Shown piece after piece: positions 1 to 64,000 of a DNA stretch of 64,000 bases. How positions within the stretch are numbered: position 1 is the stretch's first letter; each line of letters starts with the position of its first letter. The stretch spans positions 1 to 64,000 of the IMG/VR virus record IMGVR_UViG_3300031962_000002, one strand, 5' to 3'. Position numbers and translations under genes: made by a program. The stretch is from a virus. Below the pieces are notes generated by a model that saw nothing but the letters and a program-made list of their open reading frames with translations, was not told the origin of the DNA and made no database searches.

Positions 1-592
1 GGACAAGCTGAGTGCCTACACCCTGAACAATCTGAGTGCCGACACCCTGAACAAGCTGAGTGCCGACACCCTGAACAAGCTGAGTGCCTACACCCTGAAC
101 AATCTGAGTGCCTACACCCTGAACAAGCTGAGTGCCGACACCCTGAACAATCTGAGTGCCGACACCCTGAAAAATCTGAGTGCCTACACCCTGAACAAGC
201 TGAGTGCCTACACCCTGAACAAGCTGAGTGAGGAAAAGAAAAAAGAAATTAAAGAATTTTGGGATTCTGTTCCTAAATTAGAAAAACCATACACTCGTCT
301 CTGGCAAGAAATTCAAACGAGAAAAAGAATTCATAATCAATCTAATTGGGGGCCTGAAAAATGTCCACAAGAAGCAAATGTTTGCGGAACAGCAATGTGT
401 ACTGCTGGTCATTTGGTGAATATGGCTGGTGCAAGGGGATATGAATTAAAACAAGAATTTGGATGGGCACGCGCTGCTTCTATCATTCATCAAAAATCAT
501 GTCCTGATTTGCCTGAACAAAACTATGGTTCAATCCCTCAAGAATGGGCTTTGGCTTATATCGAAGAAATGGCAGAAAGAGAAAAAATTTAA
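1..592 (+). CDS. 5'-truncated protein with an octapeptide tandem repeat and a C-terminal Cys/His motif domain (CGTAMCTAGH)
   Basis: Frame 2 is open from base 2 to TAA at 590-592. It reads (D/N/K)(K/N)LSA(Y/D)TL x9, then ...NWGPEKCPQEANVCGTAMCTAGHLVNMAG... The track's 395..592 ORF is only its C-terminal part. Confidence 0.8.
   Translation, partial: DKLSAYTLNNLSADTLNKLSADTLNKLSAYTLNNLSAYTLNKLSADTLNNLSADTLKNLSAYTLNKLSAYTLNKLSEEKKKEIKEFWDSVPKLEKPYTRLWQEIQTRKRIHNQSNWGPEKCPQEANVCGTAMCTAGHLVNMAGARGYELKQEFGWARAASIIHQKSCPDLPEQNYGSIPQEWALAYIEEMAEREKI
2..230 (+). repeat. 24-bp coding tandem repeat, 9 full units plus a partial unit; begins before the window
   Basis: Units are aacaa(g/t)ctgagtgcc(t/g)acaccctg, head to tail with no spacers. 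Confidence 0.97.
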
Positions 593-593
593 A

Positions 594-1694
594 ATGAAAC
601 CACGAATTTTATATCGCGTCGTAAAAGACATTTTAAAAATCCGCATCAAGATTCACACCCAAGAACCGGGCGTCTACGACACTGGTATCTTCTGCCCAAA
701 AGAAAAGTTCGATTCTGAAAAGCAAATTTGTGGATTGCCTGGAGTTCAAAACTACATGGACTCCACTTCTGAGGCCATCAAGAAAATATTTATCCCGGGC
801 ATGACACCTGAAATGTTATGGGAAGAATTTGTACGTCAGCGCACCGCATCATTGCAGAACCATACCGTTAAAGATGCCTTTGATTATTACATGCGCACCA
901 AAAAGGTGAAGGAATCAACCCTAGAAGATAAACGCACTCTCTTGAGTCAATTGAAAACCAAAGGTTATGCCGACAAACCTATTCGAGACATGAGCGGAGC
1001 CATCATTCGGGAGTTCATCCATAAATTGAAGTTGAGTCCTTCCAGTGAACACCAGGCGTATGTGAGACTCTGCGGAGTGTTGGGTCATTACATAGACGAG
1101 AATTCGCTAAACATTGATCTTCCCAAAGGACTTTTCAAACCATCCCCTCCCAAAGAATCGGAAGAAGATGAGTTTCTAAATTGGACAGAACTGCAAACTT
1201 TAATAGAGGCACCATTGGAAGATCCGGAAGACGCATTCCCACGCGACTTCTTCTGCTTGCTGGCTTTGAGCGGTATGGGGTTAGCAGACGGCATGATCTT
1301 CAAGCCCAAAACTCACATTTCAGAGGATGGGCGATGGCTCAAGTACAAGCGAAAAAAGACAGGTTCAGAATGTATGCTTCCTTTGTTGCCTCACGCAACG
1401 AAGATAATCGCACGCTACAAATGGCCTGTCAAATTCTCACGGCGATGGTTCCAGTACAAATGCGAAAATCTGATCAGCGATTTAGTGGGTCGCAAAATGA
1501 AATCTCATTCTGGAAGAAAAACTTTTGGGGCTATATCGTTGGAGTTGGGCTACTCGATGGAGGCGGTAGCTAAGTTCTTAGGACATTCCAACCCCATGAT
1601 CACTGCGAAATTGTATGCCCAAGTTTCGCAAGCAAAGATCGAAAGAGAAATGAAAGATTTGCCTCCAGCGATTAAAGAAATGATGGGAGTATGA
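594..1694 (+). CDS. Tyrosine recombinase/integrase
   Basis: Motifs KSHSGRKTF (HxxR), LGHSNPMITAKLYA (H...Y) and KRKKTG. The likely start is MKPRI at 594, just after the previous stop. Confidence 0.9.
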   Translation: MKPRILYRVVKDILKIRIKIHTQEPGVYDTGIFCPKEKFDSEKQICGLPGVQNYMDSTSEAIKKIFIPGMTPEMLWEEFVRQRTASLQNHTVKDAFDYYMRTKKVKESTLEDKRTLLSQLKTKGYADKPIRDMSGAIIREFIHKLKLSPSSEHQAYVRLCGVLGHYIDENSLNIDLPKGLFKPSPPKESEEDEFLNWTELQTLIEAPLEDPEDAFPRDFFCLLALSGMGLADGMIFKPKTHISEDGRWLKYKRKKTGSECMLPLLPHATKIIARYKWPVKFSRRWFQYKCENLISDLVGRKMKSHSGRKTFGAISLELGYSMEAVAKFLGHSNPMITAKLYAQVSQAKIEREMKDLPPAIKEMMGV

Positions 1695-1790
1695 GTCTAT
1701 GAAACGATTAGCGGGACCTATGAAAGACTCGCGTAACAATTACGACTTAATAAATGGGGTTGAATACATGCAGGAAGAGGATCGTAAAAA

Positions 1791-2156
1791 ATGCGGATTA
1801 TGACTGACTGGAGAGGGAGTACCATCAAGGCGGGTGATACAATAGTTTTTGTAAACACTAGATCATTCCTGACAAACTTTGGAATAATGATTCCAAACGG
1901 AAATGGTCAATTTGAATTTCATAAATCAAAAGTTCAGCCACCTGATCATTGCTGGGAACCTCGCGAATATCAGACAAAAGAATTTGAAGGTGAACTGTTC
2001 TATACTTCAATGGAAATCCCCACAGACGGAATCACACGCTGGATGGTTTTAGATGATTTCACTATAAAATTTTGGCTCTCACCATCTACAATAATTTGCA
2101 TAAAAGGCAAAAGCGATAGCGAAGAAGAATATTACAAAGAATTTTTTAAAGCATGA
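1791..2156 (+). CDS. Hypothetical phage protein
   Basis: ORF with ATGA coupling to the next gene; the start may be 1800. Confidence 0.7.
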   Translation: MRIMTDWRGSTIKAGDTIVFVNTRSFLTNFGIMIPNGNGQFEFHKSKVQPPDHCWEPREYQTKEFEGELFYTSMEIPTDGITRWMVLDDFTIKFWLSPSTIICIKGKSDSEEEYYKEFFKA

Positions 2157-2389
2157 ATGAAATAGAAATCACATTGCCTAAGTATCTTGAAAATCCGGCA
2201 TTGCCTTGGATGCAATGGATACGCTACAAAGGAGAAGAATGCGTTGGGTTGGTGAATATTGAACGTTCCCTGAAAGCCAAACGGCCAATGATTGATATCC
2301 ACTACTGCATGACGAAAGCCCTTAACAATGTCGTTGAGAAAACAGTGGCTTTCAATCCAAAAAAATTTTCAAAATCCAGACTTAATTAA
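2153..2389 (+). CDS. Hypothetical phage protein
   Basis: Coupled ORF in the early operon. Confidence 0.65.
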   Translation: MNEIEITLPKYLENPALPWMQWIRYKGEECVGLVNIERSLKAKRPMIDIHYCMTKALNNVVEKTVAFNPKKFSKSRLN

Positions 2390-2406
2390 AAAAAACAACA
2401 AACTAT

Positions 2407-3309
2407 ATGAGCAAAGAAGAAGAAGAAGTAACCATTGTAGAGACAACTCCAGACGCAATATTCCAGGCCGATAAAGCCCAGATTGATCAGCAAATTGCAA
2501 CTGCCCATGCCTTCCCTCGCAACATCACCCGGGCAACCAACAATTCAGTAGCTATTGTCACTATGGACAAAGAAACCGCTGAAACTTGCACTTATTCTGT
2601 GCCCCGTGGTGGAAAGGCGATCACAGGACCATCTGTATATCTTGCCAAAATCATTGCCCAGCAATGGGGTAATCTCCGAGTGGAAGCCAAAGTAGTTTCA
2701 ATTGATGCCAAACAAGTAACCTCCCATTCTGTTTGTTGGGATCTCGAGAGCAATTTGGCTATCAAAGTGGAAGTCAAACGTTCAATTGTTGGAAGACAAG
2801 GACGCTTTAACGATGACATGATCACGGTCACTGGCAATGCTGCAAATTCAATTGCTTTGCGTAACGCTGTTTTGGCCGTAGTTCCAAAAGCTGTGGTAGA
2901 TAAAGTCTACCGTGCAGCCAAAGAAACCATCACAGGCGATGTCTCCGATGAAACCAAACTGAAAGCAAAGCGGCGCCAGGTGGTAAATGGCTTGAAGGAC
3001 ACCTACAATGTCAGTGAAGCTGAGGTTTTGTCCGCCATTGGCAAAGCCGCACTTGATCATTTGACCGCTGATGATTTGGTTGTACTTATCGGTATTGGCA
3101 CAGCCATCAAAGACGGAGACACAACCGTAGACTATGCTTTCAAAAAGGCAAAGGATGTTCGCCCAGATATCAACAAGGAAGAGGAAAGGATAGCATTATT
3201 GATAAAAGATGCTACTACTACCGAAGAATTAAAGAAGTATGGCAAAAATTTGCCCACAACTTTGACTGATCTATACAATCAGCGCCTTATTGACCTCAAA
3301 GGAAAATAA
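2407..3309 (+). CDS. Putative ssDNA-annealing/recombination protein
   Basis: Phage-type sequence (DQQIATAHAFPRN...YSVPRGGKAITGPS) lying directly upstream of an exonuclease. Confidence 0.55.
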   Translation: MSKEEEEVTIVETTPDAIFQADKAQIDQQIATAHAFPRNITRATNNSVAIVTMDKETAETCTYSVPRGGKAITGPSVYLAKIIAQQWGNLRVEAKVVSIDAKQVTSHSVCWDLESNLAIKVEVKRSIVGRQGRFNDDMITVTGNAANSIALRNAVLAVVPKAVVDKVYRAAKETITGDVSDETKLKAKRRQVVNGLKDTYNVSEAEVLSAIGKAALDHLTADDLVVLIGIGTAIKDGDTTVDYAFKKAKDVRPDINKEEERIALLIKDATTTEELKKYGKNLPTTLTDLYNQRLIDLKGK

Positions 3310-3424
3310 TTGTATATTTGCCATGCAATCCAACATTGAAAACATCAAAGATATACCGCGTCATTTGTGCCTATTGCTGATTCTCAGCGGTTGGATTGCC
3401 GCATTTGGCGCGGTTGTATTTTTT
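3289..3424 (+). promoter_or_regulatory. Bacteroidota-type promoter followed by an attenuator-like structured leader
   Basis: TTG at 3290-3292, N20, TATATTTG at 3313-3320. Stem 3355-3363/3406-3414 is followed by a T-tract. Segment 3325-3334 is the exact reverse complement of 3390-3399. Confidence 0.65.
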
Positions 3425-3492
3425 ATGAACACTAAACCACTCCAGCAATTGATCGAATACTGTAATAATGTGATCAAACTATATTTAGGATT

Positions 3493-4407
3493 ATGAACAT
3501 CGACGAAATTTTAATACGAGCCAGCGCCACGGGGGATATCATGACTTCATCAAGAGATGGAGAAATAACCGAAACTCAACTAAAAACAGTTGCAGAACTT
3601 CTGGAAAAGCGGAAGACCAAACCGCTCACCGACAACCAGGAAAAGGAATTGGCCCGGTTGATCGACAAACGTGACAACCCTGAACTGTCCGAAACTTGCA
3701 AAAAGCGCCTTATCAAGGTGTACGCGCAGGAGATGTTTGGCCGGACGGAGGAAATAGGCAGCAAATACTTGGAGAAGGGCACCACGGTAGAAGAAAACTC
3801 CATAACCCTGTTTTCCAGAGTCAATAAGAAGTCCTTCAAAAAGAACGAAAAGCGCCTATTTAATCGCTTCCTGACGGGACTCCCTGACCTATACGACGGC
3901 GCCGACGCCATCGAGGACGCTGAAGAGGTGATAGATGTAAAAAGTTCATGGTCTTTAATTACGTATTTAAACGCCACTGTGGACAAGAAGATGAACCACG
4001 ACTACAAATGGCAGGGCAACTCCTATCTGGGCCTATTGGTCAAAGCAAAGCGTTTTAGGCTGGCTTATTGCCTTGTCAACACGCCCGCAAAACTGATCAC
4101 AGACGAGAAATTCAAGATTGCTAGGCAAATGGACCTTATTGACCCCAGCATCAGCCCAGACTATATCGAGAAATGCAAGCAAATTGAGCGGAATCACATC
4201 TTTGATCTGGCTCAGTTTAATACGGACTATCCAGGCTTTGACTTCCAAAGCGATTTGAACGAGTGGAAGTTTGATATCTCGAAGGAGAAAAGGGTTCACC
4301 AGTTGGTTTTTGACCGAAATGAAGCTGAAATTGGTCAATTGTACAAAAGAGTGCCAGAATGCCGAAATTGGATACGTGACACTTTTTTAAAGGATTCTCC
4401 CCAATAA
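3493..4407 (+). CDS. YqaJ/lambda-exonuclease-like PD-(D/E)xK nuclease
   Basis: Motifs RAS, KYLEKGTTVE, TGLPD...IDVKSSW and YKWQGNSY. Confidence 0.8.
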   Translation: MNIDEILIRASATGDIMTSSRDGEITETQLKTVAELLEKRKTKPLTDNQEKELARLIDKRDNPELSETCKKRLIKVYAQEMFGRTEEIGSKYLEKGTTVEENSITLFSRVNKKSFKKNEKRLFNRFLTGLPDLYDGADAIEDAEEVIDVKSSWSLITYLNATVDKKMNHDYKWQGNSYLGLLVKAKRFRLAYCLVNTPAKLITDEKFKIARQMDLIDPSISPDYIEKCKQIERNHIFDLAQFNTDYPGFDFQSDLNEWKFDISKEKRVHQLVFDRNEAEIGQLYKRVPECRNWIRDTFLKDSPQ

Positions 4408-4423
4408 GTACTAATAGAGCAAA

Positions 4424-5545
4424 ATGAAACCCCATGTGGATAGTGCCTCAAAATTTAAGACAAACATTTCTTTCTGCACGGGGTCACGAGGACTTGAACG
4501 TGGAATTGAAAGAACTGGCACAAAACTCCGAACACTCGCTCATGTGGAGATCGAAGCCTTTATCTGCGAAAATCTGGTTCAACAAATGGAGCAAGGTGTA
4601 TTGGATGAAGCACCTATCTGGACGAATCTTAAAACCTTCAACGGAAAGCCTTTTCGCGGAATGGTGGACATCCTCACAGGAGGTTATCCTTGCCAACCGT
4701 TTTCAGTTGCCGGACAACGAAAAGGAACAGAAGACCCACGACATCTCTGGCCATACATTAAAGACCTCATCAGAACAATTAGACCTGTTTGCTGCTTCTT
4801 CGAGAACGTCCCAGGACATATCACACTTGGCTATAGAGAGGTCAGATCAGATTTGGAACAACTTGGTTACACGGTTGAAGAAGGAATATTCAGTGCGGAA
4901 GAAGTTGGTGCTCCTCACCAGAGAAAAAGATTGTTCATTATTGCTGTGGACAACTCATACTGCCAACGATTCAAACAGGACAACAAAATACAAACAAGGA
5001 GGAACTCCATTGAGTATGCAAGTTCGTCAATGGGCAACACCGAAATCAAATGCCGCAAACAGTCCGGGGTTTCATGGACAAGGTGGACAAGATTTACAAA
5101 CTCAAGTAGTGAACTGGTCTACACCGGATACATCGGACGATGGGCATCCGAAAAACGGATTGACCCCAACAAACAGAAGGAAAGGGGCCGAAGAACTTTT
5201 ACCAAGGAATATATTGGCCATCTCCAACATTGCGGAAGCGAACAAGATTCCGAACAAAGCGAATTACGGTCAAATTGCATTATCGAACCATCCAGCTATC
5301 GTTGGCAAACCATTACGACCAAAGGCATTGAAGGACAGGAAGGGAATAGATGGCCAGCCAGACCAGGTCAGGAACAATTCGAATGGGAAGAACCTCATGT
5401 TGAATCCCGCATGGGTCTTTCAATTGATGGGTACAACTTTAGAGAAGACCTTCTTCGCATGGCGGGAAATTCCGTTGTCGAACAAACGGCAGAGAAAGCA
5501 TGGATAACACTTTGGAATAAATTTGACCTCACCCTAAACGTATAG
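4424..5545 (+). CDS. C5 cytosine DNA methyltransferase, catalytic (alpha) polypeptide
   Basis: Motif I-like FCTGSRGL, IV GYPCQPFS, VI ENV, VIII HQRKR and X-like RMAGNSVV. No motif IX is evident in this frame. Confidence 0.9.
   Translation: MKPHVDSASKFKTNISFCTGSRGLERGIERTGTKLRTLAHVEIEAFICENLVQQMEQGVLDEAPIWTNLKTFNGKPFRGMVDILTGGYPCQPFSVAGQRKGTEDPRHLWPYIKDLIRTIRPVCCFFENVPGHITLGYREVRSDLEQLGYTVEEGIFSAEEVGAPHQRKRLFIIAVDNSYCQRFKQDNKIQTRRNSIEYASSSMGNTEIKCRKQSGVSWTRWTRFTNSSSELVYTGYIGRWASEKRIDPNKQKERGRRTFTKEYIGHLQHCGSEQDSEQSELRSNCIIEPSSYRWQTITTKGIEGQEGNRWPARPGQEQFEWEEPHVESRMGLSIDGYNFREDLLRMAGNSVVEQTAEKAWITLWNKFDLTLNV
4434..5507 (+). CDS. Overprinted +1-frame ORF, putative methyltransferase beta polypeptide (TRD-like repeats and motif IX-like segment)
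   Basis: 357 codons open entirely within the MTase gene. It has W-x-T-(P/H) repeats with a 28-aa period and LNPAWVFQLMG near the C-terminus. Confidence 0.75.
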   Translation: MWIVPQNLRQTFLSARGHEDLNVELKELAQNSEHSLMWRSKPLSAKIWFNKWSKVYWMKHLSGRILKPSTESLFAEWWTSSQEVILANRFQLPDNEKEQKTHDISGHTLKTSSEQLDLFAASSRTSQDISHLAIERSDQIWNNLVTRLKKEYSVRKKLVLLTREKDCSLLLWTTHTANDSNRTTKYKQGGTPLSMQVRQWATPKSNAANSPGFHGQGGQDLQTQVVNWSTPDTSDDGHPKNGLTPTNRRKGAEELLPRNILAISNIAEANKIPNKANYGQIALSNHPAIVGKPLRPKALKDRKGIDGQPDQVRNNSNGKNLMLNPAWVFQLMGTTLEKTFFAWREIPLSNKRQRKHG

Positions 5546-5552
5546 AGCACCT

Positions 5553-5729
5553 ATGACACAAGAATGGATAAAAACAAGCGAACGAAAACCAGAAGATTAT
5601 CAATATGTTTTAATTTGGGATTCCAGAGACAAATTTATGTCAGTTGGATATTTTGTCCCATCTCAATCAAAAATACCATCCTATAATACTCACTGGATGC
5701 CCTTACCCTCACCCCCAAAACAATCTTGA
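5553..5729 (+). CDS. DUF551-like small protein (58 aa, not in ORF track)
   Basis: Translates as MTQEWIKTSERKPE...THWMPLPSPP, with the WI.....P and THWMPLP signatures. Confidence 0.8.
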   Translation: MTQEWIKTSERKPEDYQYVLIWDSRDKFMSVGYFVPSQSKIPSYNTHWMPLPSPPKQS

Positions 5730-5733
5730 TCTT

Positions 5734-5919
5734 ATGAGCAAACATATCGAACAACCAAAATGTAAATCATGCGGTAAACTATTAATTGGTAAAAATGCCA
5801 TTGAGGTTGGTTACTGCGTTCCATGCTATCACGCGATGATGGCCGATGACGAAGATGATGAGCCTATAATTGTTCCTGAATGGATAAAAGACCACAATGA
5901 AGATCCTCGTAACCACTAA
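5734..5919 (+). CDS. Small Zn-ribbon protein
   Basis: CKSC...CVPC; start reassigned to MSKHIEQ. Confidence 0.65.
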   Translation: MSKHIEQPKCKSCGKLLIGKNAIEVGYCVPCYHAMMADDEDDEPIIVPEWIKDHNEDPRNH

Positions 5920-5932
5920 CCCACTATAAGAG

Positions 5933-6145
5933 ATGAAAACCCAAACAGGCTTCCAGATTAATGTTCAAATCAATTGCGAAACAGAACAGGAAATTTTGAC
6001 ACATCTTTCAGTCATTCGGTCTAACATTAAAAAATACCTAAATCGGCCTGACAATGCTGGGGAAATTTCAGTATTGCCCGTTAATTTTGAGGATAACAAT
6101 TGCTATGGCACTCATGAAGTAAATATAATCGCGGATTACAATTAA
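5933..6145 (+). CDS. Hypothetical phage protein
   Basis: ORF in the operon. Confidence 0.65.
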   Translation: MKTQTGFQINVQINCETEQEILTHLSVIRSNIKKYLNRPDNAGEISVLPVNFEDNNCYGTHEVNIIADYN

Positions 6146-6157
6146 CCAGCCCAAGCC

Positions 6158-6838
6158 ATGACTCCCTTCATCCCCAAATATGCAATGTTTCAGCCCGGAA
6201 AAATTCTGGTGACTATAGAGCCGATGCCTATTAGACTCAGAGTATCATTATCCTGCAATGAGAACTGCAATGGAGAATGCGGTGAAGTTTGCCCTATAAT
6301 CCAGGCCAATAAAATTAAATTAAAAGATTATGATGAAAAATATAGGGACTGGCTCGCCTCCTTCACCATCGAAGTAGACCAAGAGCAAGACAAGGAATTT
6401 ATTTTCAATAAACTTTGCAAAGAATATTCATTATTGTCCGGCTCTACAGAGTTCGGCAAGCCCTACGCTATTGAAGGAGTTGAGGGGGAGATTATAGACA
6501 GACCAAAACAAATTTTTAATAGTCCAAATTCAAGATTAATGAATAATAAAATTGCCCGCTTAAAGAAGCCCACGGAGCAGGAGGAACAAAAGGAGAAATC
6601 TATTCTCGAAGGTTGGGAAAAAGAATGGGAGGAAGTAAACCACCAAATTAAAGAAGGTGTTAACCCGCATGCTTTTAGACTTGGCTGGCTCTACGGCAAG
6701 AAGTCTGCCCCAAGCGTGAAGGGGGAGACAGACCAAAATCAACTTTGGATAGAGGCAATCAGATTATACAATTTAAAAGAGCACACCCAAGACGGAAGAG
6801 ATTTAATAATGAAGAATTTCACAATTAATCGAAAATAA
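6158..6838 (+). CDS. Hypothetical phage protein
   Basis: ORF whose C-terminal motif is shared with the next gene. Confidence 0.7.
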   Translation: MTPFIPKYAMFQPGKILVTIEPMPIRLRVSLSCNENCNGECGEVCPIIQANKIKLKDYDEKYRDWLASFTIEVDQEQDKEFIFNKLCKEYSLLSGSTEFGKPYAIEGVEGEIIDRPKQIFNSPNSRLMNNKIARLKKPTEQEEQKEKSILEGWEKEWEEVNHQIKEGVNPHAFRLGWLYGKKSAPSVKGETDQNQLWIEAIRLYNLKEHTQDGRDLIMKNFTINRK

Positions 6839-6840
6839 AA

Positions 6841-7122
6841 ATGACACCAAGAGAATTTTTGAGCGCATCTGGAAAAGAAATAAATTTTGATAATGAGTCT
6901 GATGATTGCGATTTGACTTGGAGTCAAATTGAAAGACTTTTATCTAATTATGCCGAAGTTAACCACCTCGAATCTTCTGCCGTGAAGGAGGAAGTTGTAG
7001 ACAGTAAAGAGCAGGAAGATCAAAGTCAATTATGGGTTGAAATGCTTTTAATGTATGAAGAGTGCAATAACAAACTCTCGACAATAGAAGAAAATTTTCA
7101 CATTACGCGCAAAACAAAATAA
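6841..7122 (+). CDS. Hypothetical phage protein
   Basis: ORF with a DQxQLWxE...FxIxRK motif. Confidence 0.7.
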   Translation: MTPREFLSASGKEINFDNESDDCDLTWSQIERLLSNYAEVNHLESSAVKEEVVDSKEQEDQSQLWVEMLLMYEECNNKLSTIEENFHITRKTK

Positions 7123-7124
7123 TC

Positions 7125-7367
7125 ATGGCACGAAGAACAAAATTTAAACTTCAAGACGGTGAATCTATAGCGCAGCCTGGGAATGCTGAATTGCATATTA
7201 CTGGGACAGGGCCGCGCGCATATTTATGGATTGGGGGCAAAGGTTGTTATGCAACTCTTTCAGGAATGAAAACGCTTGAATCTTTAGCAGCTTCAATTTA
7301 TAGGGCATTGGGACATGAGCCTGCATGGATGCATCGAGGTGATAAGAAATGGAAAAAATCTAAATAA
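7125..7367 (+). CDS. Hypothetical phage protein
   Basis: ORF in the operon. Confidence 0.65.
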   Translation: MARRTKFKLQDGESIAQPGNAELHITGTGPRAYLWIGGKGCYATLSGMKTLESLAASIYRALGHEPAWMHRGDKKWKKSK

Positions 7368-7378
7368 TCTAAATAATC

Positions 7379-7639
7379 ATGGCTTTAACACTTCAACAGG
7401 CTAAGGATGAAATTGCTAAAAAATGGGGATTGCCGGATTTTAAAAGTCTTATGAGACAAGGACGACCTTCTGATAATTTAGATTCCTTCTTTAATGCAGT
7501 ATCCGAACTATATTGCCAATCTCAAAAGGCAGAAGCATGGGAAGAGGGATTCCAAAAAGGCTATGATTGGCGAAATATTCAAGCAGCCGGAAGAACAGTC
7601 GGTGACAAATCAAAATCATCTAATCCTTATAAACCATGA
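7379..7639 (+). CDS. Hypothetical phage protein
   Basis: ORF with an AEAWEEGF...NPY ending typical of small phage genes. Confidence 0.7.
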   Translation: MALTLQQAKDEIAKKWGLPDFKSLMRQGRPSDNLDSFFNAVSELYCQSQKAEAWEEGFQKGYDWRNIQAAGRTVGDKSKSSNPYKP

Positions 7640-7731
7640 AACTGGCAATTTTTAATTGGTTGTTTCCTTGTATGGGGACAATTTGCTGCTTCTATTGTAA
7701 TATTTATTACGTATATCAAAAAACATAAGCC

Positions 7732-8052
7732 ATGACACCAGAAGAATTCATTCTCCAAGGAGCACCCAGAAATATCTTTAGCAAAGATTCAGGAATAAAT
7801 AAGATTCTAGTTGAACGTACAGAACAGATCGAGAAACATCATCGGACTACCACTGATGATGTACTCTATAACAGTAAAGGACAATTGAGATATGCGGCAA
7901 TCGAATTGATCAAAGTGGATCCATCCAAAATACCTCCAATTGGGTGGAATGGTGAAATATGGTATAAAATGATATCAAAGCCATTGAAAGAACGCCTCAT
8001 CATTGCAGGAGCTCTCACGGCGGCGGAAATTGATAGACTCCAATCTATTTAA
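7732..8052 (+). CDS. Conserved-type phage hypothetical protein
   Basis: ERxxQIEK...AGALxAAEIDRL pattern. Confidence 0.75.
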   Translation: MTPEEFILQGAPRNIFSKDSGINKILVERTEQIEKHHRTTTDDVLYNSKGQLRYAAIELIKVDPSKIPPIGWNGEIWYKMISKPLKERLIIAGALTAAEIDRLQSI

Positions 8053-8055
8053 AAT

Positions 8056-8087
8056 AAAAAAAGGGGCTTTGCCTTCAAACCCCTTTC
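8056..8087. terminator. Intrinsic terminator between the convergent early and late blocks
   Basis: A-tract followed by ggggctttg-cctt-caaacccc-ttt. Confidence 0.65.
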
Positions 8088-8154
8088 CCACCCAAAAAAC
8101 TAAAAATTCCGTTAAAGTTGTTGGCTTTAAATGATGAACGTTAAGGCAAATATC

Positions 8155-8688
8155 TTATGCTGACGGTGCGTCAGCTAAAGTGGTTTTGATGAATTGATAT
8201 TCTTCCTCCCCAAATGCAATAGCCTGAGCAAATGTCGGGGCAACTCCATTGGAAGTAAAGGCCCTCACTTCCATCAAAAGATGTGCGAAGATGGTTGAGA
8301 ATATTTCCGATTTATTTGGCTTTACCTTAAGAATGGCGAGGACGTTTGTAAGCCATGTTTTAAGTGCTTCCTCATTATTGAAGTCTGTTGGTAATTCAAC
8401 CGCTGCCAAGTAGGCCATAGCCTTCACCAAAGCCAGTTTGACAACTCCAAGTATTTCTGTTGGAATCTGCGATTTGAAAAGCACATCGAGGACATCAGCT
8501 ACAACGGTAGCCGATTGTGATTCAATGGCGGTTTTTACCTTGCTGACAATACCAACGATAATAGTGATGTCATTCACCATGAATTTTTGAAGTGCATCTT
8601 CTACTTTGTGAATCACAACAAGAATGACATTCCAAATCTTTTGTTCTTCGGCCTTGAGGGTTGCGAGGTCTTTTGTGATTGCGCTCAT
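8155..8688 (-). CDS. Hypothetical helical protein at the end of the lysis cassette
   Basis: Coupled ORF with amphipathic helices. Confidence 0.7.
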   Translation of the reverse strand: MSAITKDLATLKAEEQKIWNVILVVIHKVEDALQKFMVNDITIIVGIVSKVKTAIESQSATVVADVLDVLFKSQIPTEILGVVKLALVKAMAYLAAVELPTDFNNEEALKTWLTNVLAILKVKPNKSEIFSTIFAHLLMEVRAFTSNGVAPTFAQAIAFGEEEYQFIKTTLADAPSA

Positions 8689-8927
8689 TTTGCTTGAGTG
8701 TTTTGATTAGCTACCTGATCAGGACTTTTGGTTGATCCATCTGGATTTTTGCCAGTCAGATATGCGATAACGCCCCCGGAAATAGTGGCAACACTGCCAG
8801 CGATTCCCAATACTACGGATGGTAATACGATCCCGTATTGAGAGGCTCCCAATACTGCGCCAGATAGTAAAAGACACGCACCGGCGATTGATGTCAATGT
8901 GTCTTTGATGTTCGAAGTTGGTTTCAT
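8685..8927 (-). CDS. Putative holin (2 TM)
   Basis: Two hydrophobic segments and a polar C-tail, near the endolysin. Confidence 0.6.
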   Translation of the reverse strand: MKPTSNIKDTLTSIAGACLLLSGAVLGASQYGIVLPSVVLGIAGSVATISGGVIAYLTGKNPDGSTKSPDQVANQNTQAK

Positions 8928-8932
8928 AAAAT

Positions 8933-9121
8933 TTAAAGTTTAGAAGGTAAAAATACTGCAATTATCGGAAATCCTACTAGGAATAATCCAGCGTAGGCAA
9001 TCAAATGATTCTCGTTCATTAATCCCGTTGAGATGACCCCAACTCCAGCCGTTCCACAATAAGCAATCAAATGATTAATCTTTGGTTCGGTTGGCTTATT
9101 TATGTTGTTCAGCACTGACAT
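8933..9121 (-). CDS. Small 2-TM membrane protein (holin/antiholin candidate)
   Basis: Two hydrophobic segments. Confidence 0.55.
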   Translation of the reverse strand: MSVLNNINKPTEPKINHLIAYCGTAGVGVISTGLMNENHLIAYAGLFLVGFPIIAVFLPSKL

Positions 9122-9507
9122 TAATACTTTAAATTTCCGTCTTTATCATAGTTGAAATAGTACGCAAGAGTGAATCCAAGGAAGAGAATCAGTTTAAACC
9201 AAAACACTGGGCCGCTATAAGGAATGAGATATTCAGAAATAAGATCAACTTTGCTTATTGTGCCAAGATAGGCAATAGGTTCATGCCTGAAAATGTTCAG
9301 CAAAGTATCGAACGCAAACCAATAGGTGAATAAGGCACACAAAACCGTGAACCATTTTGGTCTCTTATCTATCATTGCGAATAATGCGGCGAGTGCACAC
9401 GTTATTATCGCGTTCAGCGGATGAGAAGGATAAATTTGATGCTCAATTAGTTGCCAGTTGATGATCACCATAAGCAATGTAAAAGAAAACCAGATTAATA
9501 AATTCAT
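9121..9507 (-). CDS. Multi-TM membrane protein
   Basis: About four hydrophobic segments; coupled to the endolysin. Confidence 0.7.
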   Translation of the reverse strand: MNLLIWFSFTLLMVIINWQLIEHQIYPSHPLNAIITCALAALFAMIDKRPKWFTVLCALFTYWFAFDTLLNIFRHEPIAYLGTISKVDLISEYLIPYSGPVFWFKLILFLGFTLAYYFNYDKDGNLKY

Positions 9508-10094
9508 AGTGTTTGGAGTGCGTTCTTAACTAAAGGTATAAAATTATTCTCACATGATTCTACAGAATTGCCACCAAAGAATTTAACACCAGGGCAACTC
9601 TTTACCTGTCCTGTGCCATTTGTACGCTGACTTGTCACAATGTCCCACCAATGATGGTATTGAATGCCATCAGTATTAATTGTGATATCGAATTTTTTAC
9701 AAAGAATTGCATTTAGTTTTACCACAGTGTCTTTTTGCTCTTGCGTCATGTCATCATTGTCGAAATCGCCAAGATGCTCAATACATAAACCGAAATGGTT
9801 GGCCCCTGATATTCCGGCCGGAGGAACTTCGAAAGGTCTACAGACTGCCAACGTGCCATCTGGATAAGTTGAAAGGTTTTGTGCTATCTGTGAGAATCCT
9901 TCCTGTGTCATTTGATATTCTTCCATAGACTGAAGCCAATGAAATGGATCTGGCAACTGGCGAAACTCTGCATAGTTAGGGCGCCAAGTATGATGATTTT
10001 GAATGAGTTTTATAGGACGTTGAACGGTAAGACCTGCTAGCCAAGTAGCAAACTCCTGAAATTCAAATAATAAAAATTTTCCTTGCTGTTTCAT
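9504..10094 (-). CDS. Endolysin, N-acetylmuramoyl-L-alanine amidase (Amidase_2-like)
   Basis: Zn-amidase motifs IQNHHTW, CIEHLGDFD, YHHW and KSCPG. Confidence 0.85.
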   Translation of the reverse strand: MKQQGKFLLFEFQEFATWLAGLTVQRPIKLIQNHHTWRPNYAEFRQLPDPFHWLQSMEEYQMTQEGFSQIAQNLSTYPDGTLAVCRPFEVPPAGISGANHFGLCIEHLGDFDNDDMTQEQKDTVVKLNAILCKKFDITINTDGIQYHHWWDIVTSQRTNGTGQVKSCPGVKFFGGNSVESCENNFIPLVKNALQTL

Positions 10095-10459
10095 TGTCCT
10101 ATGTTTAGATAATGTAGAGCCTCCTCACCAATTTCATTTATTTCATTTTTGACCAAACATCGATCAGCCCCCAATTCTAATGCAAGTTCAATATTTGACC
10201 TTGGAATGTAACTGGAACTATACAAAAAAAATGGAGTATCTTTTATGTTAGGATCGCTCTTAGCCTCACCCGCAAAATGATAACCGTCCATTCCAGGCAT
10301 ATTGGCATCCGACATTATCAGATCCACTCTACATTTTTTCAATAAGACCAAAGCCTCATAACCATCACGGGCGCTGAAAACCTCTACCGCATTACTTTGC
10401 AAATACTTCTTTAGAAGTTTTCTGCGATCGTCATCATCCTCAACAATGAGTATTTTCAT
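10091..10459 (-). CDS. Stand-alone CheY-like response-regulator receiver domain (122 aa)
   Basis: MKILIVEDD...DLIMSDANMPGMDG...FLYSS...GADRCLVK. The acidic pair, phospho-Asp D51, S81 and K104 are intact. The likely start is 10459. Confidence 0.9.
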   Translation of the reverse strand: MKILIVEDDDDRRKLLKKYLQSNAVEVFSARDGYEALVLLKKCRVDLIMSDANMPGMDGYHFAGEAKSDPNIKDTPFFLYSSSYIPRSNIELALELGADRCLVKNEINEIGEEALHYLNIGQ

Positions 10460-10460
10460 T

Positions 10461-10769
10461 TTAATTGAGTGCGTTAATCCACTGATAAATTTTCCAACAT
10501 GCACCGCCAATAGTGCTAAGCCCGGCAATGATATAACTGATTTTTTTCCAATTAATTGATTTATTTCTAACAGGTTGATTCTGTAATGTTTCCAATAGTA
10601 TTTCCAATTTGGATTGTATCTCTTCAACACTCTCGCGTAACTCACTGATATTTCGAATTAAACCTTTGATTTCATTTTTTGAATCTCCGTAAACCCCACG
10701 TTCAAGCGTCTCAGTCTTTTTCTCAAGTCTACTTAACCTATCTATAACATCTTGCAGTATCCTTGCCAT
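10461..10769 (-). CDS. Coiled-coil protein with a C-terminal TM segment (XhlA-like/holin-like)
   Basis: Heptad-rich N-terminus and a single C-terminal hydrophobic helix. Confidence 0.7.
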   Translation of the reverse strand: MARILQDVIDRLSRLEKKTETLERGVYGDSKNEIKGLIRNISELRESVEEIQSKLEILLETLQNQPVRNKSINWKKISYIIAGLSTIGGACWKIYQWINALN

Positions 10770-10985
10770 TTAATTGTCGTGATTGAGCGGGAAAGTATTT
10801 GCTTGATGTTCGATGATTTCTTTTTGTAAAATAATGACTTGGTTTTTTACACTCAATTCTTTCTCCTTCTCTTTAAGTTTCAAATCCTTTGCCTTATTCG
10901 AATTATAAGTTTTGGCAAAGAAAATTACAGCACTTGTCAATACTGTAAGGATTAAAAAACTGCCGCCAACTATAAACTCTTCCAT
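10770..10985 (-). CDS. 71-aa single-TM plus coiled-coil protein
   Basis: MEEFIVGG...IFFAKTYNSNKAKDLKLKEKEKELSVKNQVIILQKEIIEHQA. The start at 10985 is in a TAATG overlap. Confidence 0.7.
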   Translation of the reverse strand: MEEFIVGGSFLILTVLTSAVIFFAKTYNSNKAKDLKLKEKEKELSVKNQVIILQKEIIEHQANTFPLNHDN

Positions 10986-11353
10986 TATCCATAGATGTAA
11001 GCCCTCAGCAAAATTAAACTTATGCAACCAAATATTAAAGTGTCGTAACTCACGGCATACCAACCTATACTAAATCGCGCCTGGTTGCATTCCAGCATGA
11101 AATCGAAAAGTTTACCAGTTATGACCAATGCAATCCATTTCAATTCTTTTGGCCTTTCTGTCTCTTGAGTCCACAATGTCCATATGTAAGCAATTGGGAC
11201 TATATTAATGCAGATGTTCCAAAAGTAAATAGGCCAGATCATTTTCAAACTGGAGAAAGGGAACATGGAATATTCTTTAAATCCTACTCCTTGGACTTTG
11301 CTAAACGCAGCCCAAACAATAGAGGCAAGAAATATGATCCACAGTCTTTTCAC
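10985..11353 (-). CDS. Multi-TM membrane protein (122 aa)
   Basis: GTG start overlapping the upstream TGA; about four hydrophobic segments. Confidence 0.7.
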   Translation of the reverse strand: MKRLWIIFLASIVWAAFSKVQGVGFKEYSMFPFSSLKMIWPIYFWNICINIVPIAYIWTLWTQETERPKELKWIALVITGKLFDFMLECNQARFSIGWYAVSYDTLIFGCISLILLRAYIYG

Positions 11354-11556
11354 TGCTTTGGATTGCAATTTACATTTACCGTCCCATCTGGATTGGTTGT
11401 GCAAACGCATCCGGTTTGACATGCTAGGGCAATGGGATGAATAACCTGTTCGGCTGGCTCTGTCCCATATTCATGATGCCAATTCTCCCCATCCCAACGA
11501 GCAGGAATAACCTTGCCTTGAAGTTTGATTGCGTAGTGACCTGGTTTGATTTCCAT
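11350..11556 (-). CDS. Small protein with a Cys-rich C-terminal tail
   Basis: 68 aa ending ACQTGCVCTTNPDGTVNVNCNPKQ. Confidence 0.7.
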   Translation of the reverse strand: MEIKPGHYAIKLQGKVIPARWDGENWHHEYGTEPAEQVIHPIALACQTGCVCTTNPDGTVNVNCNPKQ

Positions 11557-11567
11557 ATTTAAAAGGT

Positions 11568-11735
11568 TTATGTTTTTGAATCTAAAAATAGACTTCCAAT
11601 CCCAATCAGCAAAAATGACGGGATAAACATGAAAAGTTCAGCATATTTCGAACTCATTACAATTATAGCCGAAGCGATACCAGCAATTATGAGGATAGTG
11701 CCAAAAATATTTGAAATAGATTTTAGTATTCTCAT
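11568..11735 (-). CDS. 55-aa 2-TM membrane protein (not in ORF track)
   Basis: MRILKSISNIFGTILIIAGIASAIIVMSSKYAELFMFIPSFLLIGIGSLFLDSKT; ATGA-coupled. Confidence 0.7.
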   Translation of the reverse strand: MRILKSISNIFGTILIIAGIASAIIVMSSKYAELFMFIPSFLLIGIGSLFLDSKT

Positions 11736-11887
11736 ATGAATTCAATCTTTTGAATAGTGACTTGTTCCGAATAATGTTTTGCCATAAACATTTCCTTAGC
11801 AAGCGAAACTGTAGGTGCAATAACTTTTTCAGTAAATGGCACCAAGCTTAAAACTCCCTTCCTGCAATATGTAATTTTGAACTGCAT
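11732..11887 (-). CDS. 51-aa hypothetical protein (not in ORF track)
   Basis: MQFKITYCRKG...QKIEFI; fills the gap exactly, with ATGA coupling downstream. Confidence 0.6.
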   Translation of the reverse strand: MQFKITYCRKGVLSLVPFTEKVIAPTVSLAKEMFMAKHYSEQVTIQKIEFI

Positions 11888-11888
11888 T

Positions 11889-13424
11889 TTAAAATTGCCT
11901 CGCCAAGTCTATTCCTATCTGAATATAACTCGCATTGCTGAAGTGAATCCCATCTCCTTGAAAACTGTATGAGTTTGTGCTGAATAAGTTTGCATTGGCC
12001 AATGCTGCCGCCGCATTTGTCTGCGCTGTCTGAACAGTGCTCAGATAAGTCTCACTAGCCTGTCCATTTGGTAATCTTGTTATCCAAACTGGTGCCGATA
12101 CGCCTTTAACATCGGTTCCTAATTCAGGTCTAAGTGTATTATAGAAGGTCGTAATATTTGCCTGATATGCACTAGCGGCAGCGGAAATTGTTGCGTCTTG
12201 CTCTCCTTGTGTTCCAACAATGGCGACCATGACAGGCCGTTGGCTGGCCGTCTGAAAGGCTATTAGAGCAGCCGTCCAATTATTCATTAAGGTGCTGTAA
12301 AGTCTCAGCCCTGAATTTGGAACAACCGTATTATCTGTAGGAAGCCAGAATAATGCCCCGCCGCCATTATTGTAAAGAGCTGTTCCTCCTACAGCATATT
12401 TGTGAAGATAAACGGTCCCACCAACGCGAGTAATGTATGCATTGCCTATACTAGCTTCATAGCCAAAATCAGTGGAAGCCAATGAGCCATCCCCAAGCAT
12501 ATTATTATTTGCCGACTCATCCAAAGTTTGCCATGATGTTCCAAGTGGTTGAGTATAATCAGCAAGATTCGTCCAAACTTTCACTCCTGTTTGAGCAGTA
12601 TTGTAAGGACTTGTTAGATAAGATTTCGGATTTCCACGCCCTGAAGCATTTGATTGACCCCAAATAAAAACAACATTTACGCCAGTATAACTAGACCATA
12701 AAGGAATCGACATGCTATATCTGCTATTCAGATAAGCATTCAATTCATCCATATCGCTTAGACTAAGTGGACGAGTCCAAACTAGAGTTTCATACCAATC
12801 ACAATTTAAACCGCGATATTGCGTGCCAATGGAAGTGGCAAGTGCTGCTGATTGCACGACACTTGGAAGTGTATATGTTGCCTGTATAACACCATTAATG
12901 AATGTGCGACGTGATCCCCATCCAAGTTCAGCGCCATAAGCCGCGATCGTTCCGGCTTCTGAAGTTGTATTTGGCGAAGAATTGGTATTGTAAATTACAT
13001 TACTATTACTTGCTTCGTAACCATTCCAAAGTGTATTTGTGCCGCTAGCACCTTGATGACCAAAAAAGCCACATAAAGCATTATTTGCGCGAACGCCAAT
13101 AGTGACTGTAAATATTGGCCAGTTAGTTGTAGAGAACGCAGAATTTAGATAGGCAGAACTGTTCCCAGTAACTTTTGCTTGACTATTCACCCCTGTTCCA
13201 GTCGTAAGAGTGCCAGCCTGTTGGATCATCGGATTATTATTCCCGCTTTTATCAGTGAATGAATATGATCCAGATGAACCAGTTATCGCATCAGCACGCC
13301 ACCATCCGGCAATATCATGAAAAATTGAATATGGTCTGGGGACTGTCTGAGGTGCTGAAAGATATCCTTGCGACTCACATGAGAAAAATGAAAATAGTGC
13401 AAAAAGTAAAAATAGTTTTTTCAT
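11889..13424 (-). CDS. Signal-peptide protein with a lectin/LamG-like N-domain and an SGNH sialate-O-acetylesterase-like (SASA) domain
   Basis: SGNH blocks GQSNA, KYAVGGT, QGEQDA and DGIHF. The N-domain has a WWRAD...DKSGN motif. N-terminus MKKLFLLFALFSFFSC. Confidence 0.8.
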   Translation of the reverse strand: MKKLFLLFALFSFFSCESQGYLSAPQTVPRPYSIFHDIAGWWRADAITGSSGSYSFTDKSGNNNPMIQQAGTLTTGTGVNSQAKVTGNSSAYLNSAFSTTNWPIFTVTIGVRANNALCGFFGHQGASGTNTLWNGYEASNSNVIYNTNSSPNTTSEAGTIAAYGAELGWGSRRTFINGVIQATYTLPSVVQSAALATSIGTQYRGLNCDWYETLVWTRPLSLSDMDELNAYLNSRYSMSIPLWSSYTGVNVVFIWGQSNASGRGNPKSYLTSPYNTAQTGVKVWTNLADYTQPLGTSWQTLDESANNNMLGDGSLASTDFGYEASIGNAYITRVGGTVYLHKYAVGGTALYNNGGGALFWLPTDNTVVPNSGLRLYSTLMNNWTAALIAFQTASQRPVMVAIVGTQGEQDATISAAASAYQANITTFYNTLRPELGTDVKGVSAPVWITRLPNGQASETYLSTVQTAQTNAAAALANANLFSTNSYSFQGDGIHFSNASYIQIGIDLARQF

Positions 13425-13427
13425 AAT

Positions 13428-15836
13428 TTACCTAATTCTACGTGCTCTAATTGAACCAACGAACTGAGGATTGCCTACTGTAAATGTTGCTTGTGCATTT
13501 AAATAATAAGTAGTGTTACCACTCAAACTAATTCTATAAGGTCCAATTACATCCGTGAATTTTGAGGTCCCTAAAAGGGCTGCTTGTGGAACATAGGATA
13601 TATTTTGACCTTCGGTTGATCCCGAGGCGCTAGCGGTTGTTGTACTTACTACAAATATTGCATTTGAGGATGCGGTTATAGTCGCTGAATTCGAACTATA
13701 AGTAAAAAAGGCAGAAATATCCCAATCGCCTGCGGTTAAAGCAATTGAAGTAATGTTTTGATATGTCGCACTTGTAGTGAAATTTGTGTAGGTACTTTGA
13801 ATTGCATTAATTTCTTCCCCAATGTTTCCCGCAGATGCTGCGTCATTGGTTGCTGTCCCAGCAATTTTATTAGATGTGCCGGTTACGGTTATTGAACCTC
13901 CTATTTTTGCTGCTCCATTTGTACCAAGTGCCCACAAATTGGTAGTAGTTCCGCTCCCATTAGTTGGGACTTCCCAATAACCATTATAAGAATCAGTAAT
14001 CGTATTCCCTGAGCCAGCATTAACAGTAGGGGATTTAAAATAGTGATAGCGTTGAAGAGCAAGTGTTGAAGATCCTGCTGCCCATGTTTGTGTACTGCCA
14101 GTCCAAACCGTTTCTGGAAACTCTGTTCCTGCGGTCATTGCAGTATGCGCACCTGGGTCAACTCGCATTGTTGGTATCCATGAAGCTGAAAGAGCGCTTT
14201 GTACATTATAAAAATGTGCATTATCAGAAGTGCTTCCTAAAAGAAAATCACGATTTGTATTATTATAAAAACGTGCAGCTTCACCGTTTGATACATAGAA
14301 ACTTTCCCAATATCCTGTGTTTGTAAAAAATTTAAATTCACCAGTACTAGGATTAGCCGATATAGCGAAATTTCCTGATCCACCGGCAAATCCCAATTTT
14401 GGCGTTCCTGAGTTTGGTCCGATAACTGCAATTTTATTGGTAGCATCCCAAGTAAAATCAGTGGGAGCCGCCACGGTTGTTGCACTTGTGGCATAAACAA
14501 TCCCATTTGTATTTAGCCCAGAAAGTCCTCCGCTTGGTGCCGCACTTGTCCATGTAGTTCCATTGGATGTCAAAACATTTCCATTTGCGCCGACTGCAAC
14601 ACGTGTAGGAGTCGCATATCCACTTGCCCCAACTGCGCCGCCAACAAGTATATCGCCCTGATTTGTCAATGGATAAATGGGATAGTATTTTGAATCCCAA
14701 GAAGCAGTTCCAGTTCCGCTTGTCAAGATACATTTTACAATTAAAAAGTCCCCCGCATTCAATGCGATAATGGTATTTGCTCCTGAACTCTGAACTGTCA
14801 CAACTCCGCTGGATGTGCAATTGTTATAAATTCTAAATTGCTGACCTAAAACAAGCGTAGACGTTACTGGGAGTGTAACAGTTTGATTGGAAGTAGTTCC
14901 AGTGAAATACTGATCTTCTGTACTTGAAACCGTAAGAGTTGTTGTTGCTCCCGCCGTTGCAGTTGTGGTATATCCAAGCAATGCATTATTAGCAGACAAA
15001 TTTTTATTAGCATCCCATCCTGCAAATGCGCTAGCTGTTGGTGCAGATGTTACCGAAGTAACATTGGTCCCTCCATTAGCCACGGGAAGCACTCCAGTCA
15101 CTCCTGTAGTCAAAGGCAATCCGGTGGCATTCGTTAAGGTTAAATTCGTAGGAGCAATCCCAAAATTCAAAGACGCGGATGAAGCATTCCCTATCGTAAT
15201 ATTCCCTGAATTGGAACTTGTTCCGATGTTTATATCACCCGTACTTCCTTGGTTAAGGTTTAAAGTAGTAGTAGAACTTACCGAAAGAGAACCTGAAGAA
15301 GGGAATATAGAAGCATTCGCAGCCGTAACTAAATTTCCAACCGAGTTAATCGTAAATACCTTCGTGTTCGAACCATTGTTTACATTCCAGTATAGATCAA
15401 GAGTTCCTGTAGGATTAGTCAATCCTTGAACCGGAGTAGCGTACCATAAAAATTTGGTTGATTGACTTGCCGCCGTAGATTGCGTTTTCCATCCTTGTCC
15501 CTCAAAAACAAGTGATGGTGAAATCTGTTGGGCTCCCGCTGCGGCTGCTGTGGCATTTTGTAACCATAATCCTGCCCCGTTAGTTTGCGTTGTTGCAAGA
15601 GATGGAAAATTCAATTGAAAGGTATTCGAAGAACTGCCGGTTATTGACGTAGCCCCAGTAAGTAATGTTGACACAAAAAGACTACCTGATGCCTTTTTAT
15701 TAACGCCTCCCTGTAGGATTGGGACATAGACGGTTCCACTCAAATCAGTGGCAGAAGTCATGGCGCTAATTTTCACATCCTGGGAAAATCCTCCGAATGA
15801 TAAGACTGTGAAAAATAAGAAAAGTAATTTTTTCAT
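13428..15836 (-). CDS. Tail fibre-like protein with a signal peptide
   Basis: Thr/Ser/Gly-rich fibre modules (KISAMTSAT, GVLPVANGGT, GTATNDAASAGNIGE...TAGDWD...IRARRIR). Start MKKLLF at 15836. Confidence 0.75.
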   Translation of the reverse strand: MKKLLFLFFTVLSFGGFSQDVKISAMTSATDLSGTVYVPILQGGVNKKASGSLFVSTLLTGATSITGSSSNTFQLNFPSLATTQTNGAGLWLQNATAAAAGAQQISPSLVFEGQGWKTQSTAASQSTKFLWYATPVQGLTNPTGTLDLYWNVNNGSNTKVFTINSVGNLVTAANASIFPSSGSLSVSSTTTLNLNQGSTGDINIGTSSNSGNITIGNASSASLNFGIAPTNLTLTNATGLPLTTGVTGVLPVANGGTNVTSVTSAPTASAFAGWDANKNLSANNALLGYTTTATAGATTTLTVSSTEDQYFTGTTSNQTVTLPVTSTLVLGQQFRIYNNCTSSGVVTVQSSGANTIIALNAGDFLIVKCILTSGTGTASWDSKYYPIYPLTNQGDILVGGAVGASGYATPTRVAVGANGNVLTSNGTTWTSAAPSGGLSGLNTNGIVYATSATTVAAPTDFTWDATNKIAVIGPNSGTPKLGFAGGSGNFAISANPSTGEFKFFTNTGYWESFYVSNGEAARFYNNTNRDFLLGSTSDNAHFYNVQSALSASWIPTMRVDPGAHTAMTAGTEFPETVWTGSTQTWAAGSSTLALQRYHYFKSPTVNAGSGNTITDSYNGYWEVPTNGSGTTTNLWALGTNGAAKIGGSITVTGTSNKIAGTATNDAASAGNIGEEINAIQSTYTNFTTSATYQNITSIALTAGDWDISAFFTYSSNSATITASSNAIFVVSTTTASASGSTEGQNISYVPQAALLGTSKFTDVIGPYRISLSGNTTYYLNAQATFTVGNPQFVGSIRARRIR

Positions 15837-15844
15837 AATTTTTG

Positions 15845-17008
15845 TCATTGAATGCAATGGTATTTCCAAGTGTAAGTAGTCGTGGCTGAAAGGGTGCCCT
15901 TGAAAGAAAAAGTTGTTGTAGTCTCTGAATTATTAACATATCCTCCATTGGCTCCTAAAGCTATTGCAGCGGCGTTATCTGGAATTAAAACCACCGACGG
16001 CGCAGAAGCATACGCAGCATTAAACGTAATTGTAGCGATAATTGAGGCCGCTGTGGGGCTACTGCCAGTCAACACAGAGATCAACCCTCCTGTATCCGAC
16101 CCACGCGTTATGTTTACTGTTGGGCTTGTCCCAGCTCCCACGCCTGCTGCAATGGCTGGTGGTCCGCCTTGTCCGACCAAATGTGATAGTGTCAAAGTAA
16201 AAACACCATTTCCAGTTAAAGAGGATGTAGATGTAGTGAATTGGAGGTTTATTAATTGAGAACTCGTTAAAGTTGATCCAAGTGTCAAAGCACCTATACT
16301 GCCAGAGAAACCTCCATATAAACTCATTCCAGTGGTTCCACTTGCTGGTTGAATGGTTGGATTACCACCACCAACTTGTGCGAATGTAAAATTTCCACTC
16401 TTGCTTGCAAATGCCAAATCAATGAGACTTGCGCTACCAGCCGTAGCGATCGTTCTGGTGCCACCAGAAATAGATGAACTTCCTAAATTCAAATCTCCGG
16501 CTGCATCTCCGAAAAGCCCTGAAGAAACGACATTTGTGCCGTTTGACATTGCTAATTCATTATTCAAGGCGGAATTACTGATTCCTGGTGGAAGCGCCCA
16601 TGAACCATCTGCTCTTAAAAAGTTTGTTGTTCCACCACCTGAAGAAGGGACAATTCCACTTCCGGTACTTGAAAAAGGATGTGTATCGGCAATTTGATAA
16701 TAAGTCCCATTGTAACTTACAATCCTTGTATCGCCTGCTTTTAGATCCCCACTTGCAAGTGCTACTGCACCTGAAAATTGAAGTGCTTTTGCTCCGAGAC
16801 TATTTCTGTTAAGGGTAGCTGCTCCAGTATTCCCGTTGGTAAATCTTACAAGGAACCTTTCATTTGTGGTATACACTGCTGGCAATGGCTCTGGAATCGT
16901 ATAGGTATTAGTTCCAGAAGCCACTAAGGTTTTTAAACCACCATCGACGCTCTGCCCACAGGCAGCTAGTGGAAATAAAATCAGAATTAATAATTTTCTT
17001 AGAACCAT
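15845..17008 (-). CDS. Tail fibre-like protein with a signal peptide/lipobox
   Basis: Fibre motifs NTGAATLN..SLGAK and GGGTTNFLRADGSW. N-terminus MVLRKLLILILFPLAAC. Confidence 0.75.
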   Translation of the reverse strand: MVLRKLLILILFPLAACGQSVDGGLKTLVASGTNTYTIPEPLPAVYTTNERFLVRFTNGNTGAATLNRNSLGAKALQFSGAVALASGDLKAGDTRIVSYNGTYYQIADTHPFSSTGSGIVPSSGGGTTNFLRADGSWALPPGISNSALNNELAMSNGTNVVSSGLFGDAAGDLNLGSSSISGGTRTIATAGSASLIDLAFASKSGNFTFAQVGGGNPTIQPASGTTGMSLYGGFSGSIGALTLGSTLTSSQLINLQFTTSTSSLTGNGVFTLTLSHLVGQGGPPAIAAGVGAGTSPTVNITRGSDTGGLISVLTGSSPTAASIIATITFNAAYASAPSVVLIPDNAAAIALGANGGYVNNSETTTTFSFKGTLSATTTYTWKYHCIQ

Positions 17009-17631
17009 ATTTTCCAATTTGCTAATGTTTGTCCCGGATTGTCAATTTTTGCCATTATCGTGGCCCCAGCGGATAATCCTTCCCCTCCTGGTGAACCACC
17101 AACAGAGATATTCCACATATTCCCTGCCTTCACTATACCTGCGGACCCACTCCCTGTGGATGGGAAATTGTTAGAACTTGCATCGTAGTCTCCAAGATAA
17201 TCAACCGTCCCTGCCGGAAGCGAAACAGTTAATCGCCCTGCCGATAGTGCAGCGATAATTCCTTCAAAATCTACCTGTGAGGCAACTCCCAAAAGGGCAC
17301 CTTGATTGTAGAAGATGATGTTATTTCCAGCAAGAACTATTTGAACGTTGAGGGCCTGCCCTACTATTGGACTGACTCCGGGGAATGAATACTGTCCTGA
17401 AAGTTGCCGCAAAGCATATAGAAGGCTATCTGACAATGCCATCGTCATGTCGGCCTGATGAACATACGCCGTCAACAAATAGAGAATTTGTTTTGCTGTT
17501 TTTAACTGTTTTTTAGACTCTATTCCGTTGACGATGTTATTCGAGGCTTGGGCGCCAAGTTGTATCATGCGGTTTGTGGCCGCAAGGATTATAGCGTTTG
17601 CTTGTGTGCTTATTTGGCTTGGTACACCCAT
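16999..17631 (-). CDS. Putative virion/tail-fibre anchor protein
   Basis: YLGDYDASSN.FP...AGNMW motif; located in the structural block. Confidence 0.55.
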   Translation of the reverse strand: MGVPSQISTQANAIILAATNRMIQLGAQASNNIVNGIESKKQLKTAKQILYLLTAYVHQADMTMALSDSLLYALRQLSGQYSFPGVSPIVGQALNVQIVLAGNNIIFYNQGALLGVASQVDFEGIIAALSAGRLTVSLPAGTVDYLGDYDASSNNFPSTGSGSAGIVKAGNMWNISVGGSPGGEGLSAGATIMAKIDNPGQTLANWKIWF

Positions 17632-17634
17632 TTT

Positions 17635-18327
17635 TTAAAATTGTGCGCCATCGGCAAAATTCCAAACTGCTCCCAATGTCGTTAATCCCTCTGCATTTGA
17701 TTCAGCGTCCAAATTGTCACCTAATTGATCGGCTGACTGAATACACTGAATAAGTGTGTAAATATTGTCAAGGCGTTCTTTTTGCGAATCGTCCTCTGGA
17801 ATACCTAGAAGTCCTTTTTGGGTATAGCCTGCCATTTGATTTGACCAATACGTCGCGGCATTATAAGCCGTACTCCGACCAAGTATCGTGGTGATAATTG
17901 AAGAATTTCCAATGATTGTTGTAAAATCAATTACCGCTGCCCAAGTTCCGTCAGCGCCTGGCGTAGAACTGGTCGTGGTATTCGCTTGGTAGACTGTTCC
18001 GGCATATTCTACTACATTCCCACTCACATAACTTCCTGAACTCCAAATTGGTATGTTCAGTTTTGAGGCTTCATACCATCCGTCAATCGTTCTTTCGTAA
18101 GTGAATGTTGTCGCGGTTAAAGGATTGTAAGAATCAAGTACAAGTACTGTGTCGGCTGAATTGACATTTTTCTTTTTGAGTACTACATAATGGGCGTATG
18201 TGTTGAAGGCTGGATTTGGTGCGCCATACCCTCCTGGATTAGTAGAAGCATTGTAATTACCTGTGGTATCAGTAACAATCACTTGTGTACTACTGAATGT
18301 TACTGTAATTACCACTGATAATGCCAT
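17635..18327 (-). CDS. Putative virion protein with a CBM5/12-like module
   Basis: DTTGNYNASTNPGGYG N-terminal motif and WSSGSYVSGNVVEYAGTVYQA...PGADGTW. Confidence 0.65.
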   Translation of the reverse strand: MALSVVITVTFSSTQVIVTDTTGNYNASTNPGGYGAPNPAFNTYAHYVVLKKKNVNSADTVLVLDSYNPLTATTFTYERTIDGWYEASKLNIPIWSSGSYVSGNVVEYAGTVYQANTTTSSTPGADGTWAAVIDFTTIIGNSSIITTILGRSTAYNAATYWSNQMAGYTQKGLLGIPEDDSQKERLDNIYTLIQCIQSADQLGDNLDAESNAEGLTTLGAVWNFADGAQF

Positions 18328-18361
18328 TGCTTTTTTATTTTAAATAAAATTATTAAAACTG

Positions 18362-18394
18362 AAAAGGGTGAGCCACCTTAACGATGGCTACACC
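18362..18394 (-). terminator. Intrinsic terminator
   Basis: Minus strand reads gggtgtagcca-tcgttaagg-tggctcaccc-tttt. Confidence 0.6.
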
Positions 18395-18436
18395 CGATTC
18401 TCGCTTCCCCCACCTTCCTAAAGCGGTCCTTAAATT

Positions 18437-19333
18437 TCATTTGGTCACGTTTAACGCCTGCCGTAGCATCTTGGCGAATAACTGGTAGTTCTTTTTCCCT
18501 TCTTCGCTCATCAAATAAGTGATCAAGGATTCAACTTTATCGATGTCTGCTTCAGGCTTATGAAGTTCTACCATGTCGGTATCGGTATCTAACCAATAAG
18601 CGCCGCCATCGAATGTTAAAACAGCATAAACCTGGGCATCGTAAATCTGAACCCTCAATTGTGTTTTCTGGTCAGGATGGGCACCCATTACCTGTTTAGG
18701 GAAAGTATGTGCCAACTGAATAAGTTCGTATTTTACCTCATCTGGCTTATTTGTAAAGCCTTCTAGGAATGATTTCACATGAAGTTTGGCATCTGGGCTG
18801 GTGTTCATTTTGGCTGCTACCTCTTTGAGGTATTGCCATGAACTTTCGCGTATCATTTTCTCTGCTTGATACCTCATATCAGCCAATTGCATGAAAGAAG
18901 TGACTCTCTTCGTGCCAACCAACTCGAACTTGGGGGCAAATTTTGCTCCCATCTGCTTACGGTAGAAATTGGATTCATTGTCCTTGTTCCGCATCGCGAA
19001 CTGATAAATCGCTGGATCTGACGTCCGCAATTCTCCTTTTTTGAATTCGAGGGCCTGATATACCGGTCGGGCTTGTGATCCGCCACCCATGGAAGTATAG
19101 CCCTTTATGAAAGTCGCTATTTTCTTAGACTTTGGACCGCCTACTTCGTAGGGATCGGTTATTTGTTGTACACCTGAAAGTTGTACGAATTCAGGACATG
19201 ACGGAAAATCTCTGCTCCCGTCCTTAACAAAGGCGTTTTTGAGCCGAAATACGGCTACATCGTTCTCTTTTAATTTCGGAATGGAATTAAGCAACTTCGG
19301 GCTTAACTCTTTGACATCGTCTAGAATTTGCAT
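18437..19333 (-). CDS. Hypothetical protein downstream of the major capsid gene
   Basis: 298-aa ORF; position only. Confidence 0.7.
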   Translation of the reverse strand: MQILDDVKELSPKLLNSIPKLKENDVAVFRLKNAFVKDGSRDFPSCPEFVQLSGVQQITDPYEVGGPKSKKIATFIKGYTSMGGGSQARPVYQALEFKKGELRTSDPAIYQFAMRNKDNESNFYRKQMGAKFAPKFELVGTKRVTSFMQLADMRYQAEKMIRESSWQYLKEVAAKMNTSPDAKLHVKSFLEGFTNKPDEVKYELIQLAHTFPKQVMGAHPDQKTQLRVQIYDAQVYAVLTFDGGAYWLDTDTDMVELHKPEADIDKVESLITYLMSEEGKKNYQLFAKMLRQALNVTK

Positions 19334-19355
19334 TTTGAGTTGGGGGTTAAATTAT

Positions 19356-19392
19356 TAAAAAAAGGAAGGGGAGGTTAAAATTTCCCCTTCCT
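19356..19392 (-). terminator. Intrinsic terminator after the major capsid gene
   Basis: Perfect 10-bp stem aggaagggga/tccccttcct followed by a T-tract on the minus strand. Confidence 0.85.
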
Positions 19393-19397
19393 GTAAA

Positions 19398-20837
19398 TCA
19401 TGCTGCTTTTGTCAGAATCAGGAACTTGTTACGGCACCGGATTTCCAACCCTTTGTACGACATCGCATTTATCCTCCAGAATGCGGCATCGCTCGTCGCT
19501 CCACCAGGGGCCAACGCACCGTCGCTCCATACCCTGTGGTCACCTTTGTTCTCATGAGCTGCGCCACCACAGTCGGCATATACCAACTGGAGGTAAGGCT
19601 CACGATCATTGTAACCATCACCTGGTTCAGGATTCATGGTCGTTCCCATGGGAATGAAGACAGCCATATCTTTGTACGGCATGTTTCCAGCACCCAGTGA
19701 ATCAGAATGCGCCAAGCAATCCCATGTCTGCATGTGTAAATTGTAAGGCTCGATGTTGATCGACTTGAAATTCAAACTAACTGCCTGTTCTTTGCCCTTG
19801 TCAAAGGCATCGAAAGAGATGTTTTTGTCAGAATTCAAATTGAAATCAATAAGCCAGTTTTTCCAGCCAAGGTTTAAGTTCAAACCCTGACCTACGATGT
19901 AGTCATGCTCCCCGTAGGACCGGTTCAGAATCAAAATCGCATCATCCACGGTGGTCATGTCAGGAGTACCAAAATACTCAAGCGTGTTACCATTTGCGTT
20001 GATTTGAGGAATCAAACCAGTTGCCATTTGGATGTTCTTCGAGTTCGCATTGGTAAGCGCATTAGAGGCTGGGTTGACCAATAAAGCCAAGTCTTCCTGA
20101 TATGCAAACCGATCCATCATTTCATCAATCCCAAGGGGGTGCAAGAACGGAATACCGTTCCACTCGAATTCTGTTTCGTTACCCTGCGCAAAGTCGCTGG
20201 CAAGGTAAGATTCCCTGAAAGCCTGGATGTAGTTCGTCACCTTGTCGGTGTTCGGAGTACGGCTTTCCGTAGCGGACGATTGTTCTTGTTGCGCATTGGA
20301 GTAGAACACCATCGAAGAACCAACCACTGCGGCTGCAATGATATTATAATTCGTGGAGTCTACCGGATAAACCGTCACCGTGTGGGCGCTGTCAACTGTC
20401 CTGTTCACAGAATACACATATCCGGCTGTTTGGTTCTCGAAAAGAACCGTCTGACCAACTACAGGGAATGATTGCTTTCCACCATTCAGGTGATCGCCAG
20501 GGGCCAGCGTGATCGTGGCATTCGTGCCATTATCAACAACCGTGGTCACCGTAGCGGATGCCGACATCCACTGTCCATTCTCATGGTAGTAGTACTGGAA
20601 GCGCTTCGCTTTCCGCTTTCCCATATACCCTTTAACTACTCTCATCCACTGAAGCGCCGCTGCTTTGGGCACCCGCTGAATGAGTTTCTTGTAATAATCG
20701 CGTTGGTAGATATCGTAACTAGATACTAGACCATACGCGAGAATCTGTCCGTAATTTTCACCGCTGTTTCCATAGGTCGCTGATGGACCGCCTGAACCAT
20801 TGATGCCCGGAACTGCACTTGCGTTCGTATTTGCCAT
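19398..20837 (-). CDS. Major capsid protein
   Basis: 479 aa, after a scaffold-like gene and before a strong terminator. NYIQAFRESY and TGLIPQI segments fit HK97-type capsid proteins. Confidence 0.8.
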   Translation of the reverse strand: MANTNASAVPGINGSGGPSATYGNSGENYGQILAYGLVSSYDIYQRDYYKKLIQRVPKAAALQWMRVVKGYMGKRKAKRFQYYYHENGQWMSASATVTTVVDNGTNATITLAPGDHLNGGKQSFPVVGQTVLFENQTAGYVYSVNRTVDSAHTVTVYPVDSTNYNIIAAAVVGSSMVFYSNAQQEQSSATESRTPNTDKVTNYIQAFRESYLASDFAQGNETEFEWNGIPFLHPLGIDEMMDRFAYQEDLALLVNPASNALTNANSKNIQMATGLIPQINANGNTLEYFGTPDMTTVDDAILILNRSYGEHDYIVGQGLNLNLGWKNWLIDFNLNSDKNISFDAFDKGKEQAVSLNFKSINIEPYNLHMQTWDCLAHSDSLGAGNMPYKDMAVFIPMGTTMNPEPGDGYNDREPYLQLVYADCGGAAHENKGDHRVWSDGALAPGGATSDAAFWRINAMSYKGLEIRCRNKFLILTKAA

Positions 20838-20901
20838 TTTTGTTTCTTTTTTAAAGGTTTAAATTCATCCGCTTTAGGATAGATTTAGTCTTTAAAAAAA
20901 C

Positions 20902-22107
20902 TCAAACTTCAATTCCCTTTGCCTGTGCCCATGCTTCCGCTGGTGAGTTTGCCTTTTTCTTGGCAACCACTGGCGGTTGAGGTACTTGGGACGGGTTTTT
21001 GGGGTCAGACGCATTTCTGGCTTCATTAACTTTGGCCAGTTGACCTAATTTTAAGCCATGCGCGTATGCCATTTGAGCTTTCTTTTGGTGGTTCCGCATC
21101 TCATGAAATTCCCGGACGAAGGACGGATAATCAAATCCTTTCTCCGTCTGGAACTCAGCCATGAAATTATTCCACCATTGTTGGGGGTTTAAGGCATCCT
21201 GTTTCAAGGTTTCGAGTTCTTGTGGGTTCTCGATGACCATGTTCAAGAAGTCGCTTTCCTGGGGGGTTTCAGTGAACGCGAGCCTTATTCCTCCAAAGTT
21301 GTCTACCGCACTTTGAATGTTTCTCTCCACTTCTTCAGAGATTTGTCGTGCCTGTTGTTGCGGCTGCTCTTCGGCAGCCTTAAACGACTTAGAAACCTCT
21401 GAAATTAACTTTGTGGCATCCTTCACTTCGTTAGCAAGGGCTCGTTCTTTGACAAGATTCCCCTCTAAGTCGGCATACTTTTGTTCGTATTCGGCTTGGA
21501 AATATTCATGGGCTTTGTCTGGTGTCAAATCCGAGTTTTTCGGATCAACCAGATAAGCCTCAAAAAGTACTTCCTTTGGGGATTTCCCTTCTGGATTAAA
21601 GGATACCGCACGGAGAGTGCGCATGGCAGTTTGGGCCGCTTCCGGTCCTGAGAGATCAGCCAAAAGTTCGTGAACCATCCTTGTTCGTTCATCTTTGTAT
21701 TTTGGCTTAAATCCTTGTTCTGCCTGTTCCAACAGTTCATTATAGTGGTTAAGAACGCCTACCAAATCTTCTTCCGATTTGATACCGCCATCTGTCAATT
21801 TGCTTAGATGGCCGTAAAAAACAGGATCTTCGATTGTGGCCTCTTGCGGGGCCGTAGCAGGCGTTTGGTCACCAGCTTTTGGTTCTGCTGGAGGTGTCGC
21901 AGTATTATCGTCTTTCGGCAAAGTTGCCGTTGGTGTCGGTTGTGGTTTTTCGCCCTCTTTTTGTAAAGGAGTGGTTTGTACTGGCGGCGCTGGTGGTTCT
22001 GCTGGGGGAGTGACTGGGGGCGTTGGTTGCAGTGGTTCTGCTCCGGGAGGGGCTGCATTCATATTTTGGAATGCTTCCTGAAGGGTACTGCCTGATAATT
22101 TTTCCAT
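20902..22107 (-). CDS. Capsid scaffolding protein
   Basis: Acidic, Pro-rich N-terminus and helical body; directly upstream of the capsid gene. Confidence 0.7.
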   Translation of the reverse strand: MEKLSGSTLQEAFQNMNAAPPGAEPLQPTPPVTPPAEPPAPPVQTTPLQKEGEKPQPTPTATLPKDDNTATPPAEPKAGDQTPATAPQEATIEDPVFYGHLSKLTDGGIKSEEDLVGVLNHYNELLEQAEQGFKPKYKDERTRMVHELLADLSGPEAAQTAMRTLRAVSFNPEGKSPKEVLFEAYLVDPKNSDLTPDKAHEYFQAEYEQKYADLEGNLVKERALANEVKDATKLISEVSKSFKAAEEQPQQQARQISEEVERNIQSAVDNFGGIRLAFTETPQESDFLNMVIENPQELETLKQDALNPQQWWNNFMAEFQTEKGFDYPSFVREFHEMRNHQKKAQMAYAHGLKLGQLAKVNEARNASDPKNPSQVPQPPVVAKKKANSPAEAWAQAKGIEV

Positions 22108-22244
22108 GTGGGGGTATGGTTTTTTCTATCCGTTTTTCTATTTAGCATAATGTACGGATATGCGAATGAACTATTTTTTTGATTAATTTGCAAATAGATT
22201 GCACTTGAAGGACAAGTGCTGCCATTAACTAAACAGAAAAAACT

Positions 22245-22547
22245 ATGGCACAATCAGTAAAGCCTCCCTTCGTGGGAGCAATCGTTATCTACCATGTCTC
22301 AGATAGCGAGAAGGTTCAAAACAACGGTTCCAATGAAATGCCAGCGATCATCACGCGGGTATGGTCCAAAACTCCACCATTCACGGTGAATTTGAAGGGA
22401 CTGCCGGATGGTACGGGTACTTTTTGGAGAACTTCTGTCATCCACCAAAATCCTTATCCCGGCACAGTCGTAGCCCAGATAAGCGGATGGCGCTGGCCAG
22501 ATGAAGACTTGCAACGTGGTGAAGCATCCATGGAAGCGAGTGAGTAA
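22245..22547 (+). CDS. Conserved-type phage hypothetical protein on the opposite strand
   Basis: VGAIVIYH...PAIITRVW...VNL...WRWP pattern; has its own terminator. Confidence 0.75.
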   Translation: MAQSVKPPFVGAIVIYHVSDSEKVQNNGSNEMPAIITRVWSKTPPFTVNLKGLPDGTGTFWRTSVIHQNPYPGTVVAQISGWRWPDEDLQRGEASMEASE

Positions 22548-22552
22548 AAATT

Positions 22553-22573
22553 AGAGGGCTTCGGCCCTCTTTT
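22553..22573. terminator. UUCG-tetraloop intrinsic terminator between convergent genes
   Basis: agagggc-ttcg-gccctct-ttt. Confidence 0.85.
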
Positions 22574-23115
22574 CATAAAGCCTTACATTTCTCTATCGCC
22601 TCTCGCGCTGACTCTTCGTGGTTTGGTTGATAGCCCATCCGATCGGACATCTGAAATAAGTCTTCGTGCGGCATGATCACCGTGTTCCATGGCTGATTGA
22701 GATGTGTGAAAATCCTGTCGGCCTCCCGGAGCAAGTTCTGATCAACTCCGTATTTATCTATGTACTTGTCGAATACTTTCAGCATTCCTTTGTGGAAATA
22801 ACAGCCCCAGCCGACCAGCGTACAACCCATGTCTTCGTACTTCTTCTGAAATTCCTTGGTCATTGTATTGGTCAATCGGCCATCGTATTTTGAAAAAAGA
22901 ACCTGGTAGTTCACGAAGCAATCATCGTCACACACAAAAATAATGTCATTCTTTGCTTTCGCTGCGCACAAATAGCGATGATAAACAGACGGACACTTGG
23001 TATAAATTAAAATTTCATCGAAAAAATCTTGATCAAGTCTGTCAAGAATTATTTCAGGAAAATTATCTTCGCGAGTTATTAAAATGCAACTTATCTTTTC
23101 CATCCTATATTTCAT
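22573..23115 (-). CDS. GT-A-fold glycosyltransferase-like protein
   Basis: IFVCDDDC (DxD), LVGWG and READRIF; the start may be 23103. Confidence 0.65.
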   Translation of the reverse strand: MKYRMEKISCILITREDNFPEIILDRLDQDFFDEILIYTKCPSVYHRYLCAAKAKNDIIFVCDDDCFVNYQVLFSKYDGRLTNTMTKEFQKKYEDMGCTLVGWGCYFHKGMLKVFDKYIDKYGVDQNLLREADRIFTHLNQPWNTVIMPHEDLFQMSDRMGYQPNHEESAREAIEKCKAL

Positions 23116-23725
23116 TTAATTTTGCGAATTCACCAAATTGTATTTTAGCTGCTTCATTATATGCCTTAGCAGCTAATTCAGCCGTCCTAAACGCTCCCAA
23201 GTAACTCTTCCCAACTTTTGCTTGATAAGTGTTATTTCTAGTTTTATGTACTCCTTTATAAAAGCTGGTTACCCTCTTTGAAACATTTTGAGTATTTTGA
23301 GCCGTGGTGCATATCCTTAAATTTATTCTCCGGTTGTCAAGTTTAATTCCGCTAATATGATCTGTGTCCATGCCTTTTGGAGTATTCATAATAAGGCGGT
23401 GCATTGTCTCTCTGATGCCATGTCTTGTGCTAGTGGCTGCATATCCAGTTTTTAAAATTAACCATGTATGCTTATTAACTAATTCAAAGTCTTCTTTGTC
23501 AAAAAGTACATTGAATATTCCACGACTATTTTTTATTACAATCTCACAATGTGATTCATGATGGATTATTTCATTTTGTCTCTTCCTTTTGCCTTTTAAT
23601 TTATCTGCGGCCCTTTTTTTTCTACAATCATTGGAGCAAAAATGACCATGACCATTTTCAATGACATGAGGCCACACAAAAAATTCTTTGCCACATTCTC
23701 CGCAAATCCTTAATATTTTAGGCAT
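23105..23725 (-). CDS. HNH homing endonuclease with an AP2-like domain
   Basis: MHRLIM...DHISGIKLDNRRINLR and LGAFRTAELAAKAYN...FGEFA. Confidence 0.9.
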   Translation of the reverse strand: MPKILRICGECGKEFFVWPHVIENGHGHFCSNDCRKKRAADKLKGKRKRQNEIIHHESHCEIVIKNSRGIFNVLFDKEDFELVNKHTWLILKTGYAATSTRHGIRETMHRLIMNTPKGMDTDHISGIKLDNRRINLRICTTAQNTQNVSKRVTSFYKGVHKTRNNTYQAKVGKSYLGAFRTAELAAKAYNEAAKIQFGEFAKLNEI

Positions 23726-23729
23726 ATCA

Positions 23730-24569
23730 CTATATCAAATTTAAAATTTCCTCTTTGGTGTACCGTTCACTGTGAAAAGAATCTGGCAATTCAGGAGTTA
23801 TTATTTCGTGCATGTTCTCCCCAGGCTGAAGGCCAATTGTCTTAACTGGCACCTTGCCGTACTTTTCCATCATGGCGTTAAGAAGGTCACCCAATCGAAT
23901 TGATTTCATGGCAGTGATGTACGGTGTCGCATCTTTAGCTTTCTCAATGCACTCAAAAATCAAATCAATGGCCTGATCTACTGACCAGAAAAATCTTGTG
24001 GAGTCAATATCGGTTACTATTATTTCTTCGCCTTTCTTCATTTTGTCTCTCCATTTGCACAAAACCGACCCCGAACTATAAAGCACATTTCCGTATCGTA
24101 CAGTCCTATATTTGGTATAGCAATTCATCTCTTGCGCCTCAATCATCATTTTTTCTCCCAATTTCTTTGAAATTCCATAGACCCCAGTTCCTTGAGCTGC
24201 CTTATCGGACGAGATGAATACAAATTTGTCAGGATTAGTTTCCAGTGATTCGTTTATCACATTCATGCAACCTATAACATTTGTGTTTATGCACGATTGA
24301 ACATCCTTCTCAGCAATACCCACATGTTTAAGCGCCGCCATTAAAAAAATTTGGTCAGCAAAATTCATTGCTTTTTTACCCACCGATTGATACCGGATGT
24401 CGCCAATCATTATTTGCACAGATGGAAATTTTTCTTTCAATGCAACCGCCAATGATTCATTTCGTGAAACGGATAGGATATTTGTTTCTCCTTGTGAAAT
24501 CAACCGTTGAATAAGTGCATGACCAAGGAATCCAGAACCTCCAAATAAAACAATTCTACTATTTTTCAT
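23730..24569 (-). CDS. UDP-GlcNAc 4,6-dehydratase-like SDR (PseB/FlaA1/CapD family)
   Basis: GGSGFLG, AALKHV, SSDKA, YGISK, RYGNV..SSGSV and PGENMHE. Confidence 0.85.
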   Translation of the reverse strand: MKNSRIVLFGGSGFLGHALIQRLISQGETNILSVSRNESLAVALKEKFPSVQIMIGDIRYQSVGKKAMNFADQIFLMAALKHVGIAEKDVQSCINTNVIGCMNVINESLETNPDKFVFISSDKAAQGTGVYGISKKLGEKMMIEAQEMNCYTKYRTVRYGNVLYSSGSVLCKWRDKMKKGEEIIVTDIDSTRFFWSVDQAIDLIFECIEKAKDATPYITAMKSIRLGDLLNAMMEKYGKVPVKTIGLQPGENMHEIITPELPDSFHSERYTKEEILNLI

Positions 24570-25122
24570 TGATCAGTGTTTTTACATAAAATCCGTCCTC
24601 TTGATTAAGGCCCGCCAATTTGACTCCTTCCCACCGACTCGACAATGATGAGTTGGTGAAATATGGAATACACGGCATGGAAATCGACTGTGCCCCAGCC
24701 ATCTTCATAATTTTGCTCCCTTCCATTTCAAACCGCCAAGGGGTGTAAGTTTGAAGTAGCAACGAAATCAAATACTCCCGATACCAAATGCTGTATTGTG
24801 TTGTGCACGGGTATTCCTCTTGCTCTTGCTCTGAACACTCACAAAGTTTTGCACACACCAGCGCGCCTCCAATGCCTTCGTCAGCTTCTTTGTAAACTTT
24901 CTCATCAATTGGGCCAGAAATCAGATAATCGTCTAAGGCAAAAATCACCTTGTCATCTGTCAGATATCGTAGAAAGTCGGCGATGTACGCTCCCCAGCCG
25001 TTGATCCCTCCTTTGTAGTTGAGATAGATGGTATCAAACTGTGGCAAATACTTTTTAGTAAGATACTTGCTGGCTGGAACAATTTTCTGTGAACCCGGAT
25101 GACCTATGAGAATTATTTTCAT
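24559..25122 (-). CDS. Glycosyltransferase-like protein
   Basis: FALDDY and TPWRFE.GS motifs; cluster context. Confidence 0.55.
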   Translation of the reverse strand: MKIILIGHPGSQKIVPASKYLTKKYLPQFDTIYLNYKGGINGWGAYIADFLRYLTDDKVIFALDDYLISGPIDEKVYKEADEGIGGALVCAKLCECSEQEQEEYPCTTQYSIWYREYLISLLLQTYTPWRFEMEGSKIMKMAGAQSISMPCIPYFTNSSLSSRWEGVKLAGLNQEDGFYVKTLINEK

Positions 25123-25514
25123 CTTTGGAGAATGTAGTAATTGTCAACGTGATTGATCGGGGAGAATCCGGCCTTCACAAATGCTCTGAATGAACCGATA
25201 TTGCCATCTACAATTTTCGCAAACATCCCTGGTTGACAAATCCTTGTGATAATCTGCGAGGCAATACCCAATCCCCAAAAATTTCTGTCTAACCAGATAC
25301 TTATTTCATTGCCAAAAATTCTCACTGCCCCAATTCTTCGGCCAGAATCAGTTTCAATGATTTGAAAGAAAATGATATTTTTTTCCAGCCATTTTAAGTG
25401 GTCAATTAGTTTTATTTCATCATGCGATTTGATGGCAAACTGTCTTGTCTCTGGATAGTTTTTTAACTCCAACATAAAGTTGGCGTCATCCATAGTCATT
25501 GGGCGTAGGTTCAT
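25119..25514 (-). CDS. GNAT N-acetyltransferase (PseH-like)
   Basis: LRPMT.DD...HLKW...FWGLGIA...NIGS.RAF.KAGF; ATGA-coupled start at 25514. Confidence 0.8.
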   Translation of the reverse strand: MNLRPMTMDDANFMLELKNYPETRQFAIKSHDEIKLIDHLKWLEKNIIFFQIIETDSGRRIGAVRIFGNEISIWLDRNFWGLGIASQIITRICQPGMFAKIVDGNIGSFRAFVKAGFSPINHVDNYYILQR

Positions 25515-26170
25515 AGCGGCCATTGTTTTGAGTGTCGAAAATGGAAAAAGCAAATCTCTTCCCAGTTATGGTCGATTGAATTAAAATCAACCTTTTGAAA
25601 TAATTTATTGCCTTCTTTTTTTAGGATTGGTGTTGTTGTCCACGGCATCCCTTGTTGGAAGTCATACTTGTACCTCAGTCCTGATAATTCCAGTATGCGG
25701 GAAAATTGCGTCTCAACCCATCCTGACGATTCTGGATTTCTTAATTCAACTTCCCACAGAGGATAATTTTTGAACAGATTATTGACCTCTGGCGAATTCC
25801 TGTAAAGACTGAAACATCCGCACACATACTCATTGTGGCCTGAATAAACATCCAGTTCGTTGAGTAGTGAGTCTGGCACGAACTTATCAACATCGCCGAA
25901 TACCATGTCAAAATCACAGGTCCCCCACCAGTCATAATCTTTGATCTCATCCTTATAAAGCAACCCGAGTGCGCAACGGTAGTCCCATACCTTCGTACCA
26001 CCAACAACTCCAGGATAATCAATGCCGAGTTTTTGTTTGACACGAAGTTTAAAGTCCGCCAGATCAGTATCAATAATCATGTGATACCCTTTCGGCCACT
26101 CGAATTTGTTCATCCATTCTGGAAATTTTCCGAAGTATGGACAGATAAGTATTTTTTTTAAGCCTGACAT
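25511..26170 (-). CDS. DUF6625-like putative glycosyltransferase
   Basis: PYFGKFPEW...KVWDYR...YDWWGTCDFDMVFGD. Confidence 0.75.
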   Translation of the reverse strand: MSGLKKILICPYFGKFPEWMNKFEWPKGYHMIIDTDLADFKLRVKQKLGIDYPGVVGGTKVWDYRCALGLLYKDEIKDYDWWGTCDFDMVFGDVDKFVPDSLLNELDVYSGHNEYVCGCFSLYRNSPEVNNLFKNYPLWEVELRNPESSGWVETQFSRILELSGLRYKYDFQQGMPWTTTPILKKEGNKLFQKVDFNSIDHNWEEICFFHFRHSKQWPL

Positions 26171-26448
26171 TGTTTCCTGTAACTTTCAATTGCTGGTAAA
26201 AAATTTCTTGAATCTGTTATCTGGTTTGCCAATTGATGAGCAATGGCTTCTCCATTAATAATTGGATAATAGCCCCATCTTTTTTCTATTGGCCAAATTT
26301 TTTGAAAAGATGTAGGATAGTATCCAGTTAAAAACCAATTTTTTATTTCAGCAAAATCATTTCTACCTCCATCAACGCCAAAGATCGCCAGATACTTTCT
26401 GAAAAAATCTTCAATTTGTTCTTCTGATAAATAATTCATAACAACCAC
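26158..26448 (-). CDS. Hypothetical protein
   Basis: Coupled ORF within the sugar cluster. Confidence 0.6.
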   Translation of the reverse strand: MVVMNYLSEEQIEDFFRKYLAIFGVDGGRNDFAEIKNWFLTGYYPTSFQKIWPIEKRWGYYPIINGEAIAHQLANQITDSRNFLPAIESYRKQCQA

Positions 26449-27866
26449 TCACTTTTCCCGTTAACAGCCAAAAAATGTGGCAATGTGGATGGCAAAGCCA
26501 ATTGTGATTTATAACACTCCAACATTTTTGCTTTTGTCTCCAGTTCAAAAGTAGTTGGTTTGATCTCGATTCTGCCAGTGGTGTACAATTCTGTTTTAGT
26601 GTAAGTCAAATACTCCATACACTTGTCTCCGAACAATTCACGGCCTACTTTGTTCACCAGATCATGTTGAAGATTGCCACCTTGCAATGCTGGGATGTAA
26701 ACTACTCCCGGTCTGAATGCTTTCAGCCTTTCGCGCAAAATTTCTTCACTCAACTCCGTGTCTTTGATTCCAAGGAACACCACTGGGCAACCTGCGATTG
26801 CCATTGCGTTGATTGTTTCTTGCCTACGTATTTCAGCGTCACATCCAATGTCACCGCGTTCGGGCTGGATATGGCTATCTGTTATTACGCACACTAGAGG
26901 CGTGAGTCTAAGCAATGTAAAGGCTCCGAACAAAGACTCATCGTCATTATGGATTGATAAAAACAAAACATCATTAGGTAACTCCACTTCTGTTCTAGCC
27001 CAGATCAATCCTTGATTGTTGGCCGTTCTCGCCATGCGTTGCCATTGTAACTTGTTCTCTGCTGTGGCGATGATAGCCATAAATTCAATAGCTTCCCGAA
27101 AATTAGAGTTTATTTTTAGGCATTGAAGAACAGCCGCCGCACACTCTTCAATTCTTTCCAATCCCAACCAGCATTGAGCCATGATTAAATAAGCCTCTGC
27201 TATTTCTGCGGGCCAGTTTGAAACAGGAATGTATCGCTTTAATACATCTATCGCCTCCCAGAATTTTCCTTTGTAACTATACTCTCTCCCGAGATAGAAA
27301 AGATTACGAACAGGATTCTTTTCGGCTTTCACGGTGGCCTCAAGCATTCTTAAAGAACGATCAGGGTCAAGGGCATGAGCTGGGCTATAACCGTACTGGA
27401 TTTTGATGTCTCCAATTTCTTCTCCTTCGCCTGGAATGTTGAGATGTTTGTGGATTGCTGACTCCCAATAAATTTCAGGACAATTTCTAAATATCCTTCC
27501 AAAGAAAAATTCATTTTTGTCATGCTCTGAAATCATTTTGACTCGTAATACATCTTTGGCTTGTTCAACAGCCGCCCTAACTTCGGATTCTGTACTCAAC
27601 ATTATTTCATCAGCGTCTAAGGAAATTACGAAATCCTCCTTCGCCCTTGACTTTATCAAATTTTGGTGATACGAAAAATCATCAATCCAGATACTATCAA
27701 GAAAAACATTCGATGTATATTGTTTGCAAATTTCAACAGTACGATCGCTACTCCCTGTATCGAGAATGTAAATATTTTCCACCCATTTTATTGATTCGAG
27801 TGCCCTTGAAATAAGAGCCTCTTCATTTTTGCAGATGATACAGCAAGCGATTGTTTTACTCATCAA
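26436..27866 (-). CDS. GT2 glycosyltransferase-TPR-PIG-L deacetylase fusion
   Basis: ICKNEE, DTGSSD and LDADE (GT2); FYLGREY and EAYLIMAQC (TPR); HNDDE and QH (PIG-L/LmbE). Confidence 0.85.
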   Translation of the reverse strand: MMSKTIACCIICKNEEALISRALESIKWVENIYILDTGSSDRTVEICKQYTSNVFLDSIWIDDFSYHQNLIKSRAKEDFVISLDADEIMLSTESEVRAAVEQAKDVLRVKMISEHDKNEFFFGRIFRNCPEIYWESAIHKHLNIPGEGEEIGDIKIQYGYSPAHALDPDRSLRMLEATVKAEKNPVRNLFYLGREYSYKGKFWEAIDVLKRYIPVSNWPAEIAEAYLIMAQCWLGLERIEECAAAVLQCLKINSNFREAIEFMAIIATAENKLQWQRMARTANNQGLIWARTEVELPNDVLFLSIHNDDESLFGAFTLLRLTPLVCVITDSHIQPERGDIGCDAEIRRQETINAMAIAGCPVVFLGIKDTELSEEILRERLKAFRPGVVYIPALQGGNLQHDLVNKVGRELFGDKCMEYLTYTKTELYTTGRIEIKPTTFELETKAKMLECYKSQLALPSTLPHFLAVNGKSEWLL

Positions 27867-28222
27867 ATGATTTTTAATTCTTCACCTGTCAAAGAAAAAT
27901 ATAGATTTTGGAGTTGATGAACAAACTGACAAGGAGCCCCAGTGAATGCTGCGTCCCAAATATGTTGAATTTCTTCATCTAATGTTGGCAATTGAATTTG
28001 AAAGCATTCATTGTCTGGTCTTTGCCAAAGTCCATCTTCATCGATTCCTTCAAATCCTAATTTTGCAAGCCATTCTTCGGTGAGTGGAATTGGTTCACAA
28101 AATGAATAATGATAATTATTAATGTGATTATTTTCTATTTTATGAACTGTCTGTTCACCAGGCCTAAATACTTCGTCAGTTGTTTTTATCCAATTCCCTA
28201 TTCGTAATTCGTTTGTTTTCAT
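27863..28222 (-). CDS. Conserved-type Bacteroidota phage protein
   Basis: NELRIGN...PIPLTEEWL..LGF...VHQLQNLYF.LTGEEL. Confidence 0.8.
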   Translation of the reverse strand: MKTNELRIGNWIKTTDEVFRPGEQTVHKIENNHINNYHYSFCEPIPLTEEWLAKLGFEGIDEDGLWQRPDNECFQIQLPTLDEEIQHIWDAAFTGAPCQFVHQLQNLYFSLTGEELKII

Positions 28223-28347
28223 TTTTTAATTTCGGTGTGATCCTTCAAAACTTTCTCCATATATGGTTTCAACTTGCGATCATCTTTGTCAGCAAGTTTT
28301 TGTAATTTTTTGATTACTTCTTCTGAAAGGTTAATGTCTTTTCTCAT
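28219..28347 (-). CDS. Ribbon-helix-helix DNA-binding protein (42 aa, not in ORF track)
   Basis: MRKDINLSEEVIKKLQKLADKDDRKLKPYMEKVLKDHTEIKK; ATGA-coupled to the next gene. Confidence 0.75.
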   Translation of the reverse strand: MRKDINLSEEVIKKLQKLADKDDRKLKPYMEKVLKDHTEIKK

Positions 28348-28464
28348 ATTTAAAAAGAAAAAAAAGAGGACGCGACAAACTTCAAAGTTACATTTTCGGC
28401 CTCTTTTTTATAAATACGCATTTCTGCGTACATCATGCGGTAAATGTACACAATTATTTCAAAT

Positions 28465-28505
28465 AAAAAAGGAGGCGACCTGTACAGTCTTTAACCTCCC
28501 TTTTC
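28465..28505 (-). terminator. Intrinsic terminator after the decoration-like gene
   Basis: Minus strand reads ggagg...gactgtacaggtc.cctcc-tttttt. Confidence 0.6.
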
Positions 28506-28527
28506 AGTTTTAAACTTTGAATTTCGC

Positions 28528-29082
28528 TTACGTAGCCGTCTGCCATCCTGCTGTCGTCCCAGCTGTGGTCGGGATAACCGGTGCCGCAAAGTGCTTGCGC
28601 TTTCCTGCCAGGATCGTAAGGGCTGCGGTGGATCCATCAATCGGTGAGGTTGTACCCCTGCCAGTGATCGTAATCGAGCCGGTAGTGGTGTTGAATACAA
28701 CCAGAACTTTGCGATAGAATGGATCAGGGAGGACAACGCCTCCGCCATTTCCGGCGTTCACTTCGTGGATGTACTTGGTGGCATCCAAGGCCTGCGTGCC
28801 ACTGGTCGCGGTGACAGCTTCATACTTGCTCTGAAAATAAATGCTCGATGTCGCTCCTTGTGAGAGTGCTTGGATCGCCTGAAAGTCAGAGAAACTTTCA
28901 TAGGTTCTCACTCTTTTTGGGCGTTTGTTCAGTTTGATGACTAGATCATCAAGCGGAACGTCGCCAGGTTCGAGTCCTTCAATGTCGATGGATTGGAGAA
29001 AGAACACTTTTGGCCTTGTCCTGAGAGGCCCGGGGCCGATTCCTTTAGCCGTCACTTGGAGGGCTATGTCACTGTTTGCCAT
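28528..29082 (-). CDS. Putative head decoration/fibre protein
   Basis: Thr/Gly-rich C-terminal beta domain; follows the portal gene, with its own promoter and terminator. Confidence 0.55.
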   Translation of the reverse strand: MANSDIALQVTAKGIGPGPLRTRPKVFFLQSIDIEGLEPGDVPLDDLVIKLNKRPKRVRTYESFSDFQAIQALSQGATSSIYFQSKYEAVTATSGTQALDATKYIHEVNAGNGGGVVLPDPFYRKVLVVFNTTTGSITITGRGTTSPIDGSTAALTILAGKRKHFAAPVIPTTAGTTAGWQTAT

Positions 29083-29142
29083 TTTTGATAATTGTTTTGG
29101 TTTCGCAAACCTCCCAATGGGGGACTGGTTATTCGCTCATAA

Positions 29143-29174
29143 CAAATGTAAAGTGGTATTGTTGGATTTGCAAA
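29143..29174 (-). promoter_or_regulatory. Consensus Bacteroidota primary-sigma promoter
   Basis: Minus strand TTTG (29174-29171), N20, TACATTTG (29150-29143). Confidence 0.7.
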
Positions 29175-29176
29175 TG

Positions 29177-31609
29177 CTATTTACCGCTAGGTTTTGGTTT
29201 TGCGTTCGCTGCCGCCAACTGAAACCTACCTACGGTTTCGGCTTTCATCAATTCGGTAAACCGTCTCTCTTCCTCTGCCGAAAGTTCTTTGCCTCTTTCC
29301 AACTGGATTTTAACATGCAACAAGAAAGCCTCATTGCTGGCTTTTTTATCTTCCAGCGCCATTTTTCCTTCTATTTCTTGGTTCATTAACCCAGATTTAG
29401 CCTGCATCTCCATTTGCAGCCCTTGTTGGGCGGCTTGTGCCGTGGCCTGTGCCGAAGCGATGTTCTTTTGCTGTTCGCCTTGATATTGGGCCTGCATTTC
29501 TTGCTGTTTGAGGTCTTGTTTCTGCTTCCGATACATTTTAAGCAGTCGGATGGACCTCCAGATATTTGGTTCCATTTGGATTTCAAAGGCTTCCTCTTCA
29601 TAGAGAGTACCATTGGTGATGCCAACTTGGCAGTATTGATTGATCCACTGCCGCATTTCTTGAGTAGGTTGCTTCATCAAATAACACCCCAGTTCGTGAT
29701 AGGTCAAATCCGAAAGAAGTGCTGGAATGGCCATGGCCTGAATCCCGAGCGCTTCCGTGTATTGTGGTGCCAGCCCTGTAGCTGCCATCCCAGTAATATG
29801 CATCACAGTCCGCTGGTGAGTCCCCAGATTGATCGAATCGAATGCGAAGTACAATTGCCTCAAGGCATCGTCAGTCGCTCCTGAAGCCATTGTAGCCACC
29901 GCTTTGCCCATTTCTGAATTGGGAGTACTTGCGTCTGTCAACTCATTTAAGCCGATCTGATCGCGTAGAAGGTTGATATTTTGGATAAGGAAGCTAAAAT
30001 GCTTCTCCATGGCATTTGATATGCCTCCGGCTAAAGGCTGGATTGGTAGATTATTCCGGATGTTTCCCTGGGCATCGCGCGTCCGGATCAATTGGATACC
30101 TGTCTCAAAATAGATTTGAAGGGCTTCCTTCGGGGTGATGGCTTTCCCTCCGGCTCCCTGAAGGCTGATATCCTGAAGGGCTGTGAAGTCGATCGCAAAC
30201 CCAGCGGGCACCGATTTGGCGGCATGGTGCTGGAATTGTAGCCACTGGATTTGGATGTTATCAAGGGTAGGAATAATGCTGTCGATAATGCAGCGCTTCA
30301 TCTTATAGATAGTGTACGGCCCTACTGTTTTGCCAAGATCCGACTCGTTTTTGAGGATATCCTTGCTTTTCCCGTATGAGCAAACAAACTCCGTCCCTCT
30401 CACCCAGAGACATTGATACTGATTATCTAGCGTGTACCGTACTACTTTGCTGTTATTGACCTTATTGAATTTTTCTTCTGTTAGGCCAGGATTTTTCTTT
30501 TGAAGGTCATTCCACCAGGAATATTCCTTTTGACTCACACTGACATTTCCAAACTGATTTTGACCGACTTGATAAGTTTCCCAGTCAGGAGAAAACCACA
30601 CAAAGTCGCCAATCGTTATTTTGGTATTGTCCCATGGATAGCACAAGTTTTCGCTGAAATAAGTCTCGGTGTTAACTGAATCAAAATTTGTTCTCATGGC
30701 CTGTTCTGCCATCTTTTTGTATTCATCTTCGGTGAACTGATCGCCCGCTATCTCTTTGAATTGACCGATGGTCAAATCCCAGTATTCACCGATGTACTTT
30801 ACATCGTCACACAGGCTTTTGCTGGTAGAACTCATCACCATCCTCTCCGGCACACACCGTCTGCGAACAATTTTGTTCCTCACACGGTAAACCTTTGTGA
30901 CTCCTACACCTATCTCAATCAAATCACGGGCGGCTTCTGCAAGTATGTCGGTGTAGTTGTCATTCTCGTTCATTATTTTCAACAAGTCCTGAATGACCAT
31001 GCAATAGTCCTCTTTGTAGAACATATCCATGAACACGTTGATCTCGGCCATGTTCTGTGGCGTGCCCATCACCTCTTCCTGCGCTGGTTGCTCGAACTGA
31101 ATTCCTGTTTTCTGTGTAACGCCTTGCAAAAAACTGGAATTCATAACGTACTCCTGCAACTCCATTTTCTTTTTTCTTCTGGCGTCCTGCGCCCGGACAT
31201 CCACGGCCCGGATACCAATGTCATTGTTTTGCTTCATCAATTTGCCAAGCAAAACATTCACATATTTTGACGCGATGTCCAATATCTCCCAGTTGAGAGC
31301 TCGGTAACTATGTGCCGTTGGATCACGGCGCGCTCGTTTATCATTTATCCCTAAAATGGGTTTGTACTTGTCAATGGGCTGGTTCCCTCTCGCATACGCC
31401 CTTCGTTCGGTGTACTTATTTGCATTGATGCCATTTCGAGTGGTGTTAAATCCAGGAAACAGACCGTTATCGGTTCCATTTATTCCTACTCCGTTGATGG
31501 CTTTTGCCCATTTAATAGCATATTCCTTTGATGCCTTCTGCTCTGGACTTAAAAAGTCAGAGGGGAATCTGGGATTGCGGACGTCCATTTCCATTTCTGC
31601 CATAATCAA
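29177..31609 (-). CDS. Portal protein
   Basis: 810 aa immediately after terL, with a podovirus-like Gln-rich coiled-coil C-terminus. Confidence 0.85.
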   Translation of the reverse strand: MIMAEMEMDVRNPRFPSDFLSPEQKASKEYAIKWAKAINGVGINGTDNGLFPGFNTTRNGINANKYTERRAYARGNQPIDKYKPILGINDKRARRDPTAHSYRALNWEILDIASKYVNVLLGKLMKQNNDIGIRAVDVRAQDARRKKKMELQEYVMNSSFLQGVTQKTGIQFEQPAQEEVMGTPQNMAEINVFMDMFYKEDYCMVIQDLLKIMNENDNYTDILAEAARDLIEIGVGVTKVYRVRNKIVRRRCVPERMVMSSTSKSLCDDVKYIGEYWDLTIGQFKEIAGDQFTEDEYKKMAEQAMRTNFDSVNTETYFSENLCYPWDNTKITIGDFVWFSPDWETYQVGQNQFGNVSVSQKEYSWWNDLQKKNPGLTEEKFNKVNNSKVVRYTLDNQYQCLWVRGTEFVCSYGKSKDILKNESDLGKTVGPYTIYKMKRCIIDSIIPTLDNIQIQWLQFQHHAAKSVPAGFAIDFTALQDISLQGAGGKAITPKEALQIYFETGIQLIRTRDAQGNIRNNLPIQPLAGGISNAMEKHFSFLIQNINLLRDQIGLNELTDASTPNSEMGKAVATMASGATDDALRQLYFAFDSINLGTHQRTVMHITGMAATGLAPQYTEALGIQAMAIPALLSDLTYHELGCYLMKQPTQEMRQWINQYCQVGITNGTLYEEEAFEIQMEPNIWRSIRLLKMYRKQKQDLKQQEMQAQYQGEQQKNIASAQATAQAAQQGLQMEMQAKSGLMNQEIEGKMALEDKKASNEAFLLHVKIQLERGKELSAEEERRFTELMKAETVGRFQLAAANAKPKPSGK

Positions 31610-31615
31610 AGATAT

Positions 31616-34600
31616 TTAATTATCAGTCGTATCTAAAACAAATTGGGAATTAACGCCTGAGTTATCATAAGTCTCGAACCAATCTTCAATCTTATGTTTT
31701 GGCGCATCATCCTCTCTTTCAACTTTCTTTTCAGCGTGCGCCAATGTGAATCCAGAACTTACGGTAGCATCTGATTTTGTTGGGTTTGTTGGGTCAAAAC
31801 CAAGCCAGTCTTCAATCGTATTATCGAAAGGCATTGACCCAATTCTTGTGTTGATAAAGGCAATTATGCGCCTGGTATAGTAGTCAATAACTTCTGGCGT
31901 TGTGGACCATCCTGCATCGTCAGAACTGGTTTGTATCTCCATGTCTGACCCAACAAAGTCTCTCGGATAAGCCAGAAATTTTTCCAGTCCATTGGTTTCA
32001 AAGTAATCGTTCAGGGAAGGAACGTTTCTTTCAGGCATCAATTTACATCCAAGAAAAATGCAAGCCATTGCTGTATCCTCAAATGACGTTTCTGGGTCTT
32101 CTGGACGGTTGATGTATTCAAATATGAAGTTAGATGACTCCCAGTCTTTCTTTTCTTTTCCGTAGTCAACGGACATATCGAATAATCTATATCCATGAAT
32201 GGCTGCTTTTGATGCCCGTGGGTCTTTCGTCTTTGAATACTTTATCGGGTCACTCCCTATCCTGAAAAGGTGATCGTTTTTCGGAAATAGCATCTGTCTG
32301 GAAAATCCTTTGTTGTCGTATCCCCATGCTTTTCCAACATTGTTCAGAATTTTTACATTCTCTGGGTCTTTGATCTTGCTAAATTCATCGGGGAACCAAG
32401 CCCAATTAAATCGGCCTGCGTGATCATCCCGTTGCCACCATACTGGCCCAAATTTCTCTTTCACCCAATATAAATTCCCTTTTACATACGGCAATCGGGG
32501 CATGTTTCTTATTTGCTCTAACCGGTTGGTCAGCAACATGACATTGAAAATAGACTTGCTCTGATCTTTGATGAAAGCTTCTGCCTCATTACGAGGGCTT
32601 TTGCGCATACGGCCTGACAGCTTTTTAAGGTCATGTTTCACCGCGTCAAAGTCATTCTGAATTTTGATGTTAGCGATATTACGGTTCACATTCCCGTACT
32701 TGTCACAAGGAATGCCGTGGTTGACCCCTTTTAAGTCAATATATGGTACTAGCGAAGTGTCAGTATCTAATGCGGAAATAAGGTGAAAGTGAATCTTGGA
32801 TGTGGTGAATCCGTTGCCATCCAAAATTTTCATGTTGCTGTCCTTTCTTAATTTCAAACACTCATCACCGCCTTCATTCATCTCTTCAACCGTAGATGTT
32901 TTTCGTAACAATCCTATCTTGCGATTATTCCGGAACACACATTTCAAATTCACCTCATGGCGAACGTAAACATCGGCAACTGTTTTTGGATTGGTGTTGT
33001 GAGTGACTTGACAATCTCCTAATAAATGTTGCTTATCTCCATCTAAAACGAACCCAACATATTGCGAGAACCCATTTTTTTGAACAGAGAACCCACAGCG
33101 TAATGGATTTCTCCTATTCACATGATGTTTGTTTATTTTTGGAAATTGTTTTCTCTTAACTTTTGTTGGAATGTCTGATAAATCTCCAAACAAGAATAAC
33201 CTATACACTTTGCAGGAATATATTGTACCATCTTTTCTTTTCATGGTCGCATTTTTCTCAGCAATGGAGCAATAAAATCCAAGTTCAGTTGATAATCTAT
33301 GAATGCCCTTGGCTAAAACTTCAAGTTTTTGCGTTATCTCACAATTCTGTCTATTTCCTGAAATTGTTGCATGACCATCTGAGTCGATTAGGCCGGCTAA
33401 TAATTTTAAGCGACTTTCTCTATCATTTATTAAATAGTCCTTCGGGATGTGTTTGTTCTTTTTTAGATTATACAATTTCAGAATTCCGTGGAATGTCTTA
33501 ATCCTAACACTTTGTGTTCTATTGACAGGTTCAACAAGTCTGGAAATTCCTTTATAGGTTGACAACAACCAATTAAGCACTTCCGGATCGGTATTGGTTA
33601 TGTGCATTGCGCATTTATTCCCATCTCCGAGCCAAAGACCTAATAAATAAGGATCTATCCATGTTTTTTTGAATTCATATTCAACTGGAACTTTAAATAA
33701 TAAAAGATGTTTCTTAATTGTTTTATTCAATTTCAAGTAAGAATCAATTGTTATTGTGACGGTATCGTCTTTCTTAAATTTTTTGCCATTTAAATTTAGT
33801 GTTCTATGATTGCCCCATTTCAAAACTAATTTATGACCTGAACTACATGACCATTCATCCCATCCTTTTTTAGGTATTATTTTAAACGACTGGTCAAATC
33901 CTAATTTAATTTGTTGAATGTTTCTTATGGTTGAATCTGGCCCCATTAACTTATCAGAGATAGCAATCTCATCGGCCCTTTTTATGTGACCATTGTGTAA
34001 TAAAACTTTTGTTTCAGGTGCTAAACATTTCCCTATCTCATCCTCAAATAGGTCTGAAAGTGTGTCTGAGTCAAGTACCTTTTCACCTGGGCCCGCAGCA
34101 AAAATTGTACTTAGCAATTCATAGTCTGCACCATATTCTACATTGATACTTTCTTTTCCACCTACTGATCTACGTCTGAATACGAGTTCGCTTTGAGTAT
34201 TTGTACCGTGAGTGAATTCTGGCTTAAAGAATTTTGGAAGAGCATTGAATAATGGTACCATCTTGGCCTGAATCAATACTCCTTTTGCATCGTCTTCAAG
34301 GTGCTTGCTTTGAAGTGCTGCTCGATGATTGTGGTACATCGTTGCGCGATTTGTGATACAGGCCAACTCTTCGTTGGTTTTTCCTGTCGCCCTGGGGCCG
34401 ATGATCATATACCCCATGCTGTGAGGATTTTCTTCACACCATTGCCGTATCCTGAAATTGTCAAGAGAGAAATGATAATAGAATGGGTAACCATTATTTT
34501 CCTTGTGATCAAACTTGCACCATTGCAGATAGAAATAATGATGGTTAGTCAAATAAATACATTCGCCATTGATCATTACGTGAACCCCATACATTCTACG

Positions 34601-34879
34601 ATACCATTCACGCCTACGATAGCGTTCACACATCGCATCCACATAGACGGTTTTCTTTTTCCCCCTCAAAACAAGATCCCGATCTTGTCCTTGCTTAAAC
34701 TCTTCTTCCAGTGATCTTTCGATATACCATTTCGGAACAGATTCACGTTTCCAGTATTGTTCTTCGATCGGTAATCCGTAATTGATAATTTGTGAAGTGT
34801 CCGTAGGTACGGGTGGAATCCAGCATTGAAAGCCCTCGCCGACTGTAATTTTTGTTCCGTTTTTTATAGGATAGAACAT
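31616..34879 (-). CDS. terL: Terminase large subunit containing an intein
   Basis: Walker A GPRATGKT, Walker B LFEDEIGK, nuclease motifs IGSDP and KSDATVS. Confidence 0.9.
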   Translation of the reverse strand: MFYPIKNGTKITVGEGFQCWIPPVPTDTSQIINYGLPIEEQYWKRESVPKWYIERSLEEEFKQGQDRDLVLRGKKKTVYVDAMCERYRRREWYRRMYGVHVMINGECIYLTNHHYFYLQWCKFDHKENNGYPFYYHFSLDNFRIRQWCEENPHSMGYMIIGPRATGKTNEELACITNRATMYHNHRAALQSKHLEDDAKGVLIQAKMVPLFNALPKFFKPEFTHGTNTQSELVFRRRSVGGKESINVEYGADYELLSTIFAAGPGEKVLDSDTLSDLFEDEIGKCLAPETKVLLHNGHIKRADEIAISDKLMGPDSTIRNIQQIKLGFDQSFKIIPKKGWDEWSCSSGHKLVLKWGNHRTLNLNGKKFKKDDTVTITIDSYLKLNKTIKKHLLLFKVPVEYEFKKTWIDPYLLGLWLGDGNKCAMHITNTDPEVLNWLLSTYKGISRLVEPVNRTQSVRIKTFHGILKLYNLKKNKHIPKDYLINDRESRLKLLAGLIDSDGHATISGNRQNCEITQKLEVLAKGIHRLSTELGFYCSIAEKNATMKRKDGTIYSCKVYRLFLFGDLSDIPTKVKRKQFPKINKHHVNRRNPLRCGFSVQKNGFSQYVGFVLDGDKQHLLGDCQVTHNTNPKTVADVYVRHEVNLKCVFRNNRKIGLLRKTSTVEEMNEGGDECLKLRKDSNMKILDGNGFTTSKIHFHLISALDTDTSLVPYIDLKGVNHGIPCDKYGNVNRNIANIKIQNDFDAVKHDLKKLSGRMRKSPRNEAEAFIKDQSKSIFNVMLLTNRLEQIRNMPRLPYVKGNLYWVKEKFGPVWWQRDDHAGRFNWAWFPDEFSKIKDPENVKILNNVGKAWGYDNKGFSRQMLFPKNDHLFRIGSDPIKYSKTKDPRASKAAIHGYRLFDMSVDYGKEKKDWESSNFIFEYINRPEDPETSFEDTAMACIFLGCKLMPERNVPSLNDYFETNGLEKFLAYPRDFVGSDMEIQTSSDDAGWSTTPEVIDYYTRRIIAFINTRIGSMPFDNTIEDWLGFDPTNPTKSDATVSSGFTLAHAEKKVEREDDAPKHKIEDWFETYDNSGVNSQFVLDTTDN
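32996..34027 (-). mobile_element. Intein with a LAGLIDADG homing endonuclease (344 aa)
   Basis: Starts CLAPETKV and ends VTHN|T; contains PYLLGLWLGDG and LLAGLIDSDG. Confidence 0.92.
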
Positions 34880-37800
34880 TATTCTACTGGGGTTAGTACT
34901 GGATGTGCTTTGTACTCTTTCGCATTCTTAATAATCCTTTCATAATAATTCATTGCCTCTTTCAAAGTGAATTTATCCTCCGAAGTGATCTGACGCCCGA
35001 AGTGTGTCTGAGGATGATAGTTCTCATCGTTAAGAATGTGGTATAGGTCAATCCACTCGGACACTGGCTCTCCTTTGATCGGCACTTTCTTCACGCCGGC
35101 GAAAGGATTTGAACTTCTCAACTTCTGTTTGATGTTGGCTGGATTGCCTCCTTTTTGAAGGAATTCTCCGAGCCATTTATCAGCATCATCATATTTTCCA
35201 TAACGAAGTGCCAGCATGAATTTGTATTCAGCATCCTTCTGGTCGGCTCTGGTCGGATTTCCTGTCTCGCCCTTGCTCCCGCCAACATCACCGCCTTCGT
35301 AATTGTTAATAATTTTCTTGGCCGCATAATAACTCAATTGTTCGGTGTCAAATTCTCGGAGCAAAGAGTTATGAAATTTACGGCTCAAATAAGATTCACG
35401 TTTTGGTTTGTCACTCAAGGCATAGTTATACTCGTCACCAAGTGTCATCGACTTGAATAGATACTCCCATTTGTCGTTAATCGGAGTAGGATTAGTTATG
35501 TCAGGATAATAGGATTGACCAGAACCCAATTCAAATAGAGCCTTTGGTAACGGATTCACCAACTGCACTCCTTTGTTGAGCATGTTTGTTCCTATGCCTT
35601 TTGCTGTTTTGACAGTTTCTTTCACTGGCTGACCTCCTGTAAAAATCCTCTCCAGATCATCACCGATAGACCACAGCCCAAAGAAATCAATAAAGTCGTA
35701 GAAAGCTCCCTGAATCGGAACAGTAATAATGTGACCATCCCGAACGCCTACGATCAACTGAAGCCCCTTAATTTTAGTAGCCCGTAATCTTTTTTCATCA
35801 TCCTCATCTCCACCATACAATCCAAAAGCAAACTTATTCCATGCTTGGATTGCTGCTGTGAATAATCCCATCATCACATAGGCCCGTGCCATCTTGAAAG
35901 CAACCGAAGGAATACCGCGTGATACTGCCGATTTGATAATATCGCGTTGTGCCTGCGGCGAACTTGCATTTTTAAGCAAATTCAAATGAGTTTTCATGTT
36001 CACTTCAAACCAAGAATAGAAAGGCAATAATACTCGACGCATTTGGTGCGCTCCTTGGCTAAGATTCATGTAGTCTCCAAACACATCACGGGCGAGTTTG
36101 GCATTCTTCTGCCGGACATCTGTAATTTTACGAATTTGATCTGCTGGACTTGCCCAATAGAATGCTTCTCCTTTGGCTGTTTTTTCAACTGCCAGTTTAT
36201 ATGCGGCATATCGCAGAATGTTTTCACGGAATTGTACATAAGGAGAAACAGCCTTCATGTATTTGTCCCATAAATTGCCTGGAGCATCCTTGATTTTAAT
36301 AGCCAGTTTTTTCATGCCTTCTTTTCCGAGAATGTTTTCAATGCTTGGTGAATCACTTTGTAATGCTTCAGCCCACTTCTCTTTGCTGATATCTGCAAGT
36401 TCTGAAATCTGGAACCCAGAATTGATCACATCCCCTCTCATTGCCTCCAAAAGTTGTGGTGTTGTTTCTCCGTACTTCAAGTATCTCCAAAGTTCGCCAG
36501 TGGCTTCTTTGGCATACTTGGCTATTTTTGGTTCAACTTGGATAAGCCGATCAAGATCACTACCGAAGTTATTCAAATTGTATCGAAGCATTCGAGTAGG
36601 AGAAAGAATCATCAATTGCTTCCATGCTGATGTAATCTTTGTAGCCAGTCCTGTCGGCGCACTGACTGTCTCATTTTTTGCCAATTCTTCAAGTTGTTCG
36701 GCAAGTTGAGTCGGTATCATGTACTGCTTACGTTTTGGGCCTACCATTAATCCACTTTTAAGGCCGCTGATCAATTCGTCAACAATTGCCAAGGCATCAC
36801 TCAAGCCAGCATTGTCATTGTCTTCAGCTTGGTCTATGGCCCGATCAATGGTCTTTTGACTCACTGTTTTTCCCCAGAATAACCTATTATCTTCACTCAC
36901 GCGGTAGAAAGTGAATCCTTCTGGCAGATTATCAAATAGATAATTACGTTTCAATGCACGTTTGCCGTCTATATACTGTTTGACCTCTTTGCTGTCTTCT
37001 CCGAATTGCTTTTCAATTGATGCCAATTGAGCATCGAAATGTTTCTTAAATTCAGCGGAAATAGCGTTTAATTGCTTCTCAAAAGGTGCCACAAGGTCTT
37101 TAAGGATACGCTGTTTCTCCATCTCGTACATACCTTCAGAAACCACCTTGAATTCAGTCTCAATGAAATTGGTGCTGTAATCCAATCCTCGCGTTCCTTT
37201 CCTGCGCTTCTGGAAGTCACGCTTTTTATCAGCTATATCTTTTCCGAAGAGAATGCTCTTGTGCTCGTTTTCTGCATGGTATTCCAACACCCGACGATGG
37301 TAGTAACTTTCAATGTCATTTTCATCCAATAGACCAGATTCGATCAGTTGCCTCTTGAATTCTGCCATGAATTCTTCACGCATGTCGAATGCACGTTGAA
37401 TGCGTGGATCGCCCTTCATAAAAATGTCGTACTTCGTCAGTGCCCTATCAACTTGATCGGCATCATTAAATCCGAATGGCAGTTTTCCGTCAGGGCCAAC
37501 CATGTTCAATCCCTTTTTGATGGATTCCTGCATGTCGGCCAATATAATACGCATGGAAAAAATCTTGTACTGTTGCGGAGTCATTCCTTCAACCATTGTT
37601 TTTACGTATTGGTTGGCATTGCCTTTCGCCCATGGATAGAGTGTTTCAAATTCCCGTAGGATATTTGCCTCACGGGGCCATGTCTTGGCATCAAGAAATT
37701 TGAAGTGTTGAGTTGCCCAATTTTTAACGCCTGTGATGGCTTCTCCCCACGTTTTTTCCATGTTCTCGGGAGCGGGCGCTGCGGCCTTATCTATGCGTTC

Positions 37801-40800
37801 ATCTACTTCCTGATCACCAATTTTGACTTCTTCATTCAATTGGCGCTCCAATTCTTCTCTGGTCTTGCCGGATTGCGCGATAATGGCCAATAACGCATTA
37901 TTGCTGGGTGCTTTTTTAACCTTCCCAATTGGCTTAATTGGTAGGCCGGTAGTCATCGCCCCAGAAAATCCCTCGAAGTTCTCTTCGGCGTTTTTTTTTG
38001 AATTTTCGGCAATGATGTCCTCTAATGAATTTTTAGGTTCCTCTGGCAATTTTTCTTCTGATTGCTTTTCAGATTCAGCCTTCAATTCTGCTGATAGTTT
38101 ATTGCGCTTCTCTTCTGTCTCGGCCAATTCTTTGATATCCTCTTCTTTGGCTGCCACTTCTTTAACTCCTTCGGCACTTTTGAGATTTGATAAAGCGTCT
38201 TTGTACTCCTTTTCAGATTGTGAAATGTCAATCCGAATATCGCGAATGGTGGCCTGAACAGCAATCCGCAAGGTAAGAGGATTGATTGCCTGTGTTCGCT
38301 TGATAATGGCGACTGGGGAAATGTTCTTGTTGGTCACAGTGTCGTCGCCAAGATCAACACGCGCATCTTTGTAGCCTTCGTTTTGTCTGGCATAAACATC
38401 TATTCCTCCAATTGTACCAATTTGTCTACGGTATGTGCTGTGCATGGCGTCATTCGCCCGCTCGGACAATGCTTGATAAAACTCTTGGCGTTGTTTTGGA
38501 TTGGCGGTGTCGTATTCTTGTCCATTCACTTCCCCTTTGAATTTGGCAACAACGGTAGTGACCTTTTTAACTTTGCCTTTCTCATCTTTCGATTCCTCTT
38601 CGACTTCCTCAAGTTTTATGTTTTTAACTATTCGATCGGCCAAATCATTAACAATTCTCCGTTCTTCGCGGGTATAGTCCACGAACTTTTTCGCCTCATC
38701 AATTCTGCGGGAGCGCATGATATTTGCCCGCTTCGTAGATTCAACACGGTTTCTCAACTTTTCTGCTTTTGACTTCAACTTCTCCAAGTCAAGTATGCGG
38801 GTGTCTCCACTGATAGCGGCTGCAAATTCACTCATGGTCATACTCTCTCCGTCCTCGAAGTCCATCTCACGCAATCCTTTGGCCCCAGCCCGGAAGGAAT
38901 CAATCCCTGATTGTTTGCGAGATAATAGGTCAAACCGATAGGAGTCTATGGTTTCTTGGGTGCCATAATATTTAATCGCTACTTCCTTGTATGAGTTACC
39001 CCGGCGAATACCACGGCCATTCCTTTGTTCAAGGTCTGACGGCCTCCAACCAACATCTACATGGTGCATGGCGGCAATTTTGCTTTGCACATTGACCCCT
39101 GTACCCATCTTTTGAGTGGACCCGAGCAATACACGTACTTGTCCTTTGTTGACTTTATCAAAAAGTTCTTCTTTCAGTTTTTTGGTAGGAGCATCGTGGA
39201 TGAAAGCAATCTCTTTTTCGGGAATGCCTTTTGATACAAGAAGGTTTTTCAGTGCGTCATAAACATTGAAAGAGTTTACGTTATTTGCTTCCTCGATGAT
39301 AAAATCAGCTTCTGATGGATCAACCTCCAAAATGTCGATCAATTTTTGCTTTATCGCTGACTGTTCAGTCTGTTTCCAGATTGTATCAGTGTTCGGGATT
39401 TCATTCAATACCTCTTCGCCATACATTTCAATCACCTGATCGTGGACGCGATCACCTAACTTGGCATTTTTGTTCTTAGGGGTACCCATATCGGCAAAGA
39501 CCAACTGTGTACCTTTCTTTTCGGCTTCTTCATCATAGATTTTCTTAACCTCATCGGCTACTTTAAATAGTTTCCCGCCATCGGCTTTCTGGTGAGGAAA
39601 TACCAATCTCGGGTCAATGCTGGCTTTGGTACCTAATGTGGTGAGGACAAGTCCTAACGCCTTTTCTGCATCTCCTTGTGGATTGATGCCTATTGATTTT
39701 AGCGGAGCGATGCTGGCCGACTTAGAGGCATCGTAGATGGCCTTGGTTATCATTCTCACTGTCTCTGACTGCGGAATTAGGATAATTTCTGGTTTGCCTC
39801 CTTTTATTTCTGGCTTTTCAAGTTTTAAGTTATGCTCTCCGCGCACATCTGAAATCTCTGAATACAGACTTGCCAATTCTGGCACGTTCACAAACTTAGT
39901 TAATCGAGTTTTGTTCTTGATCACGCCAGCCACATTCTTCTCCATCTGCGAGGTGATCAGCGCGAAGTTCTTTAAGAACTGATCCAGACTCACCATTTGC
40001 AGTTTCTTCAAAAGGCTTGGCCGTAGGTACTGGAAAATATTGTAAACCTCAACCAATGAGTTTGAAATCGGGGTTCCGGATGCAAAGACAATACCCTTGT
40101 CTCCGCCGTGCATGTTTTGGAGATACCTGGTAACCATTTTCAAATTCGACGCTCTCTTTGAACCTTTCGCGGTGCCCATACCGGACACATTGCGCAACTT
40201 GGTCACAAAGTTTAGGTTCTTCATCTGCTGGGATTCATCCACAAAGAGCATATCCACACCCATGGTGCCAAAGTCTGTCCGACTGGCTCCAACACCCTTA
40301 TCTTGCAATTTTTCCAGTCTGGTTTTGAGGTTGGCAACGCGCTCTTCCAATGCCTTGGCTTGTTTCACCGCCCATTTGTCGCTCTTATCTGCGTTCATTT
40401 CCGACATGGCCGACCGCAATTCTTCAATCTCTCCTTCGATATACTGCGATTCAAATTCTGCCGGCAACGGGATTGTCCCAAGATTCTCATGGGTGATTAT
40501 CACAAGATCCCAATCATTATTTGCAATCTGCGCGAACAACCTTTGACGATTTGCAGCGGAGAAGTCTTTATCTGTTGGTGCCAGTATCTTCTTTTCAGGG
40601 TATTGGGCCTTGATTTGATCCATCATGCCGGGCACCACAGATTTCATTGTAGTTATCAGTGGCTTGTTAACCAGCCCTATTTCTTTCATCTTGATGGCCC
40701 CCACGGACATAACCAGCGACTTCCCGGCTCCGACCTGGTGATCAACCATCCCGCCCATTTTCTGCACGATCATCATTATTGCGTCCTTCTGGTGAGGATT

Positions 40801-43800
40801 CAGGTCATAACCTTGCATCCCTGGGAAGGTCAGGTGATCGCCATTGAATTTCTTAATGACAATGCCATTGAAATACTCATTGTATAGTTTTGACAGTTCG
40901 TTACCTGTCTTTTCATCGGCCTCAATAAGCCCGGCAAATTCGTTCTGGAGTCTTTCAGCCTTATCACGAACATCCTGCGTGAGTTTTGGAAGTGGTGTTT
41001 TGGTACCATCTGAATGAGTGACATAAAAGTCGGGCACATTTTTAGTGATAGCGGCTTTCACGACCACATCAACGCCACGGCGATGACCGTCTGGGTCGAA
41101 GGCTTCATAGTCGCCTCCCAGAACGCGGGAATTCACTTCGTAATCATCCGTGGCTTTATTGTACCGAACCGTCACTCGTCCTTCTCCAAATACTGAATCA
41201 AGGAATTGTTGTGTATATTTTAACGGAATCCACGATGCCCCCAACTGGAAAGTGATTTGTTCTTTGGGAATAGGCATCGGAATGATCTTTTTGAGCGCCT
41301 CAACATTGCGTTCATATTTCTGATCAACCTTAACCCATTGTTCGGCCTGCTTTAGCTTCTCAATGACGTTGCCTGATAAATACTCGTTCTTTTCAACGAT
41401 CTCGTCAGGCGTCTCAAAAATCTCATCTTTTATTCTTTTGATTGTTGCCTCTTCTGATTTCTCGCCGAGTACCTTCTGAATGAAAGGCATGTTGAGTTTT
41501 CCATAGTTGTTGATGGAAAACCCTATCGCTTCCTGTGGAACTTCGGTCTTTGTAAATTCATTCAGTTCTCTCTTGATAGGTTTTTCAACAACATCTGAAA
41601 ATGTTCCATCCGATTTTTCAAGGGCTGACACCGCATAAAAATCGGGATCAGAAACCAGTATGCGATTGATCGCTTTGTTGCCTTTTGCAAGTGAGTTGAG
41701 GTTTGATGGTTTGATTATCCTGATAAAATTCTTTAGCGCAATCCGAAGGCGTGAACGCTCTTCTTTTGTGTCCTCATTGAGTTTGTCTTTTGCCAAAACA
41801 TCAAAGTAGATTTTCTTAGTATCAACAAATGCCTTCAAAATAGGCATGTCCTTCTCGGCGGGCATCACGCCTTTGCCAATCTCTTCGATTGAGTATTTGC
41901 CTGTATCCCGGTCGAAGTCGCGCACGAAGTAATATTTCCCTTCATTTTCAACAATGCCACCAGATACCATCCGGCCCAGCGGTGTGATTTGAAGAGTCTG
42001 AAGGGTGTCCTTTTCTTGCGCCTGACGTTCGAGTATGGGTGCCTTTTTGGCCATCTCGGCAAGTTTTTCGCCTACCTTGGTTGGATCAAATTCACCTACC
42101 AAAGTGTATCCTCTTTCAGCATTGTAAAGTCCACCGGCCTTGAATTCTGTGCCAAAGATGTTTTCCGGGTTCTTTTTGAAATACTCATTGTACTGGATAT
42201 CCTGATTGGGCAAAGCGGGGTTGTTGTGCTTTACATTTTGGGTTACAATGTTCGAAATCTGGTCGACGCCGGGAACTGATGGTGTAATCTTCTTCCTCAA
42301 AAGGATGATATCAGTCACCACCTGGGTACCGGCATCGGCATTGAATGCTGAAGAAGAAAGCCTAACGGCGCCTACAAAATCGGTTTCCTTGTTGATTAGG
42401 TCCCTGGTGCCTTGGTTTCCCGGCGTATCGAGGATATTTGATGTGGTCAAAATCGCCACATATCCACCCGGCCGCACCGAATCAATGGCTTTGGCAAAGA
42501 AGTAGGTATGCAGTTTATCTTGGCTCTGTTTCCACAGACCTCCGCGCTTGTCCAATTGAGGATCGTACACATGAGCTGACCCAAAAGGAATATTGGAAAC
42601 GAACAAATCATAGTAATTTGACGGAATTGAGGCGCTTTGCAGCGGGCTATTAATAATTGATGCCTTCGGATATAGGTATTTGCTGATCAAAGAGCTTACG
42701 ACATCCATGTCGACGCCTTTAACCCGGCTATTGCCGGACATCGCCGCTGGCATCCCGCCTATAAACCGACCAGTTCCTACTGAACCTTCAAGGATTTTGC
42801 CCCCTTCAAATCCTCCAGCGCCAAGCCCTTCATAGATTGCCCGAATAACAGGCAAGGAGGTGTAATAGGCATTGCGTGTTGAACTTTTGGCTGTCTCCAA
42901 TGGCTTTGTGCCAGTCTTCTCCCCAATGTCCTCCAAGAGGCTTTTGAGCTTTTGGGCATCATCAAAGAATTCGAGGTTTGATTTCGTCCAGTCTTTGCCG
43001 AGCTTGTTGTCAGAAAGCAGAATCTCGCCCAGCGGGCCTAACCCATTGTATTTGGCGAGTGCTTCCTTTTGTTCATCTGTGGCAAAACTGTCCGGATTGT
43101 CCAAAAGATTATTAATCACCTCCAACGCCGCGATGTTGTCAGTGTATGCCTGCCGCTTGGAGAATGTCTTGTTCTTAGTCCTTTCCCAGTTCTCTGGGTA
43201 GACAAAGTTGTGCTGGATCTCGGAGTCCTTTAATTCAGGCCGTAGGCGTCCCTCATTGCCTCCTGAAGGCTCTCCTGCGGGCTCATTCCCGTTTTCTCGT
43301 ACATCTCCTGGTTGTGATTCACCAGGCTGACTAACGTTTCCATTTGCTTCTTCGCCTCCAGTTCCTTTTCCTTGTTCAGTTCCTCCCTTCTCTTCTCCGG
43401 CATTGCGTTCAGCATTGACGCTACTGGTCCGTGAACCTCCTTCACCAACCACTGTTCCAGTTTTGTTAACATTTTCTTTAGGTGTTAATTTTTCAAGTTC
43501 TCTTTCGTTGACTACCTTTTCGATAGTCTCTTTCGGAATATCTTGGACGTTTTCAAATTTCTCACCAGTCCGCTTCTCCACTGAATTCAACAAGTGAGAA
43601 GGATTTTCAAATCCTTTCTTTTTGGCTATCTCGTCCGCATGAGATTTAGCCTCTTCCTTAGTCAGAAATTCCCCTTCAGGCGTGGCGACATGATAGCCGC
43701 TGCCGGGAATTATGTGCACTGGTTGAGACGAAACAATGTTGCCTTTCAGAACCGCACGGACTCCGTTCTTGTCCTCCCCTACTTTATCCCCTTCCAGGTT

Positions 43801-46410
43801 GGTCCCGAGAACTTTAAAGCCCTTGCCAAAAGACTCTTCTTGTTTGGCTTCTTCGGGTTTAGGATTAGATATTTCACTCCCTTGAGTTGACGTTTGAGTA
43901 TTTTCATTGGTTATTTTATCTTTAAAAAATTGCGCTATATTTTTGTCTGAAATTTCATAGCCTGAATCAGTTTCAGTTAGATAATTAGTTAACTCACTGC
44001 CAGCCTTAAGTCTTATACTAACCGCTCTTTTGTCTTGTATAGGTTTTCCTTCTTTGTCATAAAACTGGACTATTCTGCTGCCATCATCTGTTTTTATTTC
44101 TTGACGAATACCATTTTCAAAATCAGTCTTTGTGGCTGTAGCATTTCCTATTTTTAATTCCTGTTTATTAATTTCTTCTCCAAGATCAGGAACATCAATT
44201 GTGCTTGTTGCTATCCCGTGTTTTTCTGATTCTTTCTTCCACTTTATTTTTTCCTCGGTATTGTCTCCGAGTGGTGCTTGTTGCTTTTCTTCTTCAGTCC
44301 GATTTTCTTGGGTAGTTTCATTCCCTTGGACGCTTGGTTCCACTCGTCCACGTTCACTCCCTGGTTCTCCAACTGCTTCTTGTGCATGTTGAAGTACGCT
44401 GCTTGTGCTTGGCTCTTGTATGGCATTTTGTTCCCCCTCCTTGGTTTTATTTTTTAGTTTGTAAACAAATGCTTTTTCTCCGTTTTCTAAAATGATGGTT
44501 GAACGTTCGTATTTCTCTTCCCAATTATCAAGTTTTTTTAACTGTTCTGGCGTAACCTCCAAAACTTCCCCTCTTAAATTCTTCCCTTCATCATGTTTAA
44601 TGTCAGGGAAAGATTTAATGTCAAATTTTTCATCGTTTGGAGCAATTGCCATTTCTGTCTTCACATGTTCACCTATTGCTTCTTTTCTTGTCTTTGGATC
44701 TTTTAAAGTGCCGTAAACAAATACTTTTTGTTTCCCCGTTTCTGGATTAACTGGAACTACTTCTGATGATGGCTTAGTCTCGAGAATTTTATCTTGCCGT
44801 ACTTTTTCCTCCCGATTGCTGCCGCTACTGCTCCCGGGTTGTTCACTCCCGGTTCGTGGCTCAATTTGTTCTTCAGTTTCTGAAAGCGGCCTCCCCCGCC
44901 CAGTTTCATTGACTTGTGGATTGTTTGTGATTTCATCTTTTTGTGATTTTGATTCGTTTGTTATTTTCTCTTGGTTGTTTTTAAAATTGCCAACGATATG
45001 ACCGCCTCCAATAATACCAATGGAACCATAAAATCCCTGTAATCCTTCCTCTCTCGATCTATTCCAATCAATGTCTTTTTCCCAATCAATGTCATCAACT
45101 TTCTTTCCACTTGCTAAAAGTGCCCCTATTTGTGAATTGGTGCCTTGCATGAACTCTGTTGCATATTCAGTTAATGGTTCTGCTAAAGCCTTAACGCCTT
45201 TTTTCCACATTGCCTCTGGGGCATGTTTCAATAACTCTTCTGTGGCTTTCTTTTTGATTATATTCTTAACACCTACACTAAATGCTTTAGTAGTTGTGAA
45301 TATTGATGATCCTAGATCAAGAACTCCATTTATTAACCCTACAACGTGAGCAACTTCTTTGGCTGGCTTGTCAAGATCCTTTTCAATAACTTCTTTTTCT
45401 GTTATTCCATAATTCTTAGCTATCGCTGAAACAGCCTCATCATAGGCACCTCCTTTTTCCATAAGATAACTTGATGCCCCGAGCGTAGCTACTGAGGTAG
45501 GAATATAACCTAACCCATTACCGATGGCTCCCCCAATATAGGATGCTATTCCAGATGAACCTTGCTTGGTGGCTTCTTCCCAATCTTTTGGTATTGCCTT
45601 CAAACCAGAATAATCACCCAGAAGTTTACTGGATTCCTCCTGAATTTTTTTTGCCTCTTCTAAGTGTGATATTTTTTTATTTATTGCCGCCGCTGTAAAT
45701 GATGGCCCTACTTTAATAATCTTACCCTCTTTTGTAATGACATCCCCACCTTTGCGCCATCCAGGATATTCCTCATCTGCTATTTTTTCAGCATATTTTC
45801 TTCGCGTCTCATCACTGGCAAATTCATTTAACACTGCATATTTTTCAGGATGAGTCCGGATAAGTTCATCTATGAAATCCGTTTTCTGATTGATAGCCTC
45901 ATTTTGTTGAATGTTTGCAGGAACATCATGCTTAAGTACCGAAATAAACTTTCTTCCTAAATCAAATAGTCCTCTGAATAGATTTTCTGTCGCACCTCCT
46001 CCATATTCCTTCAATGCTATATCATGAATGTTCTCTTCTGGAGTAGGCGTTAAAGTTACTTCTGGTGTTGGTGGTTGAGGTTTTGTTGGATCAATCTGCC
46101 CGCTTAATAATTGTTCTTCTGGCGAAGGACTTGGTGGCGTGATTGCCAACTCTGAACCAGTTGATAAAGGCTTTGTAACATCCAATTGACCAGGTAACGA
46201 AAAACTGAAAGTATCGTCTTTTTTTTTTACTTTGGATTCAAAGTCTGAATATTCTCCTAATTCAAATTCTTTACCAACTCCATTGTAAAATGCCTGTCTT
46301 TTAGTTGGATCTTGCAGTTTTTTAGTGAACTCATCTAGGGAACCAATGTCATATTTTTTTGACACGGCTTCATGCAACACCTTTATTTTATCGTCAGTAG
46401 GATCAATCAT
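34879..46410 (-). CDS. Giant DarB-like polyvalent (probably ejected) protein: GGCT-like domain, adenine methylase, SF2/SNF2-like helicase, helical C-terminus
   Basis: FVYGTL (GGCT); ILEGSVGTG and NIPF (N6-MTase); HQVGAGKS, VDES, SGTP and QRNGRGIRRGN (helicase). Located in the ejection module. Confidence 0.88.
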   Translation of the reverse strand: MIDPTDDKIKVLHEAVSKKYDIGSLDEFTKKLQDPTKRQAFYNGVGKEFELGEYSDFESKVKKKDDTFSFSLPGQLDVTKPLSTGSELAITPPSPSPEEQLLSGQIDPTKPQPPTPEVTLTPTPEENIHDIALKEYGGGATENLFRGLFDLGRKFISVLKHDVPANIQQNEAINQKTDFIDELIRTHPEKYAVLNEFASDETRRKYAEKIADEEYPGWRKGGDVITKEGKIIKVGPSFTAAAINKKISHLEEAKKIQEESSKLLGDYSGLKAIPKDWEEATKQGSSGIASYIGGAIGNGLGYIPTSVATLGASSYLMEKGGAYDEAVSAIAKNYGITEKEVIEKDLDKPAKEVAHVVGLINGVLDLGSSIFTTTKAFSVGVKNIIKKKATEELLKHAPEAMWKKGVKALAEPLTEYATEFMQGTNSQIGALLASGKKVDDIDWEKDIDWNRSREEGLQGFYGSIGIIGGGHIVGNFKNNQEKITNESKSQKDEITNNPQVNETGRGRPLSETEEQIEPRTGSEQPGSSSGSNREEKVRQDKILETKPSSEVVPVNPETGKQKVFVYGTLKDPKTRKEAIGEHVKTEMAIAPNDEKFDIKSFPDIKHDEGKNLRGEVLEVTPEQLKKLDNWEEKYERSTIILENGEKAFVYKLKNKTKEGEQNAIQEPSTSSVLQHAQEAVGEPGSERGRVEPSVQGNETTQENRTEEEKQQAPLGDNTEEKIKWKKESEKHGIATSTIDVPDLGEEINKQELKIGNATATKTDFENGIRQEIKTDDGSRIVQFYDKEGKPIQDKRAVSIRLKAGSELTNYLTETDSGYEISDKNIAQFFKDKITNENTQTSTQGSEISNPKPEEAKQEESFGKGFKVLGTNLEGDKVGEDKNGVRAVLKGNIVSSQPVHIIPGSGYHVATPEGEFLTKEEAKSHADEIAKKKGFENPSHLLNSVEKRTGEKFENVQDIPKETIEKVVNERELEKLTPKENVNKTGTVVGEGGSRTSSVNAERNAGEEKGGTEQGKGTGGEEANGNVSQPGESQPGDVRENGNEPAGEPSGGNEGRLRPELKDSEIQHNFVYPENWERTKNKTFSKRQAYTDNIAALEVINNLLDNPDSFATDEQKEALAKYNGLGPLGEILLSDNKLGKDWTKSNLEFFDDAQKLKSLLEDIGEKTGTKPLETAKSSTRNAYYTSLPVIRAIYEGLGAGGFEGGKILEGSVGTGRFIGGMPAAMSGNSRVKGVDMDVVSSLISKYLYPKASIINSPLQSASIPSNYYDLFVSNIPFGSAHVYDPQLDKRGGLWKQSQDKLHTYFFAKAIDSVRPGGYVAILTTSNILDTPGNQGTRDLINKETDFVGAVRLSSSAFNADAGTQVVTDIILLRKKITPSVPGVDQISNIVTQNVKHNNPALPNQDIQYNEYFKKNPENIFGTEFKAGGLYNAERGYTLVGEFDPTKVGEKLAEMAKKAPILERQAQEKDTLQTLQITPLGRMVSGGIVENEGKYYFVRDFDRDTGKYSIEEIGKGVMPAEKDMPILKAFVDTKKIYFDVLAKDKLNEDTKEERSRLRIALKNFIRIIKPSNLNSLAKGNKAINRILVSDPDFYAVSALEKSDGTFSDVVEKPIKRELNEFTKTEVPQEAIGFSINNYGKLNMPFIQKVLGEKSEEATIKRIKDEIFETPDEIVEKNEYLSGNVIEKLKQAEQWVKVDQKYERNVEALKKIIPMPIPKEQITFQLGASWIPLKYTQQFLDSVFGEGRVTVRYNKATDDYEVNSRVLGGDYEAFDPDGHRRGVDVVVKAAITKNVPDFYVTHSDGTKTPLPKLTQDVRDKAERLQNEFAGLIEADEKTGNELSKLYNEYFNGIVIKKFNGDHLTFPGMQGYDLNPHQKDAIMMIVQKMGGMVDHQVGAGKSLVMSVGAIKMKEIGLVNKPLITTMKSVVPGMMDQIKAQYPEKKILAPTDKDFSAANRQRLFAQIANNDWDLVIITHENLGTIPLPAEFESQYIEGEIEELRSAMSEMNADKSDKWAVKQAKALEERVANLKTRLEKLQDKGVGASRTDFGTMGVDMLFVDESQQMKNLNFVTKLRNVSGMGTAKGSKRASNLKMVTRYLQNMHGGDKGIVFASGTPISNSLVEVYNIFQYLRPSLLKKLQMVSLDQFLKNFALITSQMEKNVAGVIKNKTRLTKFVNVPELASLYSEISDVRGEHNLKLEKPEIKGGKPEIILIPQSETVRMITKAIYDASKSASIAPLKSIGINPQGDAEKALGLVLTTLGTKASIDPRLVFPHQKADGGKLFKVADEVKKIYDEEAEKKGTQLVFADMGTPKNKNAKLGDRVHDQVIEMYGEEVLNEIPNTDTIWKQTEQSAIKQKLIDILEVDPSEADFIIEEANNVNSFNVYDALKNLLVSKGIPEKEIAFIHDAPTKKLKEELFDKVNKGQVRVLLGSTQKMGTGVNVQSKIAAMHHVDVGWRPSDLEQRNGRGIRRGNSYKEVAIKYYGTQETIDSYRFDLLSRKQSGIDSFRAGAKGLREMDFEDGESMTMSEFAAAISGDTRILDLEKLKSKAEKLRNRVESTKRANIMRSRRIDEAKKFVDYTREERRIVNDLADRIVKNIKLEEVEEESKDEKGKVKKVTTVVAKFKGEVNGQEYDTANPKQRQEFYQALSERANDAMHSTYRRQIGTIGGIDVYARQNEGYKDARVDLGDDTVTNKNISPVAIIKRTQAINPLTLRIAVQATIRDIRIDISQSEKEYKDALSNLKSAEGVKEVAAKEEDIKELAETEEKRNKLSAELKAESEKQSEEKLPEEPKNSLEDIIAENSKKNAEENFEGFSGAMTTGLPIKPIGKVKKAPSNNALLAIIAQSGKTREELERQLNEEVKIGDQEVDERIDKAAAPAPENMEKTWGEAITGVKNWATQHFKFLDAKTWPREANILREFETLYPWAKGNANQYVKTMVEGMTPQQYKIFSMRIILADMQESIKKGLNMVGPDGKLPFGFNDADQVDRALTKYDIFMKGDPRIQRAFDMREEFMAEFKRQLIESGLLDENDIESYYHRRVLEYHAENEHKSILFGKDIADKKRDFQKRRKGTRGLDYSTNFIETEFKVVSEGMYEMEKQRILKDLVAPFEKQLNAISAEFKKHFDAQLASIEKQFGEDSKEVKQYIDGKRALKRNYLFDNLPEGFTFYRVSEDNRLFWGKTVSQKTIDRAIDQAEDNDNAGLSDALAIVDELISGLKSGLMVGPKRKQYMIPTQLAEQLEELAKNETVSAPTGLATKITSAWKQLMILSPTRMLRYNLNNFGSDLDRLIQVEPKIAKYAKEATGELWRYLKYGETTPQLLEAMRGDVINSGFQISELADISKEKWAEALQSDSPSIENILGKEGMKKLAIKIKDAPGNLWDKYMKAVSPYVQFRENILRYAAYKLAVEKTAKGEAFYWASPADQIRKITDVRQKNAKLARDVFGDYMNLSQGAHQMRRVLLPFYSWFEVNMKTHLNLLKNASSPQAQRDIIKSAVSRGIPSVAFKMARAYVMMGLFTAAIQAWNKFAFGLYGGDEDDEKRLRATKIKGLQLIVGVRDGHIITVPIQGAFYDFIDFFGLWSIGDDLERIFTGGQPVKETVKTAKGIGTNMLNKGVQLVNPLPKALFELGSGQSYYPDITNPTPINDKWEYLFKSMTLGDEYNYALSDKPKRESYLSRKFHNSLLREFDTEQLSYYAAKKIINNYEGGDVGGSKGETGNPTRADQKDAEYKFMLALRYGKYDDADKWLGEFLQKGGNPANIKQKLRSSNPFAGVKKVPIKGEPVSEWIDLYHILNDENYHPQTHFGRQITSEDKFTLKEAMNYYERIIKNAKEYKAHPVLTPVE
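43230..43472 (-). CDS. Nested +1-frame helical protein D (loosely TnpV-like)
   Basis: 80-aa helical-looking sequence that overlies a Gly/Glu/Asn low-complexity linker of the main frame, just before the methylase. Confidence 0.55.
   Translation of the reverse strand: MLTKLEQWLVKEVHGPVASMLNAMPEKRREELNKEKELEAKKQMETLVSLVNHNQEMYEKTGMSPQESLQEAMRDAYGLN
44244..44426 (-). CDS. Nested +1-frame small basic protein B (MPYKS-type)
   Basis: MPYKSQAQAAYFNMHKKQLENQGVNVDEWNQASKGMKLPKK; preceded by AGGAGGGGG-aacaaa-ATG. Confidence 0.7.
   Translation of the reverse strand: MPYKSQAQAAYFNMHKKQLENQGVNVDEWNQASKGMKLPKKIGLKKKSNKHHSETIPRKK
44757..44936 (-). CDS. Nested +1-frame small basic protein A (59 aa, not in ORF track)
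   Basis: MKSQTIHKSMKLGGGGRFQKLKNKLSHEPGVNNPGAVAAAIGRKKYGKIKFSRLSHHQK. It resembles a free-standing small phage protein type (GRF..L...PGA.AA.IGRKKYG), recognised from memory. Confidence 0.65.
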   Translation of the reverse strand: MKSQTIHKSMKLGGGGRFQKLKNKLSHEPGVNNPGAVAAAIGRKKYGKIKFSRLSHHQK

Positions 46411-47792
46411 TAAAATCCGGGTATTTTAATTTTTCCTGTTTTAGGCTTAGTCTTTTCTTCTGCCTTTCTTTTTTCATTTATATAGGTAGGATATTCTTCT
46501 CCAATGGCTGTCTTTTTATTGATCTCATCCATTCTTTGAGATAGAGCAACTTTGGCTTGACGTTTTTCTTCTTCTGTATTTATCGGAAGATAAACTGATG
46601 CTTTACTCTTCGCCCCACCGAAAATGTTGAATGTCTGATTACCCTCTGCATCGGTTTGTGGCATCCCACTCACATAATCAAGTTTGATGAATTTTCCTTT
46701 TGTTCCCTTATCATTCTTGCTAGCGTATTCTGCTCGCACGTCGCTGGCTAACTTGCCGAAATACGAAAGGACATCTTTCCCTGAATCTCCAGAAACAACA
46801 CGATTTAAAAGTTCATCTCTTCCTTCCAAGTCTGCTTTCTGATTTCTGTATCCGTAGCCTCCAAAATGATAATACCTACGGTCAGCCTCATTTTGTTTGA
46901 ATCCTAATTGAGGTCTATTTTTAACTTCCTTCGGATCGTAACCTTCAAGCAATGCAGTCAGGTACTTCTTATTCTGTTCAATTGTGCCATTTGGTACATC
47001 TTTAGCTACGAGTTTAGACAACATAGGATCTTGCATTGCCTGGATGTAAACATCGTCGGTCATGTTGATCTTTGGCATTCCAGTTCTCGGGTCCATAATA
47101 ATTCTACCTTTGTCATCCTGCGCGATTCCAAGTTTTGTTTTTGTGTCTTGAATGTTGTATTGCTGGCCTAGTGGATTAAACATATCAGTGTAGTACTGAT
47201 TCACTTTTTCCGGTAATCCTTTCATAAAATTAAGAGCAACACCTTGTTTGTCGTAATTATTTGGATGGTCAACAATGCTTTGTAATTGATTCATCCCTGC
47301 TCGAATGTCATTATCTGGTTTCAGTTTCCCAGTATTGTCATATAGAACATCGCGGAGTACGCTTCTTGATTCTGGTTTATAAATCCCAGATTTGATATTG
47401 TCTTCGATTATTTTGCTTGCGGCATCATAGTCGTTTTTCCAATTGTCTGTTTCGGCGATGTAGGAATTCACTTCTCCTTGACCTCTTCGGATATCACGTT
47501 CAGCCATCGATATTTTTCGTGGATCATTTTGAGCGGCATCAATAACGGAATACGATTTTTCTCTGTGATTATTGACGTAATCGGATATTCTTTGCTTCAA
47601 AGGATCGAACTTTGCTTCGGGCTTGTACTTATCCATGTAATCATGGAGTGCGTCGCGATCTTTCTTGGCTTGCTCTGCCTTTAACGCTTCGTTTTTTTGA
47701 CGTTGCGCTTGTTGACCGATGTACACTTGAAGAGGATTTATACTCCCTCCAAGTATGGTTGCGTTGCCTAGTTCTTCACTTGCAGAGGCCAT
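46410..47792 (-). CDS. Putative DNA ejection/internal virion protein
   Basis: Position upstream of the giant gene; helical. Confidence 0.6.
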   Translation of the reverse strand: MASASEELGNATILGGSINPLQVYIGQQAQRQKNEALKAEQAKKDRDALHDYMDKYKPEAKFDPLKQRISDYVNNHREKSYSVIDAAQNDPRKISMAERDIRRGQGEVNSYIAETDNWKNDYDAASKIIEDNIKSGIYKPESRSVLRDVLYDNTGKLKPDNDIRAGMNQLQSIVDHPNNYDKQGVALNFMKGLPEKVNQYYTDMFNPLGQQYNIQDTKTKLGIAQDDKGRIIMDPRTGMPKINMTDDVYIQAMQDPMLSKLVAKDVPNGTIEQNKKYLTALLEGYDPKEVKNRPQLGFKQNEADRRYYHFGGYGYRNQKADLEGRDELLNRVVSGDSGKDVLSYFGKLASDVRAEYASKNDKGTKGKFIKLDYVSGMPQTDAEGNQTFNIFGGAKSKASVYLPINTEEEKRQAKVALSQRMDEINKKTAIGEEYPTYINEKRKAEEKTKPKTGKIKIPGF

Positions 47793-47798
47793 TCATTT

Positions 47799-48503
47799 TT
47801 ATTGGTTAGCCCATCCGTTATTTCTCCATCCACCCCATTGTTGCATTCCAAATCCTCTTCTTAATTTTTGATTAAAATAAGGTTGATTAAAATAAGGTTG
47901 ATTGAAATTTGGATTGTATTGTTGAGGATTGCTGTCATCCATTGTTGGGTATTTGGCTTTGATTTGTGCTGTGGCTCCCTTGTTGCCTTTTGCTGACATT
48001 CCAACAAGGGCCGTGCTAGCTAAATTATTTATGCCACTGTAAATGTTTGTATTTCCGGCATTGTTCAATGCCGCTTTGGTTTGGATGTACTGATTTTGGT
48101 TTATACGGTCATTCCCAGCTAATTGAGCGTTTGCATTTGACAATCGACCAAAGGCATTTTCACTGAATTGCTGGCCTTGAGCGGCAATTCGGCTGTTGGC
48201 ATCTTGCGCTTGTTGCGTGGCCCCTGCTGACACAGCAGCTATTTTATTGGCATCTCCACCAAACATACGCTGGGCGCCAGCTATTTGATTGGCTGCAAGT
48301 CTCCGGTTCTGCTCTTCTGCGAAAGCGGCCCCAGGAGCACGTCTGGAATAAGCCTGCTGCATCGCCAAGTCTTTATTCATCAAAAGCTGTGGCGGCACGT
48401 AGTTGCTTTTTTGCAGATTAGATGCTTTATTTTTTTGGTTTATACCGCTTCCTATCTGATAGGCTGCGGATGCGGCTGTTACTCCTGCTGCGATCCACGA
48501 CAT
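47799..48503 (-). CDS. Putative ejection (pilot) protein
   Basis: MSWIAAGVTAASAA N-terminus; Ala/Gln/Asn-rich. Confidence 0.7.
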   Translation of the reverse strand: MSWIAAGVTAASAAYQIGSGINQKNKASNLQKSNYVPPQLLMNKDLAMQQAYSRRAPGAAFAEEQNRRLAANQIAGAQRMFGGDANKIAAVSAGATQQAQDANSRIAAQGQQFSENAFGRLSNANAQLAGNDRINQNQYIQTKAALNNAGNTNIYSGINNLASTALVGMSAKGNKGATAQIKAKYPTMDDSNPQQYNPNFNQPYFNQPYFNQKLRRGFGMQQWGGWRNNGWANQ

Positions 48504-48519
48504 CTTGATATTGAGTTAT

Positions 48520-49017
48520 TCATTTCAAAAACAGTATTTTACGTATAAAACTAAGGAATTTCCGCTTCTTTCGAAACTTGTCGTATTGGGCGTAATCTTT
48601 GGCTATCACAATATCCTCCAATTTGTCCAAATCTTGGGTGTTATCAGGATTGTAGTGAACGGTGATCCAACACAAGTCAGTTACGGAATAAAGGGCTCTT
48701 TTTGTACCTGGTGGTGAAATCATCGACAGTGGGCCAGTTAATCGTTCGTGGCCGCCTGACTCGGTGTACACATCTACTGTGCCAGACATCAAAAAATTTG
48801 GATGCGAATGTTTGTGTATTTTCCCTGTAATCAACATCCCGGCTGGAATGCGAATTTCTCTAACATAAATACCATCGGCGAAAGTATGCTTTAATGGACA
48901 TATCACGTTATCACCTTGAAATGATCCTTCAATTTCTTTGATTTTGTCTTCGACGTCGAAAATCTTTTCTCTTCTGATCAATTCGGCCTCTTCTTTTTTT
49001 AATGCTACGCTTTTCAT
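48520..49017 (-). CDS. Cupin-fold phage protein
   Basis: HTFADGIYVREIRIPAG..ITGKIHKH.H...PGTKR...WITVH. Confidence 0.8.
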   Translation of the reverse strand: MKSVALKKEEAELIRREKIFDVEDKIKEIEGSFQGDNVICPLKHTFADGIYVREIRIPAGMLITGKIHKHSHPNFLMSGTVDVYTESGGHERLTGPLSMISPPGTKRALYSVTDLCWITVHYNPDNTQDLDKLEDIVIAKDYAQYDKFRKKRKFLSFIRKILFLK

Positions 49018-52000
49018 GGGTTGGATTGCATTGAAGGCGTGTAATAAACAGTAATCGACTTCATCGGATTACGATCAGTTCCGTTGTAAACTACAGTCAT
49101 AAAGGCGCTCTGTCCTCTCACTCTTCTGGCGGAGTTATATTTTGATTGAATTAAGGCATTTGGACCAGTGAAATTCTGATCCTGCATCCATCGGAAGAAA
49201 GCCGATCTCCATACTCGGTCACTTTCTCTTAGTATAAAGTCCGAGTAATTTATTTGAGTTTGCAGGGTATCACCATTCTTGTGGTACAACTGGATAATCA
49301 CTTCATTTGAACCGCTTGTCACGTAAATATTTTCCACATCTACTTCAACGCCATCCCAGATGTGAATGAGTGTGCGAAGTGGCGAAAACTCCATATCTAG
49401 TTGACGATTATACTGCACTCCAAAGAACTTGTTGTAATTTCCTTCAATGCTTTGAATCCAGCATCCCCCGTTAAGGAAAGCAAATTGATTTTGGTTTAAA
49501 ACTCCAAAAAATTCAGGCAACATGCTACTTTGAAATATCCATGAATTAGATTTCTCATGGAAGTATAGCGTAATGCCTGAAGGTCCAGAAGTGTCAATGA
49601 AACTAATGCAGTAACAGTCGTATTGAGGATCCCAGCCTGCTATTATTCGGCTTGTTGCAAGGGTGGCATGGGTGTTACAAAGAGTGCTTATAAGTCCCTT
49701 AACGCCATAGTCTGAAATTACATAAAGACCATCCTGGGCTCGGCGAACAACAACTCCTTTTCTAATATCCAGGTAATATACCTTCCCTTCTCTTGCTACT
49801 ACACTGGCTGGATGGAGTGATCCGTGCCCTCCTAAATACTTTCTCGCATCTCCAATTACATTATCTGTCTTTGTCAAAAACAAATTCGCGTTTGATGTCT
49901 GCACAAATCCCTGTCCTACATAAACCGCTTCTGTCTCTACTTCTTGAACCGCGACAAGGACTTCGCCTGCTTCCGCTAGTCTGGTTCCGGCGCCATTTTC
50001 AATAGGAAGTGCTTGTTCATCTAAGGCATAGAAAGTATTAAGACCAAGGAAATTGGCATTCAGGATGAACTGTTGCCCAAATCTAAGATATGTGTACTTG
50101 TTGATTTGTCGTGAATCGCTTTTGACCAATGATCGCCCAGCATCGGTTATCCACTGCGGAAATACTTTCTCCCAAACGGACATATCTTCGAGTGGTTGTA
50201 GAAATGATGAGTTTGGTTGAACAATGTAGGCATTAGATGCTGCAAATGGGTCTGTTGCGCTGTACGATCCACCGCCAGTAGGAGGGCAACTATATATTTC
50301 GTGAATGCCTATTTCAATGTCACCATCCAAATCAAAGGTTGTCCCATTGATATTTGTAATTCCGGTTTCAAAAAATGGCGCTTGAGTTGCCTTTATTGGG
50401 GTATATATCTGAAATCTGAAATTTGTAGATAGTGTGGTGCTTAATGGATTTAATTCTGATAGAACTCTGGTAAACACAAATCTGCCATCTTGGGCTAAAA
50501 TTTCCACGTCAATGACATGATAGGTGTTATCTAAATTTAAGTAATCATAAATTTTTATTCTGTCACCGGCATTAAACGTGTATCCTCTTTTCTCCTTTGT
50601 GAGTGCTGATATGTCGATAGCGGTTCCTTCGGCTGCAATAGCTGATAAATCTTTGTTGTATGTGTAAACTCCAGAGCCATCTTGTTTATAAAAATAAATG
50701 TCTTGTGTGAATTGAGACAGAAAAAAGCTACTTGTTAACTCCTTTGTACACACAATGCTCCTTCTAACCGCCCACGTTGGAATGTCAGCCGCTATCGCTG
50801 TTAAATCGACATGTATTTTATACTTATTATTTGATTCTGGAATTGTAATCGTGTTATCACATTTCACCCCTGAATGTCTTCCGGCAAAATCAAAAAACAT
50901 AACACCTACATTGTACCTTCCTCCGCCTTTTGCTACTCGAATAACTTTTGTTACGCTTTCTCCATTGACAAAATTAGGAGTGACATTGGTCAATGAAAGT
51001 GTTACTTGTGTCGTTGTGTTGTGGGTGTAACCTTCCGTGTTGTTGAAAAGAAATGTCCTGTTCTTAAATATTTTTAGAGATTTTGTTTTCAGTGGGATGT
51101 TGTCGTTCCAAACAAATGTGTCGGCATCTGGAACAGTGAATAGATAACTGGTATTGTAGAAAGTATGTGACGATGTGAATGCGCCTGTTTTCTCTATTTT
51201 ATAAACGAAAAATTCATTTGAACCATTAACTCTAACGGCATACTCAATTTGAATTACTGTGGCTGGCGGAGTGACAGGTCTTGTGATCGTCATGTAATTC
51301 GGACCAGTGAGATTAGTTCTAACTACAGTCCCTCCGATGGGAACGTTTAAGAACCATACTTGCGAAAAATTTTTAACCCCTCCTTTTACATACACTGTTG
51401 TTGGCGTTGAACTAATATCTGGTGAATCTGTAGCCTTGGTCCATGCTCCTGTTGCTTTAACCCAAATTCCATTTTCACCAATATTTGTCTGATTTGTTAA
51501 AAGAATCCTGTCTCCAACTGTTGGCGTGACTTCTCCGTCCACAGCATAATTGCCTGTTACAGCTTGATTCACATGTGATGCATAATCTACATCAATCCCA
51601 GTTGGATGTAACCATCCATTGCAAACTAAACTTGCCGAGTTAAATACGCTATAGTCGTAGTCTTCATAGACATACCGGTAGAAAAACTGAAAATAACTTC
51701 CTGAAATAAAGTTTATTGAAGTTGAAGTATCGTATCCAAGTGCCCATGTTAAAGGAGCAAGCGGAGGTGGTTTTATAAACGTCAATTCAACGGCAAGCGG
51801 AGTATATGTTCCCCCTGCAATTGCCTTCAATACGTTTATTTTCTGAATATCGATCCCATTGTTAGTAAATATCAGAATATCCCCGACGATGTCCATGTCC
51901 ACAAAATCAGTCTGTGCCCATGCGAATAATGCCGTCCGCATGACCAATGTGATAGCGCCTGTTGCACCTGAATATTGGTAGATTGAATTGTTTGCTGCTG

Positions 52001-52268
52001 TATTATTCCATCCAGCGAAAAAAAGACGATTAGACTTTTTATCCTGAACACATCCGATGATTTGATTCGTGCCTGACGGAAGTGAATTTGCGACTAACTG
52101 ATTTCCAATGAGACTACAAACAATTGATTCAGCCGCATTCGCGTAAGAGGTAGAATAAGGTTGAATTGGAGAACCGTTGGTGAGTTTACGGTAGTCTCCT
52201 GGCTGCATGGCTCGACAGTCTGCATCCAAGTTCATTTTTTGGAATCGTTGATGCCATGATTGGTTCAT
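49014..52268 (-). CDS. Tail stabilisation/muzzle (tubular B-like) protein
   Basis: 1084 aa, beta-rich, with MNLD.D.R...GDYR, YQFFYRYVY.D and GWDP.YD.Y; lies between the ring and ejection genes. Confidence 0.75.
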   Translation of the reverse strand: MNQSWHQRFQKMNLDADCRAMQPGDYRKLTNGSPIQPYSTSYANAAESIVCSLIGNQLVANSLPSGTNQIIGCVQDKKSNRLFFAGWNNTAANNSIYQYSGATGAITLVMRTALFAWAQTDFVDMDIVGDILIFTNNGIDIQKINVLKAIAGGTYTPLAVELTFIKPPPLAPLTWALGYDTSTSINFISGSYFQFFYRYVYEDYDYSVFNSASLVCNGWLHPTGIDVDYASHVNQAVTGNYAVDGEVTPTVGDRILLTNQTNIGENGIWVKATGAWTKATDSPDISSTPTTVYVKGGVKNFSQVWFLNVPIGGTVVRTNLTGPNYMTITRPVTPPATVIQIEYAVRVNGSNEFFVYKIEKTGAFTSSHTFYNTSYLFTVPDADTFVWNDNIPLKTKSLKIFKNRTFLFNNTEGYTHNTTTQVTLSLTNVTPNFVNGESVTKVIRVAKGGGRYNVGVMFFDFAGRHSGVKCDNTITIPESNNKYKIHVDLTAIAADIPTWAVRRSIVCTKELTSSFFLSQFTQDIYFYKQDGSGVYTYNKDLSAIAAEGTAIDISALTKEKRGYTFNAGDRIKIYDYLNLDNTYHVIDVEILAQDGRFVFTRVLSELNPLSTTLSTNFRFQIYTPIKATQAPFFETGITNINGTTFDLDGDIEIGIHEIYSCPPTGGGSYSATDPFAASNAYIVQPNSSFLQPLEDMSVWEKVFPQWITDAGRSLVKSDSRQINKYTYLRFGQQFILNANFLGLNTFYALDEQALPIENGAGTRLAEAGEVLVAVQEVETEAVYVGQGFVQTSNANLFLTKTDNVIGDARKYLGGHGSLHPASVVAREGKVYYLDIRKGVVVRRAQDGLYVISDYGVKGLISTLCNTHATLATSRIIAGWDPQYDCYCISFIDTSGPSGITLYFHEKSNSWIFQSSMLPEFFGVLNQNQFAFLNGGCWIQSIEGNYNKFFGVQYNRQLDMEFSPLRTLIHIWDGVEVDVENIYVTSGSNEVIIQLYHKNGDTLQTQINYSDFILRESDRVWRSAFFRWMQDQNFTGPNALIQSKYNSARRVRGQSAFMTVVYNGTDRNPMKSITVYYTPSMQSNP

Positions 52269-52271
52269 AGC

Positions 52272-53066
52272 TTAAAGGACTGGTGCTAAATGATAGGTGT
52301 CTCTCAGAACTTCCATAACGTCTTCTGCGCGAAGAGGGAATAATCTTCCTTGAACCGCGTAAAATTCCTGCCAGTAGTTCTTTTCTGAAAGTTGTTTTTC
52401 GGCCATGTTTGAACTTCTCGAAAAATAGTGTCTCCATCTATGGATGCCAAGTTCAATCAGTTTGCCGGCATAAACATTCACGCAAATTTGTTCGGTTGGA
52501 TTAATGCCAGTGGAAATGTATTCCATATAAATTGGAGTCGATGAATTTAGGCTTATGTTGAATTGGATTTCTCCACGTTCACGATTTATCTTAAATTCTC
52601 CAACGCCGTTACTTTTTACAGCAAGTCCGAATAATTTACCCGTATCCATGAATCTGCTATCCAGATTGTAAAATAAAAACCGTGTTATATCCGTTGGATC
52701 GGGCAGAGAATTGGAACCTACTTCTGGGGCTGGTGAACCATTTGGAGGAACGTTATTCGGGAGATTCAAAGAAATCCTTCGATCGTTTGTGAAAAGTCGA
52801 ATTTGTTTGTTGAATTCTACGCCGATCATTACATAATCGACAAAATCATCCGGAAGTATTACGGCTTTCCAAGGTGTGAGGGTTAATACAACAGTCTTGA
52901 TTATTGCATCGAGATCAAATTGGAAACTTTTATAAGTGTCTAAAGCCCATTTGCGATAGGACTCATATCTATGCATCGTCTCACCAGTATCCATCAAAGC
53001 ATTTTTGATACACTCATCCAGTGTCACAAAACCTTTCTGCTTGCCGCCTTGTTTTGTCTGGCTCAT
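52272..53066 (-). CDS. Tail ring/adaptor protein
   Basis: LPDDFVDY motif and position. Confidence 0.65.
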   Translation of the reverse strand: MSQTKQGGKQKGFVTLDECIKNALMDTGETMHRYESYRKWALDTYKSFQFDLDAIIKTVVLTLTPWKAVILPDDFVDYVMIGVEFNKQIRLFTNDRRISLNLPNNVPPNGSPAPEVGSNSLPDPTDITRFLFYNLDSRFMDTGKLFGLAVKSNGVGEFKINRERGEIQFNISLNSSTPIYMEYISTGINPTEQICVNVYAGKLIELGIHRWRHYFSRSSNMAEKQLSEKNYWQEFYAVQGRLFPLRAEDVMEVLRDTYHLAPVL

Positions 53067-53704
53067 ACTTTAACTGGTTGTGATGGTATCGGTTGACCAT
53101 CCAGTATGCGATCTTGAGGCGCCATCGTCTTCAGCATCATTCGCACTTCTTTTATTATCTCGGTTTGATGTTCCGGGAAAATTGGCAAAACGTCATCTGG
53201 TCCAACTGAATCAGGACTTGCTACAACTAAGTCTACAAGAACTTTTCCTAAAATTGGCCCATCATTGTCGAAGTAAACATTAAGTCCTTTGTTCCAGTAG
53301 CTAAATTGGCCTGGATCAAGATCGGCACATGGAAGATCTTTGCTGACTGCCGGACTTAATCTAGGGATACCGTGATTCGTAGGGTCGTCCACAGGCGCAA
53401 CCGCCGCCAGTCCTTTGTTGAAAGGAAGGCTCATGTAGAATTCAGGGAGTGTGATATATTTTTGGGCTTTTTGTCCGTATTTCTGTGTTTGAACTGTCAC
53501 CGTATACGTGACCACCATCAACTGCAATAGACTTCTATCATCGGAGGCTAGTTTCTCATAAATACGTGGCGCAAGCACTGTATTGGAAGCCTGACGGATG
53601 TATTGAATAACATACAGTTCAGACAGATTGGAATCGACGCTTTGAGCTCCCCCGCTTTCGAGTTCGATTATTTCTCTAGCCAATTTTCGAAGTGTGATGC
53701 TCAT
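53063..53704 (-). CDS. Tail ring/adaptor protein
   Basis: ITLPEFY motif and position. Confidence 0.6.
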   Translation of the reverse strand: MSITLRKLAREIIELESGGAQSVDSNLSELYVIQYIRQASNTVLAPRIYEKLASDDRSLLQLMVVTYTVTVQTQKYGQKAQKYITLPEFYMSLPFNKGLAAVAPVDDPTNHGIPRLSPAVSKDLPCADLDPGQFSYWNKGLNVYFDNDGPILGKVLVDLVVASPDSVGPDDVLPIFPEHQTEIIKEVRMMLKTMAPQDRILDGQPIPSQPVKV

Positions 53705-54558
53705 ACTGTGCTGGCTTCAATGGGTATCTGGGGTTGTCCAAATCTTTGTACTTGCATATCCCTAAATGTCAAACCAAGAATTGCGCATGCATCTTTCGCT
53801 AACCGGTCCAAGCATTGTGGAGGCCATCCAACATCAGTACTTAACGCATCATTGTAAACATATTGAGTAGTCGATGTCACGGCTGAAAAAGTTATTGTAG
53901 CGTCTCCAGTTCCAGACGATTTCGTTAAAGTACCGCTGGCAGTTGGGCCAGTTCCTGGACTTGTGCAAATTAAAGTAGTCGCACCCGCTATTGTGTTTAC
54001 AACTGTAAATGTCTGACCGTTGTTTGTGTAGGTAGCCCCCACAGTTGCATTTGCAGAGGTAACAGTAAAAGTATAAGTCAGCGTTGTAACATAAATAGGT
54101 TTGACTGGTCTTATGAAATAATTGAAGACCACTGGTGTAACCTGATCGGACAATTCTAGTTGTTGAGCGGTGCCGTCATTGAATATGTTAGCGATCAAAT
54201 TTGTGGTGCTGTGAACGTCAATCGGATCTCGAAGTCTACGCCTGAATACTCCAGCCTCAAATATCCGTATCTCGTAGTTGACTCCACCTACCAACGCCCA
54301 AAGATCCATTTCATGTAAATAGTCGGAAGGAAGTGGGCCAAGGTTGTTGGTGATTGCAATATTCGCCCTCTTCATGAAAGGGAAAAGTTCGTTCCTGACT
54401 TTTTTTGTTTTAGCAAATTCACTGACAAGTTCGCGAAAGAAACTCATTTGCGCGAAGTCTATCGCTTGCATCACTTGGTCATCGGAATAGTAAGTTGTGA
54501 CTCCTTTGTCAGTGGCAAGGGATATTATGTCGTAAATCTGTTTTGCGAGCTTTGCCAT
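53701..54558 (-). CDS. Tail ring/adaptor protein with an inserted Thr-rich module
   Basis: AQMSFF, LPSDYL and YFIRP; insert YTFTVTSANATVGATYTNNG...ITFS. Confidence 0.65.
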   Translation of the reverse strand: MAKLAKQIYDIISLATDKGVTTYYSDDQVMQAIDFAQMSFFRELVSEFAKTKKVRNELFPFMKRANIAITNNLGPLPSDYLHEMDLWALVGGVNYEIRIFEAGVFRRRLRDPIDVHSTTNLIANIFNDGTAQQLELSDQVTPVVFNYFIRPVKPIYVTTLTYTFTVTSANATVGATYTNNGQTFTVVNTIAGATTLICTSPGTGPTASGTLTKSSGTGDATITFSAVTSTTQYVYNDALSTDVGWPPQCLDRLAKDACAILGLTFRDMQVQRFGQPQIPIEASTV

Positions 54559-55118
54559 TATGCAACGGCATTCTTTCCGAAAGGTCTTAGTGTAGCTGCT
54601 CTGAACAATCTAACATTGCCAGCCGTGGTGATTGCAATGGATTTGATAATTCCTGGAAACACATAAAGTTTACCTTGAAGGAAGTTTTCAAGGGTTTCAT
54701 TGCCCCCTTGTCTGTTTGGGTCCCAATAAGTCAGGGCTACATTTGCTGCCGTCAGGTCTGCCCCCATAGCCATGAATCCATCCCAGGCTCCCAAACCGCC
54801 TGTTATATCCCAGTTGCCTGTTACATCTGTTGGGGCCTGATAGGCTATTTCAAGGATGATTTGGTTTGAAGCAACGACAATATCTTTGATGTGATGTAAC
54901 CCATTCAGCCACGCATCAAGATTGGTAAGGTTAATAGGCATCCCTTTTGTCAATCCTGTGACTGAATTAACCGTAATGGCTGTATAGCCACTCCATTTGC
55001 CACTTATTGATTTCGCATCCGAGACGGCTGATACAGTGCCAGTGGCTTGTGCGATACCTACATCATCGGTTCCTTTGTCTGCCGCTGTGAGTGAGAAAAA
55101 TTTATCTTTTGACCCCAT
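54558..55118 (-). CDS. Putative virion structural protein
   Basis: Beta-rich ORF in the structural operon. Confidence 0.6.
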   Translation of the reverse strand: MGSKDKFFSLTAADKGTDDVGIAQATGTVSAVSDAKSISGKWSGYTAITVNSVTGLTKGMPINLTNLDAWLNGLHHIKDIVVASNQIILEIAYQAPTDVTGNWDITGGLGAWDGFMAMGADLTAANVALTYWDPNRQGGNETLENFLQGKLYVFPGIIKSIAITTAGNVRLFRAATLRPFGKNAVA

Positions 55119-55135
55119 GTTATTTTATGGTTTTG

Positions 55136-55297
55136 TTAAGGCCCAGTTTCCAATTCAATGTTTCCAGTTCCGGTTTCAAGTTGGATGTGACCAGTCCCTG
55201 ACTCCAACGCAATGTCAGAACCGCTTCCGCCACCTCCACCACCGCCATTGGCGAGACTTGGTGGTTCCCACATTTGAGCAATCAAATCCAGTTCCAT
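55136..55297 (-). CDS. 53-aa protein with a Gly linker and three I-x-L-E-(S/T)-G repeats (not in ORF track)
   Basis: MELDLIAQMWEPPSLANGGGGGGGSGSDIALESGTGHIQLETGTGNIELETGP; fills the gap. Confidence 0.7.
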   Translation of the reverse strand: MELDLIAQMWEPPSLANGGGGGGGSGSDIALESGTGHIQLETGTGNIELETGP

Positions 55298-55306
55298 GTT
55301 GTAAAG

Positions 55307-55999
55307 TTAGTTAATCTTAACCTTCGAACCACTCCATTTGATTTTTGTGCGTCCTCCCGAGTTGGGGTGACTGGTGAACGCTTTTGTCTGCTTTTTTGTG
55401 GAAGTCCAAGGGGTATTTTCAAACGACTGCTGGCGGGGGATAGATTGAGACGCGGGTTTAACGGGCTTTTGGACGGAAGTCACTGGCCGAGTGATTGTTT
55501 CTTTTGTAACAGTTGGCTTTCCGGGGATTGGTATCTTAATTTTTGCTTGTTTGTACGTGGTTTCATGCCTTCCTGAATACTCTTCTTTGCCTTTATAGTT
55601 ATAGGAAGTTTGACCTTCTTTCTGCGCATTCATGCGCATTTGAGTTTTTTCAGGCTTTTCGTGCCGTAGTGCGCCGCTTGCCATGGAGGTTTTTTCATCC
55701 ACTGGTTTGTTGCCGTGAAAGGAACCTGGCACAAATGTTTTTTGAGGTACACTGATAGGGCGATCTTCGTAAGTTGTCGGTGTCGATGGGCCTGGTTTTT
55801 CAATAGTCTGCGACTTCATGCCCACATTCACTGTGCTGCCGCGTGACAGATTTTGACCCGGATTGGTTGGATCCGCAATTTTCCCTTTGCTTTTGATTTT
55901 GTAACTACCTCCCTGCGCTATTGAGGCCATGCCTCTTTCGTCTTTCGCCTTACGTGATAACAAGTTTATCTTGGCGAATGGTGGCTTGGTATCTGGCAT
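55307..55999 (-). CDS. Basic low-complexity protein (possible internal/core protein)
   Basis: Lys/Thr/Pro/Ser-rich; first gene of the late block. Confidence 0.6.
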   Translation of the reverse strand: MPDTKPPFAKINLLSRKAKDERGMASIAQGGSYKIKSKGKIADPTNPGQNLSRGSTVNVGMKSQTIEKPGPSTPTTYEDRPISVPQKTFVPGSFHGNKPVDEKTSMASGALRHEKPEKTQMRMNAQKEGQTSYNYKGKEEYSGRHETTYKQAKIKIPIPGKPTVTKETITRPVTSVQKPVKPASQSIPRQQSFENTPWTSTKKQTKAFTSHPNSGGRTKIKWSGSKVKIN

Positions 56000-56007
56000 A
56001 GTTGTAA

Positions 56008-56331
56008 TTGTTTAGTAAAAATTGCAAATTTGGACAACATTTACAAATAACCATTTTAACCCCAAACAAATTGCAACAATCAGATGTCGATAATGCCGAA
56101 GCGCTAAAAGCCGCTCCGCTTGCATTGAAATTGGTAAAGGAACTTGCTTTAAGGGTTGAGAAACTCGAAAATGCCGTTCTTGGGGAATTGCCAGCCGCAC
56201 CAACTTCGGCCAGCGTGATTCCTGAAGTAAGTGATCTAGTTAAGGAGGAAACTCCGGCTGAAGAACCAGCAACTATCGAGACTCCGGCGCCTGTTGATGC
56301 ACCCGCCGAGCCATCCGTAGAAGGACAATAA
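56008..56331 (+). CDS. Acidic Pro/Ala-rich hypothetical protein (start uncertain, possibly TTG near 56071)
   Basis: ORF with a leader motif shared with groES. Confidence 0.55.
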   Translation: MFSKNCKFGQHLQITILTPNKLQQSDVDNAEALKAAPLALKLVKELALRVEKLENAVLGELPAAPTSASVIPEVSDLVKEETPAEEPATIETPAPVDAPAEPSVEGQ

Positions 56332-56352
56332 CCATTTTAACCCCCCATCAAA

Positions 56353-56667
56353 ATGATTAAAGCGCCTGAGGATAGAATTATCCTCAAACCAATTCCGCCT
56401 GAAACCGTCCTGAAATCTGGCCTTTTTATCCCTTTGGAGGCCCAAAAGGTCATATGGTGGGAAGTTGTCGCTATCGGCCCGCACGTTGCCAACCGGATAA
56501 AGATTGTCGGCGATAAAGTCACTGTCTTCCAAGATCCAGAAATAAAACTTGAACCCGGCATGTTGGTATTGATCGGAGAATCAGTAGGTATCGAGTTTGA
56601 AGATAAGGGAGAAAAATTCAAGGTGATACGGCACTCGTCTGTGGAACTTTACGATGACAAAAAATGA
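56353..56667 (+). CDS. groES: Co-chaperonin GroES (Cpn10)
   Basis: PEDRIILK...KSGLFIP...EVVAIGP...GIEF..KGEK.KVIR. Confidence 0.85.
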   Translation: MIKAPEDRIILKPIPPETVLKSGLFIPLEAQKVIWWEVVAIGPHVANRIKIVGDKVTVFQDPEIKLEPGMLVLIGESVGIEFEDKGEKFKVIRHSSVELYDDKK

Positions 56668-56816
56668 TCTGTGAACAGTGTAGCGTTGAAATTATCACCT
56701 TAATGGACCAAGTGAATCATGTTTGTCCTCAAAGTAGTTTGTGTCCAAAGGAATTTGTTTTGCCAGATATTGATGAAATTATTTTAAAACTTATTGAATT
56801 GGAGGATACTGAATGA
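56664..56816 (+). CDS. 50-aa Cys-containing hypothetical protein (not in ORF track)
   Basis: MICEQC...HVCP; ATGA overlaps at both ends. Confidence 0.55.
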   Translation: MICEQCSVEIITLMDQVNHVCPQSSLCPKEFVLPDIDEIILKLIELEDTE

Positions 56817-57490
56817 CGCGCTATTCCTCCATCCGATTCAAACCGGCTGACCTTTTCCGCCACAAGACCTTCCAGAAGTTAAAGTCACGCCCTGACTGCG
56901 ATAAACTCGTCAACTACATTCTTTTTCTTTATTCAAAGGACAGTGAATTAATCCGCGAATTTGAGAACGACCTACAAGCCCGCAAGAATGAGGCAGCTAA
57001 AGATGCAGGATATGTGAAGGTTGGCGGAAAATGGGATAATGATCTCGAAAAAGTGATGACCATTCGTGATTACAAAGTGCATGATGCCATCATGGAATTT
57101 CTGAAAATGCAAAAGCATGATGTGTTTACGGATATTCAGATAACTGAGCAGGAGTTATTTGAATTTCAGTCTATGCGTTTCGCGCCAGTTCTCAAGAATA
57201 AAGCTAAAAAGAATCCATCGGCTGACGAAGAGAAAGCCATCATTGAATCCACTTTAAAGAAAAGTACTTTGATGAAAGCCTGCGATGAACGCCGGGTTAG
57301 ACTTGTCAGCCTGCGAGCAGAATTCTACGGAGATAACAAAGACGTGCAAGAGGCAGAATTCACCGAGCAAATTACTCCGGAAAAGGCGGAGCGAATTTTG
57401 GCGACACTTCCTGCTCCTTATGAACTTGAAATTTCAACTCCCGTAGTCGATAATCACCAATCTTCCATCCAACCATCCGAAAGAGTCTGA
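56813..57490 (+). CDS. Hypothetical protein (terminase small subunit is possible)
   Basis: 225-aa helical ORF with no diagnostic motif. Confidence 0.6.
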   Translation: MTRYSSIRFKPADLFRHKTFQKLKSRPDCDKLVNYILFLYSKDSELIREFENDLQARKNEAAKDAGYVKVGGKWDNDLEKVMTIRDYKVHDAIMEFLKMQKHDVFTDIQITEQELFEFQSMRFAPVLKNKAKKNPSADEEKAIIESTLKKSTLMKACDERRVRLVSLRAEFYGDNKDVQEAEFTEQITPEKAERILATLPAPYELEISTPVVDNHQSSIQPSERV

Positions 57491-57820
57491 TTTTTTTTCA
57501 CAAGGAAATTTGCTTTCTGGAAAATCTGGTTCAATTATTAAAAAATCATCAATGTTAATATGTGCGAGTTTGCCGTCTCGGCATTCTTGATCGGTCAATA
57601 CTTTAACTCTTGGCATCACAATTATAAGGCATCCCAACGAACACCACAAAACAGGGCATAGTTTTTTTGTCCACTTAAACATTCTGCTCCAATGCTGCTC
57701 TTGATCGTTAGCAAGAATTCCTTGCAGAAAGTGACGATATGAATAAAATGATGGAAATTTTATGGCGTATTTTTTGGTGATTATTACCCACCTTGTGACA
57801 CCAGTTTTAACTAATCTCAT
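57434..57820 (-). CDS. Minimal protein-kinase-like fold protein
   Basis: GVTR.V, YAIKFP, AN..E, VMPR and EKK.DSFG...IIDYG; likely start MRLVKTG. Confidence 0.65.
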   Translation of the reverse strand: MRLVKTGVTRWVIITKKYAIKFPSFYSYRHFLQGILANDQEQHWSRMFKWTKKLCPVLWCSLGCLIIVMPRVKVLTDQECRDGKLAHINIDDFLIIEPDFPESKFPCEKKSDSFGWLDGRLVIIDYGS

Positions 57821-58472
57821 TTTTCCTCCATCGTGGATGGTTGCTTTTGACATACTTCCTCTTCGGAATCTTTGGCGGATCACCATGAAATGGTGCATTG
57901 GGGTCAAAACCTCTTCCCCTCCATTCCGGATACTGCATGACAAGATAGTATGTGATCTTTTTGTAGTTCTCTTCGCCAATCATTGAAAGCCACATTTCAA
58001 GATTATTATTCGCAGCGTGGAGGTTTTCAACGAATGCCTTAATCATCATTTTACCAAGTCCTGTCACCCGGTACAATCTCGCTCTATTTGCACTCAATGG
58101 AATATTTTCTACCAACCCTAATTTTGTCAATTCAGCCTTTCGCGCTGCGAATATCGCGCCACTCACATTCATTCCTTTGATGGCGGGATAGGCAGGGAAA
58201 GCAAATCCTTCTTTTGCTTCCTCACAGCGCTGCATCCAGCAAAGTTCTTGAAATCGAGTGTATTTAAGTTTTCCAGGTAGTTGATCTTTAAACTGACTTT
58301 TGGTTATTACCCAAGCTGGGTACATGAGCCCTACCAGTCTCCATACCTCGTCATTTATTCGGCTGTTGATAGGATAAATGTCGTTCAACTCTCCGTAACT
58401 CTTTCCAGAGAATAAAGGCATTTCTTTGCCGAACTTCCACCGCTTTTTCTTGGGTTTATCTTCGTTCATCAA
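57807..58472 (-). CDS. Hypothetical protein, winged-helix-like
   Basis: LTKLGLVE...LYRVTGLGK wing motif. Confidence 0.6.
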   Translation of the reverse strand: MMNEDKPKKKRWKFGKEMPLFSGKSYGELNDIYPINSRINDEVWRLVGLMYPAWVITKSQFKDQLPGKLKYTRFQELCWMQRCEEAKEGFAFPAYPAIKGMNVSGAIFAARKAELTKLGLVENIPLSANRARLYRVTGLGKMMIKAFVENLHAANNNLEMWLSMIGEENYKKITYYLVMQYPEWRGRGFDPNAPFHGDPPKIPKRKYVKSNHPRWRKNEIS

Positions 58473-59986
58473 AATGGCTGTTCAAATTGGTCTTGATCCT
58501 TTAACTGTTCAGTCGGGTCTTTCATACGAGTCACTCCATTAATCTGCCTTTGTGTGTTCCAAGTATGCTCCGCAGCCCAAGGAACAAATTTTGTAATCTT
58601 CCCTATGAACTTCAGTTTTGCTGTTTCCAAGGCTCCTGCTCTGTGCTTTGCCACAATAACTTCCGCAAGTCCACTGGTAGAATTTCCATCCACATCTTCG
58701 GTGATTTTGTAATACTCTGGACGGTATAGGAACAGAACCAAATCGGCATCGCTCTCCAAACTGCCCGATTCTCGCAAGTCGGAAAGCTGTGGCCGTTTGT
58801 CACCTCCGCGTGTCTCCAACCCCCTGTTCAAAGAAGAAATCAGGATAACACAAATGCCGTTTTCCTTAGCAATTGCCTTACATCCACGCGACACGTTTCC
58901 TATTTCCTGGTCTCGGGATATTGATTGACCGTGGACAGTCCCGCGAACGAGCTGGGCATAGTCAATCAGCAATATCCTGATTTTATGCTTTTGAACCATT
59001 CTTTTAGCCCTAGCCCGTATATCGGTGATGTGTAAAGCTGCTGAATCATCGATATACATTTCGCACTGTCCTACCTTGCCATAACCATCAGCCATCCGCT
59101 CGAATTCGTACTGGGTAAGTGCATCCTTGCCTTGCCTAACCTTGTCAGAGTCAATTTCGGCCTCTGCGCACGCTAGGCGTTCGATGACAGCCACGGACGG
59201 CATTTCAAGGGAGAAAGCCCCAGTCGGTATTCCGAGTTCCTTAGAGGCAAAATAAAGCGATTGAAAGGCCAATGTAGTCTTTGCCATGCCAGGGCGTCCG
59301 CCTAAAACTACCAAATGTCCTGCATGCCATCCAAAAATAATACGATCCAGTGTTTCGTGACCTGTTGATGTGCCAGAAGTCTGCCCGGCCATGCGGTTTT
59401 GAAGTCCTACATAGGCCTCGTAGGCTATTTCTTTCGCTGATTTCTTGTTTTTGGTGTCCGATAGGCTTTCTGTGATGCTTTCAATCCGCTCGTACGCATA
59501 ATCTTTCAATTCAAAGGCGTCTGTGGTATCGTCATAAGCCCTGGCGTGCAGTTCAGAGGCTATCATGATTAATTCCCGCTTCATAGCATGCTGGATGATA
59601 ATCCTCGCATGCCATTCGATATTTGCCGATGAACTTACCTTTGAAGTCAATTCAGCGATATAGTAGGCACCTCCAATCAACTCAATCTTTCCTTTTTTTC
59701 GGAGCCGGGCTATCACGGTGCGCATGTCAATCGCCTCCCCTTCGGTGAATAATTCAAAAATTGCCTCAAAAATCTCTTTATGAGCATCAACATAAAAGTG
59801 ATCTGGCCGGAGTATCCCTCCCACTACTGTCATCGCGTTTGACTCAAGCATCAAACCGCCAAGTATGGCCTGTTCAGTCGGAACATCCTGCGGTGGCATT
59901 TTTCCAATACTTTCGGAAATGTCTCTTGCTAGTGGCCTATTTGGAATCCCCTGACCTAATCGAACTGGCGTTGATCGTTGCTCCAT
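58469..59986 (-). CDS. dnaB: Replicative DNA helicase
   Basis: GRPGMAKT, FSLEM, IDYAQL, RPQLSDLRESGSLESDAD and KHRAG. Confidence 0.97.
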   Translation of the reverse strand: MEQRSTPVRLGQGIPNRPLARDISESIGKMPPQDVPTEQAILGGLMLESNAMTVVGGILRPDHFYVDAHKEIFEAIFELFTEGEAIDMRTVIARLRKKGKIELIGGAYYIAELTSKVSSSANIEWHARIIIQHAMKRELIMIASELHARAYDDTTDAFELKDYAYERIESITESLSDTKNKKSAKEIAYEAYVGLQNRMAGQTSGTSTGHETLDRIIFGWHAGHLVVLGGRPGMAKTTLAFQSLYFASKELGIPTGAFSLEMPSVAVIERLACAEAEIDSDKVRQGKDALTQYEFERMADGYGKVGQCEMYIDDSAALHITDIRARAKRMVQKHKIRILLIDYAQLVRGTVHGQSISRDQEIGNVSRGCKAIAKENGICVILISSLNRGLETRGGDKRPQLSDLRESGSLESDADLVLFLYRPEYYKITEDVDGNSTSGLAEVIVAKHRAGALETAKLKFIGKITKFVPWAAEHTWNTQRQINGVTRMKDPTEQLKDQDQFEQPF

Positions 59987-60264
59987 TATCTAACCATAAA
60001 CTTTGTTTCTAACCATCCTTGAAATTCTCCTGCAAAAAATGACGGACAAACCATTTGGTCACTATGGCTATCAATTGAACATCCGCACATTGCGCACGGT
60101 TCTTGTGTGGAGTGAATTTCTATAAAACATTTTTTTAATTGGTCTTGATCTATCCCTGTTCCATCACAAAATGAGCAAGTTGATGGACAATCCATTCCGT
60201 CAACGTTTATTTCCTTTTCTCCGTGACCATTACAGAATTCGCATTTTAAATCTTCGTATTTCAT
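59986..60264 (-). CDS. Small Zn-finger protein (CxxCxGxG repeats)
   Basis: CEFCNGHG and CSFCDGTG. Confidence 0.7.
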   Translation of the reverse strand: MKYEDLKCEFCNGHGEKEINVDGMDCPSTCSFCDGTGIDQDQLKKCFIEIHSTQEPCAMCGCSIDSHSDQMVCPSFFAGEFQGWLETKFMVR

Positions 60265-61094
60265 TTCGGTATCTGGTAAAACATTTTTTCATCTTTTTTT
60301 CCTTTGTTCAATGGACTTGATTCCCATGAGGCCAACCTTTTTGCTAAATCCCAGAATTCTTCCAACTCCCACCGGATGCGTTGTGGTTCTGGTTTGTTTT
60401 CTGGCATCGACCAATGACGGTAGAAAGAGTTCATCACATCGCTTGTGTATTTGCCCCTAAATGGTTCCATTGCTGCGGTCAGGGCTTGTTGCTTCTGTTT
60501 CACGGTCTTTTCGATGTCGGTCAAGTAACAGGCAATTTTGTCGAAATTATTTCGAGCCCAAGTAGCAAGGCGAAGTGATATTTCAAATGTTTTTTCCTTT
60601 TCGAACTTCATTTTTGGTACTTTGGAACGGGATGTTTCAGTCCATTTCGCTACGAAGTTATCCAACATTTTCTTTGTGTATATCAATTCTCCAGCATGGT
60701 AAACTTCTTTTTTGAACGACTCTTTTTTAATTTTTAATTCAGAGTAGATACTTTCATTTTCATTTTCCATATGTGGTGACATATGTTCCTGTTGACTCCT
60801 ATTATTCTTTCTTGAAGAACAATAATCAATACGCTTAGTTTTTTCAAAGTCCAATCTTTCATTAAAAAAAAGACCTTGTTCGTCTTTTTGAAACTTCTTT
60901 TGGAGGGTAGGCCAGCTTGAGCCAAAATCCGATCCAAGACAAGTTTTTATTTCTTCTAATGAAAGGTGACCATTATTAAACTGAGCGTGAAGCAAGTCCA
61001 TGTAGCACCCCTTTATGAATCGGGTCATAAGACTGGTGCCAGAATACCAATCTCCAAAATACCAAAGAAGGGCCGGATCTTTAGCGATAGGCAC
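60261..61094 (-). CDS. Replication initiator-like protein (DUF1376/YdaU-like N-terminus, duplicated C-terminal domain)
   Basis: PALLWYFGDW...GCYMDLL...NERL, two F...W...E.F..RLA.W repeats, upstream of dnaB. Confidence 0.7.
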   Translation of the reverse strand: MPIAKDPALLWYFGDWYSGTSLMTRFIKGCYMDLLHAQFNNGHLSLEEIKTCLGSDFGSSWPTLQKKFQKDEQGLFFNERLDFEKTKRIDYCSSRKNNRSQQEHMSPHMENENESIYSELKIKKESFKKEVYHAGELIYTKKMLDNFVAKWTETSRSKVPKMKFEKEKTFEISLRLATWARNNFDKIACYLTDIEKTVKQKQQALTAAMEPFRGKYTSDVMNSFYRHWSMPENKPEPQRIRWELEEFWDLAKRLASWESSPLNKGKKDEKMFYQIPK

Positions 61095-61521
61095 CTCCCT
61101 TCACTATACATTCTTCGTTGAAAATAAAGACACCATGATCAGTTAATTGATGAAATTTTGAATGGCAATTTGGACATATTTTTATAACTTGAGTGCCATT
61201 ATTTTTCTTACGAATGGGATAATGATGATCATGCATCAAAATATTTGATAATCCGCAAAACTGACATCCTACTAAGTAATTTTGATTGAGCAAATCAAAT
61301 GCTTCTTTGTCGGTAATTACCTTTCTCTTAATCAATTTTAATGAAGAAATCTTTTTTAATTTCCTGTATATAGAATCTTTTTTTAAATCAAGTAGAGGAA
61401 GTGCCGTCACTAAGTTATCATAAGAATATAAAATTTTATTTAATCGGAACCATGTTATTATGGCCGCATCATCATAATTAATGAGACCACCAAACTTGTT
61501 TAAATCATCATCAATGGCCAT
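61081..61521 (-). CDS. HTH plus HNH-like endonuclease protein
   Basis: CQFC...HH.P......ICPNCH..FH. Confidence 0.65.
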   Translation of the reverse strand: MAIDDDLNKFGGLINYDDAAIITWFRLNKILYSYDNLVTALPLLDLKKDSIYRKLKKISSLKLIKRKVITDKEAFDLLNQNYLVGCQFCGLSNILMHDHHYPIRKKNNGTQVIKICPNCHSKFHQLTDHGVFIFNEECIVKGGAYR

Positions 61522-61665
61522 AAAAAATAAAGCCTTTGATCGGGTTCAGGTGTGCAGCCATCCCCCTATCAAAGGCGTTTAAAGTTCTTTTTCACCGCTT
61601 CTGCACACAGCGATTGCCGATCCTTTCGGCGCAACAAATTTAACAATCAATGACACTTTCACAAA
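61522..61665 (-). promoter_or_regulatory. Consensus Bacteroidota promoter with an attenuator-like structured leader
   Basis: Minus strand TTTG-N19-TAAATTTG (61665-61635). Stem gcctttgat/atcaaaggc plus T-tract lies directly before the ATG. Segments 61550-61557 and 61601-61608 are exact reverse complements. Confidence 0.7.
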
Positions 61666-61681
61666 GATTTCATGATTTTAA

Positions 61682-61906
61682 TCACGTAACTAGGCAAATT
61701 TTTTTAGCCTTTGCATGCAAATCGACATAGTTCGGTATCTGCCTCCGGTACTTAACCAGTAATTTGACCAGCATGGCCCGTCCTTTGACCGTCATTTCAC
61801 GATCATACCAATTGGGCAGGTTTTGTACGAAGCGTTTGTCGAACGTTCCTGGAAGGAAAGAACAGGCTTGTAAGGCTACGGCTATTTGGCGCTCGATGAC
61901 GGTCAT
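61682..61906 (-). CDS. Hypothetical phage protein
   Basis: CSFLPGTFDKRF...YRRQI pattern. Confidence 0.7.
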   Translation of the reverse strand: MTVIERQIAVALQACSFLPGTFDKRFVQNLPNWYDREMTVKGRAMLVKLLVKYRRQIPNYVDLHAKAKKICLVT

Positions 61907-62682
61907 GCTGGAACCTGCCTTGAATCAATCAAATACTGTGGAACCGGCTCAATTTTATCAATTTGCTTGAAAAAATAAGGTACGCCAGCCGCCTTGCACT
62001 GCTTTTGCACACTGTCAGCCCATTCCATGTCGAACGGACGCCGATTATGACCGCTTTCACCGCCTTGGATAACCCAATTTATGCCACCGTACCAGACACC
62101 TGGACGCAACACTGGATCTTCAAAATCAATGGGACCAAGTTGCGGCTCTATGCTAAGGAACTTTTTGCCTTTCACTTGTAATAATTGCGGAATCAATGTT
62201 TGTGCTGTTTTCTGATCCACTGGAGATGTACCGTACATCACGTTCGGTTCTGGGTTATCCAACCAACCAGCGGGTACGTACTTTGGAATGTTGCTTGGCC
62301 GTTTGGTCAGGAGCAAAAACAATAGATTAGGATAAATTTCAGCACTGATGCGGGTGAAAAATTCCTGCCGTAAATCATCCGTGTTTTCATAGTGACGGAA
62401 TGGATTTGAAATAGGCATTGGCTTTTCAAAAATGTCCATCATTGATCCCACAAAAACTCGATCAAATCTATCTGCTTTTTTTGCTTCGCGCTGGAACCTA
62501 TCCAAATCCTTCCAGACGGACATGATTGCTCGGCGTGGTTTGTCGTTTCCCCATTCATCGTGTCCCCAACGGTGCGATAATACCCTGGCATAACAGTTGT
62601 CACAGCCGGCATGAACCTCAGTGCATCCCCACCACAGATTTGCCGTGTGATCGGTCCACTCAATTTTGCTATTCTGTGCCAT
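61903..62682 (-). CDS. DUF5131 (phage Gp37/Gp68) family protein
   Basis: SKIEWTDHT.N.W.GC......CDNCYA, LLTKRP, GGESG and FFKQ. Confidence 0.92.
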   Translation of the reverse strand: MAQNSKIEWTDHTANLWWGCTEVHAGCDNCYARVLSHRWGHDEWGNDKPRRAIMSVWKDLDRFQREAKKADRFDRVFVGSMMDIFEKPMPISNPFRHYENTDDLRQEFFTRISAEIYPNLLFLLLTKRPSNIPKYVPAGWLDNPEPNVMYGTSPVDQKTAQTLIPQLLQVKGKKFLSIEPQLGPIDFEDPVLRPGVWYGGINWVIQGGESGHNRRPFDMEWADSVQKQCKAAGVPYFFKQIDKIEPVPQYLIDSRQVPA

Positions 62683-63794
62683 CAGTCGTCAACCTTAATC
62701 CCACTGACTGGAACCGCCTTCCTATTGCTTTTGTATTTATTGCAAGTCTCAAAAGCCTCCTTCAGGTGGGAATGTACTTCGTAGGCCGCATGTTTGCCTT
62801 TCTTGGACTTCATGTGACTCCAGACGGATGACTGCAACAATTGGACTTCGATTTGCTGGGCCAGAAAAGCGAACCGATCGGAGTCTTCGCCGAACTTCAA
62901 CTTCTCGGCGGCCTCTTCCTTCTCCTGCTGTTCGCGTTCGGCTTTCTCTTTGATCTCGCGTTTAATTCTTTCTTCGGTTTCAATGCGGGCTCTTTCTTCT
63001 GCCTCTTTCTTTTCCTGTTCGGCTTTCACGGCGGCAACACGCTCGCGTTCCTGACGGTCGATTTCATCTTGTCGCTTTTTCAATTCAAGTTCCTTGGCCT
63101 CTTGTTCTTTCCGTATCCGGTCATTATCGGCCTTAATCTTGTCCTGTTCAATTTTGAAAAGACGTTCGCGTTCTTCCTGCTCTTTGCGGAGGTTCAAAAG
63201 CCTTTCTTCTTCCTGCTGTTTGAGTTCTGCCTGGCGCCGCTCTTCATCTTTCTGTTTTTGACGTTCGGTGACTTCCAGTCGTTGCTTTTCTGCGTACTTC
63301 TCTTTGGCCTCAGTCAGGATATCTTGAAATTGCTCATCTGTCAAAGCCTTCAATTCGTGGAAGTCAACAGCATAATCAACCTCATTGAGTTGTTCGATCA
63401 TTGCCTGAATGCGGTCAGATTCTTTCTTTTCTTCTTCCAGCCGCAGGCGTTCCTTCTCCGCGTAGTAATCATCCTCGCGTTGCTGAAGGAGTACTTCGGT
63501 GGGATACAGATATTCGATCAGTTCGTTTTCTTTGCTGATCACCGCCTTCTGAAAGCGTACTGCCGATTCTCGGAGGTTCTTTGATTCCTTCTGGATTTCA
63601 ACACGTTTCCCCTTTAGCAATTTACGGGCCGCCTCCACTTCTTTGAGTCGGCTTTTTTCATCCTGCAAAATGACATTGCTGGCCAAGTCTTTGACGGAAT
63701 CAACCAGTGCGATAAGACTTTCTTTGGTGATCTTGTTTTCGAACTTCTGAATTTCAGTGTCGATGAATGATGTTTTGGTTAGTTCGGTTTCCAT
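62682..63794 (-). CDS. Long coiled-coil phage protein
   Basis: Glu/Lys/Arg-rich heptads. Confidence 0.75.
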   Translation of the reverse strand: METELTKTSFIDTEIQKFENKITKESLIALVDSVKDLASNVILQDEKSRLKEVEAARKLLKGKRVEIQKESKNLRESAVRFQKAVISKENELIEYLYPTEVLLQQREDDYYAEKERLRLEEEKKESDRIQAMIEQLNEVDYAVDFHELKALTDEQFQDILTEAKEKYAEKQRLEVTERQKQKDEERRQAELKQQEEERLLNLRKEQEERERLFKIEQDKIKADNDRIRKEQEAKELELKKRQDEIDRQERERVAAVKAEQEKKEAEERARIETEERIKREIKEKAEREQQEKEEAAEKLKFGEDSDRFAFLAQQIEVQLLQSSVWSHMKSKKGKHAAYEVHSHLKEAFETCNKYKSNRKAVPVSGIKVDD

Positions 63795-63805
63795 AATTTA
63801 AGTTT

Positions 63806-64000
63806 CTATATGTTGAGGTTCTTTTTTTGCCACCCACTTTGGAAGTTTATCCAACACTTCTGATTCGCCTTCTGTTACGATGTATCCCACAACCCACCAT
63901 TTATAGCCATTGTTGTATTCAGCCATTAATGTGTATCTGAATTTTGGAAAATAATGAAACTCAATTTCATCGAATGAGGTACATTCTTTTTGTACAGAAA
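63806..64000 (-). CDS. 5'-truncated hypothetical protein
   Basis: Open frame ...KWWVVGYI...LPKWVAKKNLNI* running off the window edge. Confidence 0.6.

Follow-up and report, generated by a model that had tools for sequence, protein, structure and literature searches.

A stand-alone receiver gene coupled to the endolysin gene of an uncultured soil phage: a candidate accessory lysis-control module

Coupled genes at the end of the late operon

The window that we analyzed is a stretch of 64,000 nucleotides from the start of a 75.5-kb record of an uncultured tailed soil phage (IMG/VR record IMGVR_UViG_3300031962_000002). Six tightly coupled genes lie on the minus strand toward the 3' end of the late operon, in the order g1, g2, g3, g4, g5 (a receiver), and g6 (an endolysin). 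The GTG start of g2 overlaps the stop of g1 (GTGA), g2 and g3 overlap by 1 nt (TAATG), g4 abuts g3, a 1-nt spacer separates g4 from g5, and the receiver overlaps the endolysin gene (ATGA). A previous interpretation from the letters of this DNA (the sequence-only reading) had described all six genes and their junctions correctly, but the end coordinate that it gave the module is arbitrary, as the coupled chain runs on. Upstream, two small minus-strand genes (11568..11887; 51 aa, and 55 aa with two membrane segments by hydropathy) connect the tail-fibre/esterase genes to g1; downstream, the chain continues with g7 to g10 (9507-8155). A terminator-like hairpin on the minus strand, with a 13-pair stem and then a T run (8057..8089), closes the late operon after g10, and we found no strong terminator between the fibre genes and g10. 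Judging by the same-order homologues on independent metagenome contigs, g1 to g5 are more than chance open reading frames. The locus is best read as a lysis region that makes up the 3' end of the late operon. The phage's host probably does not use Shine-Dalgarno sequences, which is consistent with Bacteroidota.

The endolysin gene, g6 (9504..10094, minus strand), encodes an Amidase_2 protein (N-acetylmuramoyl-L-alanine amidase) of 196 aa. It matches PF01510 (E = 1.9e-10; 41.6 bits, with a cut-off of 26) as well as PHROG endolysin/amidase families. The motifs NHHTW, YHHWWD, and KSCPG, which may hold a Zn-binding His/His/Cys triad, are visible, and weak alignments to amidases in PDB span only residues 36-143. 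By hydropathy, g6 has no signal, SAR, or membrane segment. It lies at the end of the late operon, ahead of four small genes, most of which encode membrane proteins. These genes, g7 to g10 (8155..9507, minus strand; identified from open reading frames and hydropathy), make up the variable rest of the lysis region: none of them has a tblastn match in the related contigs L039-L047, so they are not conserved in the relatives. The products are a 128-aa protein with 3-4 membrane segments (g7), a 62-aa protein with one segment over the threshold (g8), a holin-like 80-aa protein with Gly/Ala-rich membrane segments and a charged tail (g9), and a 177-aa helical protein (g10). g9 has weak matches to a PHROG holin family (phrog_2879, E = 0.031) and to PF20712 (E = 0.0048). 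Candidate holin and envelope-disruption genes lie among these four.

At the other end of the module, g1 (11350..11556, minus strand) encodes a 68-aa protein with four invariant cysteines (C46, C50, C52, and C64) and has homologues in L040/41, L042, L045, and L046. We found no significant match to it in PDB and none in Pfam or PHROG. The sequence-only reading had suggested that the module might respond to an extracellular cue; g1 would then be a secreted Cys-rich signal peptide that is sensed by the membrane proteins and relayed to the receiver, as in arbitrium-like systems. Only the small size of g1, its cysteine content, and its place as the first gene in the module point this way. In contrast, hydropathy shows no signal sequence or hydrophobic N-terminus in g1, which is predicted to be soluble; its AlphaFold2 model is a small folded all-beta protein (pLDDT 84.7); no kinase-like or sensor domain is present; and both g1 and g2 are absent from L039, which retains g3, g4, and the receiver. 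We found no support for an extracellular cue and consider it extremely improbable. We regard g1 and g2 as accessory parts of the module.

g2 (10985..11353, minus strand) encodes a multi-pass membrane protein of 122 aa, as indicated by the open reading frame, its homologues, and hydropathy. Its GTG start is backed by the homologue in L045, which opens with the same MKRLWIIF. Two segments are over the hydropathy threshold and two more are rich in aromatic residues. The roughly four transmembrane segments that had been proposed are thus plausible but not certain. At the N-terminus is a putative signal peptide or signal anchor. No family in Pfam, PHROG, PADLOC, or NCBIfam matches g2.

g3 (10770..10985, minus strand) is a 71-aa protein, defined by its open reading frame, alignment, and hydropathy. 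One strong N-terminal membrane segment is followed by a Lys-rich helical tail that ends in EIIEHQ..FP.NHDN; the positive-inside rule suggests that this tail is on the cytoplasmic side. Search or alignment identified counterparts in L039, L040/41, L042, L045, and L046, and another, in L044, was recognised only by inspection of the translated open reading frame.

Relatives of the module and the g4 family

Eight related metagenome contigs retain the helical proteins and the receiver. Same-order homologues of the receiver are 47-75% identical, and those of the other proteins (g1-g4) are 33-62% identical. A g3-like gene, g4, and the receiver follow one another not only in the window but also in six other distinct types of contig that cover the region. 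The gene after the receiver belongs to one of three unrelated endolysin families: Amidase_2, GH24 lysozyme, or DUF5675. For instance, the N-terminus of a GH24 lysozyme follows the receiver in L045, with an ATGA overlap, and a DUF5675 gene overlaps the receiver in L043/L047; in L044, GH24 is four genes downstream. The sequence-only reading would have been refuted if the linkage of receiver and endolysin were absent from related phages; we find that the linkage is present and survives replacement of the endolysin family.

g4 (10461..10769, minus strand) is the gene immediately before the receiver in every case. Homologue alignments and a family profile indicate that this 102-aa protein has an N-terminal coiled-coil hairpin, an invariant loop (GVYGDxKNE), and a C-terminal hydrophobic segment that is rich in Gly, Ser, and Thr. 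In the window, this segment is under the Kyte-Doolittle threshold that we used; by inspection, it is more hydrophobic in the relatives. The close relatives of g4 form 19 clusters, and an extended profile, against which g4 itself scores 108 bits, identified 166 representatives at E <= 1e-3. Members of the wider family have about 80-110 aa, the motif RG[VIL]YGDxxNxVxGLI, and a C-terminal membrane segment. Only a few have a known genomic context, among them one in L096, a record without a receiver, where the family member lies immediately before a Peptidase_M15_3 endolysin gene. Judging by these relatives, g4 is a member of an unnamed family of small lysis-cassette membrane proteins, which we delimit here.

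One known protein that resembles g4 is XhlA, from the PBSX XhlA-XhlB-XlyA cassette of Bacillus subtilis; it is small, resides in the membrane, and acts together with the holin XhlB (PMC5589764). g4 shares with XhlA its small size, its membrane-protein character, and a coding position just upstream of a wall hydrolase, and a viral cluster that contains XhlA is among the nearest Atlas neighbours (0.90). Unlike the window, PBSX has no receiver and a Gram-positive host. We considered filing g4 as XhlA and rejected this: none of 7 close homologues of g4 matches PF10779 (XhlA) even at E <= 1, and the likeness is one of architecture and position. As a separate observation, "holin" and XhlA are the only recurrent named matches in the extended family: 3 of 86 members match the PHROG holin family phrog_689 weakly, and 4 of 86 match XhlA below the threshold (best E = 8.3e-4).

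The contexts of these genes bear on whether the module has a role in lysis at all. It could instead be a moron or accessory cassette (with a role in superinfection exclusion, membrane remodelling, or tail-fibre/receptor functions) that sits at a permissive junction between fibre and lysis genes. The module always lies behind fibre-like genes, and adjacency to the tail fibre is about as well conserved as adjacency to lysis genes. Also, g3 has a sub-threshold match to SieB (E = 0.031), and other phage receivers occur in unrelated contexts: ten other stand-alone receivers in IMG/VR contigs have no lysis gene within 2.5 kb according to a Pfam scan (which under-detects, as it missed a PHROG-defined endolysin), and an eleventh, in L021, is a moron beside a GGDEF gene. 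On the other side, the module of L045 lies inside the lysis cassette, between a lysis-type membrane gene and the lysozyme: in L044, the lysozyme is followed by a membrane protein, and a homologue of it (80% identity) flanks the L045 module upstream. Furthermore, the g4-family member of L096 occupies the holin slot before its M15 endolysin, and in a cultured phage, R8W (see below), the receiver and its partner come after a holin. Among the PADLOC defence families, we found no match beyond generic similarity to receivers and one weak match of g3 to a restriction enzyme. A role unrelated to lysis seems very unlikely.

The receiver and its active site

g5 (10091..10459, minus strand) encodes a stand-alone CheY-like receiver of 122 aa, which is the sole receiver in the 75.5-kb record. 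It matches Response_reg (PF00072) with E = 1.7e-18 and 67.2 bits, well over the curated cut-off of 30.2 (it scores 68.2 bits in the genome-wide search). The AlphaFold2 model (pLDDT 93.7) has the (beta-alpha)5 fold, with five strand-helix units, and its best Foldseek matches are RR468, CheY4, DivK, and PhoB (TM 0.82-0.85 for RR468, CheY4, and PhoB). The catalytic set is complete: the acidic pair E7/D8, the phospho-acceptor D51, S81, and K104 are all present. The DxNMPxMDG loop resembles that of CheY. The position of the aromatic switch residue is occupied by Cys101.

Conservation among the 14 receivers of the clade is uneven. E7/D8, D51, and S81 are invariant in all 14, and so is N53, at identities of 47-75%. 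Helix alpha-1 (L16, K17, K18, Y19, L20, and Q21) is also invariant or nearly so; in complexes of the RR468-HK853 type, this helix is the kinase-docking face. The canonical lysine (K104) is present in just two members (the window and L046) and is replaced by N, Q, S, or E in the other 12, and 13 of the 14 have cysteine in place of the aromatic switch residue. Because of these two replacements, classical phosphorylation-driven switching may be relaxed in this clade.

No protein in the 75.5-kb record matches HATPase_c, HisKA, or Hpt, so any phosphate for g5 must be supplied by the host. The claim that no histidine kinase is encoded in the window is therefore confirmed and extends to the whole record. 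Such an absence would leave a host kinase or acetyl phosphate as the phosphodonor.

Single-domain response regulators such as CheY, DivK, Spo0F, and CpdR exert their effects through protein contacts or serve as phosphate sinks. g5 is like these proteins in its fold and active-site residues and in having no output domain. Unlike them, it is encoded by a virus, has no cognate kinase, and has a cysteine as its switch residue; its gene lies among genes for small membrane proteins and an endolysin; and most members of its clade have lost the lysine.

Another possibility is that g5 is a pseudo-receiver, that is, a soluble structural subunit or adaptor of the g3/g4 membrane complex (such as a holin cofactor or chaperone) that works independently of phosphorylation and carries no signal. 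The replacement of K104 and of the switch residue in most of the clade would fit. Atypical receivers that are independent of phosphorylation are well established, and the NCBIfam models that are closest to g5 by score describe adaptor-type regulators (RssB and CpdR), although g5 is far under their cut-offs. However, the invariance of E7/D8, D51, N53, and S81 across such divergent sequences is hard to explain unless the pocket is used, and the full catalytic set is retained in the window, in L046, and in all four of the Alteromonas receivers described below. We consider a pseudo-receiver to be quite unlikely.

Cultured Alteromonas phages and the possible role of the module

The same architecture, with distantly related receivers, occurs in four types of cultured Alteromonas phages: R8W, R9Y2, XX1924, and PB15. 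In vB_AmeP_R8W (MW043865), a fibre gene and a class II holin gene are followed by a membrane-anchored helical protein and the receiver (gp47/gp48), which places the holin two genes upstream of the receiver. vB_AmaS-R9Y2 (OM732336) has a membrane-anchored helical protein, the receiver (gp13/gp12), and a GH108 lysozyme. The order in XX1924 (MN592896) is a multi-pass membrane protein, a coiled-coil protein with a C-terminal membrane segment, the receiver, DUF5675, and GTA_holin_3TM; PB15 (KX982260) has the order of XX1924 but with Peptidase_M15_3. These loci are thus like the window in combining a fibre, a multi-pass protein (in some), a small membrane-anchored helical protein, an overlapping stand-alone receiver, and endolysin or holin genes. 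In the window and in all four Alteromonas types, the receiver is coupled behind a helical protein of about 100-120 aa with a single membrane segment, near an endolysin or holin gene. The partners in XX1924 and PB15 are especially like g4: they have 101 aa, an N-terminal coiled coil, and a C-terminal membrane segment. The stretches of these phages that we inspected have no annotated kinase gene.

There are also clear differences. The Alteromonas receivers are only 24-26% identical to g5, and they have the full catalytic set with the canonical Tyr and Lys kept; some have a C-terminal helical extension. hhalign detects no homology of g3 or g4 to the Alteromonas partners and aligns only the membrane segments. 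The extended g4 profile gives weak scores of 19 bits for the partners in PB15 and XX1924, versus 7.2 bits or less for decoys, and nothing for those in R8W or R9Y2. A pair of helical membrane proteins (g3 and g4), along with the Cys4 protein g1, sets the window clade apart from the Alteromonas type. Finally, Alteromonas hosts are marine Gammaproteobacteria, whereas the host of the phage in the window is from soil and is probably one of the Bacteroidota.

The sequence-only reading had taken it as established that canonical lysis cassettes contain no two-component parts. This holds for the searchable literature, but not for GenBank records, where such parts are labelled "response regulator" or "PhoB." The R8W receiver has been published as a "PhoB" auxiliary metabolic gene (PMC8228385).

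We also considered whether the receiver might be tethered to the membrane by g3 or g4 and, during the late stage of infection, serve as a sink for phosphate or a decoy for host histidine kinases, such as envelope-stress sensors. It would then block the response to envelope damage, and it would be adjacent to lysis genes only because both are late functions. That some single-domain receivers are phosphate sinks is established biology, which provides a precedent, and the intact Asp pocket, the lack of a cognate kinase in the record, and the near invariance of the putative docking helix are as expected. There is a phage precedent as well: PIT4 is reported to be a phage protein that perturbs host two-component systems (PMC10714779). 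However, a phosphate sink leaves unexplained why coupling to g4 and the endolysin stays tight through three or more endolysin replacements and why the arrangement recurs in unrelated phages with different hosts; and it would need efficient phosphotransfer, yet the lysine is lost in 12 of the 14 receivers. A sink is unlikely, in our view.

We favor the reading that the module is an accessory one for lysis control and that the host supplies phosphate to its receiver; position and architecture suggest this function, and we give this reading somewhat less than an even chance. The core of this conserved accessory module is g3, g4, and g5, with g2 and g1 usually preceding them. Proteins of the g4 family hold the position immediately ahead of the endolysin, including in a phage record that lacks a receiver; in the window clade, the receiver is inserted between g4 and the endolysin and coupled translationally to both. 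In the most likely mechanism, the receiver would dock on the cytoplasmic helical parts of g4, g3, or both, at the inner face of the membrane. A host kinase or acetyl phosphate would set the state of the Asp51 pocket, which would modulate the way in which, or the moment at which, the membrane proteins give the cytoplasmic endolysin access to the wall. The net effect would be control of timing, in the manner of an antiholin or a holin cofactor, that reads the phospho-signalling or energy state of the host. It is from position only that we infer control of lysis timing by the receiver.

Lysis timing determines the burst size and fitness of phages. It is known to be controlled by the clock of the holin itself, by antiholins, and, in T4 and N4, by lysis inhibition; to our knowledge, none of these involves two-component signalling parts. 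In bacteria, LytSR controls the holin/antiholin-like Cid and Lrg proteins, so that, as proposed here, a two-component pathway is tied to holin-like membrane proteins and murein hydrolase activity. LytR, however, is a DNA-binding transcription regulator in a cellular genome, whereas g5 has no DNA-binding domain and lies in a phage cassette. Among phages, T4 T with RI/RIII, lambda S107, and N4 gp62/gp63 are comparable cases of signal-dependent lysis control, in which the timing of the holin depends on small accessory proteins from genes in or close to the cassette. N4 gp62 and the regulatory region of the pinholin face the cytoplasm (PMC12642591), which matches the facing that we propose for g3, g4, and the receiver. 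(The "receiver domain" in that paper is a label for a region of the holin, not a CheY fold.) The lysis regulators of T4, lambda, and N4 have no kinship in sequence or fold to the module, and none has a two-component receiver domain.

A broader proposal is that stand-alone receivers on small membrane-tethered helical proteins are a widespread and undescribed class of lysis regulators in phages. At the inner membrane, the phage would read the phosphodonor pool (kinase or acetyl phosphate, as a proxy for the state of the envelope or of energy) and would advance or delay holin triggering. The soil clade and the Alteromonas phages would then be two lineages of one device, and "PhoB auxiliary metabolic gene" would be the wrong label. 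We view this as possible but doubtful.

If a lysis cassette does contain a receiver of this kind, the phage would have a direct read-out of host physiology at the lysis decision, and the published annotation of PhoB as a phosphate-related auxiliary metabolic gene would be corrected. The receiver is conserved while the endolysin is swapped, and it recurs in unrelated phages that infect different hosts. Direct tests of the idea are possible with the four types of cultured Alteromonas phages, which carry an analogous gene pair. As by-products of this analysis, a family of lysis-cassette membrane proteins of about 80-110 aa (RGVYGD..N..GLI) is delimited, and DUF5675 gains positional support as a putative endolysin.

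A coupled gene chain in a soil phage

The receiver gene lies within a chain of six minus-strand genes whose overlapping, abutting or 1-nt junctions were confirmed, much as the sequence-only reading had described. The first gene, g1 (11556-11350), encodes 68 aa. The second, g2 (11353-10985, 122 aa), begins with GTG in a GTGA overlap with the stop codon of g1; this start is supported by the homologue in a related metagenome contig, L045, which opens with the identical MKRLWIIF. Next, g3 (10985-10770, 71 aa) overlaps g2 by 1 nt (TAATG), g4 (10769-10461, 102 aa) abuts g3, the receiver gene g5 (10459-10091, 122 aa) follows after a 1-nt spacer, and g6 (10094-9504, 196 aa) starts in an ATGA overlap with g5. 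The chain runs further than the 9504-11556 originally proposed: four small genes, g7-g10 (9507-8155), come next with overlaps or few-base gaps. A terminator hairpin with a 13-pair stem (8089-8057) closes the unit after g10, and no comparable hairpin was found inside the unit. On the other side, genes for 51 and 55 aa bridge g1 and the upstream esterase and fibre genes. These upstream genes (11889-15869) encode a 511-aa protein with a lipoprotein-like N-terminal signal ending in FFSC, whose homologue in contig L039 is 62% identical, and an 813-aa fibre-like protein, likewise with a hydrophobic, signal-like start.

The virus record to which the window belongs is 75,540 bp long (94% complete by CheckV), and the window is its first 64 kb. 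A run search found the stretch in one public sequencing run, of soil metagenome DNA, which is probably its source; no RNA sequencing run containing it was listed. Close relatives were not found by a DNA search of INPHARED with the region, in IMG/VR with receiver, amidase or g4 queries, or in GTDB genomes with g4 or 511-aa esterase queries. Just 2 of 40 gene starts in the window have a Shine-Dalgarno-like 4-mer (GGAG, GAGG or AGGA) at -20 to -4, and the leaders of these 40 starts are A-rich. The rarity of Shine-Dalgarno sites together with A-rich leaders fits Bacteroidota hosts. The data thus fit a host in which these sites are not used, such as a member of the Bacteroidota.

The receiver and its companion proteins

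The product of g5 is a receiver domain (PF00072, 67.2 bits versus a cut-off of 30.2). Its AlphaFold2 model (pLDDT of 93.7) shows the five strand-helix units typical of the fold, and its nearest structural matches are RR468, CheY4, DivK and PhoB. It is the only receiver in the whole record, which also has no matches to HATPase_c, HisKA or Hpt; the claim that no histidine kinase is encoded holds for the full record. A search of 5.8 billion proteins yielded nine clusters of orthologues (121-122 aa, 51-75% identity), beyond which identity falls sharply, to generic regulators.

All 14 receivers compared in this clade have the acidic pair (E7/D8), D51, N53 and S81. Only the window's receiver and that of L046 retain K104, which is N, Q, S or E in the others, and the position of the aromatic switch is Cys in 13 of the 14 and Phe in L046. 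Judged by residue conservation, selection acts on the receiver pocket but, in most of the clade, not on the classical switch residues. Two rivals to a phosphorylation-tuned role in lysis are that the receiver might be a sink for host signalling, or that it might be a phosphorylation-independent scaffold.

Among the other proteins, g6 is an Amidase_2 endolysin (41.6 bits versus a cut-off of 26); it has no membrane segment and therefore needs a holin. In g3, a Lys-rich helix follows an N-terminal membrane segment; g4 combines a coiled coil with a hydrophobic C-terminal tail rich in Gly, Ser and Thr. This tail is below the hydropathy threshold in the window's protein and, by inspection, more hydrophobic in its relatives. 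By the positive-inside rule, the helical parts of g3 and g4 would lie on the cytoplasmic side of the membrane, as does the receiver. A complex prediction for the receiver with residues 1-76 of g4 scored 0.00, which is informative in neither direction. No fused g4-receiver form was found: the search for longer forms gave generic multi-domain bacterial regulators (43% identity or less), which is weak evidence.

An Atlas search with g2 returned nothing usable, and neither PADLOC nor NCBIfam has a specific family for any protein of the module. In L046, the g2 homologue (5088-5505) is broken across two frames, and tblastn recovered it in two parts (5136-5249 and 5254-5451), owing to either a frameshift or an assembly error in the metagenome contig. 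As for g1, it had been suggested that an extracellular cue might control the module. A secreted peptide cue is unsupported: g1 has four invariant Cys and no signal sequence, its predicted fold is a small beta protein, a fold search found nothing at E ≤ 0.001 (the best hit was Salmonella MicN, E = 0.19), and the gene is dispensable in L039.

A constant core and a changing endolysin

Nine related contigs (L039-L047) came from a profile scan of JGI metagenomes, and we read their gene order by tblastn and ORF inspection. The order g1, g2, g3, g4, receiver is common to L040/L041, L042, L045 and L046. L039 lacks g1 and g2, and its g3, g4 and receiver genes come immediately 3' of its esterase homologue. 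L044 has a different multi-pass membrane protein, then a protein that resembles g3 on ORF inspection, then g4 and the receiver. Thus, g3, g4 and the receiver form the core, and g1 and g2 are accessory. None of g6-g10 is conserved in these relatives.

What follows the receiver varies. In L043 and L047, it is a DUF5675 gene (PF18925, E = 4.8e-14) that overlaps the receiver's stop codon. In L045, it is the N-terminal part of a GH24 lysozyme, joined by an ATGA overlap and 56% identical to the enzyme of L044. In L044 itself, the GH24 lysozyme (PF00959, E = 4e-31) lies four genes 3' of the receiver, and is followed by a 120-aa membrane protein and then by a protein with a lipobox and a C-terminal anchor. 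In L039 and L040, only helical and membrane proteins follow, as far as the end of the contig. The gene upstream of g1 in L045 encodes a homologue (80% identity) of the 120-aa post-lysozyme membrane protein of L044, so the L045 module sits between two lysis-type genes.

Two proteins encoded 3' of receiver modules (L044, 3335-3793; L040, 7266-7679) begin with a signal or lipobox, continue as a coiled coil and end in a membrane anchor, the architecture of a unimolecular spanin; neither matched any family. In two unrelated phage groups, the endolysin slot immediately after the receiver holds a DUF5675 gene: in L043 (493-1002) and L047 (197-724), and in Alteromonas phage XX1924 (L090, 2438-2836), where a GTA_holin_3TM gene is next. 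These positions support DUF5675 as a true endolysin. A 2026 preprint lists DUF5675 as a candidate lysin and places it, by structure, with the C82 (YkuD-like) peptidases.

The close family of g4 comprises 19 clusters and is small, like that of the receiver; the equal sizes of the carrying contigs suggest that close g4 homologues and receiver orthologues are on the same contigs. Contigs of 99.5 kb and 38.8 kb are among the carriers. A profile search of 1.84 billion representatives extended the family to at least 166 representatives at 50% identity (E ≤ 1e-3). Nearly all members are 75-125 aa, match end to end, and have in common a loop motif, RG[VIL]YGDxxNxVxGLI, and a C-terminal hydrophobic segment. 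No Pfam family matched the extended family above its cut-off, and a PDB profile search with g4 found generic coiled coils only. A scan of 86 members gave just two recurring names that are not generic: PHROG 689 "holin", in 3 of them, and Pfam XhlA, in 4 (best E = 8.3e-4, short of the cut-off). An XhlA-containing viral cluster is also among the family's Atlas neighbours. We rejected the identification of g4 as XhlA, as none of its seven close homologues match XhlA.

A DNA pattern scan of IMG/VR for family members gave one clear case (83 aa, 95 bits), at 1036-1287 of L096 (IMGVR_UViG_3300020195_000197, a 19.5-kb record that is 38% complete). Positions 1-2224 of this record encode, in order, a Gly-rich fibre, a 91-aa secreted protein, the g4-like protein, a 159-aa Peptidase_M15_3 (PF08291, E = 2.7e-14) and a membrane-anchored coiled-coil protein. 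For the peptidase, nothing was found by PDB search, by BLASTP against the peptidase of Alteromonas phage PB15, or with PF13539. As L096 has no receiver, the g4 family can by itself occupy the slot that precedes the endolysin; in the clade of the window, the receiver is positioned between g4 and the endolysin.

Receivers beside lysis genes in other phages

Four cultured Alteromonas phages have a comparable arrangement. In R8W (MW043865), the order is long tail fibre, class II holin, gp47, the receiver gp48 (with an overlap), gp49 and small terminase; gp47 (98 aa) has an N-terminal membrane segment and helices, and gp49 is hydrophobic by inspection. The R8W receiver has been named a PhoB auxiliary metabolic gene (PMC8228385). 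In R9Y2 (OM732336), gp13 (an N-terminal membrane segment plus helices), the receiver gp12 and the GH108 lysozyme gp11 all overlap. XX1924 (MN592896) has a tail fibre, a 147-aa multi-pass membrane protein, a 101-aa coiled-coil protein with a C-terminal membrane segment, the receiver, DUF5675 and GTA_holin_3TM. PB15 (KX982260) has the same order as XX1924, except that its receiver is followed by Peptidase_M15_3.

The Alteromonas receivers are just 24-26% identical to g5 and retain the Tyr and Lys. Between the soil clade and the Alteromonas phages, hhalign aligns only the membrane segments of the partner proteins. An HMM of the extended g4 family gave 19 bits for the XX1924 and PB15 partners; shuffled or reversed decoys reached no more than 7.2, and the R8W and R9Y2 partners were not matched. 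The two arrangements therefore share an architecture, and their partners may or may not be related by descent.

Overall, a receiver within a lysis cassette is a recurrent arrangement, of which this soil phage provides a new form. Of the original proposal of a signal-controlled lysis module, the association with lysis stands as the best reading, because of the module's position, its translational coupling and its survival while the endolysin was replaced by non-homologous enzymes, and also because of the surroundings of the receiver in L045 and R8W and because the g4 family holds the lysis slot independently. A further rival is that the module is an unrelated moron at a permissive junction. If the role is in lysis, the receiver may dock on the cytoplasmic helices of g4 or g3, and phosphorylation from the host would tune the release of holin or endolysin.

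In the searchable literature, we came across no account of a receiver domain within a phage lysis cassette. Among 22 IMG/VR records with receivers, one has an Amidase_2 gene, and this lies 8 kb away from the receiver. The 99 ORFs flanking 11 other stand-alone IMG/VR receivers gave no endolysin match and one holin match in a Pfam scan, which under-detects endolysins; ten of the 11 showed no lysis gene nearby, and the holin is near the eleventh, in L021. As the scan of receiver flanks overlooked one PHROG-defined endolysin, these negatives are soft.

We considered a provirus, L021 (IMGVR_UViG_2617271115_000002), as a comparable case and rejected it, as its receiver pairs with a GGDEF gene and morphogenesis-like ORFs (by inspection) separate the lysis genes from it. 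Positions 5235-9481 encode a holin (phrog_198), an endolysin (phrog_181), an Rz-like spanin, two morphogenesis-like ORFs, a 133-aa receiver and a 314-aa GGDEF-like protein, all preceding the baseplate genes; L026 is similar. This is a receiver-diguanylate-cyclase moron near a lysis cassette, which is a different module. In L092 (OQ572403, "UNVERIFIED: Pseudomonas phage Y1"), the receiver match is in a stretch (67.2-72.7 kb) whose ORFs by inspection resemble chromosomal chemotaxis and Wsp genes of Pseudomonas (a CheA C-terminus, CheB, a receiver-GGDEF and prfB), and this record probably contains bacterial DNA.

Follow-up and report, generated by a model that had tools for sequence, protein, structure and literature searches.

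Genes of two mostly free-standing small-protein families lie nested, and are probably retained, in the +1 frame of linkers of a giant polyvalent-type phage gene

In phage lambda, the small gene Rz1 lies entirely within the Rz gene, on the same strand but in the +1 frame, and has a start codon of its own. The two genes are similar in age and act as functional partners, and to our knowledge Rz1 does not belong to a widespread free-standing family that was captured by unrelated hosts. The small regulatory gene comS of Bacillus subtilis lies out of frame inside the very large multidomain gene srfAB. It is lineage-specific, and located within a folded NRPS module.

Iyer et al. (2017, PMC5512222) described the polyvalent proteins encoded by phages and conjugative elements, among them the P1 DarB-like methylase-helicase proteins. 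The words linker, overlap and frameshift are absent from that paper, and a limited literature search found no prior report of conserved small genes nested in the linkers of polyvalent proteins. Overlaps between genes arise most simply by loss of a stop codon or by extension of a neighbouring ORF, and the younger of the two frames is disordered (Delaye et al., 2008, PMC2268670; Pavesi, 2021, PMC8227390).

Our analysis concerns a window of 64,000 nucleotides from a phage genome of 75.5 kb (94% complete), which contains the giant polyvalent-type gene P0001 (Table 1). P0001 encodes, in this order, an N-terminal domain, a linker, a GGACT domain, another linker, unknown domains, a G/E-rich linker, an Eco57I-like methylase (a weak match), a DEAD/SNF2/Helicase_C region and a long C-terminal part. 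The GGACT, Eco57I-like methylase and DEAD/SNF2/Helicase_C domains bring several unrelated conflict-type domains together in one phage-encoded polypeptide, as in polyvalent proteins. No LPD domains were found in P0001 at E≤1; LPD1 and LPD23 were found in the giant ORFs of two other loci (L002 and L073), both with nested ORF2-type genes. P0001 overlaps the genes on either side, its start overlapping the stop of a 460-aa gene upstream and its own stop the start of the terminase large subunit gene. The PHROGs matches for the terminase and portal genes were phrog_6681 (E 6e-58) and phrog_6547 (E 1e-65). An independent Logan assembly of region 43000-46500 was identical and without indels; it came from a DNA soil metagenome, the only run found to contain the stretch, which may itself be the source.

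Table 1. Positions of the giant gene, the +1 ORFs and neighbouring features in the window.
Feature	Position	Strand	Description
ORF1, nested +1 gene	44757-44936	-	59 aa, pI 11.3; unannotated 'KLGGGGRF...AVAAAIGRKKYG' small-protein family
Giant-frame reading of ORF1 DNA	44758..44937	-	aa 492-551; acidic disordered-type linker between N-terminal domain and GGACT; pI 4.7, 88% G/S/P/E/Q/T/K/N/D/R
GGACT (gamma-glutamyl cyclotransferase-like) domain of P0001	44431..44724	-	aa 563-660; Pfam PF06094, E 1.3e-12
AAGGAGG Shine-Dalgarno-like motif	44436..44442	-	GGAGG ends 9 nt before ORF2 ATG; giant frame codes part of 'KEGEQ'
ORF2, nested +1 gene	44244-44426	-	60 aa, pI 10.2; unannotated 'MPYKSxAQAAYFN...GVNVDEWN..SKG' small-protein family
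ORF3, +1 ORF	43779-43907	-	42 aa
ORF4, +1 ORF over G/E-rich linker ahead of methylase	43230-43472	-	80 aa; candidate lineage-specific nested gene
Giant polyvalent-type ORF (P0001)	34879..46410	-	3,843 aa / 3,843 codons
Terminase large subunit gene	31616..34879	-	directly downstream of giant gene
Portal gene	29177-31609		after terminase large subunit gene

The first-pass annotation of the window had described an array of four small genes overprinted in the +1 frame of the P0001 linkers. The coordinates, minus strand and +1 frame proved correct for all four ORFs, with (46410 - start) mod 3 = 1 for each, and each indeed begins with ATG beneath a low-complexity main frame. The main frame above the four ORFs consists for 80–88% of G/S/P/E/Q/T/K/N/D/R, versus 62% in the whole protein, and has a pI of 4.4–4.7. 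The GGACT domain sits between ORF1 and ORF2, and the methylase-helicase region comes after ORF4. The resemblance of two of the peptides to free-standing small phage proteins, noted there, was borne out for ORF1 and ORF2, which have hundreds of homologues, whereas homologue searches returned nothing for ORF3 and no free-standing homologue for ORF4. Searches with Pfam, PHROGs and NCBIfam profiles gave only noise for all four peptides. We consider it likely that ORF2 and ORF1 are genuine nested +1 genes, encoding small, basic, helical proteins, that they are older than the spacer frame and that both coding layers have been kept, with ORF4 perhaps a younger addition and ORF3 a chance ORF.

In a search of 5.8 billion proteins, ORF2 had 199 small homologues (best E 6.7e-18). 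The family is marked by an N-terminal Met-Pro-(Tyr/Phe)-Lys-Ser, a conserved core to about residue 40 (S5, Q8, F12, N13, G23, V26, N30, G35) and a variable basic tail. ORF2 of the window is a full-length member, in which all invariant family residues are present in alignments of 15 and 121 sequences; its terminal branch length equals the family median, and it is single-copy in the phage genome (family HMM against its own genome, E 5e-34). The nearest Pfam-bearing ESM Atlas cluster to ORF2 (score 0.88) is that of DUF3008 (PF11450), a family carried by 37% of the cluster members. DUF3008 proteins are short viral proteins, as is ORF2, but neither ORF2 nor 14 of its relatives had an hmmscan match to the DUF3008 profile, even at E≤10, and we rejected this assignment.

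The same search of 5.8 billion proteins gave 179 homologues of ORF1 (best E 4.5e-16). The ORF1 family ('GGGGRF...AAAIGRKKYG') is recognized by a G-rich motif and RF, followed by a PGAVAAAIGRKKYG helix. ORF1 of the window is full-length and contains the invariant F18, A38, A39, G42, R43 and K45, while most family members have a longer basic tail at the C-terminus. It has an alternative start (ATG at 44909), is predicted to fold into three helices (pLDDT 78), and is also single-copy in the genome (family HMM, E 6e-34). A tblastn search of ORF1 and ORF2 against 50,697 GenBank phage records gave no match, and the frame-0 peptide over ORF1 found no relatives when used as a search query.

Free-standing genes are the usual form of the ORF2 family. 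Yet, among the 81 viral hits from the best 80 of 258 viral matches, 11 ORF2-type genes were nested in the +1 frame of same-strand open frames of 427–4,407 aa, and the same nesting was seen at 3 of the 15 MAG loci. The nested gene is always +1 relative to its giant gene. The giant genes concerned carry LPD1, LPD23, ddrB-ParB, sigma-70, RelA/SpoT, 2'-5' RNA ligase/Acb1, His phosphatase, GGACT and Zeta toxin domains, and for most pairs of them similarity is confined to the linker over the nested gene. Nesting of ORF1-type genes was found in the window and at only one other locus (L057), where ORF2-type and ORF1-type genes are nested side by side.

The giant-gene frame contains 1–8 stops (mean 4.1) in the 55 unique free-standing ORF2-type copies, none of which is open, whereas it is open in all 12 nested copies. 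When the small proteins were recoded with the codon usage of the phage, the giant frame stayed open in 0.1–0.3% of trials (0.3% for ORF1). The mean pairwise identity of the small proteins was virtually the same in nested (0.725) and free-standing copies (0.729), versus 0.51 for the giant-frame peptide; conservation of the +1 frame thus exceeds that of frame 0 in nested ORF2-type copies, in agreement with a check proposed in the first-pass annotation. Nucleotide differences among the nested ORF2 copies amounted to 0.24, 0.15 and 0.36 at the first, second and third codon positions of the small frame, and hence the wobble position of the giant frame was the least variable. This low variability, together with the equal conservation of nested and free-standing proteins, indicates that both frames are under selection. 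As far as these alignments tell, selection maintains the protein sequence encoded in the small frame and, in the giant frame, at least the absence of stops. ORF2 thereby shows the selection pattern of a functional nested pair; for ORF1 the comparison consists of two nested loci only (the window and L057).

Because both families are mostly free-standing, the embedded frame is the older one. De novo overprinting was rejected as the origin of ORF1 and ORF2, since it is the embedded frame that is widely distributed, and the host frame is interrupted by stops in the free-standing genes that make up most of either family. The giant reading frame would rather have extended through pre-existing ORF1 and ORF2 genes, whose DNA, read one base earlier, would yield an acidic disordered spacer joining folded domains of the giant protein. 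The earlier suggestion that the giant gene grew by engulfing its neighbours therefore holds up for these two mostly free-standing families, over which the giant frame is a derived hydrophilic spacer, but not for ORF3 and ORF4. In a tree of the 42-residue ORF2 core only 1 of 59 branches was well supported, such that one ancient nesting followed by domain shuffling could not be separated from repeated engulfment.

The nested ORFs might be relics, swallowed when neighbouring genes fused and no longer expressed, with frames still intact owing to recent capture or to constraint from the giant frame. ORF1 of the window lies on a long terminal branch (0.41 versus a median of 0.12; 98th percentile), which could reflect relaxed constraint, and in such an SD-poor genome the Shine-Dalgarno-like motif of ORF2 is perhaps unused. 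Relics would not be expected, however, to look like the 12 nested ORF2 copies, which are about 27% apart in protein and yet have lost neither the ATG nor the open frame nor the invariant residues. They are as conserved as the free-standing genes, their variation is concentrated at the third codon position of the small frame, and a disordered linker would not keep the amino acids of another frame. Moreover, ORF1 and ORF2 are the sole copies of their families in a near-complete genome. We regard expression lost in this manner as unlikely.

An alternative explanation is that selection acts on the giant-frame peptide, for instance because polyvalent proteins are processed or docked there, with the +1 similarity as a by-product. 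The giant-frame peptides over ORF2-type genes indeed share a consensus, AVQEPST..VLQ.PQEG.GE.G..RGRVEPS.QG, and this motif recurs in at least 12 otherwise unrelated giant proteins. Yet, at 0.51 its conservation is below that of the +1 protein (0.73), and it has only 5 invariant columns out of 39. The low variability at the giant-frame wobble position is also hard to reconcile with this explanation, as is the fact that most family members are free-standing, with 1–8 stops in that very frame. We find this explanation highly improbable.

Similarly, there is very little to recommend recoding, in which ribosomes would shift +1 from the giant gene into the small ORFs, producing truncated isoforms that end in the small module instead of free proteins. 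Such an arrangement would resemble the ORF1-type module elsewhere, which also occurs in frame at the C-terminus of larger proteins. In contrast, the ORF2 module is always N-terminal, even when it heads longer proteins, and begins with a conserved Met-Pro. Because it always begins the protein, initiation of its own is favoured. In line with this, the ATG is kept in 12 of 12 nested ORF2 copies while the preceding base varies; in several of these copies the closest +1 stop is just one or a few codons upstream of the ATG, and no conserved slippery site was seen upstream. The small proteins would thus most likely be produced by independent internal initiation at the conserved ATGs, presumably on a late mRNA that also encodes the terminase and portal.

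The strong Shine-Dalgarno sequence attributed to one of the ORFs is present ahead of ORF2, but its use is uncertain, because only 3 of the 46 genes in the genome have one. SD-like motifs were found upstream of 5 of the 12 nested and 6 of the 55 free-standing ORF2-type copies (Fisher P=0.02). This enrichment may be a by-product of Gly and Glu codons in G/E-rich linkers.

The claim of an array of four nested genes did not survive, since the number and lengths of the ORFs fall within chance and neither ORF3 nor ORF4 has a free-standing homologue. When the giant gene was shuffled synonymously 500 times, its +1 frame held on average 4.2 ATG-ORFs of at least 59 aa, versus 6 observed (P=0.22), and the longest +1 ORF averaged 98 aa versus 80 aa observed. 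The +1 frame remained open in the shuffles with a probability of 0.17 for ORF1, 0.46 for ORF2, 0.51 for ORF3 and 0.10 for ORF4. The remaining same-strand nested ORFs of at least 35 aa in the giant gene are likewise all in the +1 frame, because the +2 frame is stop-rich (0.085 stops per codon versus 0.053 in the +1 frame). That all four ORFs arose by chance, from a low +1 stop density in G/A-rich linkers, might seem compatible with these unremarkable shuffle statistics and with the database searches of ORF3 and ORF4, but is practically untenable given E-values of 1e-16 to 1e-18 linking ORF1 and ORF2 to hundreds of independent small proteins.

The chance reading is refuted for ORF1 and ORF2, and it is the best reading for ORF3. 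ORF3 had 0 matches among 1.84 billion representatives and no family matches, its length is as expected by chance, and no homologous region was found in G001 (5,179 aa), the only related giant gene that the searches returned. Hence, ORF3 is most likely a chance ORF. For ORF4, G001 contains a +1 ORF of 79–88 aa at the same place, which is 40–42% identical to ORF4 and stops at the same aligned end. Identity between the two was 0.39–0.41 in the +1 frame versus 0.29–0.30 in frame 0; nowhere else in the 1,800 aligned codons was the excess as large. The codon-position differences of this single pair were not significant on their own, further viral and metagenome scans gave only one contig that was already known, and when the ORF4 profile was compared with those of the ORF1 and ORF2 families, the probability was below 1%. 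Possibly, ORF4 is a younger, lineage-restricted nested gene, which would fit de novo overprinting.

The genomic neighbourhood offers some indication of function. Free-standing ORF2-type genes are located beside TerS, TerL or portal genes, or 1–13 nt after giant ORFs, and free-standing ORF1-type genes elsewhere adjoin terminase and portal genes. The giant ORFs upstream of free-standing ORF2 genes had no Pfam match and one uninformative PHROG match. Fold and profile searches of ORF1 and ORF2 returned no function: Foldseek against the PDB gave no match at E≤0.001, and the best Z-scores of the wide VIA-align search (4.3 for ORF1, 2.6 for ORF2) reflected common helical arrangements only. The domains flanking ORF2-type copies vary by locus and include GGACT, RelA/SpoT, a short N-terminal module or unknown domains; at one locus (L015) GGACT likewise comes after a nested gene, there of the ORF2 type. 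Because the flanking domains change from locus to locus, a role of ORF2 as an inhibitor or chaperone of the adjacent domain, as proposed earlier, is unlikely. Judging from synteny, ORF1 and ORF2 probably have their role in packaging and head assembly, or else in conjunction with the giant protein.

A broader possibility, which we put forward tentatively and consider doubtful in its full extent, is that polyvalent giants routinely grow by extending, in the -1 register, through conserved small packaging-module genes, which would provide ready-made disordered linkers. The nested proteins, those of ORF1 and ORF2 and perhaps of lineage-specific genes like ORF4, would then still be made from internal starts and work together with the giant protein, for instance in its loading into the capsid, and the nested gene would serve as a shared recombination point for domain shuffling.

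As the first-pass annotation anticipated, standard gene callers miss ORF1 and ORF2. Callers discard ORFs embedded in longer ones, and therefore the only copies of two widespread families are invisible in the annotation of this phage; the same gap affects approximately 1 in 6–7 loci carrying an ORF2-type gene. The ORF2 family also offers a natural, replicated test of dual coding, in which genes for the same protein have 1–8 stops in the second frame if they stand free and none if they are nested. Our results suggest how giant multidomain counter-defence proteins could, in a simple way, gain linkers and new domains. Furthermore, the search for the role of these two families, which have no assigned function, is narrowed by their link to giant virion-associated genes and the terminase/portal neighbourhood.

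In comparison with described systems, P0001 resembles the polyvalent proteins of Iyer et al. (PMC5512222) in being a giant multidomain protein, with small enzymatic domains in addition to a methylase and an SNF2-type helicase, whose gene adjoins those for head and packaging functions. ORF1 and ORF2 share with lambda Rz/Rz1 the same-strand +1 embedding with an own start codon. They differ in that the small gene is here older and widespread, and lies in the linkers of different multidomain giants; partnership with the host protein is a candidate only. Like comS in srfAB, they are out-of-frame small genes in a giant multidomain gene, but they come from large families, and what the host gene encodes across them is a disordered spacer. 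An origin by ORF extension and a disordered younger frame are in agreement with the overlaps analysed by Delaye et al. (PMC2268670) and Pavesi (PMC8227390). In contrast to those overlaps, however, the younger frame is here a spacer of an existing giant gene, and nested copies of the same small gene occur in many unrelated hosts.

The giant polyvalent-type gene of this soil phage contains four small ORFs, which a first-pass annotation had read as an array of nested genes. Their coordinates, shared strand, ATG starts and +1 frame relative to the giant ORF (frame 0) all checked out. The same holds for the low-complexity linker reported over each of them, where 80-88% of the giant-frame residues are G/S/P/E/Q/T/K/N/D/R vs 62% in the whole protein; the giant-frame reading over all four ORFs is acidic, hydrophilic and low-complexity. 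Folded domains alternating with the ORFs were recovered in part: a GGACT domain (aa 563-660) separates ORF1 from ORF2, and a methylase / SNF2-type helicase region follows ORF4. The four-ORF arrangement itself lies within chance. The remaining same-strand nested ORFs of at least 35 aa are likewise all in +1, because the +2 frame is much richer in stops (0.085 vs 0.053 per codon). Moreover, 500 synonymous shuffles that preserved the giant protein gave a mean of 4.2 +1 ATG-ORFs of at least 59 aa vs 6 observed (P=0.22), and a longest +1 ORF averaging 98 aa vs 80 aa observed. Hence, the case for nested genes rests on homology and comparative evidence. One extra +1 ORF overlies the folded N-terminal domain, lacks family matches and was taken as chance.

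Coordinates of the giant gene, its nested ORFs and related loci fetched for comparison (L-numbers; G001 is the contig of a relative)
Feature	Location	Strand	Remarks
Giant ORF, 3,843 codons	34879-46410	minus	ORF scan of window
ORF1	44757-44936	minus	+1
ORF2	44244-44426	minus	+1
ORF3	43779-43907	minus	+1
ORF4	43230-43472	minus	+1
Extra +1 ORF, 49 aa from GTG / 44 aa from ATG	44961-45110	minus	just upstream of ORF1
Large terminase gene, 1,087 aa	31616-34879	minus	PHROG terminase matches
Relative's 5,179-codon ORF	L165 (G001:C1:9000-28999)	minus	only relative found for window methylase-helicase region
Proteins headed by ORF2-type module	L006:2204-3883 (560 aa); L031:8001-10358 (786 aa); L014:7995-8708 (238 aa); L055:7980-8693 (238 aa)		
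Free-standing ORF2-type gene (~8001) right after giant ORF	L005, L008, L009, L012, L026, L044, L046, L062		
Larger proteins with ORF1-type module	L150-L156 (e.g. L153:7686-8141); L116:6657-8207; L101:7101-8942		

The proposed likeness of two of the ORFs to free-standing small phage proteins was confirmed. For the 60-aa ORF2 product, a collection of 5.8 billion proteins contains 199 homologues, which are 33-105 aa long (best E 6.7e-18). The ORF2 product aligns with them from residue 1 onward and has all invariant positions (M1, P2, K4, S5, A7, Q8, F12, N13, G23, V24, V26, E28, N30, S33, K34, G35, P39). ORF1 encodes 59 aa and has 179 homologues (best E 4.5e-16), with the invariant core intact: GGGGRF, then AVAAAIGRKKYG. 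Profile searches found no Pfam, PHROG or NCBIfam model for the ORF2 family, and 50,697 GenBank phage records gave zero matches. In the ESM Atlas, ORF2 falls among viral hypothetical-protein clusters, with DUF3008 as a weak lead only.

Among the best 80 of 258 ORF2 relatives examined in IMG/VR, the majority are free-standing genes of ~55-70 codons, and at 11 loci the gene is nested in a same-strand frame of 427-4,407 codons, always in +1, as in the window. Identical nesting was found at 3 of 15 loci on MAG contigs, in bins assigned to Cyclobacteriaceae, Acidobacteria and Oscillospiraceae. The host ORFs encode polyvalent-type proteins of differing domain content (LPD1, LPD23, ddrB-ParB, sigma-70, RelA/SpoT, 2'-5' RNA ligase/Acb1-like, histidine phosphatase, GGACT, Zeta toxin). 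In most host pairs, detectable similarity is limited to the 36-60-residue linker over the nested gene, where the motif AIQE.S, the shifted reading of MP(F/Y)KS, is widespread. A 151-nt contig (depth 3) of the soil-metagenome run used to check the assembly aligns with window positions 44337-44371, 35 nt inside the ORF2 core, showing 2 differences; its flanks do not resemble those in the window, and it probably represents an ORF2-type gene of another phage in the sample.

Our results show active maintenance of an open giant frame across the two conserved +1 genes. Over a 38-codon core, none of 55 unique free-standing ORF2-type copies has the giant-gene frame open (1-8 stops, mean 4.1), vs 12/12 nested copies. 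Recoding with the phage's own codon usage left it open in 0.12% (ORF2) and 0.3% (ORF1) of trials. This openness also indicates that the giant protein continues across the small genes. The small proteins are still under purifying selection, firmly so for the ORF2 family: mean pairwise identity is 0.725 in nested vs 0.729 in free-standing copies, and among nested copies +1 conservation exceeds that of the giant-frame peptide (0.51), the pattern anticipated for a functional overlap. Nucleotide differences at small-frame codon positions 1, 2 and 3 (0.24, 0.15, 0.36) make the giant-frame wobble base the least variable position, a pattern opposite to the one expected if the linker peptide were under selection. 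The terminal branch of window ORF2 equals the family median.

The ATG is present in 12/12 nested ORF2-type copies, although the base before it varies freely and the giant-frame residue there can be N, D, Y or H. Several nested copies have a +1 stop one to a few codons 5' of this ATG, and the module always stands at the start of a protein, either alone or heading proteins of 107-786 aa. For these reasons, we favour independent initiation over frameshifting, and the strictly N-terminal placement suggests that a free N-terminus is important. In longer proteins the module always opens with Met-Pro, read as Val-Pro from a GTG start in L031. The strong SD noted at first pass is real in that AAGGAGG precedes ORF2, but its usefulness is uncertain since the genome is SD-poor (3/46 genes). 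Bacteroidota-type translation is likewise SD-poor. SD-like motifs precede 5/12 nested vs 6/55 free-standing copies (P=0.02), which may reflect an internal-initiation signal or a by-product of Gly/Glu codons.

ORF1 relatives are chiefly free-standing small genes adjoining portal or large-terminase genes, and only 17% of the free-standing ones have the giant-equivalent frame open. In some phages the module is built into larger proteins, either C-terminally or internally. Among these is a 152-aa acidic protein that matches a 'prohead' PHROG and is encoded directly 3' of a T7-type portal gene, a hint of a scaffold-like or capsid-associated function. Locus L057 has adjacent ORF2-type and ORF1-type genes, both nested in +1 in a 1,666-codon ORF; at L102 and L007 the two are free-standing neighbours. 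Confidence that window ORF1 is still functional is lower than for ORF2, because its terminal branch is long (0.41 vs a median of 0.12) and its tail shortened.

The two remaining ORFs fared differently. ORF3 is best read as a chance ORF, having 0 matches among 1.84 billion representatives, no family matches, and an openness expected half the time by chance. For ORF4 no free-standing homologue was found. The single related giant gene found, 53% identical to the window giant over aa 964-2772, has a 79-88-codon +1 ORF at the same place, which is 40-42% identical to ORF4, with its ATG one codon apart and its stop at the same aligned end. In 173 sliding windows, this site shows the largest excess of +1 over frame-0 identity (0.39-0.41 vs 0.29-0.30; by-product +1 identity averages 0.25 elsewhere in the alignment). 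Differences by codon position are 0.46, 0.35 and 0.49 in the ORF4 frame vs 0.35, 0.25 and 0.66 in the giant frame of the rest of the gene. Viral and metagenome scans yielded no further relatives of the ORF4 region. As this is one pair of low-complexity sequences, the evidence is suggestive only and ORF4 stays an open candidate. The first ~1,900 residues of the relative's giant protein are unrelated to the first 963 of the window's; it contains no nested gene of ORF1 or ORF2 type, but a number of other +1 ORFs, 51-88 aa long, are present.

The long giant frame is not an assembler artefact, because an independent assembly of the soil-metagenome run reproduced 43000-46500 with zero differences. 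In the parent record (75,540 bp, judged 94% complete), the ORF1 and ORF2 families have one copy each, the nested ones. Within a long block of same-strand genes, the giant gene overlaps both of its neighbours: a 460-aa gene terminates across its start, and the large terminase gene starts across its stop. The portal gene comes next. This terminase is unusually long, and its PHROG matches begin at ~residue 280-650, leaving an unexplained N-terminal extension. Elsewhere, some free-standing ORF2-type genes closely precede a terminase gene (small or large subunit) or a portal gene, and others begin 1-13 nt after the end of a giant ORF that is 1,000 to >2,600 codons long. These preceding giants (L005 and others, >2,200-2,600 codons) gave no Pfam match, and over their C-terminal ~450 aa they share homology with the C-terminal ends of the nested-copy giants L020, L048 and L057. 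An N-terminal domain (window aa ~250-440) is common to the window, L015 and L057 giants. What follows it is ORF1-type/GGACT/ORF2-type in the window, ORF2-type/GGACT/Zeta toxin in L015, and ORF2-type plus ORF1-type in L057. These orders suggest rearrangement around the nested-gene linkers.

The idea that the giant gene engulfed its neighbours is supported, as both families are widespread and mostly free-standing. The overlap may have arisen as neighbouring ORFs extended or fused through pre-existing small genes, where the shifted reading would turn a K/A/Q/G-rich basic protein into an E/S/P/T/G/Q-rich acidic peptide, a good spacer. The small proteins would be translated from their own ATGs on late mRNA and might work in the packaging and head module or close to it. 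AlphaFold predicts that both are small proteins of three helices with a basic tail (pLDDT 73 for ORF2, 78 for ORF1), and a structural-neighbour search with both models returned nothing informative. Regulation of the adjacent domain by the nested protein was also proposed at first pass; for ORF2 we do not favour it, given that the flanking domains vary from locus to locus.

Overlap by ORF extension is a textbook route (PMC2268670, PMC8227390), and the founding polyvalent-protein paper says nothing of linkers, overlaps or frameshifts (PMC5512222). Our literature searches found no description of conserved small genes nested in polyvalent-gene linkers. On comparative grounds, ORF2 is a real nested gene with putative expression and function, and so, with lower confidence, is ORF1. 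Embedded +1 genes are known from phage (Rz1 within Rz of lambda) and bacteria (comS within srfAB). In contrast to these, the embedded gene is here the older and widely distributed partner, lies where the host frame encodes a linker, and is found nested repeatedly, in many polyvalent genes that are unrelated to one another.
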